Positions 1 to 64,000 of a stretch of 64,000 nucleotides of DNA are shown piece by piece (positions within the stretch are counted from its first letter, which is position 1; the number at the start of each line of letters is the position of its first letter). Made by a program: the position numbers and the translations under genes. The notes beneath the pieces were generated by a model that worked only from the letters and a program-made list of their open reading frames with translations, was not told the DNA's origin and ran no database searches. The stretch covers positions 13,114,485 to 13,178,484 of the forward strand of contig NC_134027.1 in the NCBI RefSeq assembly GCF_964204645.1, given 5' to 3'. The stretch comes from Tubulanus polymorphus. Taxonomy: Eukaryota; Animalia; Nemertea.

Positions 1-779
1 TATAGACATATTCAGTAGATACGCATGGTCAATTCCAATCAAAAATAAAACTGGTATAGAAGTGACAAATGCTTTTAAATCAATATTTAAAGAAGCTATT
101 CCAGATAAGATACAATTTGATGAAGGTAAGGAATTTTACAACAAACATTTTAAAAAACTATTATCTGATAACGATGTAGATTATTTTTCAACACACTCAG
201 ATAAAAAAGCATCTATTATAGAAAGATTTAATAAAAAATTGAAAACTAGAATGTGGAAATATTTTACTGCTAATGAAACATATAAATATATTGATGTGTT
301 AGATGATTTAGTGAAAGGTTATAATAATTCTAAACATAGTTCTATAAATATGAAACCTATACAAGCTAGAAAAGAAGATAATTCGGAAATAGTTTGGAAT
401 AATTTATATGGCGCATTTGTTACACATGATTTCGGTGAACCTAGATTCAAAATTGGACAACACGTAAGAATATCTAAATATAGAAAAACCTTTTATAAAA
501 AATTTTACAGAAGAAATATTTAAAATTAAAAAGATAATATTAACTAAACCATTTGTTTATAAATTGGAAGATTTAAAAGATGAAGAAATATTAGGTTATT
601 TCTATGAACAAGAATTATCACTTGTACCAAATCCAGATGAAATAGAATACAAAGTAGAAAAAGTATTGAAAACAAAAACTCTTAAAGGAAAAAAGTATTC
701 TTTAGTGAAATATAAAGGATATGATGATAAATTTAATGAATGGATTTTATCTAGTAAAATTAAAAGAATAAATGAATAA
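1..779 (+). pseudogene. RVE (retroviral-like) integrase with C-terminal chromodomain, 5'-truncated by the window and frameshifted near 490-520
   Basis: IDIFSRYAW, IQFDEGKEF and SIIERFN (DDE core); chromodomain YKVEKVL..VKYKGYDDKFNEWI. Collinear with 62258-63385 but split into ORFs 62-523 and 564-779. Confidence 0.9.
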
Positions 780-1383
780 AGATTTATTTATATTTGAACC
801 GCATAATATGTTAGTTACTGGAGTAACCAATTGTGGTAAAACACATTTCATATTAGACTTGTTAGAAACTATTTATAAGAATCATTTTGATAATATAATA
901 TCATTCTGTCCTACTTATGAAATGAATAAAACATATAATAGAGATATAGTTAAGATAAAAAAGTTTATTATATTAGATCCTAAAACAGTAAAAGAAAATT
1001 TAGATAATTGTATTAAAATAGCAATAGATATTTATAAAGGATCAAATACATTATTCATTATAGATGATTGCGCTAATCTACATGATTCAAAAGTGAGAGA
1101 AAGTGAGTTATGTTATTTAGCTTTCTCTGGGAGACATTTTGGGATAACAACATGGGTTTTAAATCAAAAATATAATTCAATTGTTAAAGACTTTAGGGAG
1201 AATATAAGATTTCTAGTTTTATTCTACAATAAAGATAGAAAATCCATGCAACAATCATTGGAAGAAAATCAAATTATACCTACTGAATTACATCATGAAT
1301 ATATGAATAAATTAAAGAATAATAAAGGTTCAAAATTATTACTGAGATTACAATTTCCATATGAATATAAATTTATAAAATAA
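772..1383 (+). CDS. A32/FtsK-like genome-packaging ATPase
   Basis: Walker A GVTNCGKT, Walker B FIIDD, GRH motif; intact 203 aa; homologous to 63386-63994. Confidence 0.92.
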   Translation: MNKDLFIFEPHNMLVTGVTNCGKTHFILDLLETIYKNHFDNIISFCPTYEMNKTYNRDIVKIKKFIILDPKTVKENLDNCIKIAIDIYKGSNTLFIIDDCANLHDSKVRESELCYLAFSGRHFGITTWVLNQKYNSIVKDFRENIRFLVLFYNKDRKSMQQSLEENQIIPTELHHEYMNKLKNNKGSKLLLRLQFPYEYKFIK

Positions 1384-1406
1384 CTATTTATATTTTGGAA
1401 TATTAT

Positions 1407-1745
1407 AGAAACTAATTTATATATCTATATACTAGACGTACGAGTAAGAAAGTAAGATTCTTACCAAGAAAGTAAGATTCTTAGATTCTTACGTACGTCT
1501 AGTATATAGATATATAAATTATTAAATGAATTATATAAAAATGAATAAATTATATGTTTTCTCTTAATAATAATAAAAATAGATTATATTATAACTATTT
1601 CTATACTTAGATTAATAATTTTATGTTTTTAATTTTTATGAAAACTATCATATATATCTATGTACTAGACGTACGAGTAAGGAAGTAAGATTTCTTGGAT
1701 TCTTACTCGTACGTCTAGTATATAGTTACATAAATTAGTTTTATA
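1407..1745. repeat. Twin palindromes: four alternating-orientation copies of a ~40-bp arm (ATATCTATATACTAGACGTACGAGTAAG)
   Basis: Arms at ~1413-1450 (+), ~1485-1521 (-), ~1641-1682 (+) and ~1700-1743 (-), between convergent genes. Confidence 0.9.
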
Positions 1746-1749
1746 ATAA

Positions 1750-2883
1750 TTATTCTAATTTTGTTTCTAATATATTTATAAAATCATCTCTGTTTATATC
1801 TAATTCACCAAAAGTCTTAGGTAGATTTATTAATTTCAATTGATCCATCTTAACATAATTATTAGTAGGTAAATTAGTTTTTTCTCTTAATTTTTCTAAG
1901 TATTCATCAAAATCATCATAATCAAAATCAAAATGATGTCCAAAATTATTTATCAGATAACTTAAATCTTAAATCTATTTTTCTAAAATATAATAATTTA
2001 TATACTTGTTTAGGATTATCTTCTGCATAAGCTAATAATTTATCAAATAACAACTTATAGAATATATAATATTGGTTAGTTTTAGGATTAAAATATTTGA
2101 TATATTTATTTGGGTTATTTAACAATGGTATCATACTCACCATTTTATAAACATTAATTAGATGTAACTTTGATTTATAATGAGTATTTTCATCAACAGG
2201 TTCAATTTTCTTATTACAATATTGGCACATTTTATTTCTTTCTATTTCTTTTCATGTTCTTCTAACTTCCTTTCATTTTCGATATGCTCTTGAGATTTTT
2301 TATGTTTAGAAAAATTACTTTTAGAAATATCTAAATCACTAATGTTACAATGTTTTTTAGAATCATCAATTGTTTCATTATCATTAGTTTCAATTGTATC
2401 AACATTATCTGTTATATTATCTATGGTATCATTTGTTTCAATTGTATTAACATTATCTATGATATTATCTATTATATTATTATCAGATATATTATTATCA
2501 TTATTATTCTTTTCTTTTTCTATATGTTTATTTGATTTCTTATGTGATGCCCAATTTTTATATGATATATATTTCTTACATACATCACAATATTTTTCAT
2601 TTGTCTTTTTGGTTTTGATATCAGGTTCAATCTTATCATTATTAGATGTAGTAGGTATTACATTATTAGATGTAGTAGGTATTACATTATTATCAATTAC
2701 ATTACTTAAATTATCAACAACACCACTTTCATTATTATCGATTTCTATTAGTTTAGTTATATAAATTTTGAAAATAGGATCAAATATCAAAGCTATATTA
2801 CAAGGTATTACATAATATAAACCATCATTATTTTCATGTGTATCGATGTATGGAATATGTTTATATACTTTACCTCCTTCCAT
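1750..2883 (-). pseudogene. Multi-C2H2 zinc-finger protein, frameshifted (ORFs 2242-2883 and 1946-2230 plus a tail to ~1750)
   Basis: CDVCKKYISYKNWASHKKSNKH, a degenerate second finger and CQYCNKKI..HYKSKLH; fragments join by small frameshifts; 24-bp tandem repeat (NNVIPTTS x2). Confidence 0.7.
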
Positions 2884-2915
2884 TTATTATATAAATTTTT
2901 ATTAAAGTTAAAATT

Positions 2916-4163
2916 TTAATACATAACACTATTCAATTGAGAATTTACAATATTTAATTGCGCGTCAGATATAATATAAATATGCATTTTAAAATTTAGG
3001 CTTCCTTTTTTCTTTGTCATGAATAATTGTATTCCATCTTTAGTGTTCTGTAGTTTTTTTCCAGAACCATGTAATGAATTATCCTCTGTTGTTCTAAAAT
3101 CTAACCATAATGCATATTTATTAGCGGTATAATAATCAATTTGATTAATATTACAATTTTCAGATGATTTCACTTTTTCATTCATAAAATGTTTTCTAAT
3201 TTCTGGCCATTGATCCATCATTCTCATTCCTTGACAAAATATTTTATTTGCTATTCCTTCGATAGTTATTTCTACTTTTGTTATTTCAGGATTATAATAC
3301 TTATCAACCTGTATTGCACCATTAGAATATGTTGCAATGGTAAAAAATATTAATATACCTTTAATAGATCTTCTTGGGAAGTTAATATTCTCATTAATTA
3401 TTTCATCATTTGCATTAATAGTTACAGTTTTAAATTTATCAATATAATCATATAATAATGAAAATCCTTGATTGTATTTAGTTTGAATTATACTTGCAAT
3501 ATTTTCATCAGTTACTGTATCATATTCTAAACATATATTCGATAATTTATAACCCATATCTTTAACAACGCTAGATAATACAATTTCATTTACAGGAGCA
3601 AATGTTATTTCGAATGTAACATCTTCTTGAATTGCATATTTATATAAAGGTGCATTGTTATTTATCAATTCAAAGTCTAATGGAATTTTATATTTGCTTC
3701 CATAAATCTTTTTTATCAAATTATCTGCGGTGCGAGTTACTATTGCGTCATTAGCTCCTGATCTTAATTCATTTTGGTTTTCTGATTGGATTCCTTGAAA
3801 TATCATATTATTTCTGTTTTCTTTAGTTAACCATAAATCTTTATATTGCATAAATAAATTATAATCATCTAATGAGAAAACTGTTTCTGGACCAATCTTT
3901 ATAGTTAATTTTTTAATCAAATATCTTCCAACATTATCAACAAATTGATTATCATTATTACCGATTACTTTTATATCGGCTGATAAATAAATACTATTTC
4001 GAACATAAAAAGTATTTTGTGTTAATCTAGGAATTCTAACATATAGAGTTTCATCGGGATTAATATTAGAAGGGTTATGAGTAATTATATGATGTGATCA
4101 TTCTGCTTTAATAGCATTAGATATTCTATGATTCTTAGAAGGATTGATATAACTCCCACTCAT
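2916..4163 (-). pseudogene. Double jelly-roll major capsid protein with a nonsense mutation at codon 22
   Basis: Highly similar to 60980-62227; ATG at 4163; AGA>TGA at 4100-4098. Confidence 0.85.
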
Positions 4164-4183
4164 TTATTTAACAAAAAAATTAA

Positions 4184-5515
4184 TTATTTATTTTTTGATA
4201 TCATATTCACTAACCCAAAAATAATTGCACTTACAACTGTAATTAAAAATAAAATAATATGTTCAGCAGCAAAGTTAATAATGTTTCCTGCAGATTTCAA
4301 TATAAAACCAACAATTGATGCAATAATTCCTGGTAAAGCTGCAGCAGATTTTTTAGATAGTTCCCATAAATATTTTGCTAATTTCTTTAAACCATCCTTA
4401 ACTTTATCTTGTATCGAATTATTATCATTCGGGGGTTTATCCGGTTTATTGGGAGTAGGAGTAGATTTCAGTGAATTTGATATAGCTAAACCAATTGTTG
4501 TAAATAACATAGTTACAGTTGTTAGAATTGAAAGAATTGTTATTCCTTCTAATTTAAATAATAACTTTATTCTATCTTTCAATGATATTTTAGAATCTGG
4601 TTTTATCAACAAATCTTTAAAAATAACTTATAATTTTTTAATATGATTAAGATCATATGATTTTAATAATGTATCTCTTTCTTTTTCCTGTAATTCTTTG
4701 TTATATTTTAAATCATCTATTTCTTTTTCTAAAGCTAACTTTCTGCTTTCATAATCAGCTTCCTCGATTAATTGAAAATTTTCATCTAATTCTAATTGTT
4801 TTACTTCTCCATTTGCATTAGCTAATTCTTTTTCTAACATGGTTATTTTAGAAAATCTCATCTTAATATTAGCAATTTCACCAGCTGATATTTGTACACC
4901 TTTAATTTCTCTACGTGCTTTTTCAGGAAAAGCTTCTAATTCATCATCAGTTAAATCAAGTATTCCTTTTTCTAGTAAAGATAGTATTCGATTTATTCCA
5001 GTTTCAGAACCAGATGTATCTGATATACTATTCATCTCTTCTTCTGAATCTCTTAATCTATCAATTTGTTTTTCTAATGTTTGTAATTGACTTGAATCAT
5101 TATCAATTTGTTGAGTGTCTCTTCTCGATGTTTCTGGTGTTGAAGATCTTAATCTATCTAATCGATCTCCATACTCTTCCATTTCTGGATCAACATCGGT
5201 AGGATTTGGATTTGGATTTTTAAATGGTGAATATTTGTTTATATCAATATTAGGAATTAGTTTCATAAATTCTTTTCTTTCTTTTCTAGTTGAAATTCTA
5301 CCACTTTCAGGAGCTTCTAAATATTTAATTAATTTTTCACGTAATTTGGAATTAATTCCATCATAATCATCATCATAATCATCATCATCATCTAAATTAG
5401 TATTATATTCTATTTTATTATCATCATTATCAATATTAGTTTCATTAAAATCAGGTTGTGGTTCATCACTTATACTAGGCTTATCGAAAGTATCCATTGG
5501 AATATCTTCTTCCAT
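4184..5515 (-). pseudogene. Coiled-coil protein with C-terminal transmembrane segments (homolog of 59339-60925), split near 4612-4630
   Basis: ORFs 4628-5515 and 4184-4612; C-terminal EGITILSILT...SAAALPG region nearly identical to C; N-terminus unrelated. Confidence 0.8.
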
Positions 5516-5530
5516 TTATATAATAAAAAA

Positions 5531-6854
5531 TTAAAATTTAAAATATAATATTCCTCCTATAACAATTCCTATACAAGTTAAAGCTAATTTAGCATTTTCA
5601 TGGGATTTATTATCATCATTTAGTTTAATTATATCATGTTGAATAATATCAGTTCTAATATTTTCTGATGTATTGTAATCTTTTATTTTAGAATCATCAT
5701 TTAATTTAATATTATTAGTTTTAGTTTCTGTTGATTGAATATGTTTTTTATTTTTTTCACCTTCCATTAATTTTGGAGCAGTGATAATCTTTTAATTTAT
5801 ATCATTCAATCCAAATGAATTATTTATTGTTGCAGTTTTAATTAGATTATTATAACCGATTATATTTCCCATCTTTAATACTAAATCATTAGAAATAATT
5901 AATAGATTAGGGCCTATACAATAATTTAATCTAATATGTGATTTATCTAAATAATTTTGATATCTAACAATGTTTTCTGGAATCGATCTATTTTTATCAT
6001 TATGAATTGAATCTTCAAATAATACTTTGAATTGTTTCTGTGCATCGAATGAAGTGTTATCATTTCCAATTATTGGGGATCTTGTTTCAACTTGCGCACC
6101 TGAAATACATATCAAATAAGTTCTAATAGATTGATTTATTCTTTGTATACCTGATTTTGTAAAACCTTCACTATTTTCTAAAATGAAATTAACCCAACCA
6201 TTATTATTTTGTTGTTGTATATTATTATAATATTTTGGTAATTCATTCCAATTTAGTGTTCTTATATCTGAATTTGTCATTATTTTTCCAAATTCTTTAG
6301 TATACAATATTCCTAATCCACCCATTGTTCCAATTTTTGCTCTAAAATCTTTATTTGAATTAATATTAAATTCATTACATATTTTATAAAACGTAGAAAA
6401 ATTAATATTATTATTCAATTTTTTAAATATTTTGAACCTGGTAAAGGACATTCTAATTCATCTAATATTAATTTTATTCGAAAATAAGTGTGAAATCTAA
6501 AAAGTGATAACATCAATGCAAACTTGGTTTATTTAAATGATCATTCCAACTAATTCCACATCCTGTTGTTGCGCAATAAACAGCAAAATTTAATTGGTTC
6601 TGCCAATACTTCATATTAGATTTTAATAACCATTGTTTTGCCTCATTTAAATTTTTAAAATTAATTGTATACACATGAAATATATTTTCCATCTTTACAT
6701 GAAAATTATTACTTTCAGTAACATAAATATATAAATCAATTAATGAATTTAAAACTTCATTTCTATATGTAATATCTTTATTAAAATCTATTGCTGGAAT
6801 ATTATATTTAATTGATTTATTATATTGGAAAGCTTTTGGAAAATTATCTGCCAT
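5531..6854 (-). pseudogene. Conserved Polinton protein (homolog of 57934-59322), three fragments
   Basis: YWQNQLNFAVYCATTGCGISW motif; collinear with the 462-aa ORF of C; frameshifts and a stop. Confidence 0.85.
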
Positions 6855-6870
6855 TTATATAACTAAAAAA

Positions 6871-7305
6871 TTAATAATTTATTAATTCTTTTAATAATTT
6901 ATCTTGTTCTTCAACTGTTATATGGCCACTTAAACTTATTATATAATCTAGTGTATTCTTTAATTTATTAATTTCTTTTATATTAGTTTTAATTTTTTCT
7001 TTATTACTTTTTATATTTAATTTTGAACTTATACCAGTTAAAACACTTGAACTTAATCCTAACACACCAGTTGATATAGCTAAAGGTGTTAATGGACTGA
7101 ATATTGCTAGAAATGTTATAACAGAACTAATTGTAACCGAACCACTGATAATAAGATAATATATAATTTTATTTTTTAAATATTTTTTCTTTTTAACTTT
7201 TAAGTCACTTTCAAATTCTAATATTTGTTTTTCTAAATATATTTTTTATTTAGTTTTATTTACATCATGAGGAATAATATCAATATTATCAACTTTATCC
7301 TCCAT
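6871..7305 (-). pseudogene. Small two-TM membrane protein (homolog of 57483-57917), frameshifted
   Basis: ATG at 7305 (MEDKVD..); C-terminal ORF 6871-7065 almost identical to C. Confidence 0.8.
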
Positions 7306-7325
7306 TTATTTAGCAAAAAAAATTA

Positions 7326-7748
7326 CTAATTAGTAAACTTATACGCTACAAATATAACAATAACAGTTTCACCTAAAATCCAAATTATTTCATATTTCTG
7401 TTGTTAATTACTTGGGGTATAATAATCTGATAATTTAGGTTTGTATAGATGTAATTTTTGTTTATTGGTTACCGCGTTATATAAACTCATTGCGTCATCA
7501 ACTGATTGAAAATCTCTATGTGAAATCTTCTGATCATATAATTCTTTATTGATGTAATCCATATAGTTTTGTCTGTTTTCTCTATATTCTTCCGCTGCTT
7601 TATTGTATTTCTCTAATGCTAAATTATGTCTTTTTTGTTCTGTTAATGAACCATTTTTATCAATATGTTTAAATAAATAACCACCACCAGTAAATGCTAA
7701 AGCGTTAACGATTACCGATCCTATAATAGTTATAACTGCAGAAGCCAT
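7326..7748 (-). pseudogene. Small membrane protein (homolog of 57041-57463) with premature stop at 7404
   Basis: MASAVITIIGSVIVNALAFTGGG..RHNLALEKY; GAA>TAA removes the C-terminal TM helix. Confidence 0.8.
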
Positions 7749-7823
7749 TTATTTAGTCAAATAATTATGTATTTATATTCCTCCCATATAAATACATAAT
7801 TATTTTACTAAATAATTATGTAT

Positions 7824-8045
7824 TTATATGGGAGGAATATATTTTTGTTTTTCTAAATAATCAATAGTTAAATTAGATAAAGTTACTGCTAATGTTAATT
7901 TTAAAATATCATTTATATCAAATCTATAAACATTAACACGTCCCATTTTGAATACTTTTTTTAATACCATTGAATAACCAACAGTTCCAACTGGTAGTAA
8001 TGCTCCATTATATAATCCAGTTATTATCCACTTATTATCACTCAT
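7824..8045 (-). CDS. 73-aa hydrophobic Polinton protein
   Basis: Three substitutions relative to 56795-57016. Confidence 0.8.
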   Translation of the reverse strand: MSDNKWIITGLYNGALLPVGTVGYSMVLKKVFKMGRVNVYRFDINDILKLTLAVTLSNLTIDYLEKQKYIPPI

Positions 8046-8387
8046 TTAGTTATCAAAAAAATTACTATCATCAAAATATTTAGTTATCTTAGTGATGATT
8101 AATTCAACATTTATTTCATTACTATTTTTATGATTATCATATATTTTGGATAATATGTTTTTAATATCATCAATAATTCCATTTTCATTTAATTCATAAT
8201 ATTCTAAAGGTGATTTAATTAAATCAATTACTTTTACTATATCATAATTTTCTTTATTAATCATTGTTGCATTATTAAATGATTTACTTTTTATACCAGT
8301 AATTACATCATTTAGTTTAATTCTCATTTCTTTACCATGTTTAAAATCAAACCCAAAACATATACTCGGTCCAACAGTTATATTCAT
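8046..8387 (-). CDS. 113-aa Polinton protein, function unknown
   Basis: Close homolog of 56453-56791. Confidence 0.8.
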   Translation of the reverse strand: MNITVGPSICFGFDFKHGKEMRIKLNDVITGIKSKSFNNATMINKENYDIVKVIDLIKSPLEYYELNENGIIDDIKNILSKIYDNHKNSNEINVELIITKITKYFDDSNFFDN

Positions 8388-8404
8388 TTATATAGTGAAA
8401 AAAA

Positions 8405-9167
8405 TTACTCTCTACATCTTATAACTAATTCATAAATTACAGGGAAATTATTTAAATCAAATAAGTGCCCATTATGATTTCTAATTTCTAATCTAAAATT
8501 ATTAAAACGAGGAATGCATGGTTTGAAATCACATTCTGTTAAATTATAATTTATTTGCGTTCCAAATTCTTTAACATTCTTCAATGGTAAAATGTTTAAT
8601 AAACCAGAATTACAAGTTATATCTTTAGTTGCTTCGAATGTTTTTGTAGGATCGATTAAATTGCAATAAATATAAAAATGTGTGTAAGGTATAAAGTTTG
8701 GTGTAACAGCATCAATATTTTTAAAAGATCTATCTGGAAGAATTCCTAACAGTTTAGCTATAGGTTTTTTTTACCATAAATTTATGTTTTTCACTATTAG
8801 ACAACCTTATCGTTATTATATCAGAACTATCACTTTTTAAAAATCTAATACTAAACCCAGAACTACTCCCTAATTTGTGACAGGCTTTTCTATTAATTTC
8901 TTGTGCTAATGTATCTAAATTATATAACCCCGGTTTTAAATATATATAGGACCATTCATTTTTACCTTTATCAAAAATTAAAAAGGCTCTATGTTCAATA
9001 GTTTTATTCGATATATTATAAAAAGAATTACATAAACTTATATTTACTAATTTTAAATCTACACAATTCTTGAATTCTCTATCTAATTGAACTAGTAAAT
9101 TATGAGATTTATAATTTGTAAGCCTTCTTGAATCAACAAATATTCTGTATTCTTTTAATTCTACCAT
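8405..9167 (-). pseudogene. Minor capsid (penton, single jelly-roll) protein, frameshifted near 8765
   Basis: Homolog of 55678-56436; frameshift in an A-run (VKKTYS vs VRKPLA). Confidence 0.75.
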
Positions 9168-9184
9168 TTATTTTACATATTTTC

Positions 9185-9538
9185 TTATTCGAAATCTATT
9201 TCATGGTGCTTTTTTTCATTCTTACCTTTGTATACGAAATAGAAATCTCCAGAACATAATTCTTCTAGATCTTCACTTGATAATCTATGAAATCTATCCG
9301 GTAAATATGTTCTGAATTTATATGTATTTCCTTTTAATCCTTCATATTCTAAGTGTATAACTAATTTATCTCCATATCTGTTAGTAACTGTAACAATATC
9401 TGTAATTAGATATTTCTTATGGATTATTAATTCTGCTAACTTCTTAAATTTATAATCTACTGATTTGACATTTGAAGTATCTTTTATTCTATCTAGAAAT
9501 AATTTGTTGTTCTCACTGTGTGTTTGTTTACTCTCCAT
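9185..9538 (-). CDS. 117-aa protein, possibly OB-fold/ssDNA-binding
   Basis: Intact ORF; KL.EL..Y.I..T.RYG..F..YLP.RF pattern; near-identical copy at 32770-33123; fold is an inference. Confidence 0.65.
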   Translation of the reverse strand: MESKQTHSENNKLFLDRIKDTSNVKSVDYKFKKLAELIIHKKYLITDIVTVTNRYGDKLVIHLEYEGLKGNTYKFRTYLPDRFHRLSSEDLEELCSGDFYFVYKGKNEKKHHEIDFE

Positions 9539-12500
9539 TTATAATACATATTTTCATTAAAATTTGATAAACACGTTAGAATTCTTTTCATTATCTCGTT
9601 CTCTTTTGTTTCTTCTCTTTTAAATTTTAAGTATTCATCTAAATTACAACCATAAGCAACTGTGTGAATTCCATCATCTAAAATATATCTTTTATCATCA
9701 AATGGGTTTAGACTTATCTTTTCAATTTCTTCAATAAACATTTCATGATCTTCAGATCTAAAACATCTCATCTTATGTTTTCTAACTTCTTCATTGAATA
9801 TACAATTGATGTAATCTTTGAAATGAATATTCTTTTCTACTACACTTTTGGTTATTCCTTTTAACTTTTTAGCTTCATGTTCTTTAGTTTTATATGAATA
9901 CATTTTAGATCTAATACCAATGAATTCAATCATTTCTTCGCCACCTAATTCATCCTTAAACTTCCCTGGAACTGTTTTATTATCATTGCTAAACAATTCA
10001 TGATCTTTAGGATAATTACTGAAATCAAAATGATGTTTTAATGTTTTTAAATCATCAGTTATGTTATCAGTTTTTATCTTTAATATGTAACTGTCGGTAT
10101 CAAAATATAATATTTCTATATGTTTTTCTCCAAAAAGTGGTTGTAATACATTATAATAGAATTCATACATTAGTAATTTTGATAATTCTAAAACTGAAGC
10201 GCCAACATAGATTGGTTTATTAAATTTCATTGATGTTCTTCTCATTTTAACTGCGGCTAAATTTTCATCAAATATTCTGTTACCTAAAAACTTAGGATAT
10301 GATTGTAAATGTCTTATTCTTTTACCATTACTAACTAACTCAATATCATTTCTATTTCTAATATTTTCACAAGTTTTTCCATAGAATGCATTATTCATTA
10401 ACTTGAAGAAATCTTTTTCGAAATCAGTTTTAGCTTCAGTTCTCTGTTTGGTGTTAAAATCTATATATTTTTCTAACCACTTAGATTGGCTAAATGAAAT
10501 ATATCTATGTACTTTTTTAGAATCATTCCTTGACTCAAATAAAACTTTAACATTCTATAATGTACTACATAATTATATTTATCTTCTTGAGTTACCATTA
10601 ACTTTTCTGTATGAATATGATTTTCGGGTTTAATTCTTTTTTGATAATTTGATAATTCTTCATGAGTTACGGTTTTATGTTCTGGATAGTATGCTAGATT
10701 TCTAGATTTAAATTTAATATGTTCAGGATATTCTAAATCTACGACAAAGAAGTAACTAGTATCTGAATCATCTGCAATATCTAGAATTCTTTTCTTCCAA
10801 TCAAATTTATCATTATTTTCATTCTGTAAAACTTCAGTTAATTCAAATACTCCATAAGGTTATGGTTCCATCATTGCCCAACCATACAAATTATTTGCAT
10901 CGATATATAATAACTTATATCCAGGGTTATCATTTACATTGAAATATCTATCGCCTAATACACCTGAAACTCCTCCTCCTATAGATTTTTCAAATAATAG
11001 TAATTGATCTATATTTGTTAACAAATCCATTTTTATATCTGTAAATTTTAATCCACAATCCCATGTTAATCCTGGACTTGAATAACAATGACAAGGATCA
11101 ATATTGAAATATTTTAGGTTTACATCTCTAAACCTTTCGAATATATCGGTTAATAATAATACATCTGATTTTAGATATAAATCTACTAATTGCCCATGAT
11201 TTTCTATTTTGAAATGATTCCAAATATTCAATGTTCTATTATATACTTCATCTTTAACATATTCATTTTTTAATTCATCATAAAATTGTTCTTTTAATAA
11301 TTCAGTTATGTTAAAATCATTATGATTTTTATAGAAAGAATATGGAATTGCTCCTTTATATCTCATTAATTGGAAATCATCATTATTTGGGTAGTGTTGT
11401 TTTAATATTTTCAATTCATCATCAACTTATGATTTTGATAAGTTATCTAATGAACTATTTAAAAATCTATATGAATCTATAAATCTTAAACACCCAAATT
11501 GGAATGATATAAAATTCTCAGATGTTTTAGCTAACATTCTAAATTTATAAGTTGGTATTTTATCTTTTGATCTATTTGAATTTAATCTTTCTATTTCATT
11601 ATTAATTTCTTCTATTTTATGGCATAACTGTTTGATGAATAAATGCGCATCATATCCAGATAGATTATGAAATATAACTGGTACAAAGTTAATTTTCTTA
11701 GCTTGCAAGTTACAATTCTCATGTGCAGCGCCTCTAAACTTTCCATTCAAATGATCATGGTCTCTTACTTTTTTATCTTTATAATTAAATATCTTTTCAC
11801 AATAATAACATTTATCTGCAAACGCAAATTCTTCTTTATCTTCTTCTGTCATTATAATTTCTATATTTTTATTTAACTTTTCATTAGATTTTATTTCATA
11901 TTTAATTAATAAGTCACAAAAATGATTGATAACATTTTCATTTCTATAATTATAATATTCACTATTAATTAGTTCTGGATAATCAGATTTAATATATAAC
12001 CCGAAAGCTGCAGCTGATTGGTGAATCTTTTTAATAGTACTTGTTTTTGGTGGTTCATCTGAAAAATCATTTTCATTAGAATTTAATTTCTTTCTTTTAT
12101 AATATATTTCTTTTCTATCTTGATCAGTTAATTCTTTATTTAATGATTCAAAATCTCCATATATTACAAATGGTACTTTATTTTTGTAATCATATTTTTT
12201 GAATTCTAATATTTTATCCTTTTCATTTGGTAAAACTAATTTACAATAATCATGATTTTCACATAATTGTTTATGATTTAATAATGTACTTTCATTACTG
12301 AATCTATGTAAACATTTTCTACAAAGATATATTTTATGGTGATCACTTTCTGATTTAAAAAATAAATCGATTTGTTTAATCCACATATAATGATTCTCAT
12401 AATATAGTATATCTATAACATCGTTTGAATCATAATCTTTTGATAGATATAAAGGTTCTAATGTATAATGTTTTATATTGTTACCTTTTGTATTTGGTAA

Positions 12501-13607
12501 TTTGATTAAATCAAATACATTTATCTTTATATTATTATCTCTTTCTATTTTTGGGATGTTTTTAATTATAACAGGATACTTATCTATCTTATAATTATTT
12601 TCAAATTGTTTATAATTTGTTAATCTATAAGTATGTTTATTATAATCTTCAACTGGGTGTAAACAACTTATTATAGCCCATAGAAAACATTTATCATCTT
12701 CATTTTGTACATTTATTACAGCATTAGTTTTAAATGGTAGTTTAATATAACTCGATGCTTCAATATCTGGTTCTTTATAATATGATACATTATTTTCATC
12801 GATTGGTTTTGATTTAGTTAACTTATTATATTTTGTGTTATAAACATGTTAAGTCATAAATATTATTTCATCAAATATTAAACCAGATCCTTCAAAATAT
12901 TTCTCTTCTATTTTAGTTTTTACTTCATTATAACATTTATCTAATTTATCATCTATATGTTGTTTATATATAATATGTTGTGAATGAGAATTGATATTAT
13001 ATATTGGTTTATCTTCAGATTTTATAAACTTTACTTTAACTGATATACTAATTTTAGGATATTCAACATCAGTTATTATTTTTACTATTTCTTTCATATT
13101 TTCTAAATGTTTTTTATTTTCTTCTAATGTTTTTCCTTTATGAAATTTAAACTCGATAGCTGCTGGACCAATATCACTTTTAAATGCTTCGGTTATCTCT
13201 ATATCTTTTTTATTATCTAATGAATTAATATAATATCTTACATCTTCCATGTATGGTCTTTTATTGTTTAATTTATTTTTTATGCTTTTAATTGTCTTCT
13301 GTTTCTTATCATTATCTTTATCAAAATAATCTTCACCTAAAATATCATTATTCTTATTTCTAATATGACTTTTAGATTTTAAATGTTCATTATAATATCT
13401 TTTATCACTGAATGATTGATTACATGTATCGCATTTATATATTTCTTTTTCATTCTTTAATTCATCTAATTTAGTTTCTAATATATCATCTTTATATTCT
13501 AGTTTCAATTTATTCTCTAAATGTGTTTTAGTTTTATTGTGTCTTGCTTTTTGGGATTTATCTATATTGATATTACATGTTGGATAGTAGTACTTATTTG
13601 CTTCCAT
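9493..13607 (-). pseudogene. Protein-primed DNA polymerase B (intein-less allele), multiple frameshifts
   Basis: Fragments 12849-13607, 11427-12386, 10860-11414 and 9493-10398: Exo I YGDFES, EndoVII RDHDH..GAAHENCN, motif A YIDANNLYG, motif B KLMNNAFYGK, uninterrupted motif C YFDTDSY. Confidence 0.93.
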
Positions 13608-13812
13608 TTTAATACTAAATTTTTTATTAAAATTGATTTTAGAAGTTCAATGATTCATATATGCATTATTTCAATCACACTTTACTAACACTTTTAATGT
13701 TTAAAAATCTAACTCACACAAATATGAATATTGAAATAATGTTGTAAATATATACTTTTATATTGAATAATCTGTCAATTTAAATGTTATTCATATATAT
13801 GATTATTTTAAG

Positions 13813-14230
13813 AGTAATAGGGGTAATGGCCTTTCAGGTTAAAGGTTGAATGGTCGAGTTCATTAAAAACAAATATTAAAAGTAATTTAAAACTATAATA
13901 TATTTTCATAACCATGTGTATTTCAGTTGAATAATAGAATAATTATTATTATCAAAATATATTTGATTATATGAATTTGTGTATTGTAAATGAATCAATT
14001 GGTCGCGGAGCGGAGCGGGAGCGAAGTGGAGCGACCAATTGATTTAATACAATATGCATTTAAAATTTAAATTATTGATATCTTAGAATAAATATTTAGT
14101 TATAATATAAAATGCACTATTATGCACAATTATGAAAATATATTATAGTTTTAAATTACTTTTAATGTTTTGTTTTTTAATGAGCTCGACCGTTCGACCT
14201 TTGGCCTCAAAGCCCATTACCCCTATTACT
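13813..14230. repeat. Terminal 418-bp imperfect palindrome of element A
   Basis: AGTAATAGGGGTAATGG.. at 13813 is inverted at 14230 (~100-bp arms); central perfect 14-bp stem AATCAATTGGTCGC/GCGACCAATTGATT around a GGAGC-rich loop. Confidence 0.9.
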
Positions 14231-14826
14231 AACCACGATTTTGAGGGGTTTCGTCTTTGAAAGCCCATAACTATCAAACTAAGCATCAGAGTTTGACGAG
14301 ATAAAGTTCTTCCGGCGCAAATAGCATTGCATTTTTACACATTTAATACTTTGGACCATCTTCACCCGTCAAGGGATTCGAACCCACTGCTAAAGCCGTT
14401 CCCCGAACCCCTTGACCCCACGAGTCGTTGAAGTCGTTACTAGCAGACCAGAATCAGGTCGGGCCAATCACAGCGCTTGTTACAAACGACATTAGGCATC
14501 TATGGAATTTCATGGTAAATGGACCAATCAGTGAACACGTAGCGAACGCCGAAGTATTGTCGCGTGTTGATATATGACGTCATGTGCAAAAGCGCCAGTA
14601 ATGAAATCGCGCGTCGTGAGGCTGGGGGCTGGTGGATGCGAATTCGGGAGCGATACCGGACCCCTGGTATCGAGGATGACTTTGGACAGTTAAAGATGCT
14701 GCATAAAAACATGCTCAATTAAATCAAATTTTTTACCTTCTTTGGTGAACTTCTCAAAAAATATGAAACCCATGGTTTTGACTTTAACGTTAGGTTCTAA
14801 GTTTAAATCCCTGTTAATTTTGTAGA

Positions 14827-17029
14827 ATGGATAAAAACCGTCAGCAAAAACGCTTGTCATACCAGCGCACGTATATGATAACTGCCTGTAGGATTGCTGT
14901 TGAGGCAGGACTAGGTTATGAAAGTTCTATGGATCAGGGAGAGATGGAGAGGGATGAATTTATAAATGGAGGTGGTAATGAATCGGAACTAGATGAGCAT
15001 GGTGATAAAGCACCTGGTGAGCAAAGTTTTTCATGCGATGCATGATGATGTTGATCTCCCTGTGCCAGCTGCTTGTGATTTTGACCACGGAATGCCTATT
15101 TGTCACGATGGTGACCATGACCCATCATCAAGTGATGGTGACAATGACCCATCGTCATGTGATAGTAGCTCTTCTGAGGATGCCCAGGAGGATAATGTTG
15201 ATCTATGTCTAGAACTTGGAAACTGGGTTAACAAATACAATGTCAAACATAATGCTGTTGACAATCTGCTGAAAATCTTGCAACAATATCACGACAACCT
15301 GCCAAGTTCTGCAAGAACATTACTAAAAACAGTTCATGCTGTGGATTCCCTTGAAAGATCAGGAATGCACTACATCTACTTGGGTTTGAGCGCACAACTT
15401 CTTATTTGTTATAATAGGCTACCTCAAGTAGATCAAAACACTGTCGATAGCTTTGTTATTTCTTTCAATATCGATGGGCTGCCTCTTTTTAAGTTCAAAA
15501 ACCTCACTGTGGCCAACACTTTGTGCGATTACAAATTTAGGAAAAAGCATAGTATTTAATGTTACCCTGCCATGTGGACCAGCAAAGCCATCAAATCTCA
15601 AGTTTTTGGATGATATGATTCATGATCTGAGACATCTGCTAGCTCATGGCCTTCAAGTTAATGATAAGCATATAGAAATAACAATCAAGTGTGTGGTATG
15701 TGATATGCCTGCCAAAATTTTTGTTAAGTCTGTAGCTACACTGGCTATTTTGGATGTGATAGATGTAAGCAAGAAGGGGAATGGCATGGCCGAATGACTT
15801 TTCCAAGAGTTGATTATTTACGCTTGCGCACAGATGATTCATTTCGTTATCAAACACAACCGCAACATCACAAGGGCCACACTCCTTTTGTAAATTTACC
15901 AATATAGAAATAACAATCAAGTGTGTGGTATGTGATATGCCCGCCAAAGTTTTTGTTAAGTGTGTGCGTAGCTACGCTGGCTATTTTGTAAGCGAGAAGG
16001 GGAATGGCATGGCCGAATGACTTTTCCAAGAGTTGATAATTTACGCTTGCGCACAGATGATTCATTTCGTTATCAAACACAACCGCAACATCACAAGGGC
16101 CACACTCCTTTTGTAAATTTACCAATTGATATGATAACATGTTTTCCTATAGATTACATGCACCAAGTTTGTTTGGGAGTCACTAAACGCATGCTATTGA
16201 CTTGGACGAATCGGCCTCGTAATGTGAAAATTTCTGCCCAACATGCAAGCATAATTAGTGATCGTATGACTGATTTGCGACCTTCAATTACTACAGATAT
16301 CTTACAAAGGAAGCCTCGCGGTCCGTCTCATTTAAAGCATTGGAAAGCTTCAGAATACAGACAGTTCCTTCTGTACACACGATCTCTTGTATTAAAGGAT
16401 ATATTACGCGAGGAAATATATGAACATTTTCTCTGTTTTTGTGTTGCAATGCGCATATTGGTATCGCCAGTGCTGTCCAGGGAATTTGTAGATTATGCTG
16501 AACAACTTTTAATTCATTTTGTCACTTGCTGCCATGACATCTATGGTGTTGAAATTATGACATACAATGTCCATTCGATGCTACATCTAGCTGATGATGT
16601 TCGAATAAATGGGAATTTGGATTCCCATAGTGCTTTCTGTTTCGAAAACTATTTGCAGGAATTTAAAAAAATGGTTCGTTCAGCCAACAAATTGTTAAGA
16701 GACTAAGCGAAAGAAAAAACATGAAAATTGACGTAGATAGGAGGGAAAGAATGCCAAAATGTAATGACTGCTTCTTATTAGGTGAAGAATGTATTGAGGT
16801 GCTAGACAGACATCCAGACAATGGAAATATGCGTTGTACGATATATGAGAATCCCGATTATCTCTTCAATAGACCCTGCGACTCGCGCCTTGTCCACATC
16901 TACAAAGTTAACCGGAGGAGAACATTTGTGCGTAATGTTTCAAGGCACGAACTTGTGTCTATGGCATTAAAACTGTCCATTCCCGACAGCCATGAGCTTG
17001 TGTTTGTTGCTATTCTTCATGATACATAG
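14827..17029 (+). pseudogene. CACTA/EnSpm transposase, frameshifted, with an internal ~230-bp tandem duplication (15670-16123)
   Basis: FNIDGLPLF, VCDMPAK, LRTDDSF, FPIDYMHQVCLGV, WKASEYRQFLLY, YNVHSMLHLADDV and SAFCFENYL are typical animal EnSpm transposase blocks. Confidence 0.85.
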
Positions 17030-19371
17030 AATCCCTTTAAGTACCCTGCAAGTCTGTAGCCAGGGGGATCGTCCGAACAAATGCCCATTTAATCTTTTTG
17101 ATCCAAATTGTCAGTATGCATTGTTATTGGCCGCGTTCACACGACAACTGGTAAGGCCATACAAAGAAATACCCTAGTTTCTCAAGAAAGTCAAATGCCG
17201 CCCGCGTTATAAAAAATGTCCCAAAATGAAAATTAAAAAGCCAAATGCGCTCGCCCGCATCGGCAAAGCATCAATTGTCCCGCTCAAAATCAAAATTGTA
17301 AATAATCATAGATTTATGAGTCCCTTGCAGTTTTTTTATTTGAACAATTTTGACGCAGTTTATCATATATTGGGGACATCAATCTATGATAGAATATTCT
17401 AGGTAATTTTCAGAACCATTTAAACAGATATATATTCAAATAGCAAAATACACTGAGATTTTAAGATAAATAATAATCCGTTAGCGTACATTAATTTTAG
17501 GTAAAAAAATTTTTTTGGGGAGTTCAGACCCCCCCCCCCCTACTCGCCATCGCATCTGCGGTGCAGGGCTTTCCAAGGATCATATAGAACATGTAAAAAG
17601 TGCCCTTTTTTATTTTAAGAACACCCCTTGGCTACAGGCCTACAGGCTACAGGCTTGCCCTGCAGCCGATTGTAAATTTTATACCCCCTGTAAATTTTAT
17701 TCAGAGTAGTATCAGCAGAAAATTGCAGCCTTTCTGATAAATACTGGAATAACAACATATGTTTCGTGTGCTCAGTTATCAAACATTGAGAGTAAAGTTT
17801 GCGTAGATCGTATTAATTGCCGCCAACAACAGTTTTACGATATCTGCAGCACCAGGAATGAGTGGTGCGATTTCGACGCAATACTGCACTTAAACGGTTA
17901 TGATGTTAGTGAGGCATTCTTGTGAAGTATGACTCGACACAGTGTAGTACTATATAGTATAACGTAGCGAGCAATTTCTGGATGAAAAGGCGGCCAGCTC
18001 TATTAAGGACACATATGTTGGGTAATTTCTAATTTCTAATTTATAGGCTTTTCTATTTATTACTTTTGCAGAGAACTCAGTTATTATTCTGCAGGTTATT
18101 ATTGTTGATAGGTGCTGCTGCATTTTTTATTGTTATATTTTTCCGCTTGTTTTCATTCATCAAATTCACCTACTAACAACAACCTCTAAACACACCACCA
18201 ACACTGTAAAAAATATGATACCGGTAATTCATCTGAACGTTTAAATCATCTTCATGTATTTTACATCCTACTTTAAGCACATTAGTTACAAAAAACAATC
18301 AGAATTCAGAGTGCATATGGAGATGCCATTGAACATTGTGCGTAGATCGTTTGATTGTGATGTCATTTATGAGTCAGTGATAAAGGATGGCTCCGAGAAC
18401 AGTAAATAAAACCAGGGCATCCATTTAATTGATATTCTGCATTTTCTCTATCAAATCTTTTTAGAACATGTCGGATTATGTGATTGCGCACTTTCTTGAA
18501 GATGACACCGTAGCATACAAAACTTGGATTGACACTGATAGCAGTGATGATTCCGTAAGAGGTGCCAAGTAAAAAAGAGGCTCGTTGAATTAATGTGACC
18601 AACCCTGGTTTTTTCATGTTGAAAAAAATGTTGTCAGAAAAAGATTTTCAATTTCATCAAAAGGATGAATCTGTTTCGCTTTTTCTTTACTTATGACATC
18701 TTTGACAATGTTTTTGGCTTATATTTAAATTTCTTTCCATGTATTTTCATCAATCCACATTTTGATATCAAAATAACTTATGATGGTAATATTAAATCAT
18801 CACAAATTGAAATATTACAAATTATTTTACAGTTGCTGTACTCATATTGGCCTATGGCTGGTGCCAGTAGGAAAGCGGCGCGGAAAAAGGATGTAGATGT
18901 GGAGAATTGGCATAAATTTGAAATTAGAATATTGGGATTTGCTGGTTTTTATGCCTCCACAACGCGTACTACTACTGATCTAATATCAATATAATAAAAT
19001 TTTCCGTGAATCTGTTTGCGTACGTAATAAATGAATGATCCCTTTGTCGTATATCCTATAATCCTTATGACTTTTGTTGTGCAATTAGTGTCATTTAAGA
19101 CATTACTAATCACCAGGGCAAAAATGTGTCAGTGTTTATTTGTCATATTCATGTTTAGAGTTAGAAAAAGTTTAATAAAATTTTTACTCTATAACGTCCG
19201 AACTTGTTCATTCCCATAATGTCTGGAACTTCACTCGACGAAGTCTTAAGGTCGATGGAGCTCATCTTATTGTTATTAAGCATATGGAGGCCTTTCAAAA
19301 GCTAGATTTTTAGGCCTAAAATATTTTATCAATATGATAGTCGCTCATTAGAATGTATATAATATTTCTAG

Positions 19372-19515
19372 CTGACTGCACTTCTGCAGTAAAGAAAGTC
19401 AAGCAATCGGAAGATACTAGTAATTTGGAAAGTGATGGCGAAAATGATAGAAGTAGAAAGAGACAAAGGCCAGCACGCTATTCTGATGGTAGTAATGCAG
19501 ACAGTGATGATACAG
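19372..19515 (+). other. Probable exon of the CACTA accessory (second) gene
   Basis: AG..GT-bounded segment encoding AVKKVKQSEDTSNLESDGENDRSRKRQRP, resembling N-terminal exons of EnSpm ORF2 proteins. Confidence 0.35.
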
Positions 19516-22059
19516 GTATCCATACATTTTAGCTTTGACAGTCACCGATTGCTTCTAACGTGACTCGTGTCACCCTAATATCAATAAAAAAAGTCCGATC
19601 CTATACTTATGTGACGTAAAATTGTAACCTTTAACTTATGAATGCTTTAAGGAAATTAGATGTAATTACTGCCATAATCTTTAGAATACTTATACGCAGT
19701 GACCCCTACCACTTTTGGCACTGTATCCCAAATATATATATTCAAATATTTTATCTTCGATATTCAAATTTTTCATAAGTTTTGAAAATTTAAAAATGCA
19801 GCGTAATTGTTTCAACTTCCAAGCAAAATGGATTAAAGAGGTAGGGGCCCTCAACACACATTCCTACTGCATGCCTTTCCAATTTTAAGGTGTTAATGTT
19901 TAAGGTCAATGAAAAACTATTTTTAAACGTCAACGATAAACAACATACTAATGTGTATCTCAATTCAATTTGACCTTCAATTTCTCGACTTAGGACGTAG
20001 TGAGTCTTTTGTCAGAAATTGGTCGAGTGACATTTCTTATTTCAAAAAATTATATTTTAAAGTTGAAAAAAATTTTGCGGGCAAAAGTCAATTAATATGC
20101 GGATGACTACCAGTGCATCCAGCACTTGGTGTGAACATGCACCTTTTAATCGTTGTACCTGTCATTTTTCAATGGCTGCCCCACTAAAAGCTGTTGTGGA
20201 GAACACTGCATTTTGATATTTTAGTAGCCTAGTTAGTTAAATTACAACTCTAGTTGGTACCGCTTGAGTTTCATAAACTTTTATTTATATACAAAATGGA
20301 TCATTGGTGGTTTTGATAATTTTTTTACTCTCAGCTAATTTCTTACAGTAATTATATCAAAGTAGCGTTACAGTTACAGTTATAACTCAAATTATGTCTC
20401 GCTGGACAAACCATATAAAATCTTACTCTATTTTAGAGGATAATTTTACATTATTAATCTCGTGTAGGCTAATAGAATAGGCTCACTCAAATAGAACTAC
20501 AATTACAAACATTAAGTACATCGTACAAAATTCAAAATATACTTGGATCCGGCTCGAGGGACTAAATGTCAAATTTCTTTGAAGAAAAACGGCGGCCCCG
20601 ATCCAACTAACTAGAGGACTGTAGATTCTCTTAAACAATGAAGCCTACTAACATGAATTTTATTACACAATAACAGTCACACATTACCTCAAGATACAAA
20701 ACCGATACTTCAGAGTGCCATCGCTACTACAATGATCACATAAACACATCCAGCGGACAAGAAAATGAAATATACAAAAAAGATCTCCCTCGTGTTATCA
20801 CGCCATTATCGGTTTGTTTTTTATAGGTGTCGCCACCAGCCGATGTTAGAAAAAATACATGATACAAAACACTGGTCCCACACGCAATCGTAAGAAGATA
20901 AATAAAACATTTACTGGCTCTGCACGTGTATATACGCAAACTGATCGACGCTGGATCGAAAAGATACTACCTTAGTGAGTATATTTACACATCGTTTGTC
21001 ATTAATTGGCTCTATATGCCATAGGCCTGTAATGGTTATTTTGCGATTGGAAGTGGTTCCAGTTTTGATGACTCCAATGTCTCCATTTGTATTAGGTTAT
21101 TCTTGCGGTGCTATCAGGTTGAGCCATGAAACATAATGGACTTCAATTCTGTATCTACCCTACATACATCTTCAGCCCAAAAACCGACCCGATTAGAATC
21201 AAGATGGTCGACTGGCGGCCATTATTGTTTGCCGAAATCAGCACTTTTTACACATTTTGAAGTTTTCAAGGGAAATTCTGATGACGATTCCATCAATTAT
21301 CTTGATCTTTCACTTATATTTGTATCCCCCAAGGGTCCATCAGCATAAGAGAAATTGGGTCGATCGAACCCAAGATGGCCGTCCTGTGACCTTTTTGTGT
21401 GCCCAAAAAGGTCAATTTTGGCCTGAATTCAGAGACCTGTAGCTCCCTATTGGTTTACCATTTTTCATTGAAATTTGTGATGGGTCTATTATGAAAAGGG
21501 TTCTATAATAAATCAGACAGGTATTTCGGTCATCCAATTATTACGCAATTGGCAGCTATCTTAGTATCATCAGTCCTCATTTGTAGGTGGAAAAAGGATT
21601 TTTGAAGAAAATATCTACAGGTCTTATCGTCTTGATACTTGATTATTATTAGCACTATCATAGGAAACATCTCCTCACTTGGAATTGGGATCACCCAATT
21701 CTTTGTATATGGTCACCAGGGGCGTTGAATAGTAGAATAACTTAGTATTTCCATATTATATTGGTACTTAGGCATATTTTGTAACCACAATCAATTGCAA
21801 AGTTGTAGCTCATGACATGTTCTATGATTGCAGTGAGTTTCAAGGTCATTGGATTTTGTATATGGTCACCAGAGGGCGTTGATAATTGAAATTGTTAGAT
21901 TGTTGAGTATTTGAAACCACTTCCCAAGTGGGCATGGTGTCGCTGGACCCCTAGTTTACTTCCGGGTTTTTATTTTTAAGATTTAAAATTGTATTTCATG
22001 ATCTATTTCTATGAAATCTTTAGTTGATTTGGTGTTGGGAGGAATTTTTATTTGCTCTA

Positions 22060-22158
22060 AAGAAAATTCATCCCTGACAATTGCGCAAGGTTCGCGAAAA
22101 AATAGCTTTAGAAAATTCATCCTTGACAATTGCGCAAGGTTCGCGAAAAAATAGCTTT
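22060..22158. repeat. ~50-bp tandem duplication
   Basis: AGAAAATTCATCCYTGACAATTGCGCAAGGTTCGCGAAAAAATAGCTTT twice. Confidence 0.85.
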
Positions 22159-23432
22159 TCCCAAATCAGGTGTATGACCTTGATATGCTATTATTAGCCA
22201 TGTGCTCGAATTGCATATTCAATCAAATTTTATTCTTCCAAAATTTTTAAATCAGTTTTACTTTATTGAACAAAAATATCAAATTCAATTTTTATTTTAT
22301 TGAACAAAGTTAAATCCAATTCAATTTTATTCCGCATTCCATTCAAAATACGAAGGGCAAATATTGAGGTATTCGTCCTGCTGTCTGTGTTAACACACGA
22401 TTGTACTATGTAAATGATATTGATCACGGAGTGTATATTGATAAATATAACCCACAGATTACATCATTTATAAAAAGCAAATCTGACGTGCTGGCCATTG
22501 TGCTCCTTGGGGCTCTTGTTAATTAATTCTTTTACAATTTCAGTTCATTATCCAGTACACCTCATTTAATTAAAACATTGATCTATGTTATATTTCTACT
22601 ATAATTACATTTGCAATTTGGTTCTAAATTATTGAAGCTGACTAATTGTTGTTTATACTATTAAGACAAATCTGATAAGTAGTCACTACCTGACAAACAC
22701 AACACTATCACTCAAGACATGGCCTTAACACAAATTCCAATTTTGATTTATATATTCCTACAAATGATGAAAGTTACTTCTTAACATTATATATTATATG
22801 ATTCTTCCTCTTACAGTCCTTATTACATGTATGTTCATTTCAGGTAACGAGATATTATCACTACAACATATGACTGTGGAATCGCCGAAACCAAGCACAT
22901 TTGAAGAAGAGGCAGGATCTAACTAATTGAACTTTTAACTCCTTCACTTTTTTGTAATACACCTATACATATGGTTTCATGTACCATGATACCACGTTGT
23001 TGAACTGATTTTTTTTTATTAGTGAGCATGGTGGATGCTACACTAAAGATTTTAAATACAGGCTTGTACATTATTTCCCCCATTATAATGACTAAGGGAC
23101 ATTTTTTACCATAATTTGTTTATGCATTTTCCTTGATGTTCATTATCTTGAAAAGGAGTAAAGGTTTATCAAACGTCGTTTATGCTGAAAGTCTTTCTGG
23201 CACTAACCACGGGCAGTTAAGAGACATATAATTGATTTTTTTTCAGAACAAGACCGCTGCTGAGAAAGACGGTATATCCATGTATCCATTTATTTGTGTG
23301 ATTTGTAAGTTAGGGAGCATCTCAAAATTTCAATAGTTGTGGCAATTAGAATAACTGTCTAATTCTTTCTCACCCTCACCCCACCCTTTTGCCAAATTTG
23401 GAACTATTGATCGATGATTACTCATCAGCCTA

Positions 23433-23611
23433 CAATCAACCCCCGATATACCAGCCTCCCATATACCGCCACCCCACCTACCACCAGGATTTTTCTCAAT
23501 GTACATCTCTATACAAATACATAGTAAAACACCCCCGATATACCACCATACTCTCTATACACCCAAAGTCGTCCTGCACCAATATGGGCGCAGTATATTG
23601 GGGGTTGACTG
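23433..23611. mobile_element. Tc1/mariner-pogo-type MITE
   Basis: TA-flanked TIRs CAATCAACCCCCGATATAC / GTATATTGGGGGTTGACTG; internal CCCCGATATACC repeats. Confidence 0.75.
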
Positions 23612-24889
23612 TATTGACATATTTGTATTCAGGATAAATAAGACTATCACTGATCAAGGGAAGGGGTGCTCACGACCAATGCACCCATGCACCCGAGAAA
23701 GCCGCCGTCCATTGGACGGGTAATCAGCTAGTCCCTAATAAGACATTGTTAAAGGTGGCCAAAAACAGCGATTCAATAGCTGTCTTTAATGTATTCATCC
23801 TGCTAACATGTTTTGAAATTCTTTCTAGGTGAGGATTTCTTTCACACAGATTTTTGTCTCGTAGCTGATGATGGCTTAGAATCGCAGTGAAAAGCTGGAA
23901 CGAAGCCGTGGAATGTTGGTTCGCTCTTCACTACGTTTTAAACATCGAGTATAGTCAAGATACAAAAACCACCCTGGAATTTCTTCAGAGATAAGCCTAC
24001 AATAATATAATGAATAGTCATAGAAACCACATATCCATTGCATCCACGAAAAAAGACAGGCTGGCCAGAGTGCCCCTGGGTCTCTTGTTGTATCATTTGG
24101 CCCGTTAGGTTAGATGCAGTGCCCAAAACTTCTAGGTGGCAGTCTTTCACATACGGTCTTGTCAATCAAAATCATCAGGTTAAAGTCCTAGTGACGACAT
24201 TGTTAGATAACCCAGAAATGGGGAAAAAGAAACCATGTTCCTAATACTCTGTTGCTTCTTAGGACTGTGATCTTCACTACGCATCTCAACTACTCGTCTT
24301 GCTGTCCAATTTTATTTTAGGTGCATCTTGAACATAAATCCAGAAAAGTCGAAGAAGCGGAGTATCAATCCGAAGATAACAAACTTTGTCAACTCGTTGA
24401 AAGGGAGGCAGTCAGATTGGAATATTTAAATTCACGTACCACGGTGTTACTGTATGACTCTAGACGGGACATTGTTTTGTTTCATTCAGCCTGTCCCACA
24501 AAAACGGATCCTCACATTTCACTATCCCCGGTTTCATTAATAATAATTCTTCCTAGACTCATTCATTCCAGATTGAAGGTATCGTAATTCATTTCTCTTT
24601 AACCTGGGACACCTAAAGTTACTTTTTTATGGGGGGACTGCAGTGCAATTGTACAGTTTATTTTGGTAAAAGTTTTCAACAAGAAAATTAACTTTAATAA
24701 ATTATTTGACGCCTGCGAAAAAATGTAGAATTTCTGGGATAAGCTAATGTGGAATTGCAAATTTGAAATCGAAGTTATAAGAAATTTGGGGAATTATGAG
24801 ATTTGGCGATTGGGTAGATGATACAGTCTTCGACTGGTCTAATTTAAAAAAAGATTGTCAACTTGTGACCGACTTCGATTCACTTTTGC

Positions 24890-25216
24890 CTCAAAGCTGG
24901 TCTGCAACTTCATTGCCTCCATGGTTGAAGAACGAGCTCTTCTGATGTCTGCTTCATCATGACTTCGAGCATATCGTGTAGCCAGCCGGCCCGGTCCCGG
25001 GGCCCGGTTTGGCTGTCACTCGATATCCTAGACTTGAGTCTGGGTTGAAGTAGACATTGTCATTTAAATAACTTATTCATGTTATTCTGTATGAATTACC
25101 CGTGTGTCTTGTATTTTGTATTTTCTTAGTTTAAAATTTGTAACTTTATTGAATTTGGGAATTTTATCCCGGAATTTCAATGTAATAAGGATCAATAAAG
25201 TATTGAATTGAATTGT
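24890..25216 (+). mobile_element. Possible 3' end of a non-LTR retrotransposon
   Basis: AATAAA followed by an (ATTGA)n-like tail GTATTGAATTGAATTG. Confidence 0.3.
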
Positions 25217-25837
25217 CACCTTATACACATGCCATCAGTGGACGCGGAGCCGTATATGACAGCTATGCTATTATAAATTGCTAATCTCATGAAACCTGCA
25301 TACCCCTAATATCGAACATATTTTGTAAAACATTTGAATATTGAAATTATATGTTTACACGTTTTTATATAGACCGCTTGTAGCCGCCGATGAAATTCAC
25401 GCCGGCCCTACTCAGATCGTAGATAGCTTCGTCATTCCACTAGCATCCCCATGACAGGGTCTGACTTTTATATCAGACTTCCAAATCGTGTATACATCCG
25501 CCATTTAACCGAATAATCCGATTTACTTATCATTTCTATTTATGCCCGCCGCTCCTGATATAATCATACATCCTTTACTATTACAATACGTCTTCTCATG
25601 ATATTCAATGCAATATAACATTCCGACGTTCAAATAGAGGTCATTATATAATCATAGGGAGCCATTCTACATCTTTATTAATAATATTTTGCCAAATAGC
25701 TTGTATGTGTACACATAAACCTGTGACGTTTTGCACATCGATTTACGGTTATCGTTTGTAAAATGACGCTGAATGGTTAGCAATGTTTAGGTTTCATAAT
25801 GGTAACGTTTTATAAGGCGTCAAAAAAAGTTATTGTA

Positions 25838-26258
25838 AGACTACATTTGTTGCAAGTTTTCAAAAGTTTGGAGGCTATTCATTTTCAGTGCAATTGTGTT
25901 GTTATTTAGTAATACAAGGGCCGTCAGGTATGGTTATGATAGTTTGATTAGTCAGTATGTGACTGGTTCTTGGACCATAAGGCTTACGCTGGACCATTTA
26001 AATAAAATGTACAATTATGTTACATTAGCGTAGGAATCTAAAGTACTAGGACATGGTTTTATTTCATAGTTTGATTGTAGACTAATTTTGTTGAAAGACT
26101 ACATTTGCTGAAAGTTTTCAAAAGTTTCGAGGCTATTAATTTTCAGTGCAATTGTGTTGTTATTTGGTAATACAAGAGCCATCTGGTATGGTTATGAAAG
26201 TTTGATTTGTCAGTATGTGACTGGTTCTGAGACCATAAGGCTTACGCTGGAACATTTA
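25838..26258. repeat. Tandem repeat with ~258-bp period; second unit split by a Harbinger insertion and resuming at 29917
   Basis: 25838-26000 matches 26096-26258; unit 1 shows the empty site CATTTAAATAA. Confidence 0.85.
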
Positions 26259-26369
26259 AGGCGTATTCGTTTATCTCGAATCGATTTAGTTTTGAGGTAT
26301 TGCGCAATACATCGGTTTGCCGATCAAACCTATTTCGTTTTAGCTGTTAGAAAAATCACCGGTTTAAAA

Positions 26370-27751
<1,382 letters not shown>

Positions 27752-28144
27752 CTTATCGCTGAAGAATAAATGTTTCATTGTGTATCAATTTATTCTTTGT
27801 CTCTTCGACTTACACTGATTGGATTGGAGAACAAAGCCTCAGACTATTAGAGAAAAGAGAAATAATTCAGGACATATTGATAATTCCAGATCTCAAATTA
27901 TAATTGTTTATTTTCTTACAGGCGATATTTGACTAGGCCACCAGATAAAAAATGTAACAACAAAATTTCAAAACCTTACAGGCGATATTTGCCTACAGAT
28001 AAAAAATGTAACAAAAAACTGAACCTCATATTGAGGTTAAAATTTTATATATACGTATATAAAACCCTCTCGATTAAATATACTCCCCACAGCATAGGTA
28101 CCCGGCAGTAAACATGAAAATTATTTCACTCCTGACTGCATAAA

Positions 28145-29720
28145 TCAAAATTTATCCAGGATTTTTTTGAATACCTCCAATTTGGCCTTTTCAATGCCAA
28201 GAAGTTCCTTTTCGATTTTAACTAGCTCATCGTGTCTAGTTTTATTTTGTTCATCCTGCTTTTGAATGAGTTCAAAAACTTTTTGGTTTCGAGGTGTTAG
28301 CCTCTGCCTTTTGGTAGGCTGGGTATCGTCACCTCTATTAATATCAGTAACACCATCCTCACTTGAGCAGATATTTGCACTATTGTGGCTACAACTGTAA
28401 GATGAAATAACAATTTCAGGAGAAACATTTGGCTTATCAGATAAATATTCATCCAACTCATCATAATATGGGCAAGTTTTAGGAGAATTTCCTGTTTTAT
28501 TATTTTCGGTCTTGGTTTTTCTGTATCTGAGAGTTACATTATTCCATTTGGTTTTTATCTGCTGCCATGAAAAAGAATATCCAAGTTTCTGCAATTCCTT
28601 GGAGAGCTTTTCCCAAACAGTCCTTTTCTTGATTCGCGGATCCGAAAATTCCCTGGCATGTTTTTTGTGCAGCTGTATGATATGAATAACTGCCTCCCCG
28701 GCATTGCAGTATTATATGTAGCACCAATGGCAGATATTTCTGTTTCCGTTTCTGATGACTCAGTGTTTTCTGATCTTTGGTGGAGCTTCTGTTGCAACAG
28801 ATGCAGCTGAAGAGAGAAGCAATGTTAGAAATTAAAATCTAGTAAGACTTTGAACAATGTAGCTGGGTGATGGGTGTTTATTTTGGGAATGATGAGAGTA
28901 AGTTAACTAGATTTACATATAGAGCAAGACTAGCTGGTGGAATTGAAAAATAACAATAATTTTTCTATACCAAGAATTAAGAAAATTTGTTATTTCCCGT
29001 CCCACAAAAAGATTAAAAAAATTGAGAATTGGAATTCCAGAAAGTATATCACATCCCTCCCTCAAAGAAAATCAGACTTACCAAGTTCACATTGAGCGTC
29101 TCTCTCTGATTCCACTACCGTTTTCTTCAATTCTTCGATAGTCTCTGTATCTAAATGCAAATATAAGCTTAAAAACAAAATGTATGGTCGACAAATTTCT
29201 TTAAAAGAATCAATCCACTGTCCCTACCTAATGTTTATACAAATGTTTGACATTGATTTGGCCAGGGTTGAATTGTTTACACTTACCATTATCTTGAACT
29301 TTGCTCCATGTTGGCAAATCAACCACAACACTGACAATTCGATCACCAAAATCTAATGATAATGGTCTCCACCAACCATTTTCCTGCCTACAAATATAAT
29401 AAAGCCATTTTTTATGAACGTAAACTGTTTACGAAAAGACAAGTGACTGCTCACTTGTACATCAGATGTGATGAAGCGTGTTTAGGCCTACCACGCACGC
29501 ACGCATGTGATAGTATAATGTGTGTGTGGTGACGTGATGGCCAAGTGAAGAATGAAGGAGAAAGTAGGACGAAGCACTGCATACATTGTTTTGCTAATTA
29601 ATTATCAATACACTGATATATGTATTATACATCTCAACAGATCTAGCTATTGAATATCACGCGAAAGTATAGAATAATACGATTATTTTAGTAAACTTAC
29701 CGCGCACAGCTTTCCATGTC
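28145..29720 (-). pseudogene. Harbinger Myb/SANT (trihelix) DNA-binding gene, multi-exon, frameshifted
   Basis: WQQIKTKWNNVTLRYRK..CPYYDELD; small AG/GT-bounded exons upstream; homolog of 47569-48162. The 5' limit is approximate. Confidence 0.75.
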
Positions 29721-29989
29721 CGCCATTTTGCAAACGTCATCAAACCGACCAAGTATACTCCGTAGCATACTTGGTCGGTTCAGCTATTCGTTTTAGGTTT
29801 GATGGTTAACGAATGAGTCGGTTTCGTCGAACCGATTTGGTTTCGATGGCAAACGAATGCGTTTGGAGTAAACCCTCTTGAAAACCTAAACGGGTTTAGT
29901 GTAAACGAATGCGCCTTTAAATAACATGAACAATTTTGTAGTTTGATGATTGTAGACTACTTTTGTTGAAAGTTTTTAAAAATTGTGTT

Positions 29990-32594
29990 GTTTTCAAACA
30001 TTATTGAAAGCATTTTAATGTATATGTGAAGTGGGTTGAGAATTTTGGTACACCATGCATTATGAAAAACACCATTTACTAGAATGTCATTAAAGAGAAC
30101 TTCAAACAACGGCAATAGTTGCGTTTGACCGGCCTTTATCATTTCATTTAGCACCAGATCCGACCCTGCCGCCTTGCCCTTTTTTAGTCTAAGTATAGCT
30201 CTAGATATTTCAGGCAAAGTAATCCCAAAGTTGAGCTCATTGAATATTAAATCTGCATTATCATCTATGAAATCAGTATACAATGATTCAGATTCCCGAC
30301 TAATACTGTTAGTGGAAGAATTCAAACTCGTAGTAAAATGCTCAATCCACTGTCTGGCAGTTATTGAGCTGCTACCAGAGGGCTTACTACTATCCAAATT
30401 TTTCAACTTATTAAAAAGAGACCAGAATTCCACTGGGTTTTGAGTACACAGGGAGTCCATTTGGGAGATGATATCGCTTTTAAACCTGCTTCTTGTCTTG
30501 TTTAATAGAGACTTGTAACGCTTCTTTTTAGATCTAAATATATGCACCAGGTTCAGATCAAAGGGGGTTTTCTAACAATACCACAAATTTGAACTAGGTC
30601 TGTCTCCAGCTTACAGCATTCATTATCAAACCAAGTTTATCATTTAGACTTTAAATGTTTAGACTGACCATTTTTGAAGATATTTCTTTGTTTAACACCG
30701 GCTAATATTGTTAAGCACACAGTTTTCTAGTTGGAGTTGTAAGATAGAAGTTGCAAATAAATCATCTAAATTCAAGATCATGACGTTATTTCAATGATGA
30801 GAAAAGGACAAGATATTCACGTCATGACAATTGACCACATTTCTTAGCGCAGACACAAGAAGATTGTTTCCCCTGCGGTTGAGATGGATTCCATCACTGC
30901 AGAAGTGTTCAGACGAAACGGTTTTTAGATCGGCGATTTCTATAGTGTAGCAATCTAAATTCTGTAGACCGTCATTAAACGTGGACATTTTGCGCATATA
31001 GGATTCGGTCTGATTTGCGGTGGCGAGTTTTCTAGGTAGAGCTTTAACGATAAATATCCTCGCATTTGGATAATTTTCACGCGAGAGTATCAGAAGGTCA
31101 TCTGTAGCTGATAGACAGTCTTAAACTTCAAGGTTAGACAGAGAGTTGTCAGCAACTTCATATATGATCACTTCTACACGTTCGCATTTATGGGCGTTAC
31201 CAATATGTTTACATGCACCAGAGATATTTTTTTCTCCCACATTTAACGTTTTGATATAAGTCTTTTTCCCATGAAAGGGCCGATTGGGATGTAGATGTTT
31301 AGTAAGCGAGTTTCCAACAACTATAATTTCCACATCGATATCGGACAGGATATCAGATGCAGAGTTATTGACTTCATCATTTTGTGCCTCCACAACTCCA
31401 CTTGAAGATAAGTTAACATTCGGTTTCGAAGGCTGGTGGTTGACGAAACCACTGGTATGAGAAGTAAACACTGCACTTCCTTGACTGACAACATGTTGAC
31501 TTGGACCCCTGGTCTTAGCATTCGACTTAAGAGGCTCCAGACTTGTTTCCCTTGGGACGAACTTCCTAGTACGGTTCTGCATTTAGTAGCGCAGTTTGTG
31601 TCACCTTTAAGGATAAGATTTCCTCGCGCAGTGAGTCAATGAGTGTGTCGGTACGCTGTGCTGTTTCTTGTGCAGTCCTGTTTCTCGGAAGAAGGCCGCG
31701 GATTTATTGGTGATGGCTAGAGTAGCTTTAGCCGATTGAAGCCCTTCTCTCACCACACTAAGATCACATTCTATTCTCATTTGTCGGATTTTTCCCCCTT
31801 GTAGTTGGCTAACTTCTTTCTTGAGCTCTACGCAGTTGACACAACTCGGCGGAGTAACGCTCGCTTTCGGTCGTGATGCCAAAATTTTTTCAGATAAACT
31901 GAGAAGTCTATTGTTGATTTTTGTGTTCGTTTCACGTAGCATTTTATTCTCTTTTGCAAGATCTTGGGACCTAATTTTTTCGGATGCCAATTCTTTGCTA
32001 AGAGTATCGATTTTAAGATTCATCAGCAGGTCTTCGGCACGCAATACCTTATCCACTAATTTAGATTGCAGTTCACGTATCGCTTCCATACAAGGCGAGT
32101 AAATGATATTGCCGAGATTACTGGTGGTATTTGGAGTGAAATCGCAATTGTCATCAGTATTTGTAGACAAATGATTCCCCAGGTTATGTGTGTTCGGCGA
32201 CGCGTCACACGCAGTAACACAGGTATTTGTTGCTTTACACGCGAATGTCGTCGGATGGCTGGCAGTATAGAAGACATCAGCAAAATGCTGTGATACATCG
32301 GTACACTTCTCACATCGAAAACGTCGACTTGTCTTACATAACTAATACATTTGATAGCAGGGTAAACTCGTGCATTGGTAGTGAAGCCATTTCTTAAAAG
32401 CACAGCATTCTATCATGTATTCAGTATCAGGTGATGAACACGATTCGCATGAGATACCAACAGAGTTAGCGCTACGGTCATCAGATTCTACAGTATCACC
32501 GCACTCACTATCAACGGTTGTGAAGAGTTCCTTCATGGATTTAGTACTATCACCAGTTGAAAGAATGTCACACGGCAAATTCACAGTTCACAGA
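29990..32594 (-). mobile_element. Decayed CR1/L2-like LINE: ORF1 (PHD finger, coiled coil, SGNH esterase) and an ORF2 fragment upstream of RT
   Basis: PHD MIECCAFKKWLHYQC; GDSL-like VVGNSL and DGIHLN; ITLPEISRAILRLKKGKAAGSDLV (RT domain-0-like); 5' end cut by element B. Confidence 0.75.
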
Positions 32595-32714
32595 AGTAAT
32601 AGGGTCGAGTGAGTAAAAATGAAAAATAAATTCTCGCACACTCGAATTTATTTTTCATTTTTTACTCACTCGCCCTCTCAACCTTTAATCTAGAACAACA
32701 CATTCCCTATTACT
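32595..32714. repeat. 120-bp terminal hairpin of element B
   Basis: AGTAATAGGG..CCCTATTACT enclosing the stem GAGTGAGTAAAAATGAAAAATAAATTC / GAATTTATTTTTCATTTTTTACTCACTC. Confidence 0.88.
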
Positions 32715-32769
32715 CTTAAAATATTAATCTAATAACTTCTAAAATCAATTTTAAAAATTTGTTATTAAA

Positions 32770-33123
32770 ATGGAGAGTAAACAAGTACACAGTGAGAACA
32801 ACAAATCATTTCTAGATAGAATTAAAGATATCACAAATGCTAAATCTGTAGATTATAAATTTAAGTAGTTGACAGAATTAACAATTCATAAGAAATATCT
32901 AATTACAAATATTGATACAGTTACTAACAAATATGGAGATAAATTAGTTATCTACTTAGAATATGAGGGATTAAAAGGAAATAAATATAAATTCAGAACA
33001 TATTTACCAGATAGATTTCATAGATTATCAAGTGAAGATCTAGAAGAATTATGTTCTGGCGATTTCTATTTCATATTCAAAGGTAAGAATGAAAAAGGAC
33101 ACCATGAAATAGATTTCGAATAA
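32770..33123 (+). pseudogene. Copy of the 117-aa protein with premature TAG at 32866
   Basis: MESKQVHSENNK.. homologous to 9185-9538. Confidence 0.8.
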
Positions 33124-33137
33124 AATATGTAAAATAA

Positions 33138-33896
33138 ATGGTAGAATTAAAAGAATACAGAATATTTGTTGATTCAAGAAGACTGACAAATTATAAATCA
33201 CATAATTTACTAGTACAATTAGATAGAGAATTTAAGAATTGTGTTGATTTAAAATTAGTAAATGTAAGTTTATGTAACTCTTTTTATAATATATCGGATA
33301 AATCTATTGAACATAGAGTCTTTTTAATTCATGACAGAAATAAGAATAGATGGTTTCATCTTTATCTAAAACCAGGATTATATAGTTTAGAAACATTAGC
33401 TCAAGAAATTAATAAAAGAGCACGCTCAAAAATGGGTGCATCTGCTGGATTTGGATTAAGACTTATTAAAAGTGATAGCTCTGATAAAGTAAGAATAAAA
33501 TTAGGCAATGAAGATCAACATCAATTTCTAGTTAAAAAACCTTTAGCTAAAATTTTAGGAATTAACCCAGATATAAGGATACGTAATGCTGATGCTACAC
33601 CAAACTTAAAACCTTTTACACACTTTTAAATTTATTGCAATTTAATTGACCCTACAAAGACATTTGAAGCAACTAAAGATACAATTTGTAATTCTGGTTT
33701 ATTGAATATTTTACCATTGAAGAATGTTAAAGAATTTGGAACACAGATAAATTATAATTTAGCTGAGTGTGATTTTAAACCATGCATTCCTCAATTTAAT
33801 AATTTTAGATTAGAAATTAGAAATCACAATGGATATTTAATTGATTAGAATAACTTTCCTGTAATTTATGAATTAGTTATAAGAAGTAAAGAGTAA
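33138..33896 (+). pseudogene. Minor capsid (penton) protein with premature stop at 33627
   Basis: Homologous to 55678-56436 over the whole length. Confidence 0.75.
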
Positions 33897-33913
33897 TTTT
33901 TTTGATATACAAA

Positions 33914-34086
33914 TATGAATATAACTGTTGGACCGAGTATATGTTTTGGGTTTGATTTTAAACATGGTAAAGAAATGAGAATTAAACTAAATGATGAAAT
34001 TACTGATATTAAACGTTAATCATTTAACAGTGCATCAATGATTAATAAAGAAAATTATAATACAGAAAAAGTAATTGATTTAATTA
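33914..34086 (+). pseudogene. 5' half of the 112-aa Polinton gene, truncated at the chimera junction
   Basis: MNITVGPSICFGFDFKHGKEMRIKLN.. ending at KVIDLI. Confidence 0.8.
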
Positions 34087-36424
34087 GTGTGTTTTATAAA
34101 ATGAATAAGGAATTGCACCTTTATATCTCAATAATTTAAAATCTTGTTCATTTGGATAATAATATCGAGTTATTATAAAATCATTATCAACTAAACTTTT
34201 TGATAAATTATCTAATGAACTTGCTAGAAATCTATAAGAATCTAAAAATCTAATGCAACCAAATTGAAATGAAATATAATTTTCAGATGTCTTAGCTAAT
34301 AGTTTAAAATCATATTTCCTTACATTTACACCATTCATAGCATTATATTCTTCTATTTCTTGATTAATTGCGCCCAATTTTCCCGATAATTGTTTTATAA
34401 ATAGATGGGTATCATAGCCTGATAAATTATGAAATGATATTGGTACGAAATTAACTTTCTTAGCTTGTAAATTGCAATCTTCATGAGCAGCTCCACGATA
34501 TTTTGAATATAAATGATCATGATCTCTAGCTTTTTTATCAAATGAATAAAAACGTTTTTCACAATAACAACAATGAGTTGCATAATTAAAATCAATTTCA
34601 TCTTCTTTTGTCATAACTATTCTTTTATTTTTGTTTAATAATTTTGCAAAATCACTTTCTAATTCAATTATTTTGTTACAAAAATTATTAACTACATCTT
34701 CACCTTTAAAAGAAATATATTGACTTTCATATAATTCGGGATAATTTGATTTGATGTAAATTCCATAAGCAGCAGCTCTTTGATGAACTTTTTTAATTGG
34801 ATTTATAATTGGTGGGTCTTGTGTTGTGTCTTCATTTAATTCATTTCCTTTATCCATTGATTTTAATAATTGCTTTTTGTTATATATTTCTTTTCTATCT
34901 TGATCGGTTAATTCTTTATTCAACGATTCAAAATCCCCATAAATTACAAATGGAACAATATTAAATTTATGATTAGTAAATTTCAATTTATAATCTTTTT
35001 CTGTTGGCATTATTAATTTACAAAAATCTTTATTATCACATAATTCTTTATGTTTTAGTAACGCATTCTCAGTTCTAAATTTAGATAAACATTTTCTACA
35101 TTAAATTTTATTATGGTGATCACTTTCTGTTCTAAAGAATAAATCAATTTGTTTTAACCACATATAATGTTCATTTTCATCTTTTTTGTAATATAACAAA
35201 TCTATAGCATTTTCATCATCATAATATTCTGTTAAATATAAAGCTTCCAATGTATAATCTTTAATATTTTCACCTTTTGTCTTTGGTAATTGCATTAATT
35301 CGAATAGATTTATTTTTAAATTATTAACTTTTTCTATTTTAGAAATCATTTTTATAGTTACTGGATATTGATCAATTTTATATAATGTTTCATATTTCCG
35401 GTAATTTGTTATTCTAAAACTATGTGTAATATCTTCTGTTGGATGTAAGCAACTAATAATTGCCCACAGAAAACATTTATTATCTTCATTTTGAACATTA
35501 ATTACTGCTTTTGTTGTAAATGGTAATTTAATATAAGATGATCCTTTAATATCCTCCTTTTCTGTTGTAAAGTTTGAATCATTTTTAAACATTTTATTAC
35601 TTTTTGATGTTTTATTTCTTTATGTATTATAAACATTTAAATCTAAAAATATAATTTCATTCAATGTTAAGCCAGAACTCTCAAAATATCTTTCTTCAAT
35701 ATGACGTTTAAATTCATTAAATATTTTTTCTAACTTCTCTTTTATTTGTGTTTTTGAAATTATTTCTTCAGAGAGTGTTTGAATATTATAATCCATTTTA
35801 TCTTCTGACTTTAAAAAACTTACTTTCCCAGAGATACTAATTTTTGGATATTCAACATCTGTTATCAAATCTAGTATTTTTTCTATTATTTCATTAAATT
35901 TACTATAATCTTCTATTGTTGTACCTTTAAAAAATCTAAATATAATAGCTGCAGGACCAATTTTACTACGTAATGTTTCTAATATTTCAATTGTATCTTT
36001 TATTTCTAGTGAATCAATATAATTTCTAACATTTTCCATCTAAGGTTTATTTGAAATGGATTTAGTTTTTGAAGTCGGTTTTTTTACTTTTTGAGGTTTA
36101 TCATCGAAATAATATTTTCCTAAAACATTATTACTCAAATTTTGATGGTGTTTTTGTGATTCGAGATGTCTATTATAATTTCTTTTTGTTATAAATTCAT
36201 CACAAACTTCACATTTTATTTCATCCACATTCATATCATCTAATCGTTCTTTTCTTTCATTTGTATTATCTAGTGTTTCAAAATCTATTACATTTTTTAT
36301 ATGATTTGCAGTTTTTTCATGTCGTGATTTTTGGGATTTAACGATGTATTTTTTTACAATATTGGCAAAAATATTGATTTTTATTAACATTATTATTTTC
36401 TGGCTGGTGTTCATTCTCCCCCAT
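34087..36424 (-). pseudogene. 5' half of C-type pPolB (zinc fingers to exonuclease), truncated before the polymerase motifs
   Basis: Near-identical to 49248-51583, with small indels and frameshifts. Confidence 0.92.
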
Positions 36425-37689
36425 TTATTAGGAAAAAAAATTACTTGTGGTGATGAGTTGTGTCTCGATCGCTCGACCTCTGGTATGAAACCCTCATTTC
36501 CCAATTACTGACTCGTTTAATTCTGAGAGTCTAGAGTTCCAGTTAATCCACATTAAAAAACATATCCACATGGTGCAGTGCCTAGCCTTCATCTACACTA
36601 AAGCCAAGCCTGTGTATGGGAAAATGTTGTTCGACTCTCATAGGCGAGACAAATCGATGCATGAATGCAGATGGTACTCTCCAGCAAGTTGAGAAAGTAA
36701 ACCAAGTTTTGACCTCTACCCTTTGAGACTCCTCCCTGTAGAAAATGTAGAAATATGAAACCCAATCGAAGCTATGCTAAGTACAATGACAGTTGAACCT
36801 TTATTGACGAATTTCAATGACACCAAAAATAAAAACGAAATTATCAAATTTCGATGCTGGCACTTATTATGGGATGTCAGTTTCAGCCTAACTGTACTTT
36901 CATTCAACTACTTCTTGTATGAAACGTGGAAATGAGAGGTTGCGAGGGATCACCAAACAATAAGAAAAACTATTGAGAATTAGAATTACTGTAGTTAAGA
37001 ATTTATTCAAATGAAGTGATAACTTCATTGTTAGCTCATACGGGTACAGGCAAATAAAACGATAACAACAATTTATATCATGATGCACAGACAAATGAAA
37101 TGTAAATAAATGATGACAAATATTATTCATTTAATTTTCCATTTTGGGGAAGCATGGTGATAGTTTTTGGAACTGATGTAGTATCATGTTATACAGTGTG
37201 TCCCGAACAATTGTTGTTCCTCCTGATTCAACTGAAGATTCCGGCTCTTGTCAAGGAAATGAGGTACTCCATCAATCGATCAAAAGTTGAGCTCAGACCA
37301 CTACCCCAAAATCTTCTTTATCCTATAAAGTAGAAATAAGGAATTCGAGTGTTTAGTTCATATATAAGCGCGTAAATTCAGGGGAAATCCTGCTTATGGA
37401 ATAGACCAGTAACTTAGCGACGCATTGAAGTGGTTTTTCCCCCACATACCCAACCTAACTTGAAATAATCGAACCTTTTATGCCATTGCGAGTACAGCCG
37501 CGCTGAATGCCCCACCGTGTTTGGTACCCATACTCCGAGGGAAAGAGGTCCAAAAAATGTCTTTTTTCATCACCATTCTGCCTCTCAAGACCAAATGGAT
37601 TTCATACATATGGCCTATAATTTTTTTAATTATTGTGCATCAGGGATGTACTGTCCTCAGTTGCCAAGCACCGAGAACAGGGCATCACT

Positions 37690-38100
37690 TTTGGATAAAA
37701 GACACTGGTTTAGAATCAGAGGTGCGCAAGCAGAAGAGAGATGAAGATAAAATATCAGATTTTATGGATACTACGTATGCGTTGCAAAGAACGAAAACCG
37801 TTATGGAAAACTGGCCCCTACTGTTTGAAAAACCGTCATTGCAGAAGCATTTTGAAAAGTTAACTGGTGAGTCCATGGACTCGTATGATGAAAATGTTAT
37901 GGGACGAAATAAAGCTAATAGACTGTATGAATTTATGCTCCTGAAAAAAGAACATTGCTGCTGTTTTAAACAAGTATTAAAGACTGTTAAAGCTGAATGT
38001 GAAAAACATAGAAACATCACCCCTCAAGTCAAATAAGTGTTCAATTTATTAGCTGCTTACTTTAGCGAGGATTCTGATCTGGTGTTACGGTATTACGGTG
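37690..38100 (+). pseudogene. SAMD3-like / CACTA accessory protein fragment
   Basis: MDTTYALQR..ENWPLLF..HFEKLTG pattern. Confidence 0.45.
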
Positions 38101-39452
38101 AAAGTTTTATTTATCAATTCAAAGATATTGAAACATTGCCACGGTAAAGTGATTTTTCTACACCAAAATTAAATCAAAAAAGCCAACTGAGGTTAATTCT
38201 GAGGTGGCAAGTTCTACTGTATTTTATTTTGGAATATAATGGAATTAAGTTTGCCCGCAAATACAAGTCCCAAAAATTGGCAAAATTTAAGGCAGCAGTA
38301 CCCCACAGAAATAGCCTTGTAGAATGCCTAATGATATTATAAAAAAGTTATCAATACCAATAAAATAACAACACATTAATTAATGAGTTCAAAAGAAATT
38401 TATGCATACATTGTACAAATTAGCATCCAAGATGGCTGCCAATATCAGAAAATTCAGCAATTCGTCAAGCAGCATATCGTAGAAAGTATTCATCACAACA
38501 TTATGAAATTTAAACTCTTTAATCATCATAGTATGCTGAATGATCTGACGAGAGGACTTTTTGAAATTTCAATTCTAAAAGAAAAAAGCTAAAATTTCTA
38601 AAAATTATGAATGGACCTAATTAGATATTCATGGGCCAAATAGGACCCTTTCAAAAAAAAGTATCAACAAATGATCTCGTCGTTCCTTCGTGTGCATAGT
38701 CTATTCCAGGTTTGTTTTCTGGCGTGATTCTCATTTATAATCGATTTCTTTTATTTTTCGTGCTAATGTGGTGCTAAAAATAAAAAACTTCCTCCCGCAT
38801 CTGAAGAGAATATGTCAGAGGGATATCTTAATTACAATAATAAAAATAAAAAGACGCCTCCCGCAACTCAAAAAAAAAAATTCAAACAGTTCCTTTTATT
38901 TCTACTTTTATTTTTTAAAAAGGACATAAAAATAAAAACCGCCCGCCCGCGTCATGGTAAAAAACAAAAGTGTGATGAGAAACAAGGCATCTTTTTTTGG
39001 CCTAAACGTGAAGTTGAAGCTGTATATATCTTCATATATAGAGCATAATCTTCAAATGATAATTAAGTAGGGTTCAAACCATCGTCTAGGTGGAACTATC
39101 AGAAATTCGTTTCACGACCATAGTTAATCTGGGTTCACCGGCAGTGACAAACATCTGTCACAATCCGGTTTGCCACAGTTCTAAATTTTTTCCTGTAGTA
39201 TTAAACGGTTTCAGCGGTCAAAAAGCAGTCCCCCAGGCGAGTCCCTCAGGGAGACCATGAAGCTCTATCAAAAATTAATGGAGATAATTTTTTCAGGTCA
39301 AAGCTTGCCGATACATCTGCACAGGCTCCAGTGACTAATCAGCATGCTGTCGAGGTTGACGGCGTTATGTCATCTGTGTCGTCTGGTGACCTTTCTACGC
39401 GGTTGGAGTGGCTGCTCAGCATGAGTCTGTGCCAGGAACGTAGCCATCTGTT

Positions 39453-39720
39453 ATGCCTGAACTGACACCGCAAATATACAGAACTACAGATACAGAGACC
39501 GACTCATTAGATTTTGCCAAAAATGGTCGATCTTTGCCCAATAATGACAAATACAAGCTAATGAAACACGACTTCACACCATCTGATAAGTACTCATTTC
39601 CTACTACCGTAATGAATGGTAAAAACAGATGTTTCAGGCGACAGTGGCTGACACTGTTTAACGGACTGGTTTATTCAAGAAAGCCAACGGTGGCCTGTGT
39701 ATCTACTGGACGTATTTTGC
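39453..39720 (+). pseudogene. hAT transposase N-terminal TTF-type zinc-finger fragment
   Basis: YSFP..KNRCFRRQWLTLFNGLVYS followed by a frameshifted C..C. Confidence 0.65.
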
Positions 39721-40834
39721 CCCACTCCACGCGCATGCGCCACCGCGCGGGATTAACGCAGGGCAGCATAAACAAACATGGCCACCTTTTGAATTTTCAA
39801 TGTTAGAAATTGTACATGAATTTCAATTATTTCAGCTGTTAGGGTTTAAAGGCACAATATAACTAGATGATGTGATATGGCGATATTAATAATTGATGAT
39901 GCCGCTCTGAAGCCCGTCACGAACTGTCCCAATTGAGTGTACAGCGTTCAAAAACACACGAATTTGCGTCGTTAGGTAACTATTCGCAGTAAAGAGCAAA
40001 CGGATTATGAAGCCTTAATGGCCGTTTGCAAAAACATTCTAGCAACCACAATCGAAAAATAATAATGACATACAACTTAAGTTAAAATTATGGCCATTTC
40101 TAAAATTCTAGCAAAATTATATTATAATTTGTAATCAGTGGGGAACGTTTGGTCTCGGAATAATGATGAGGTGAGGGGGTGGTAGGTAGTTGTTCAATTC
40201 AAGTCATGATTTACTACATGTTACTTCCGTGTTGTTGAAAATCTCGCGAGAATGGCGCAACATTGAAACTGGCAATAAATGCCAAATATCATAAATATTG
40301 TTAGGTACATATTCATTACTTATCCGCTATAAAGTGCCGTTAAACAATTGCATGATTGAGAGTTTCCGCCATATTTTTGCAGTGCGCATGCTCCTCATTC
40401 TTATTGTTTACACAATCAACACGTGTGCACTACACTCGCTGTATCAGCGTCTACAAACAAAACAGCGTCAAATAGCCTACCGGAACCCGCCAACCTGGGA
40501 ACCTTGTCTACGATTTTACATCTACATGATTAAATCAATTTCTGACAGCGTTTTCGCATTTTTTATTTGTGTATCTAGCGTTTCAAAGTGTACATCAGCA
40601 TACCGGGGGACACGTGCCGCAATTAATATGGATCTTTTAACATATGAAAAATTTTGAAATATTGATACTTTCTACGTATTTGACATGTTGCCTCTCCCTG
40701 GACGTATATTACTACACTAACTATAATCGTTGTGATCTGTGTGCAGGCCACAAATGCACACAGATCACACTACACTACCCACTTCAACACAACTATCCAC
40801 AGCTTTGATATAGATTGATCATAGATCGATGATT

Positions 40835-41186
40835 CTAGGGACATCAACAATGAAGGGCGGACTGATTTCGGTAATTGCCAAGCTTTGTTAAATTTCCACG
40901 TTGAAGCTGGGGATCATGTCTTGGAGGGACACTTTAAAAATGGCCCTAGCAACGCAACGTATAGGTCAAAGACTATACAAAACGATCATCGATTGCGCCA
41001 AGACGGTGATTCAAGAAAAAATCGTTAGTGAAATAAAGGCATCAAAGTTCTTTGGTTTAACTGCCGACGAGGCAAGTGACAGTGCGAACTTGGAACAGTT
41101 TCCTATGGTCATTCGTTTCGATGATGCAAACTGTGACGTAAGAGAGGAATTACTGCAGATGTTTGACGTTAGGGGAAATACATCTG
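40835..41186 (+). pseudogene. hAT transposase fragment (DUF4371, PRKRIR/ZMYM1-like)
   Basis: GNCQALLNF..GDHVL..NATYRSKTIQN and IVSEIKASKFFGLTADEASDSANLEQ..VIRF; cut by a Harbinger insertion. Confidence 0.8.
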
Positions 41187-41469
41187 GGCCCGGTTTCACA
41201 AAAAGATTAAATTCGTTGAATCGATTTAAATCCTTAAATCGATTTAACTTTTTGAGTTAAATTTCAAACCAGTTCCACAAAATGATCAAATCATAAATCG
41301 ATTTAAAAATGAGTTAAATTCAACCCATCGCCGGAAGACGGATAAATTTAACTATCCTCAAATTGATTTAAGAAAGAATATGGCGTTTTTTAATTTAATG
41401 AATTTTCGCTAACAAAAAGCCCCGAGACAGTTTCGTAGGCTACCGGATCACCTTGACTTGTTTTACTTA

Positions 41470-41905
41470 TTCAACGCTATCGCTTTCGGCGTGAATCGAT
41501 TGAAAAGATTTGTCAGTAAGTCGCGCCAGCAATAAAAAACTCGACTAAAAGATCTCAGGCCTTGTCGGTAAAACGCCAGGTGCTCATAACCCTGAGATAT
41601 CTCGCGTCCGGCGCGTTTATGAACAATGTTGGAGATACATTGGGTGGTTCAAATTCGTCAGTATCACGGGCAGTCGATTCTGTGTGTAGGGCACTCGTTG
41701 AGATGAAAGATCAGTTTATAAAATGGCAAATTACCCATGCCGAAAAACAGACAATTATGCAGGGTTTTATGAAGCAGCACAATTTTCGTTGTGTATTGGT
41801 TTTATTGACGGAACCCAAGTAAGGCCAAGCTAAAATGAACCAGCTTACATAAATCGGAAACGTTATCCGAGTATCAATGTGCAAGCGGTGTGTGACCACA
41901 CGGGT
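41470..41905 (+). pseudogene. Harbinger transposase 5' fragment
   Basis: QVLITLRYLASG..SSVSRAV, FIDGT, YINRKRYPSINVQAVCDH across frameshifts. Confidence 0.8.
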
Positions 41906-43483
41906 ATGTGCATATACAATTAAATGATGAAATATAGCTGCATAGCAGCGATAACGAGTTTCTGCCTAATTGGTTCATATGTCGAACTGGGAAGCGTATG
42001 AAGATTTCATCGAAATAATTCTAGCCCATAACATATGACTATTGCCAAGAAGCGCAACCTGGGTCCACATTATGCTGGATATGTGGATATTAGGAGTCCA
42101 TTTGTCAAAGCATCGAAGCAATACAGTCCAACTTGTTTATGCACGAAGGTACGAGTAAAGGTAAATGCGACCATGTCGAACGTTTCGACGTTGCGCGTCT
42201 CTATTGGTTAAATTGATTGTTGCGCTCAAAATAGCTTCGCGACTGAGCGCGCGTGTAGAATGAATACGGAACGGCACCCGGACTAATGTCACGTTTTAAG
42301 GTATATAATATTTGGGATTCGAACCGAAACATATCTAAAATGAAAATTTACGTATTTTAGCGTTTAGCTATGTTCCAGTTTTCTCAACTTTCGCCATATT
42401 AATTTCCCAGGGCGGCGCTGAATATCAGGAAGTAATTCTTTCATTTTGCCGGTTTTGGGCCTCCGAAATCTCAAGGTTTTGTAAGAATTTAAGGTAGAAT
42501 AGACAGTTCAGTCATCCAAATACCCAATAGTATTAAGACCCATCTAAAAACGAATCGAATGATACCTTATATATCTATATGGCATTGGAAATAAGTGAGA
42601 TATTCCCAGTTTCTCATCCTACTTCAAAACTAATTTTATGAGCTAGCGTTTTTACTAGGCACTTGCACAAGTCGCAACAATCGAGCGACCCGCGGTAAAA
42701 AAATCATTCCCAACAATATCGCTGATTTTTTTACAGTCTCTGGAGACTTACAATTCAAAATCACACTGAAATCGCGTTTTTCAACGTAAATCTACAAGAT
42801 TTTGTATGCGCATGCGCGTAATTACAATTTTGCACACGGTTCTTGAATTTTTTGGATACGACGAAAATTGACAAATCGGCAACAATTTCGGTAAAAAGGT
42901 GATCGTTTCATGTCTTTATTTCATATAAAAGGAGTGCCAAGACGCTTTTGAGAATAGTCCAGACGCAAAATTTGACTTGTTTTTAGTCAAAAACATCGTT
43001 TTGAACTCAATCAAGTTTTATGAAGGCCGCCATCATCGATGTCTCAAGAGAGGAAGCCAATATGGCAGCTCTTCACGTAAATTTCGTCAGTTTTGACGAT
43101 CAAATTTCTCGATAAGAAAAATGATTTAAGCATTCATTCTTATTCTTTATCGGTATATGACTAAGGGGTAGTTATCTATAGGCCTAATTGATGTCTCATT
43201 TGTGTATTTTCATGTTAGTAAACATATTTTTTCGCTTGGAATTTTGTTTACTAAGCGGCTGCTCACGCATAATTAGTTCACGTGATCACAAAGCGATGCC
43301 CTGATTGGTTCTCTACAATAACATAAGCAGGTGGCTAAACACATGTCAATGTTTACATGCTTTCTTCTGTCAAAATAGTAGGGATTTGAACTTATATTTC
43401 ACATTGTGTTAATTTTGTTGTGACACAAGCATGTCCACTGTAATTTTAATATCTCATTCTTTGAAACATCTCAACGGTCATCA

Positions 43484-44145
43484 TTGACAGAAAATCTCTC
43501 TGGGTCTCAGTTATCAGAAGGCCTAGCCGCAGATTTTTTCCAATCATCAGGACTTATTTCCACGCCATTGTCTACGTCGACACCATCTAAGCGATTGTTA
43601 AACCATGATGTGTACTCACCATCACCGAAAAAGTTAAGAGCTGATTGTTCGAGTTGTTGTCATCGCCGAGGAGCTGTTAAAAAGATATGTTAATCGAACC
43701 GAAATTACCGGAGAACATTATCAGAATTAAGTCGATTACATCATTTACTGCCACCAAAGCTCAATTAGTTCAAGCTGTGAATCGTAAGACTGAAATAGAG
43801 AAGAAATTGAGATCGAAAATTCGTGTATTAGATTCAAAGATGCACATACAGGAAATGACGATTAAATCTTTGCGAAATAAACTGGAAGGTGAAAGTCTTT
43901 ATGCGGAGATTAAGAAATTAAAAAATCGAATTCCTAAAAACAAGTGTGAAGCAAAAAAACATATTTCTGGGTTAGAAAAAAATATAGTCGAAATAGAACG
44001 GCATAATGCAGCGCTAAAGACACAGCTTGCTTCATTGCAAACAGCGTTTTGTGACTTAACCATGCAATTTGAAGATGCCAAAATGGATAGGAGTGCCGAT
44101 GATTATTCAATTAATGTGAAAAATTTGTATATTTGTTTAACATGA
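43484..44145 (+). other. Frameshifted coiled-coil ORF, probably from a nested unclassified DNA transposon
   Basis: Overlapping ORFs 43484-43693 and 43687-44145; NLS-like SPSPKKLR and heptad pattern. Confidence 0.3.
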
Positions 44146-45298
44146 TATTGACATTTGTTATTTTCAGGTAGATGGCAAGTAGCGCGCATTTGGTTCTGAT
44201 GGTACCCATGGAATTCAGCAGTTGGCATTCCATATCATATCAATACATTTTACAAATTAATAACCGCAATTGCTCAAATAGCTTGTAGCATTCAGACCTT
44301 CTTTGTCTCGTTGTTTTAGGTTGGAAATAAAAGATTGATGTACTTTCAATTTGCTTCTTCTTCTGACTGCGATATACATTACCACGTCTACAGCTCATTG
44401 AACCCGGGTTTCAAAGTACGCGGGTTCATCTAAACCCAACGTTCGCAGGGCTGCATCTACACTTAATTTAGCTCCAGTAACTGAATCCACATCTGTAGTT
44501 TTACGTGAACATAAGTTCAATTCTCAGGTTACATAACTCCTTTTTCAAAAACCTAGCTTTTTGCATTCAACCCGTGTTTCGAGCTTTTAGTGTAGACGCA
44601 TAACCATGGTATAAGATGCTAGTGTAGACGAAGCGTCTCTTATTTTTTTCTGTTAGAAGGAATTAATATGAATTCACGACTTCAGGAATATGCATAAGAA
44701 AAAGCTCTTTTATATGTTTAGATTTAATCAAACATCAAAGTGAAAAGATGGAAACAAGTAAAATCTTGACAATCCCCAGTTTAAAGATTCAACTTCATAT
44801 CCTTGTACTTGATATCTGCATCACCTAAAGAAAATTAGTCAAATAGATTCATATTTTGTTGAAAGAAATTCTACTGAACACAGATTTTGAAATGAATTAT
44901 GTGCCGATTGATCCAGACGAAATAATTACAGCTAAATCAACTGACGATCAACAAGGTGGAGTTTTCATTTACCATTTCCGCGCTAGGACCTGGTTTGCCT
45001 TGTATTGGTCCCATAACCGGTAAACATAATAAGTGCCAAGTGTGGTAAAATTTACAAATTCAAAGTGCTCTATGCTATTGACCATGGCCGTATCAATTCC
45101 GCAAACCTACTTCAACCGAAAGTCAAAGACCCGGGGCTAGTACGAGAGACGAGAGAAATTTGATATGTAATTTACAACGCGTCGCGTGTATTAATTCAAT
45201 TAGGTTAATTTCTGACATTATCCATTAAGAGGCGGGGCTAACCTGCCAATCATTGAGTACGTCGTGGAAACAATAACAACTTTGACAATTGTACCCTC

Positions 45299-45700
45299 TC
45301 ACTGACTAATATATCTATTTGACTTACCAACAACGGTAAACGACGCTATTTCTAGAGTTTCGGTTTCTGGAATCCCATGAAAGCTGGGGTTGGTTTCATT
45401 CATTTCCATTAGTAGCCTGGTTTGTTCGGTCATTTCCTGAACAGGCGGCCCATCTCCAGTCTTGACGAGGCTCTTCTCCGCAAACAGATGTTTTTTTCGC
45501 TGATGCCCGATCGTTTTTAACTTCATTCTAATCTCCATACCGTCCCAGACGCGTTGCTTTCTTGCATTTGTTACTGTTGGGCTAAATTTCACGAACAAAA
45601 CATGTTCATTTTCGCGTACTAACTGCGTGACCATCAATGACTCACTTGATGAAAAGTTCTTGTTGCGCGAGCTTTTCTTCTCGACGGCTTGAAATTTCAT
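45299..45700 (-). pseudogene. Myb/SANT-like DNA-binding protein (Harbinger accessory), internally deleted
   Basis: RNKNFSSSE..LV.ENEHVLF.K..TNARKQRVW..KTGDGP. Confidence 0.7.
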
Positions 45701-46375
45701 TTTTTACTTTGAACAATAGTGCACGGTGACGTCACAAAATTGTTTTAAGACGCTCTTAAATCGATTTTGTTAATTTTTTTTTGGATAAAGACTTTAGTGA
45801 AACTCGTTTTAAATCGAGTTAACTAAATCGTGTTAACGGGTCTAAATCGATTTAAGAATTTAAATGCCTCACTTGGGAATTTAAACATAGCGGCTCTTAT
45901 CTGCCGTAAATTCTGCTGAGTATAAACAGTATTAAAATCATTGTATACGAGTAAGGAAGGATTGGAAATTTCAACAAGCATTATGCTAAACAACAACAAG
46001 AGTAGAAATAAATGGCCAATTATAATTGGTTTACCTTTGTCGGCAGTATTCGGTTGGCTTTGAGCCAATTCATGTAAAATCGCGGTACGTTTTTTCATGT
46101 GAACATTTTTTTTTCATTGGTTCTCGGGTTAAACGACGCATAATATAATCGATGCGATTGAAGACATAACAAACCTCCGTCGATGACGTGGTCAACTTTG
46201 TTTAAATTCGACGAAAAACTGTTTTTGGCAGGATAATTCTTAGATTTTGCGTATAAAATTGCAATGACCTCGATTAGGGGGGCGTCGTCTCTACGAGCAA
46301 ATGAATTGGCTGTTTTTGGGATATACGGGGAATTCCGGGGGCCGACTCTTTTATCACGTCCGGATTGATATCCTG

Positions 46376-48162
46376 AGGCGCATTTGTTTGAAACCGGTTT
46401 GCACAAACCGTTTCGGTTTGTAGGAAAATCGCATTTGTTCATAACGGTTTGCAAACCGGTTTTCATAAACCGTCGTCTTTGTTCACGCGTAAACCTAAAC
46501 GGTTTGCGTAAACCGACCAAACCGTTCGCCGAGCGGTTTGCAAGACCAAACCGACTTTTCCAACATGGCGGTCCCCTTTGATTTGGTAATCGCTGATAAG
46601 AAAATATCCACCATAGCTGACTCTATGGACGCTTATAAATGGATCAGAGACAGTAAGATTAAATAGTTTTATGCACGGAATATATATAATTCGTAAAATT
46701 ATTTCTAATGGCGATTGTATGTGCTGTAATTCGCTCCATTGCATGCAATTCTATCTAAATTCAAAGTTAATTTATTGATAATGCTCATTAAACATCCTTA
46801 TTTCAGATTCACCTGCTGTCATTGAACAAATTAAATCTGATAATGACTTAGCTGCATTACCTCCTGATGAAAAAATTCACATAAGGGTTCCTGACGATAT
46901 TTTGCCTGGTAATGGTAAGTGTTAAGTATGTTTAGAGTTCTTTAAGATGTAGTATAGTAGGCCTATCTATGATGTGAGTAAAATAGTACCCAGTCAGTAG
47001 ACTACTTTACTCCCAGTCCTGGCACTAATGCTATTGATTGCCATATGAATACCGGTATCATATGTTTAATCGTCGTGAAAATGAGAAGTTTGAAATATTT
47101 TGTATAAAGCATTGCGTTTTATGTTACATAGGACATATGTGATGAAAATAGATATGAATGCTCGACATAGTCATAGATCCTTTGTTAATTTGTTTCCTTT
47201 TTTCCAGTTCACAAGAGACCAATTCAAACAGAAAATAATGTACGTGTAGCTAATACGGATGAAATTACTGGTAACAGGCAAACAGTAAAACAACTGTGAA
47301 AAGTATTGATAGTGGTAAGTCTTTAATATATCAAATAGGCTACAGTTAGTATCCTTTCCTTTACTAAGTCATGTTTATTGATCTTTGAATATTATAGCTA
47401 TATTTTATGATTTTTGTTATAGGGGACATCTTTCATTGGTCATCCGTGCTTTATCAATATTTTTAGCCCATTATTAGTCTTGCTAAGAAAAACAGAATAT
47501 GCCTAAATTTGTTATTTTTTTCCTGAACAATATCATATTAAATTTTTTTATTTTCAGACAAACAACAAATGCCTGATAATGCTGTTAAGCTTATCATTCA
47601 CCTTCGTACAGAAATGGATGAGGACTTTAGTAAAATGGGGAAGAAGAAGCGTCCACTTTGGGAAAAAATTGCTGAAAAATTGAAAGAAGAAGGTTATATA
47701 TATACTTGGGAGCAGATTAAAGCTAAATGGAACAATTTGGTTCATATGTACAAACAAACCTGTGATAAAAACAATCAAACTGGGAACTCCCCTGCAACGT
47801 GTAAATTTTTCGAAGAGTTGGACAATATCCTAGGCTCCAAGCCCAACACCCGTCCTGATTTCACTGTCTCAGCATTTGAAAATCTCAACAATAATGATAT
47901 TGAAGAGAGTGACATTAGTACTAGTGATGATCCTTCAGATTTATTCCCCCAGAACCCCCCAAAGCGCAAAAGGCCAAATAAACGGACGCAGGAGTTACAT
48001 GATATTTTGGCGGATTATGAAAAAGTAAGGCGAGAAGAACACCTAGAAATTATGACTGAGATGAAAAAGGAACATGAACAGTTTTTGAAACTAGAAAATG
48101 ATAGAACTGAAATCGAGAAGGAAAAAGTCCAGGTGCTCAAAGAATTATTTAAAAAGTTGTAG
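46376..48162 (+). mobile_element. Third Harbinger remnant (one end plus Myb gene)
   Basis: AGGCGCATTTGTTT resembles the TIR at 29916; subterminal AAACCG repeats. Confidence 0.65.
47569..48162 (+). CDS. Myb/SANT trihelix DNA-binding protein (last exon)
   Basis: LWEKIAEKL..YTWEQIKAKWNNL..CKFFEELD; preceded by a polypyrimidine-CAG acceptor. Confidence 0.8.
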   Translation: MPDNAVKLIIHLRTEMDEDFSKMGKKKRPLWEKIAEKLKEEGYIYTWEQIKAKWNNLVHMYKQTCDKNNQTGNSPATCKFFEELDNILGSKPNTRPDFTVSAFENLNNNDIEESDISTSDDPSDLFPQNPPKRKRPNKRTQELHDILADYEKVRREEHLEIMTEMKKEHEQFLKLENDRTEIEKEKVQVLKELFKKL

Positions 48163-48180
48163 GATAAACAGTCGAGTTAA

Positions 48181-48384
48181 GGCTAAAGAAAATGATACCT
48201 TGTTTCTCCTAATCAGCCGGGTAATTTTTTATATTGCAATAAAATTTGTAATCAGTTTTCATTTTTATAACTGCCGGGTCCGATCATGGTATAATAATAG
48301 TATTGTACAGGGTAGATAGGCATCTGGCTGGGTCAACTTTTTAGCTCAGCAAAGAGGAGAAACAAAATATCAAATTCTTTAGCC
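48181..48384. mobile_element. MITE (Zator- or Harbinger-type ends)
   Basis: ~30-bp TIRs GGCTAAAGAAAATGATACCTTGTTTCTCCT / AGGAGAAACAAAATATCAAATTCTTTAGCC; flanked by TAA/TAG; a related end lies at ~38975-39005. Confidence 0.7.
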
Positions 48385-48759
48385 TAGGATTGGTGTATTT
48401 AGTTTTGAAGTGATTTCTTTTACATTTTTCTACGAGTGTTCAGTAATTGGTCAAATCTTACCTAGAAGCTCAAGTGATATAGTATCTAGTAGATTTTACT
48501 AATGCATACATGATATTGTATAATGAAGATCTCAGGAAATTAACAAGTTTTGTTGTTCTGTTAATCACTGTCAAGATGGCGGTATAAGAGAGCATTTAAG
48601 ACATTTGGGGCTCACATCTATAATTTTTAAGTTTTTGTTTATAATAAACGATTTTATTTAAGTTTTATATCAGATGTTTTTATTATTTCCTTCAACATTT
48701 TGTGTTTTTCTGTAAGGAGAGCCTCATGTGTTGGATGTCGACATCAAATTGAAATATTT

Positions 48760-48980
48760 TGGTTATCTTAACATTGTACGGACCTTGGTTTCCCAAGATT
48801 AACCCTATTGGATTGTTCATTTAACCTCACGACGGGACCACAGCCTTTGAAGAGTCACCCGCACACTGTAAGCAGCCCCAGCAGGACTCATACCCACTTG
48901 TCACTCGACTCATACCCACTTGTCACTCGGCACTTATAGTACACCAGCATTACGCCTTATTCAAGTCAGCTACCAAGGCC
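48760..48980 (-). mobile_element. Possible tRNA-derived SINE
   Basis: Minus-strand head GGCCTTGGTAGCTGACTTG (A-box-like) and GGTATGAGTCC (degenerate B-box); internal 22-bp duplication. Confidence 0.4.
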
Positions 48981-49247
48981 GCGCTCTTGTTCACCAATTT
49001 ATCATTCCTCTTGTCCTCAAGTCAAATCAAATAGGAATCTCTGGTTGAAAATAGAATGCATCATAGAATAAAAACTAACCATTAAATTTTATTTCTAAGA
49101 GATTTATTAAACCAATTTCTGGGACAAATCTAATAACAAAACCACATGTTGAGTGACTGGTTAGTAATTAGAAAAGTGGGGTTTCAGGCCAGAGTACGAG
49201 AGTACTAGACACCACTCATCACCACAAGTAATTTTTTTTCCTTATAA

Positions 49248-52200
49248 ATGGGGGAGAATGAACACCAACTAGAAAACAATAATATCAATAAAAATCAATA
49301 TTATTGTCAATATTGTAAAAAATACATCGATAAATCTAATAAATCTAAACATGAAAAATCTTCAAATCATATAAAAAATGTAATAGATTTTGAAACTCCA
49401 GAAAATTCTAATGAAAGAAAAGAACGATTAGAAAATATGAATGTGGATGAAATAAAATGTGAAGTTTGTAATGAATTTATAGTAAAAAGGAATTATAATA
49501 GACATCTCGAATCACAAAAACATTATAAAAATTTAAATAAAAATGTTTTAGGATTAGAATATTTTGATAATAAACCTCAACAAGTAAAAGAATCAACTTC
49601 AAAAACTAAATCCATTTCAAATAAACCTTACATGGAAAATGTTAGAAATTATATTGATTCACTAGAAATAAAAGATACAATTGAAATCTTAGAAACATTA
49701 CATAGTAAAATTGGTCCTGCAGCTATTATATTTAGATTTTTTAAAGGTACAACAATAGAAGATTATAGTAAATTTAATGAAATAATAGAAAAAATACTAG
49801 ATTTGATAACAGATGTTGAATATCCAAAAATTAGTATCTCTGGGAAAGTAAGTTTTATAAAGTCAGAAGAAAAAATGGATTATAATATTCAAACACTCTC
49901 TGAAGAAATAATTTCAAAAACACAAATAAAAGAGAAGTTAGAAAAAATATTAAATGAATTTAAACGTCATATTGAAGAAAGATATTTTGAGGGTTCTGGT
50001 TTAACATTGAATGAAATTATATATTTAGATTTAAATGTTTATAATACAAAAAGAAATAAAACATCAAAAAGTAATAAAATGTTTAAAAATGATTCAAACT
50101 TTATAACAGAAAAAGATATGAAAGCATCAAGTTATATCAAATTACCATTTATAACAAAAGCAGTAATAAATATTCAAAATGAAGATAATAAATGTTTTCT
50201 ATGGTCAATTATTAGTTGCTTACATCCAACAGAAGAACATGTTTATAGAATAACAGATTACCGGAAATATGAAACATTATATAAAATTGATCAATATCCA
50301 GTAACTATAAAAATGATTCCTAAAATAGAAAAAGTTAATAATTTAAAAATAAATGTATTTGAATTAATGCAATTACCAAAGACAAAAGGTGAAAATATTA
50401 AAGATTATACATTGGAAGCTTTATATTTAACAGAATATTATGATGATGAAAATGCTATAGATTTGTTATATTACAAAAAAGATGAAAATGAACATTATAT
50501 GTGGTTAAAACAAATTGATTTATTCTTTAGAACAACAGAAAGTGATCATCATCGTAAAATTTATCTTTGTAGAAAATGTTTATCTAAATTTATGACTGAG
50601 AATACATTATTAAAACATAAAGAATTATGTGATAATAAAGATTTTTGTAAATTAATAATGCCAACAGAAAAAGATTATAAATTGAAATTTACAAATCATA
50701 AATTTAAAAATATTGTTCCATTTGTAATTTATGGGGATTTTGAATCGTTGAATAAAGAATTAACTGATCAAGATAGAAAAGAAATATATAACAAAAAGCA
50801 ATTATTAAAATCAATGGATAAAGGAAATGAATTAAATGAAGACACAATACAAGACCCACCAATTATAAATACAATTAAAAAAGTTCATCAAAGAGCTGCT
50901 GCTTATGGAATTTATATAAAATCAAATTATCCCGAATTATATGAAAGTCAATATATTTCTTTTAGAGGTGAAAATGTAGTTAATGATTTTTGTGATAAAA
51001 TGATTGAATTAGAAAGTGATTTTGCAAAATTATTAAACAAAAATAAAAGAATAGTTATAACAAAAGAAGATGAAATTGATTTTAATTACGCAACTCATTG
51101 TTGTTACTGTGAAAAACGTTTTTATTCATTTGATAAAAAAGTTAGAGATCATGATCATTTAAATTCAAAATATCGTGGAGCTGCTCATGAAGATTGCAAT
51201 TTACAAGCTAAAAAAGTAAATTTCGTACCAACATTATTTCATAATTTATCAGGATATGATACCCATCTATTTATAAAACAATTATCGGGAAAATTGGGTG
51301 CAATTAATCAAGAAATAGAAGAATATAATGCTATGAATGAAGCAAATGTAAGAAAATATGATTTTAAACTATTAGCTAAAACATCTGTAAATTATATTTC
51401 ATTTCAATTTGGTTGCATTAGATTTTTAGATTCTTATAGATTTCTAGCAAGTTCATTAGATAATTTATCAAAAAGTTTAGTTGATAATGATTTTGTTATA
51501 ACTCGATATTATTATCCAAATGAACAAGATTTTAAATTATTGAGATATAAAGGTGCAATTCCTTATTCATTTTATAAAACACATGATGATTTTAATGTAA
51601 TAGAATTATTAAAAGATCAATTTTATGATCAATTAAAAGAGGAGTATGTGAAAGACGAAGTTTTTAATAGAACATTAAATATTTGGAACCATTTTAATAT
51701 GAAAAATCATGGTGAATTAGTTGATTTATATTTAAAATCAGATGTTATGATATTGGCAGATATATTTGAAAAGTTTAGAGAAGTTAATCTAAACCATTTT
51801 AATGTTGACCCTTGTTATTGTTATTCAAGTCCTGGTTTAACCTGGCAATGTGGTTTAAAATATACAAATGTAGAATTAGATTTATTAAAAGAACCAGATA
51901 TGGTTTTATTATTTGAAAAATCAATTAGAGGTGGAATTAGTGGTGTTATGGGAGATAGGTATTTTAAAGCAAATGATGAATATAAATTATTATATATTGA
52001 CGCTAATAATTTATATGGTTGGGCAATGATGCAACCTCAACCATATAAAAATTTTATATTAACAGAAGTTGAAAATGATGATAAAACTGATTGGGAAAGC
52101 GCAATTACGAGTTTAAAAGATGAAGCGCCAATTGGTTATTTCTTCGTTGTAGATTTGGAATATCCCGAAAATATAAAGTTTAAAACAAGAAACTTGCCAT

Positions 52201-54314
52201 ATTGCCCAGAACATTTAACCGTAGATGATAGTTATTTAAGTGAATACCAGAAGAAAGTAAAACCGAAAGATCATGTTTTTACGGAAAAATTAATACTTAC
52301 TCAAAATAATAAATACAATTATATTGTTCATTATAGAATGTTAAAATTTTATCTAAAACAAGGAATGAAATTAAAGAAAGTACATAGATATATTGAATTT
52401 AATCAATCGAAGTGGTTAGAAAAATATATAGATTTCAATACTCAACAGAGAACCATATCAAAAACAGATTTTGAAAAAGATTTCTTCAAATTAATGAATA
52501 ATAGTTTTTATGGTAAAACATGTGAAAATATTAGAAATAGAAATGATATTGAATTAGTAAATAATTCTGAAAGATTAAGACATTTACAATCAAGTCCTAG
52601 ACATTTAGGAAATAAAAGATTTGAAGATTATTTAACAGCAGTTAAATTAAAAAGAACATCAATGAAATTTAATAAACCTATATTTATTGGTTCGACTGTT
52701 TTAGAAGTATCAAAATTATTAATGTATGATTTTTATTATAATGTTTTACAACCACTTTTTGGAGAAAAACATATAGAAATATTATATTTTGATTCTGTAA
52801 CAGCTGACACCCCAATATTATTAAAATACAATAACCAAATATTGGTAAGAAGAATTTCAGAAATAATTTCAAAACAAAATGAATGTTATATTTCATATGG
52901 TGAAAAAGAATTAATACAAATAAATGGATTAATGGATGTTTGGACAAGAAATGGATGGAAAAAATTAAAGAATATTATTAGACATAAAACAAATAAGAAA
53001 ATCTATAGAGTTAGAACTAAATTAGGATTTGTAGATGTAACAGAAGACCATAGTTTAATTAAACGAAATGGTGATGAAATAAAACCAACTGATATAAAAA
53101 TTGGAGATGAATTATTACATAAAAGATTTTACCCAAGAATGAATCATATGTCATTTGATGAAATAATTGATAATATTTATAATATAGAACCTGAAACATT
53201 GGAAGAAAAAGAATATTTTATCAAAGGATTTTTCATGGGCGATGGTTCAGCAGGTGTGTATAAATATGTTAATCGCAATAAATATTGTTGGTATTTATGC
53301 AATCAAGATTTGAAATTATTAGAAAGAATAAAGAAATTTTGCGAAGAAGTTTATTCACATAAAACATTTAGAATCATGGACCATATGAAATCATCCGCGG
53401 TTTATAGAATATTTGTAAATAATCCTAAAGATTTTGCTACAAAATATAATGATGAATTCTATATTCATGCAATAGTGAAAAGTAATACTTCAACTAAAGA
53501 AAAGATAGTTCCAGATTATGTATTAAATGCAAAAAATAATTTAAGAAAATGGTTCTTCATTGGATTCTATGCTGCAGATGGTTCAAAAAGTTTCAAAAAC
53601 CACAAAACAATATCCTTTGCTCAAAAAGGAAAAGTTGCTATATCAGGATTAAATATATTATGCAGTTCATTAGGATTTAATATGAATATAGAATTAATTA
53701 AATCTAAACCAAATTGTTTTAATTTAAGGCATGTAGAAAAAGAATTAACAGAAGAAGTTAAAGATTTATTTGAAATATATAACCCAACTGACTATGTTTA
53801 TGATTTATCAACAGATGACGGAACATTCAATTCTGGGTTCCCATTAATCCAAAAAAATACTGACAGTTACATACTAAAAATCAAGACAAATGACATAACA
53901 AAAGACTTAAAAACATTAAAACATCATTTTGATTTTAGCAATTATCCTAAAGATCATGAACTATTTAGCAATGATAATAAAAAGATTCCTGGTAAATTTA
54001 AAGATGAATTAGGAGGTGATGAAATGATTGAATTTGTTGGGATAAGAAGTAAAATGTATTCATATAAAACTAAAGAACATGAAGCTAAAAAGTTAAAAGG
54101 AATAACAAAACATGTGGTTGATAAACATATAGAATTTCAAGATTATATAAAGTGTTTATATAAATCAATTGTAATGAAACACAAAATGAATTGTTTAAGA
54201 TCAGAAAATCATGAAATGTACATAAATGAAGTTGAAAAAACTAGTTTAAATCCATTTGATGATAAAAGGCATATTTTAGATGATGGTATAAAAACATTAC
54301 CTTATGGTTATTAA
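49248..54314 (+). CDS. Protein-primed DNA polymerase B precursor (1688 aa) containing an intein
   Basis: N-terminal C2H2 fingers; NEDNKCF..HY; Exo I YGDFES; EndoVII RDHDH..GAAHEDCN; Exo II FHNLSGYD; Exo III YLKSDV; motifs A YIDANNLYG, B KLMNNSFYGK and C YFD|TDS split by the intein. Confidence 0.96.
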   Translation: MGENEHQLENNNINKNQYYCQYCKKYIDKSNKSKHEKSSNHIKNVIDFETPENSNERKERLENMNVDEIKCEVCNEFIVKRNYNRHLESQKHYKNLNKNVLGLEYFDNKPQQVKESTSKTKSISNKPYMENVRNYIDSLEIKDTIEILETLHSKIGPAAIIFRFFKGTTIEDYSKFNEIIEKILDLITDVEYPKISISGKVSFIKSEEKMDYNIQTLSEEIISKTQIKEKLEKILNEFKRHIEERYFEGSGLTLNEIIYLDLNVYNTKRNKTSKSNKMFKNDSNFITEKDMKASSYIKLPFITKAVINIQNEDNKCFLWSIISCLHPTEEHVYRITDYRKYETLYKIDQYPVTIKMIPKIEKVNNLKINVFELMQLPKTKGENIKDYTLEALYLTEYYDDENAIDLLYYKKDENEHYMWLKQIDLFFRTTESDHHRKIYLCRKCLSKFMTENTLLKHKELCDNKDFCKLIMPTEKDYKLKFTNHKFKNIVPFVIYGDFESLNKELTDQDRKEIYNKKQLLKSMDKGNELNEDTIQDPPIINTIKKVHQRAAAYGIYIKSNYPELYESQYISFRGENVVNDFCDKMIELESDFAKLLNKNKRIVITKEDEIDFNYATHCCYCEKRFYSFDKKVRDHDHLNSKYRGAAHEDCNLQAKKVNFVPTLFHNLSGYDTHLFIKQLSGKLGAINQEIEEYNAMNEANVRKYDFKLLAKTSVNYISFQFGCIRFLDSYRFLASSLDNLSKSLVDNDFVITRYYYPNEQDFKLLRYKGAIPYSFYKTHDDFNVIELLKDQFYDQLKEEYVKDEVFNRTLNIWNHFNMKNHGELVDLYLKSDVMILADIFEKFREVNLNHFNVDPCYCYSSPGLTWQCGLKYTNVELDLLKEPDMVLLFEKSIRGGISGVMGDRYFKANDEYKLLYIDANNLYGWAMMQPQPYKNFILTEVENDDKTDWESAITSLKDEAPIGYFFVVDLEYPENIKFKTRNLPYCPEHLTVDDSYLSEYQKKVKPKDHVFTEKLILTQNNKYNYIVHYRMLKFYLKQGMKLKKVHRYIEFNQSKWLEKYIDFNTQQRTISKTDFEKDFFKLMNNSFYGKTCENIRNRNDIELVNNSERLRHLQSSPRHLGNKRFEDYLTAVKLKRTSMKFNKPIFIGSTVLEVSKLLMYDFYYNVLQPLFGEKHIEILYFDSVTADTPILLKYNNQILVRRISEIISKQNECYISYGEKELIQINGLMDVWTRNGWKKLKNIIRHKTNKKIYRVRTKLGFVDVTEDHSLIKRNGDEIKPTDIKIGDELLHKRFYPRMNHMSFDEIIDNIYNIEPETLEEKEYFIKGFFMGDGSAGVYKYVNRNKYCWYLCNQDLKLLERIKKFCEEVYSHKTFRIMDHMKSSAVYRIFVNNPKDFATKYNDEFYIHAIVKSNTSTKEKIVPDYVLNAKNNLRKWFFIGFYAADGSKSFKNHKTISFAQKGKVAISGLNILCSSLGFNMNIELIKSKPNCFNLRHVEKELTEEVKDLFEIYNPTDYVYDLSTDDGTFNSGFPLIQKNTDSYILKIKTNDITKDLKTLKHHFDFSNYPKDHELFSNDNKKIPGKFKDELGGDEMIEFVGIRSKMYSYKTKEHEAKKLKGITKHVVDKHIEFQDYIKCLYKSIVMKHKMNCLRSENHEMYINEVEKTSLNPFDDKRHILDDGIKTLPYGY
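52794..53858 (+). mobile_element. Intein (355 aa) with LAGLIDADG homing endonuclease
   Basis: Block A SVTADTPILL; block B VTEDHSL; LAGLIDADG motifs FIKGFFMGDGS and FFIGFYAADGS; block F YVYDLST; C-terminal KN followed by extein Thr; precisely absent from A's polymerase. Confidence 0.95.
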
Positions 54315-55609
54315 AATGGATCTATATCATCAAACTCGAAATCACTATTAGCTTCTTCATTTTCATAAAATTGTTCAGGTTCTTCTTCAATTCCATTTTT
54401 CTCATTTAAATAAAGTTCTATCTTGTTCCACATTTCATCTCTCTCTCTTTGTTTCTTTTTGTTTGTTAATTCATCAAATGGAATTATAATATCTAGGTTT
54501 AAATAATTTACAATCTTATTCAAAAAGAATTCATAATTTATTGAATCTGTTATTCTATTTTCCAAATGATACATTAATATTTGTTTAAATATTTTTTTTA
54601 TATTTTCCATATCTTCTTCTGTTAATTTAGGTTTTTCATAATAATCGTTAAATAATAAATATAAATACATTTTCTTTTGTTTTGTGTTAAATGTTGGTGG
54701 AATAATTGTTTTTATAATATCTTTTTTAGTTATTTCACCATTTTTATTTTCTATTATTTTCATTTTTTCAAGCCATTGCATATATTCTGGTGTATGATCT
54801 TCTATAGAAAATATTTTAAAAATTTCATCTAGATAATTTAATTTTGGTTCTATGAGAAAATCTCTAGTTTTTTCTTCACCCCATAAATTCTTTTGCCATC
54901 CACATTCAACACAAAATAACACAGCACCTTCTTGTCTTAAGGTCGCATAACTACATTGTGGGCATTTTCGTTTATAATTTATTGGTAATAGATCTTCATT
55001 AAGCTCTTGGTATTTTCTTACGTTTTCTTTATGTTTTATTGTTCTATTATGTAGATTTGAATTACTTGTTGTAATAATCAATTTACAATATTTACAATAA
55101 TATGTTTTTCTTGTTAATTCATTATATTGTTTTTCTAACTTTTCAACTGTTTCTTTATTATCTGGTAACGTTTTCTCATATTTTATTTTTTCTAATAAAT
55201 TATTTTTTCTTTCATTGAATTCAGTTTCAAATTTATTAGAAATTTTATCTATATGTGCTTTACGAAATTGATGATTCTCCCAATCTTCTATATTTTCAGG
55301 GTTATATTTTATTCGACAAGGCTCACAGAAATGATCTTTTATATTATCCTTATCATAGAATAAGAAAGGTCTTTTCCAAATAACTTCAGGTTCAACTTCG
55401 GTAGATTTACTATCAACATTAGCCGTTGCGCCATTAATTCTACACTTCTCTGAATGTTTTTTAACATAATTTCTTGAGAATAATTTATTACATTTTGGGC
55501 AGTTTATTTTAGGGGGTTTATAATTTTCATCATGTTTTTTCATATGTCGAGCCATATTACTCTTTCTGATAAGTTCACCACAAATTTCGCATGCTATCTT
55601 CTCATCCAT
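54311..55609 (-). CDS. Multi-zinc-finger protein, 432 aa
   Basis: CEIC..H..H, CPKC..H..C, CEPC..H..H, CKYC..H..H and a CPQC..CVEC zinc ribbon; acidic tail. Confidence 0.85.
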   Translation of the reverse strand: MDEKIACEICGELIRKSNMARHMKKHDENYKPPKINCPKCNKLFSRNYVKKHSEKCRINGATANVDSKSTEVEPEVIWKRPFLFYDKDNIKDHFCEPCRIKYNPENIEDWENHQFRKAHIDKISNKFETEFNERKNNLLEKIKYEKTLPDNKETVEKLEKQYNELTRKTYYCKYCKLIITTSNSNLHNRTIKHKENVRKYQELNEDLLPINYKRKCPQCSYATLRQEGAVLFCVECGWQKNLWGEEKTRDFLIEPKLNYLDEIFKIFSIEDHTPEYMQWLEKMKIIENKNGEITKKDIIKTIIPPTFNTKQKKMYLYLLFNDYYEKPKLTEEDMENIKKIFKQILMYHLENRITDSINYEFFLNKIVNYLNLDIIIPFDELTNKKKQRERDEMWNKIELYLNEKNGIEEEPEQFYENEEANSDFEFDDIDPF

Positions 55610-55677
55610 TTATTAAGGAAAAATTTTATTAAAATTAATTTTTAGTGATGAGCGGTAATTTTTTTATGTTATAAATA

Positions 55678-56436
55678 ATGGTAGAATTAAAAGAATACAG
55701 AATATTTGTAGATTCTAGAAGGCTTACAAATTATAAATCTCATAATTTATTAATACAATTAGATAGAGAATTTAAGAATTGCGTTGATTTAAAATTAGTA
55801 AATATTAGTTTATGTAATTCTTTTTACAATATATCGGATAAAACTATTGAACATAGAGCTTTTTTAATTTTTAAAAAAGGTAAAAATGAATGGTTCTCTA
55901 TATTTTTAAAACCGGGGTTATATAATTTAGATACATTAGCACAAGAAATTAATAGAAAAGCTCGAGCTAAATTAGGAAGTGATTCCAGATTTAGTATTAG
56001 AATTTTAAAAAGTGATAGTTCTAATAAAATAAAGATTAGGTTAGATAATAACGAACAATTTAAATTTACAGTAAGAAAACCTTTAGCTAAACTGTTAGGA
56101 ATTAACCCAGATATTGTTACAGCATACGCAGAAGGTAGATCAAACTTAATACCTTTTACACATTTTTATATTTATTGCAATTTAATTGACTCAACAAAAA
56201 CATTCGAAGCAACTAAAGACACAACATGTAATTCTAGTATATTAAACATTTTACCATTGAAGAATGTTAAACAATTTGGAACGCAAATAAATTATAATTT
56301 AGCTGAATGTGATTTCAAACCTTGTATTCCTCATTTTAATAATTTTAAATTAGAAATAAGAAATCATAATGGATACTTAATTGATTTGAATAATTTCCCT
56401 GTAATTTATGAATTAGTTATAAGATGTAAAGAGTAA
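55678..56436 (+). CDS. Minor capsid protein (penton, single jelly-roll)
   Basis: LVNISLCNSFYNI, PGLYN, LAKLLGI, FYIYCNLI, ILPL and LEIRNHNGYLIDLNN..YELVI fit the Polinton/virophage penton pattern. Confidence 0.75.
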   Translation: MVELKEYRIFVDSRRLTNYKSHNLLIQLDREFKNCVDLKLVNISLCNSFYNISDKTIEHRAFLIFKKGKNEWFSIFLKPGLYNLDTLAQEINRKARAKLGSDSRFSIRILKSDSSNKIKIRLDNNEQFKFTVRKPLAKLLGINPDIVTAYAEGRSNLIPFTHFYIYCNLIDSTKTFEATKDTTCNSSILNILPLKNVKQFGTQINYNLAECDFKPCIPHFNNFKLEIRNHNGYLIDLNNFPVIYELVIRCKE

Positions 56437-56452
56437 TTTTTTCACTATATAA

Positions 56453-56791
56453 ATGAATATAACTGTTGGACCGAGTATATGTTTTGGGTTTGATTTTAAA
56501 CATGGTAAAGAAATGAGAATTAAACTAAATGACGTAATTACTAATATAAAAAGTAAATCATTTAACAATGCATCAATGATTGATAAAGAAAATTATAATA
56601 TAGAAAAAGTAATTGATTTAATTAAATCACCTTTAGAATATTATGAATTAAATGAAGATGGAATTATTGAAGATATTAAAAACATATTATCCAAAATATA
56701 TGATAATCATAAAACTAGTAATAAAATAAATGTTGAATTAATCATAAATAAGTTAACTAAATATTTTGATGATAGTAATTTTTTTGATTAA
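56453..56791 (+). CDS. 112-aa Polinton protein, function unknown
   Basis: Conserved in A and B; has the element's start motif. Confidence 0.8.
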   Translation: MNITVGPSICFGFDFKHGKEMRIKLNDVITNIKSKSFNNASMIDKENYNIEKVIDLIKSPLEYYELNEDGIIEDIKNILSKIYDNHKTSNKINVELIINKLTKYFDDSNFFD

Positions 56792-56794
56792 TAA

Positions 56795-57016
56795 ATGAGT
56801 GATAATAAGTGGATAATAACTGGATTATATAATGGAGCATTACTATCAGTTGGAACGGTTGGTTATTCAATGGTATTAAAAAAAGTATTTAAAATGGGAA
56901 GTGTTAATGTTGATAGATTTGATATAAATGATATTTTAAAATTAACATTAGCAGTTACTTTATCTAATTTAACAATTGATTATTTGGAAAAACAAAAATA
57001 TATTCCTCCCATATAA
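56795..57016 (+). CDS. 73-aa hydrophobic protein
   Basis: Conserved in A; two hydrophobic/amphipathic helices. Confidence 0.8.
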   Translation: MSDNKWIITGLYNGALLSVGTVGYSMVLKKVFKMGSVNVDRFDINDILKLTLAVTLSNLTIDYLEKQKYIPPI

Positions 57017-57040
57017 ATGCATAATTTTTTTGCTAAATAA

Positions 57041-57463
57041 ATGGCTTCTGCAATTATAACTATTATAGGATCGGTAATTGTTAACGCTTTAGCATTTACT
57101 GGTGGTGGTTATTTATTTAAACATATTGATAAAAATAGTTCATTAGGAGAACAAAGAAGACATAACTTAGCGTTAGAGAAATACAATAAAGCTGCAGAAG
57201 AATATAGAGAAAAAAGACAAAACTATATGGATTACATCAATAAAGAATTATATGATCAGAAGATTTCACATAGAGATTTTCAATCAGTTGATGATGCAAT
57301 GAGTTTATATAACGCAGTAACAAATAAAGAAAAATTACATCTATACAAACCCAAATTATCAGATTATTATACCCCAAGTAAAGAACAACAGAAATATGAA
57401 ATAATATGGATTTTAGGTGGAACAGTTATTGTTATATTTGTTGCTTATAAATTTACTAATTAG
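57041..57463 (+). CDS. 140-aa membrane protein (N- and C-terminal hydrophobic segments)
   Basis: IITIIGSVIVNALAF..; IIWILGGTVIVIFVAYK. Confidence 0.82.
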   Translation: MASAIITIIGSVIVNALAFTGGGYLFKHIDKNSSLGEQRRHNLALEKYNKAAEEYREKRQNYMDYINKELYDQKISHRDFQSVDDAMSLYNAVTNKEKLHLYKPKLSDYYTPSKEQQKYEIIWILGGTVIVIFVAYKFTN

Positions 57464-57482
57464 TAATTTTTATTCTAAATAA

Positions 57483-57917
57483 ATGGAAGATAAAGTTGAT
57501 AGTATTGATATTATTCCTCATGATATAAATAAAACTAAATTAAAAATATATTTAGAAAAACAAATATTAGAATTTGAAAGTGACTTAAAGATAAAAAAGA
57601 AAAAATATTTAAAAAGTAAAATTATATATTATTTGATTATAAGTGGTTCGGTTACAATTAGTTCTGTAATAACATTTCTAGCAATATTCAGTCCATTAAC
57701 ACCTTTAGCTATATCAATTGGTGTATTAGGATTAAGTTCAAGTGTTTTAACTGGTATAAGTTCAAAATTAAATATAAAAAGTAATAAAGAAAAAATCAAA
57801 ACTAATATAAAAGAAATTAATAAATTAAAGAACACACTAGATTATATAATAAGTTTAAATGGTCATATAACAGTTGAAGAACAAGATAAATTATTAAAAG
57901 AATTAATAAATTATTAA
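57483..57917 (+). CDS. 144-aa two-TM membrane protein
   Basis: Hydrophobic hairpin IIYYLIISGSVTISSVITFLAIF / LAISIGVLGLSSSVLTGI flanked by coiled coils. Confidence 0.82.
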   Translation: MEDKVDSIDIIPHDINKTKLKIYLEKQILEFESDLKIKKKKYLKSKIIYYLIISGSVTISSVITFLAIFSPLTPLAISIGVLGLSSSVLTGISSKLNIKSNKEKIKTNIKEINKLKNTLDYIISLNGHITVEEQDKLLKELINY

Positions 57918-57933
57918 TTTTTTAATTATATAA

Positions 57934-59322
57934 ATGGTAGATAGTTTTCCAAAAGCTTTCCGATATAATAAATCAATTAAATATAATATTCCAGCAATAG
58001 ATTTTAATAAAGATATTACATATAGAAATGAAGTTTTAAATTCATTAATTGATTTATATATTTATGTTACTGAAACTAATAATTTTAATGCAAAGATGGA
58101 AAATATATTTCATATATATTTAATTAATTTTAAAAAATTGAAAGATGAAAAACAATGGTTATTAAAATCTAATATGAAGTATTGGCAGAACCAATTAAAT
58201 TTTGCTGTTTATTGTGCAACAACAGGATGTGGAATAAGTTGGAATGATCATTTGAATAATTCTAAATATAAATTAATTCAAAGTTTATTTAGATTTCATA
58301 CATACTTTCAAATCAGAATAATATTAAATGAATTAGAGTGCGCTTTACCAGGATCTAGATATTTTAAAGAATTAGATAATAATATTAATTTATCAAAGTT
58401 TTATAAAATTTGTAATGAATTTAATATAGATATAAATAATTCTGATTTTAGAATAAAAATTGGAACAATAAGATCACTTCCGTGCCCTAGAAAGATTGCA
58501 GAATATTGTGCACTTCCCATACCATCTAATAGCTTTTATAATATCTATAATAAAAAATTAGGTTATGGTAAAATAGAAACAAAGGATTTAGAAACATTAA
58601 ATTTCAATAAATTACCGAAATTTTATGATAATTTAAAACAAGAAAACAATAATGGTTGGGTATATTTTATTTTAGAGAATAGTGAAGGTTTTACTAAATC
58701 AGGTATAGAAGGAATAAATCAATCTATTAGAACTTATTTGATTTGTATTTTAGGTGCACAAGTTGAAACAAGATCCCCAATAATTGGAAATTTGAATACA
58801 TCATTCGATACACAAAAACAATTTAAAGTTTTATTTGAAGATTCAATTCATAATGATAAAAATAGATCGATTCCAGAAAACATTATAAGATATCAAAATT
58901 ATTTAGATAAATCTCATGTAAGACTTAATTATTGTATAGGCCCTAATCTGTTAATTATTTCTAATGATTTAGTATTAAAGATGGGAAATATAATTGGTTA
59001 TAATAATCTAATTAAAACTGCAACAATAAATAATTCATTTGGGTTAAATGATATAAATAAAAAGATTATTACTGCTCCAAAATTAATGGAAGGTGAAAAA
59101 AATAAAAAACATATTCAATCAACAGAAACTAAAACTAAGAATATTAAATTAAATAATGATTCCAAAATAAAAGATTACAATACATTAGAAAATATAAAAA
59201 CTGATAAAATTCAACATGATATAATTAAAACTGATAATGATAATAAATCACATGAAAATACTAAATTAGCTATAACTTGTATAGGAATTGTAATCGGGGG
59301 AATATTATATTTTAAATTTTAA
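57934..59322 (+). CDS. 462-aa conserved Polinton protein with C-terminal membrane anchor
   Basis: QLNFAVYCATTGCGIS, FRFHTYFQIR; C-terminal LAITCIGIVIGGILYF. Confidence 0.85.
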   Translation: MVDSFPKAFRYNKSIKYNIPAIDFNKDITYRNEVLNSLIDLYIYVTETNNFNAKMENIFHIYLINFKKLKDEKQWLLKSNMKYWQNQLNFAVYCATTGCGISWNDHLNNSKYKLIQSLFRFHTYFQIRIILNELECALPGSRYFKELDNNINLSKFYKICNEFNIDINNSDFRIKIGTIRSLPCPRKIAEYCALPIPSNSFYNIYNKKLGYGKIETKDLETLNFNKLPKFYDNLKQENNNGWVYFILENSEGFTKSGIEGINQSIRTYLICILGAQVETRSPIIGNLNTSFDTQKQFKVLFEDSIHNDKNRSIPENIIRYQNYLDKSHVRLNYCIGPNLLIISNDLVLKMGNIIGYNNLIKTATINNSFGLNDINKKIITAPKLMEGEKNKKHIQSTETKTKNIKLNNDSKIKDYNTLENIKTDKIQHDIIKTDNDNKSHENTKLAITCIGIVIGGILYFKF

Positions 59323-59338
59323 TTTTTTTATTATATAA

Positions 59339-60925
59339 ATGGCAAAAGGTGGAGTAGATTATGAAATGAAAGAAATGGGAAATAATAATGAAGGATATAT
59401 TGATGATGATTATAATGATGAAGAAACTAATATTGATAATGATGATGAATCAGCATATAATTCTAATTTAGCAGATAGTGGTTCTAAAATCCCATCAACA
59501 GATGAATTTGATAGAACAAATAGAAAGAGAATAAATACTGAAAATGAAAATCCAGATTTAGCAAGACAAGAATTAGAATATAATGAATTTATTTATGATT
59601 TTAAACCTTTATTTGAAGAATCTGGTTATAATATAAATGATAGAGGCGCTAGACTTTTAGTAAAAGATTTAAAATATTTAGATGGTGAATATTATTATTA
59701 TTTGGATGGTGATAATTTAAATGGTGAATATTATATTAATATCTCTTATAAAAATCAAAACAAAATATTGGCAGAATCAACTTTGCTTAAGTTAGAACCA
59801 GATAGAATTAAGAAAATTATTTATAATAATAAACTAGAAGATGTAACAAAAGAAGAAATAGATAACTTTAAAAAATTATTTAAACAAAGAATTAATGAGT
59901 TATTTGAGAAAATCTATGATAATTTAGAACCAGAAATGGAAGAGAATAGAAATCGATTAGATAAATTAAGATCTTCAACACCCGAAACATCGAGAAGAGA
60001 CACTCAACCAATTGATAATGATTCAAGTCAATTACAATTACAATTACAATTAGAAAAACAAATTGATAGATTAAGAGATTCAGAAAAAGAGATGAATAGT
60101 GCTGGAATAAATCGACTGCAATATTTACTAGAAAAAGGATTACTTGATTTAACTGATGATGAATTAGAATCATTTCCTGAACAAGCACGTAGAGAAATTA
60201 AAGGTACGCAAGAATCAGCTGATAAAATTGCGCATGAAAAAAGTAAAAGAGATATTAAAATTAGATTTTTAGAAAAAGATAGTACTGATAAAAATAAAGA
60301 AATAGAACAACTAAAATTAGATAGAGATAATAAAGTTATTGAAGAAATTGAATTTAAAAAAAGAAATGCATATTTAGAAAAAGAAATTGATGATTTAGAA
60401 TATAACATAGAATTACAAAAAGAAGAAATTAAATTATTATTAAAATCATATGATTATAATATAAATAGATTAAAAGTTATTTTTAAAGATTTGTTGATTA
60501 AACCAAATTCTGAAATATCATTAAAAGACAGAATAAAGTTATTATTTAAATTAGAAGGAATAACAATTCTTTCAATTCTAACATCTGTAACTATGTTATT
60601 TACAACAATTGGTTTAGCAATATCAAATGCTTTAAAATCTACTCCTACTCCCACTCCTAATAAACCAGATAAACCTCCAGGAAATAATTCTATACAAGAT
60701 AAAGTTAAGGATGGTTTAAAGAAATTAGCAAAATATTTATGGGAACTATCTAAAAAATCTGCTGCAGCATTGCCAGGAGTTATTGCTTCAATTGTTGGTT
60801 TTTTATTGAAATCTGCAGGTAATATTCTTAACTTTGCTGCTGAACATATTATTTTATTTTTAATTACAGTTGTAAGTGCTATTATTTTTGGGTTAGTAAA
60901 TATGATATCAAAAAATATCAAGTAA
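59339..60925 (+). CDS. 528-aa acidic/coiled-coil protein with C-terminal TM segments
   Basis: Intact ORF; three hydrophobic segments in the last 130 aa around a PTPTP linker. Confidence 0.85.
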   Translation: MAKGGVDYEMKEMGNNNEGYIDDDYNDEETNIDNDDESAYNSNLADSGSKIPSTDEFDRTNRKRINTENENPDLARQELEYNEFIYDFKPLFEESGYNINDRGARLLVKDLKYLDGEYYYYLDGDNLNGEYYINISYKNQNKILAESTLLKLEPDRIKKIIYNNKLEDVTKEEIDNFKKLFKQRINELFEKIYDNLEPEMEENRNRLDKLRSSTPETSRRDTQPIDNDSSQLQLQLQLEKQIDRLRDSEKEMNSAGINRLQYLLEKGLLDLTDDELESFPEQARREIKGTQESADKIAHEKSKRDIKIRFLEKDSTDKNKEIEQLKLDRDNKVIEEIEFKKRNAYLEKEIDDLEYNIELQKEEIKLLLKSYDYNINRLKVIFKDLLIKPNSEISLKDRIKLLFKLEGITILSILTSVTMLFTTIGLAISNALKSTPTPTPNKPDKPPGNNSIQDKVKDGLKKLAKYLWELSKKSAAALPGVIASIVGFLLKSAGNILNFAAEHIILFLITVVSAIIFGLVNMISKNIK

Positions 60926-60979
60926 ACCATGATATCAAAAAATATCAAAAAATAAATAATTAATTTTTTTGTTAAATAA

Positions 60980-62227
60980 ATGAGTGGGAGTTATATAAGT
61001 CCTTCTAAGATTTCTAGAATATCTAATGCTATTAAAGCAGAAAGATCACATCATATAATTACTCATAACCCTTCAAATATTAATCCCGATGAAACTTTAT
61101 ACGTTAGAATCCCTCGATTAACACAAAATACTTTTTATGTTCCAAATAGTATTTATTTATCAGCCGATATAAAAGTAATCGGTAATAATAATAATTATGT
61201 TGTTGATAATGTTGGAAGATATTTGATTAAAAAGTTAACAATAAAGATTGGTCCGGAAACAGTTTTCTCATTAGATGATTATAATTTATTTTCACATTAT
61301 AAAGATTTATGGTTAACAAAAGAAAATAGAAATAATATGATATTTCAAGGAATTCAATCAGAAAACCAAAATAAATTAAGATCTGAAGCCAATAACGCAG
61401 TAGTAAATAATGGCGTAGATAATTTGATTAAAAAGATTTATGGAAGCAAATATAAAATTCCATTAGATTTTGAATTGATAAATAATAATGCGCCTTTATA
61501 TAAATACGCAATTCAAGAAGATATTATATTTGAGATAACATTTGCTCCTGTAAATGAAATTGTATTATCTAGCGTTGTTAAAGATATGGGTTATAAATTA
61601 TCGAATATATGTTTAGAATATAACACAGTAACTAATGAAAATATTGCTAGCACAATTCAAACTCAATACAATCAAGGATTTTCATTATTATATGATTATA
61701 TTGATAAATTTAAAACTGTAACTATTAATGCAAATGATGAAATAATTAATGAGAATATTAACTTTCCTAGAAGATCTATTAAAGGTATATTAATATTTTT
61801 TACTATTGGAACGTATACTAATGGCGCAATAAATGTTGACAATTATTATAATCCTGAAATAACAAAAGTAGAAATAACTATCGAAGGTATAGCGAATAAA
61901 ATATTTTGTCAAGGAATGAGAATGATAGATCAATGGCAAGAAATTAGAAAACATTTTATGAATGAAAAAGTGAAATCATTTGAAAATTGTAACATTAATC
62001 AAATTGATTATTATACTGGTAATAAATATGCATTATGGTTAGATTTTAGAACAACTGAAGATAACTTATTACATGGTTCTGGAAAAAAACTACAAAATAC
62101 AAAAGATGGAATACAATTATTCATGAAAAAGAATAAAGGAATCAAAAATTTTAAAATGCACATTTATATTATATCTGACGCGCAATTAAATATTATAAAT
62201 TCACAATTAGATAGTATTCAATATTAG
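60980..62227 (+). CDS. Major capsid protein (double jelly-roll), 415 aa
   Basis: Size, beta-rich pattern (NPSNINPDETLYVRIP, YKIPLDF, ICLEY, RSIKGILIFF, LWLDFRT..LHGSG) and gene context. Confidence 0.8.
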   Translation: MSGSYISPSKISRISNAIKAERSHHIITHNPSNINPDETLYVRIPRLTQNTFYVPNSIYLSADIKVIGNNNNYVVDNVGRYLIKKLTIKIGPETVFSLDDYNLFSHYKDLWLTKENRNNMIFQGIQSENQNKLRSEANNAVVNNGVDNLIKKIYGSKYKIPLDFELINNNAPLYKYAIQEDIIFEITFAPVNEIVLSSVVKDMGYKLSNICLEYNTVTNENIASTIQTQYNQGFSLLYDYIDKFKTVTINANDEIINENINFPRRSIKGILIFFTIGTYTNGAINVDNYYNPEITKVEITIEGIANKIFCQGMRMIDQWQEIRKHFMNEKVKSFENCNINQIDYYTGNKYALWLDFRTTEDNLLHGSGKKLQNTKDGIQLFMKKNKGIKNFKMHIYIISDAQLNIINSQLDSIQY

Positions 62228-62257
62228 AAATATAAAGTTAAAATTAAGCGTATATAA

Positions 62258-63385
62258 ATGGGAGGTAAAAAATCTCCTAATACTAAAGAACAATATTTAA
62301 GAAATTTATATTACAACCCTGAGAGTTCGGTTGCTTATTCTTCTACTAAAAATATATGGCGTAAAGTAAAACAAGATAAATTAGATAAGATAATCCCACA
62401 AAATTTAGTTAAATATAAAGATATAAATGAATTTATGTTAGAACAACCAACGTATACAACACATAAAAAAATTGTTAGAAAATATAAAACTCGTAAAACT
62501 ATGGTAAGTTATGTAGATCAACAGTGGCAAGGAGATTTAATTGATATGAAAAATGTTAAGAAAGATAATGATGATTATTGGTGGTTATTGAATATAATTG
62601 ATATTTTTAGTCGTTATGTATGGAGCTTCCCACTTTATAGAAAAGATGCTGTACAAACATCAAATGTTTTAAGAAAATTTCTTTCGGATGATAAACTAAA
62701 ACCAGAAAAAATACAATTTGATGATGGAAAAGAATTTGATAATTCACTTGTTCATGAACTCTTAGATAATCATAATATTAAATATTTTTCAACAAAATCA
62801 GATAAAAAAGCAGCAGTTGTTGAACGATTTAATAGAACATTAAGAACAAGAATGTGGAAATATTTTACGGCAAATAATACTTTTAAATGGATTGATGTTT
62901 TACCAAAATTGATAGAAGGATATAATAATTCTTATCATTCTTCTATTGGAATGAAACCTATTGATGCTAGAAAATCTGAAAATGCTGAAATTGTTTGGAA
63001 TAATTTATATGGAGCATTTCTTATAGATGATTTTGGTGAACCTAAATTTAAAGTTGGTCAAAATGTTAGAATTTCTAAGTATAAAAAGATATTTGATAAA
63101 GGATACGATCGAAATTTTACTAGAGAAATATATAAAATAAAAAAGGTAATAACAACAAAACCATATGTCTATAAATTAGAAGATTTAGATGGTGAAGAAG
63201 TTGATGGCTACTTTTACGAAGAAGAATTAAGTTTAACTACTGAAAATCTAGAACAAGAATATAAAATTGAAAAAGTATTAAAAACAAAAACTATTAAAAG
63301 AAAAAAATATTCTTTAGTAAAATGGGTTGGATGGCCAGATAAATTTAATGAATGGATATTATCAAGTAAAATTAAAAATATATAA
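62258..63385 (+). CDS. RVE integrase with C-terminal chromodomain
   Basis: WQGDLIDM / IQFDDGKEF / VVERFNRTL (DDE); YKIEKVL..VKWVGWPDKFNEWI. Confidence 0.95.
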   Translation: MGGKKSPNTKEQYLRNLYYNPESSVAYSSTKNIWRKVKQDKLDKIIPQNLVKYKDINEFMLEQPTYTTHKKIVRKYKTRKTMVSYVDQQWQGDLIDMKNVKKDNDDYWWLLNIIDIFSRYVWSFPLYRKDAVQTSNVLRKFLSDDKLKPEKIQFDDGKEFDNSLVHELLDNHNIKYFSTKSDKKAAVVERFNRTLRTRMWKYFTANNTFKWIDVLPKLIEGYNNSYHSSIGMKPIDARKSENAEIVWNNLYGAFLIDDFGEPKFKVGQNVRISKYKKIFDKGYDRNFTREIYKIKKVITTKPYVYKLEDLDGEEVDGYFYEEELSLTTENLEQEYKIEKVLKTKTIKRKKYSLVKWVGWPDKFNEWILSSKIKNI

Positions 63386-63994
63386 ATGAATAAGGAATTA
63401 TTCATATTTGAGCCTCATAATATGTTAATTTCTGGTGTAACAAATTGTGGAAAAACGTATTTTATATTAAATTTATTAGAAACTGTTTACAAAAACTATT
63501 TTGATAATATAGTATTATTTTGTCCAACATATGAATTTAATCAAACTTATGATAGAAATATTACTAGGAATAATAAATTTATTATATTAGATCCTAAAAC
63601 AGTAAAAGAAAATTTAGATAATTGTATTAAAATAGCAATTGATATTTATAAAGGATCAAATACATTATTCATTATAGATGATTGTGCTAATCTACATGAT
63701 TCAAAAGTTAGAGAAAGTGAGTTATGCTATTTAGCTTTCTCTGGGAGACATTTTGGGATAACAACTTGGGTTTTAAATCAAAAATATAATTCAATTGTTA
63801 AAGACTTTAGAGAAAACATTAGATTTCTAGTTTTATTCTACAATAAAGATAGAAAATCAATGAAAAATGCACTTGAGGAAAATGATATTATTCCACATGA
63901 TTTACATAATGAATATATGGATGAGTTGAAAAATATTAAAAGATCAAAATTACTATTTAGATTACAACACCCATTTAAATATGAATTTATTTAA
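63386..63994 (+). CDS. A32/FtsK-like packaging ATPase
   Basis: GVTNCGKT, FIIDD, SGRH. Confidence 0.93.
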   Translation: MNKELFIFEPHNMLISGVTNCGKTYFILNLLETVYKNYFDNIVLFCPTYEFNQTYDRNITRNNKFIILDPKTVKENLDNCIKIAIDIYKGSNTLFIIDDCANLHDSKVRESELCYLAFSGRHFGITTWVLNQKYNSIVKDFRENIRFLVLFYNKDRKSMKNALEENDIIPHDLHNEYMDELKNIKRSKLLFRLQHPFKYEFI

Positions 63995-64000
63995 ATTCAA

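Follow-up and report, generated by a model that had tools for sequence, protein, structure and literature searches.

The window analysed here, a stretch of 64,000 nucleotides of the Tubulanus polymorphus genome, consists of eukaryote-like DNA (about 35-40% GC) in which three AT-rich pieces of Polinton type (21-25% GC), designated A, B and C, are embedded. Their main features are the following.

1-14230: element A, Polinton-type, open at the left window edge, with ATPase, part of an integrase and a capsid-like gene; ends in an imperfect palindrome
9493-13607, minus strand: protein-primed DNA polymerase B gene of element A, broken, without intein
10098-10099, minus strand: empty intein insertion point of element A, between D and T of YFD|TDS in polymerase motif C
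10099-10158, minus strand: tract directly upstream of the empty site, 59 of 60 nt identical to C; possible co-conversion tract
32595-36509: element B, an internally deleted 3.9-kb piece with a polymerase fragment (34088-36512 in the alignment) 94% identical to C
49163-64000, plus strand: element C, Polinton-type, open at the right window edge, with polymerase, capsid-like gene, integrase and ATPase
49248-54314, plus strand: protein-primed DNA polymerase B precursor of element C, open, 1688 aa
52794-53858, plus strand: 355-aa intein in the C polymerase, with Ser1, Thr83-x-x-His86, two LAGLIDADG motifs with Asp150 and Asp262, Lys-Asn end and Thr at +1
60980-62227: capsid-like gene of element C
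62258-63385: integrase of element C, rve with chromodomain (Pfam rve above cut-off)
63386-63994: A32-like ATPase of element C (Pox_A32 above cut-off)

Judged by its predicted genes, element C bears the marks of Polintons/Mavericks, namely protein-primed PolB, retroviral-type integrase and A32-like ATPase. The polymerase profile DNA_pol_B_2 scored under cut-off in a fragment of A and above it in the close relatives P0046, P0049 and P0178. The frame 60980-62227 has no Pfam or PHROG match; it scored 0.97 against Atlas clusters in which 10-24% carry capsid families, with a recognition value of 1852, below the 2300 mark. No adenovirus-type cysteine protease was matched among the 40 proteins scanned, elements A and C running off the window. 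Element ends start with AGTAAT at 14230, 32595, 36509 and 49163, A and C each having one end in the window, and the two ends of B display no 6-bp target duplication.

The three pieces share parts in an irregular manner. In DNA (2869-13403 compared with 49485-62269), A and C are 87-89% identical in structural genes and 74-80% in the polymerase, a pattern resembling a module swap. Element B combines an A-like end and A-like small genes with a C-like polymerase fragment and a C-like end. The end of A (13813-14230) is a 418-bp imperfect palindrome, the left end of B (32595-32714) a 120-bp one, and the same 10-nt word bounds both. Downstream of the polymerase, A carries a 117-aa gene (9185-9538) common to B; at that place C has a zinc-finger gene of 432 aa on the opposite strand (54311-55609). 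In A (11430-12386), B (34087-35010) and many relatives, the N-terminal part of the polymerase encloses an endonuclease-VII-like zinc domain (PF02945). Transposon remnants on the host side (15972-16706, 27197-28711, 40892-41260 and 45299-48162) comprise Harbinger-type DDE_Tnp_4 next to a Myb/SANT gene, further Myb/SANT frames, DUF4218 and DUF4371. Together with MADF, also present in the flanks, they are compatible with an animal host. One Myb/SANT frame of the host side yielded no homologue. A long TA microsatellite is found around 26510-26660.

Empty and filled site in polymerase motif C

On the minus strand of element A, motif C of the polymerase reads YFD|TDS without interruption, the junction being 10099|10098 within EILYFDTDSYILKIKT. 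In element C, 1065 nt are inserted at the same D|T. Both junctions can be read directly, so that the uninterrupted site does fix the intein boundaries exactly, as the first-pass annotation had claimed. Its estimate of about 43 kb between the two sites was also accurate: the spacing is 42,696 bp, on opposite strands. The +1 codon was correctly reported to be ACC in A and ACT in C, but it is not the lone difference, since the first 60 nt past the site contain 12 A/C differences. Counted upstream and downstream of the site, mismatches amount to 0+1 within 15 nt, 0+2 within 18 nt and 0+6 within 30 nt.

The 22-nt junction occurs once in the window (chance expectation 0). For the 24-nt junction, the second-best match in the window carries 7 mismatches, and further targets of the intein within the window were rejected on this ground. 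Element B was likewise rejected as a second empty allele; its polymerase stops at the position corresponding to 51583 of C, before the intein site. An assembly artefact as source of the empty/filled pair was rejected because sequencing reads cover both junctions.

As judged from sequence and structure prediction, the insert is a complete class 1 intein with a LAGLIDADG endonuclease, for which splicing and cleavage are predicted. Thr83 and His86 are invariant across a 34-row alignment, and the penultimate residue is Lys, not His; the Lys-Asn ending is frequent among relatives. Asp150 and Asp262 are presumably the catalytic residues of the endonuclease. Both LAGLIDADG motifs are present and a mini-intein reading was rejected. 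With Pfam, LAGLIDADG_3 was recognized above cut-off and Intein_splicing below it. The AlphaFold model (pLDDT 89, pTM 0.90) has its best fold matches in the TliVMA intein-endonuclease (E 2.5e-17), PI-PkoII, PI-PfuI, PI-SceI and I-DmoI. Position at D|T of the motif-C D-T-D-S, together with kinship to inteins at that site, identifies the insert by sequence as a pol-c intein allele.

Element A and copies in sequencing reads

Is the empty site of A an allele of the polymerase that carries the intein in C? The polymerase gene of A is broken by stops at 12851, 11429 and 10862 and by a one-base frameshift near 10516; three further apparent stops near 13310 were rejected as alignment slips in the divergent N-terminus. 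Identity of A to C is 74% (DNA) and 64% (protein) in the N-extein, and 80% and 79%, respectively, in the C-extein. The polymerase core of A is 72% identical to C and 82-85% identical to the intein-less proteins P0047, P0048, P0050 and P0182. Element A groups with five intein-less rows at 100/99 support, and forcing A and C into one clade gave p-AU 0.036. The two are thus not "the same polymerase", as had been assumed in the first-pass annotation.

Four of ten listed sequencing runs were examined, representing at most three samples from two studies; only X5 was taken as raw reads, about 12% of which were used. Most X5 reads are 90-99% like the window, so they probably come from an individual other than the one that supplied it. 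At the positions where A is broken, 573 of 575 X5 reads differ from A at 10862 and 486 of 496 at 11428, and extra bases appear at the frameshift (10512) in 287 of 515; the stop at 12851 lies outside the stretch covered by this comparison. Because reads that agree with A at these two stops are rare, the breaks are private to this copy and are not a property of its lineage. Element A is a dead copy of a lineage sister to that of C, never invaded by the intein.

Among other relatives, P0061 is a close Polinton-type polymerase, 62% identical to both C and A, which bears the source label Sulfurimonas sp., probably a binning contaminant. Viral contigs contained no relative of the C-terminal frame of A and no exact match to the 60-nt upstream tract; one 38% relative of the C N-extein was found there.

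When X5 reads were placed on C, 21 of them (16 different starts) skip precisely the 1065 nt. Another 6 do so but continue into a changed 3' flank, and 61 depart at 52793. On A, 78 reads depart at 10099 with a loose part resembling the start of the intein. Since A and C share the tract next to the site, these junction reads may be A-type on C and C-type on A, so that neither an empty C-type nor a filled A-type allele follows from them. An A-type 3' flank joined to the intein was absent among the six best X5 loose ends (at least 53 reads each). Mean depth in X5 is 230 over the 5' half of the intein, 249 over the upstream flank of C and 442 around the A site. By the intein 5' half, about 92% of the C-type depth is filled, and filled copies make up about one third of all copies in X5. 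Filled and empty forms are both multicopy in one sample of a matching organism. The coexistence of donor-form and empty-form sites, proposed in the first-pass annotation, is thereby borne out, except that at 72% identity they cannot be regarded as alleles of one polymerase.

In X5 there are about two empty copies for each filled one, and the intein has therefore not swept. This surplus bears on the idea that the endonuclease of C is active on chromosomes, where it would cut integrated empty copies like A, have them converted by ectopic repair and break host chromosomes widely. The frame of C is open, filled and empty forms share a genome, and the A site departs from the C flanks by 1 mismatch in 30 nt, which is inside the 14-40 bp given as homing-site length (PMC3315327). 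Nevertheless, A is still empty after collecting three stops and a frameshift, breaks missing from nearly all X5 reads, and the predominance of empty copies is evidence against integrated ones being cut efficiently. We regard widespread cutting of chromosomes as improbable.

Distribution of the intein and probable signs of homing

The polymerase set comprised 139 rows (one of 140 was dropped as too short), and omission of 28 distant intein-less rows left 111 in the main tree. Of these cores, 13 carry the intein, which requires 6 changes, at least 5 of them forced by strong branches. A single clade of intein-bearing polymerases was rejected (p-AU 1.4e-43; constraint tests were run on 42 of the 139 rows). 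When the last 15 residues before the site were omitted, 9 changes were required and filled proteins mixed among empty ones. Judged from sequences, such patchiness by itself would fit repeated gain or repeated loss alike.

The 20 Polinton inteins group together as a single clade (SH-aLRT 100). It is nested in a set of 34 YGD|TD inteins from PolB of giant-virus type, drawn from viral and metagenome contigs with partial inteins retained. The best full-length matches to the Polinton inteins are 42% identical and occur in giant-virus bins. Three groups of Polinton inteins match three deep polymerase groups, in what is a quick tree with long-branch warnings in the root region. One nested clade with matching groups suggests a single old capture followed by moves among close relatives, and the agreement with deep polymerase groups indicates that homing or jumps were short-range. 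Mapping onto the extein tree, suggested in the first-pass annotation, therefore gave a divided answer: the distribution is patchy and a single clade is rejected, and yet the intein tree follows the three deep polymerase groups. This congruence counts against homing, as plain inheritance with many losses would give it too.

Closely related alleles are more informative. In the set around P0049, alleles with the intein (1537 aa) and without it (about 1190 aa) share 95-99% identity upstream. Compared with P0049, each of the eight empty alleles examined shows 8-9 differences in the 20 residues that surround the site, versus 14-56 per 885-1171 residues elsewhere (Fisher 1e-5 to 1e-10), and the six other filled alleles show none in these 20. 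A lineage 65-76% identical overall matches the flank of P0049 at 15-16 of 20 residues, compared with 11-12 of 20 for its own empty alleles, as co-conversion from another lineage would give. The empty alleles of this set fall into three or four site types. Of 12 further close pairs within the clade of the intein, two (P0050/P0182 and P0079/P0074) have a clear excess of differences at the site, as has one of 10 control pairs outside that clade; that such pairs are few counts against homing.

A comparable trace may exist in the window itself. The tract upstream of the site, with 48 consecutive identities between A and C, is the best of 64 windows, and the 16 codons that precede the site are identical (p=0.005 by permutation). 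Runs of 18, 18 and 16 codons free of synonymous change occur elsewhere in A/C, and 4 of 249 runs reach 16, the site run included; given these equally long runs, the tract may reflect ordinary recombination. Within residues 1162-1579 of C, no C-specific residue sets C apart from the A group. The first 10 codons past the site contain 6 silent A/C differences (p=0.04). At the level of sequence, this fits an exchange of the C flank along with the intein from a donor of the A group.

We also weighed a single entry of the intein, its inheritance with Polinton lineages and many precise losses, in which case A and C would represent an empty and a filled lineage in one host and the shared tract ordinary recombination. 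Congruence of intein and polymerase trees at depth supports this, as do the further long identical A/C runs and the mosaic nature of the elements, whose structural genes (87-89% between A and C) are closer than their polymerases (74-80%). Moreover, about 92% of the C-type depth includes the intein 5' half and the A type is mostly empty by appearance. What inheritance with loss does not explain is why filled and empty alleles of 95-99% identity differ just at the site, and why filled and empty alleles mix once the flank is omitted from the tree. Nor does it account for restriction of catalytic-motif variation to the intein's clade, or for retention of both endonuclease motifs along with a lean of variable places to third codon positions. 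In X5, 12 of 18 variable intein places (from 40 listed of 610) are at third positions (p=0.004), which fits purifying selection on the intein frame. We consider this explanation unlikely, although less so than cutting of chromosomes.

Homing of the C intein between Polinton copies that are close relatives and inhabit one host, with the A site as the empty form in a sister lineage, is the reading that we favour and judge fairly probable. A pol-c intein would have been captured once, long ago, from PolB of giant-virus type. It would splice out of the polymerase precursor, and the freed LAGLIDADG endonuclease would cut related Polintons at empty motif-C sites; a filled copy would then serve as repair template, whereby the intein is transferred and short flanks are co-converted. 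Most events presumably hit copies that replicate or are expressed together, not silent integrated ones, since integrated empty copies are the majority and A decayed uninvaded. The first-pass proposal of homing between dispersed copies of a multicopy element thus stands at the level of the family, where coexisting forms, a patchy tree and differences clustered at the site agree with it. This support does not extend to the particular pair of C as donor and A as recipient, A being a dead sister-lineage copy that acquired four breaks uninvaded.

The catalytic DTDS motif is kept without exception by the 51 proteins that fall outside the clade of the intein, but by 33 of the 74 empty ones inside it. 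The changed motifs of these 74 proteins are 23 DCDS, 9 DTDA, 7 DTDG and 2 others, counted over related proteins many of which probably derive from few hosts, so that a Fisher test exaggerates the contrast; on the tree they correspond to 12 changes to DCDS and 6 to DTDA. Empty alleles with a changed site (DCDS, DTDA, DTDG or silent changes) may be the ones that survive, and it is likely that the intein drives empty elements to change the catalytic motif of their polymerase. The broadest form of this reading, in which a homing intein of giant-virus origin resides in Polintons of an animal nuclear genome, homes between dispersed copies and forces repeated escape of DTDS in an arms race, is offered tentatively, as a possibility somewhat short of even. 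As an observation in its own right, the 23 DCDS proteins (among P0062-P0111) replace the Thr of the catalytic D-T-D by Cys.

Relation to known inteins and Polinton inserts

The closest described counterpart is the pol-c intein of Mimivirus PolB (PMC549080), inserted at the same point of motif C, YGD|TDS there and YFD|TDS here. The two inteins share Ser start, Asn end, Thr at +1, TxxH and LAGLIDADG domain, and are of similar length (351 aa in Mimivirus, 355 aa in C). Unlike in giant-virus PolB, the intein here sits in a protein-primed polymerase, encoded by a multicopy Polinton that integrates into a nuclear genome, so that filled and empty alleles come to lie at many loci of one genome. Metazoan genomes are stated to lack inteins (PMC5784728, PMC8529194), and within eukaryotic viruses those sources list them for large DNA viruses.

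Nuclease domains inside Polinton pPolB are known from HNH/VSR inserts (10.1101/2023.08.22.554363, PMC11071308), and endonuclease inserts of this kind were suggested to result from intein invasions (PMC11071308). These accounts, as far as consulted, describe no splicing motifs for the HNH/VSR inserts, whereas the C insert combines a complete Hint domain and LAGLIDADG with exact empty alleles. GIY-YIG and HNH genes also occur in Polinton-like viruses (PMC12220804). We found no published description of a Hint/LAGLIDADG intein in a Polinton polymerase; the words "LAGLIDADG" and "homing" each have 0 occurrences in the main text of 10.1101/2023.08.22.554363, and supplements, the intein tables of PMC5784728, alignments of the Polinton papers and Repbase or subscription reports could contain one.

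Invasion-resistant alleles and co-conversion of flanking residues were reported for Haloferax MCM inteins (PMC10643990). The modelled C intein shares its fold with the archaeal and fungal homing inteins PI-SceI, PI-PfuI, PI-PkoII and TliVMA. Those inteins home between alleles of a single-copy cellular gene, whereas homing here would take place between dispersed virus-like elements. Intron homing by I-PpoI occurs in multicopy rDNA. KolobokP transposons of animal genomes carry an I-PpoI-like endonuclease (PMC9587614), a homing-type nuclease on a multicopy nuclear element, as in the present case; theirs is a His-Me finger nuclease, in that account without an intein and without an empty/filled pair at the active site of a polymerase.

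A complete pol-c intein in Polinton polymerases would, if confirmed, imply gene flow from giant viruses to Polintons at the polymerase active site. Filled and empty alleles in one genome would make homing, co-conversion and resistance countable over many copies, and the intein might serve as a marker for Polinton lineages active in the same nucleus. The empty site defines the predicted target sequence of the endonuclease.

In X5, mean depth over the 3' half of the intein (window 53315-53920) is 124 at 90% likeness, about half of the value of the 5' half, which suggests that roughly every second intein copy lacks its second endonuclease half or carries a diverged version of it. All four runs examined contain a joint that skips 53502-53851 inside the intein. 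P0002 and P0187-P0200 belong to a cluster of 55 short calls on long contigs, mostly the intein alone or pieces of it, and these intein-only calls likely stem from decayed Polinton copies.
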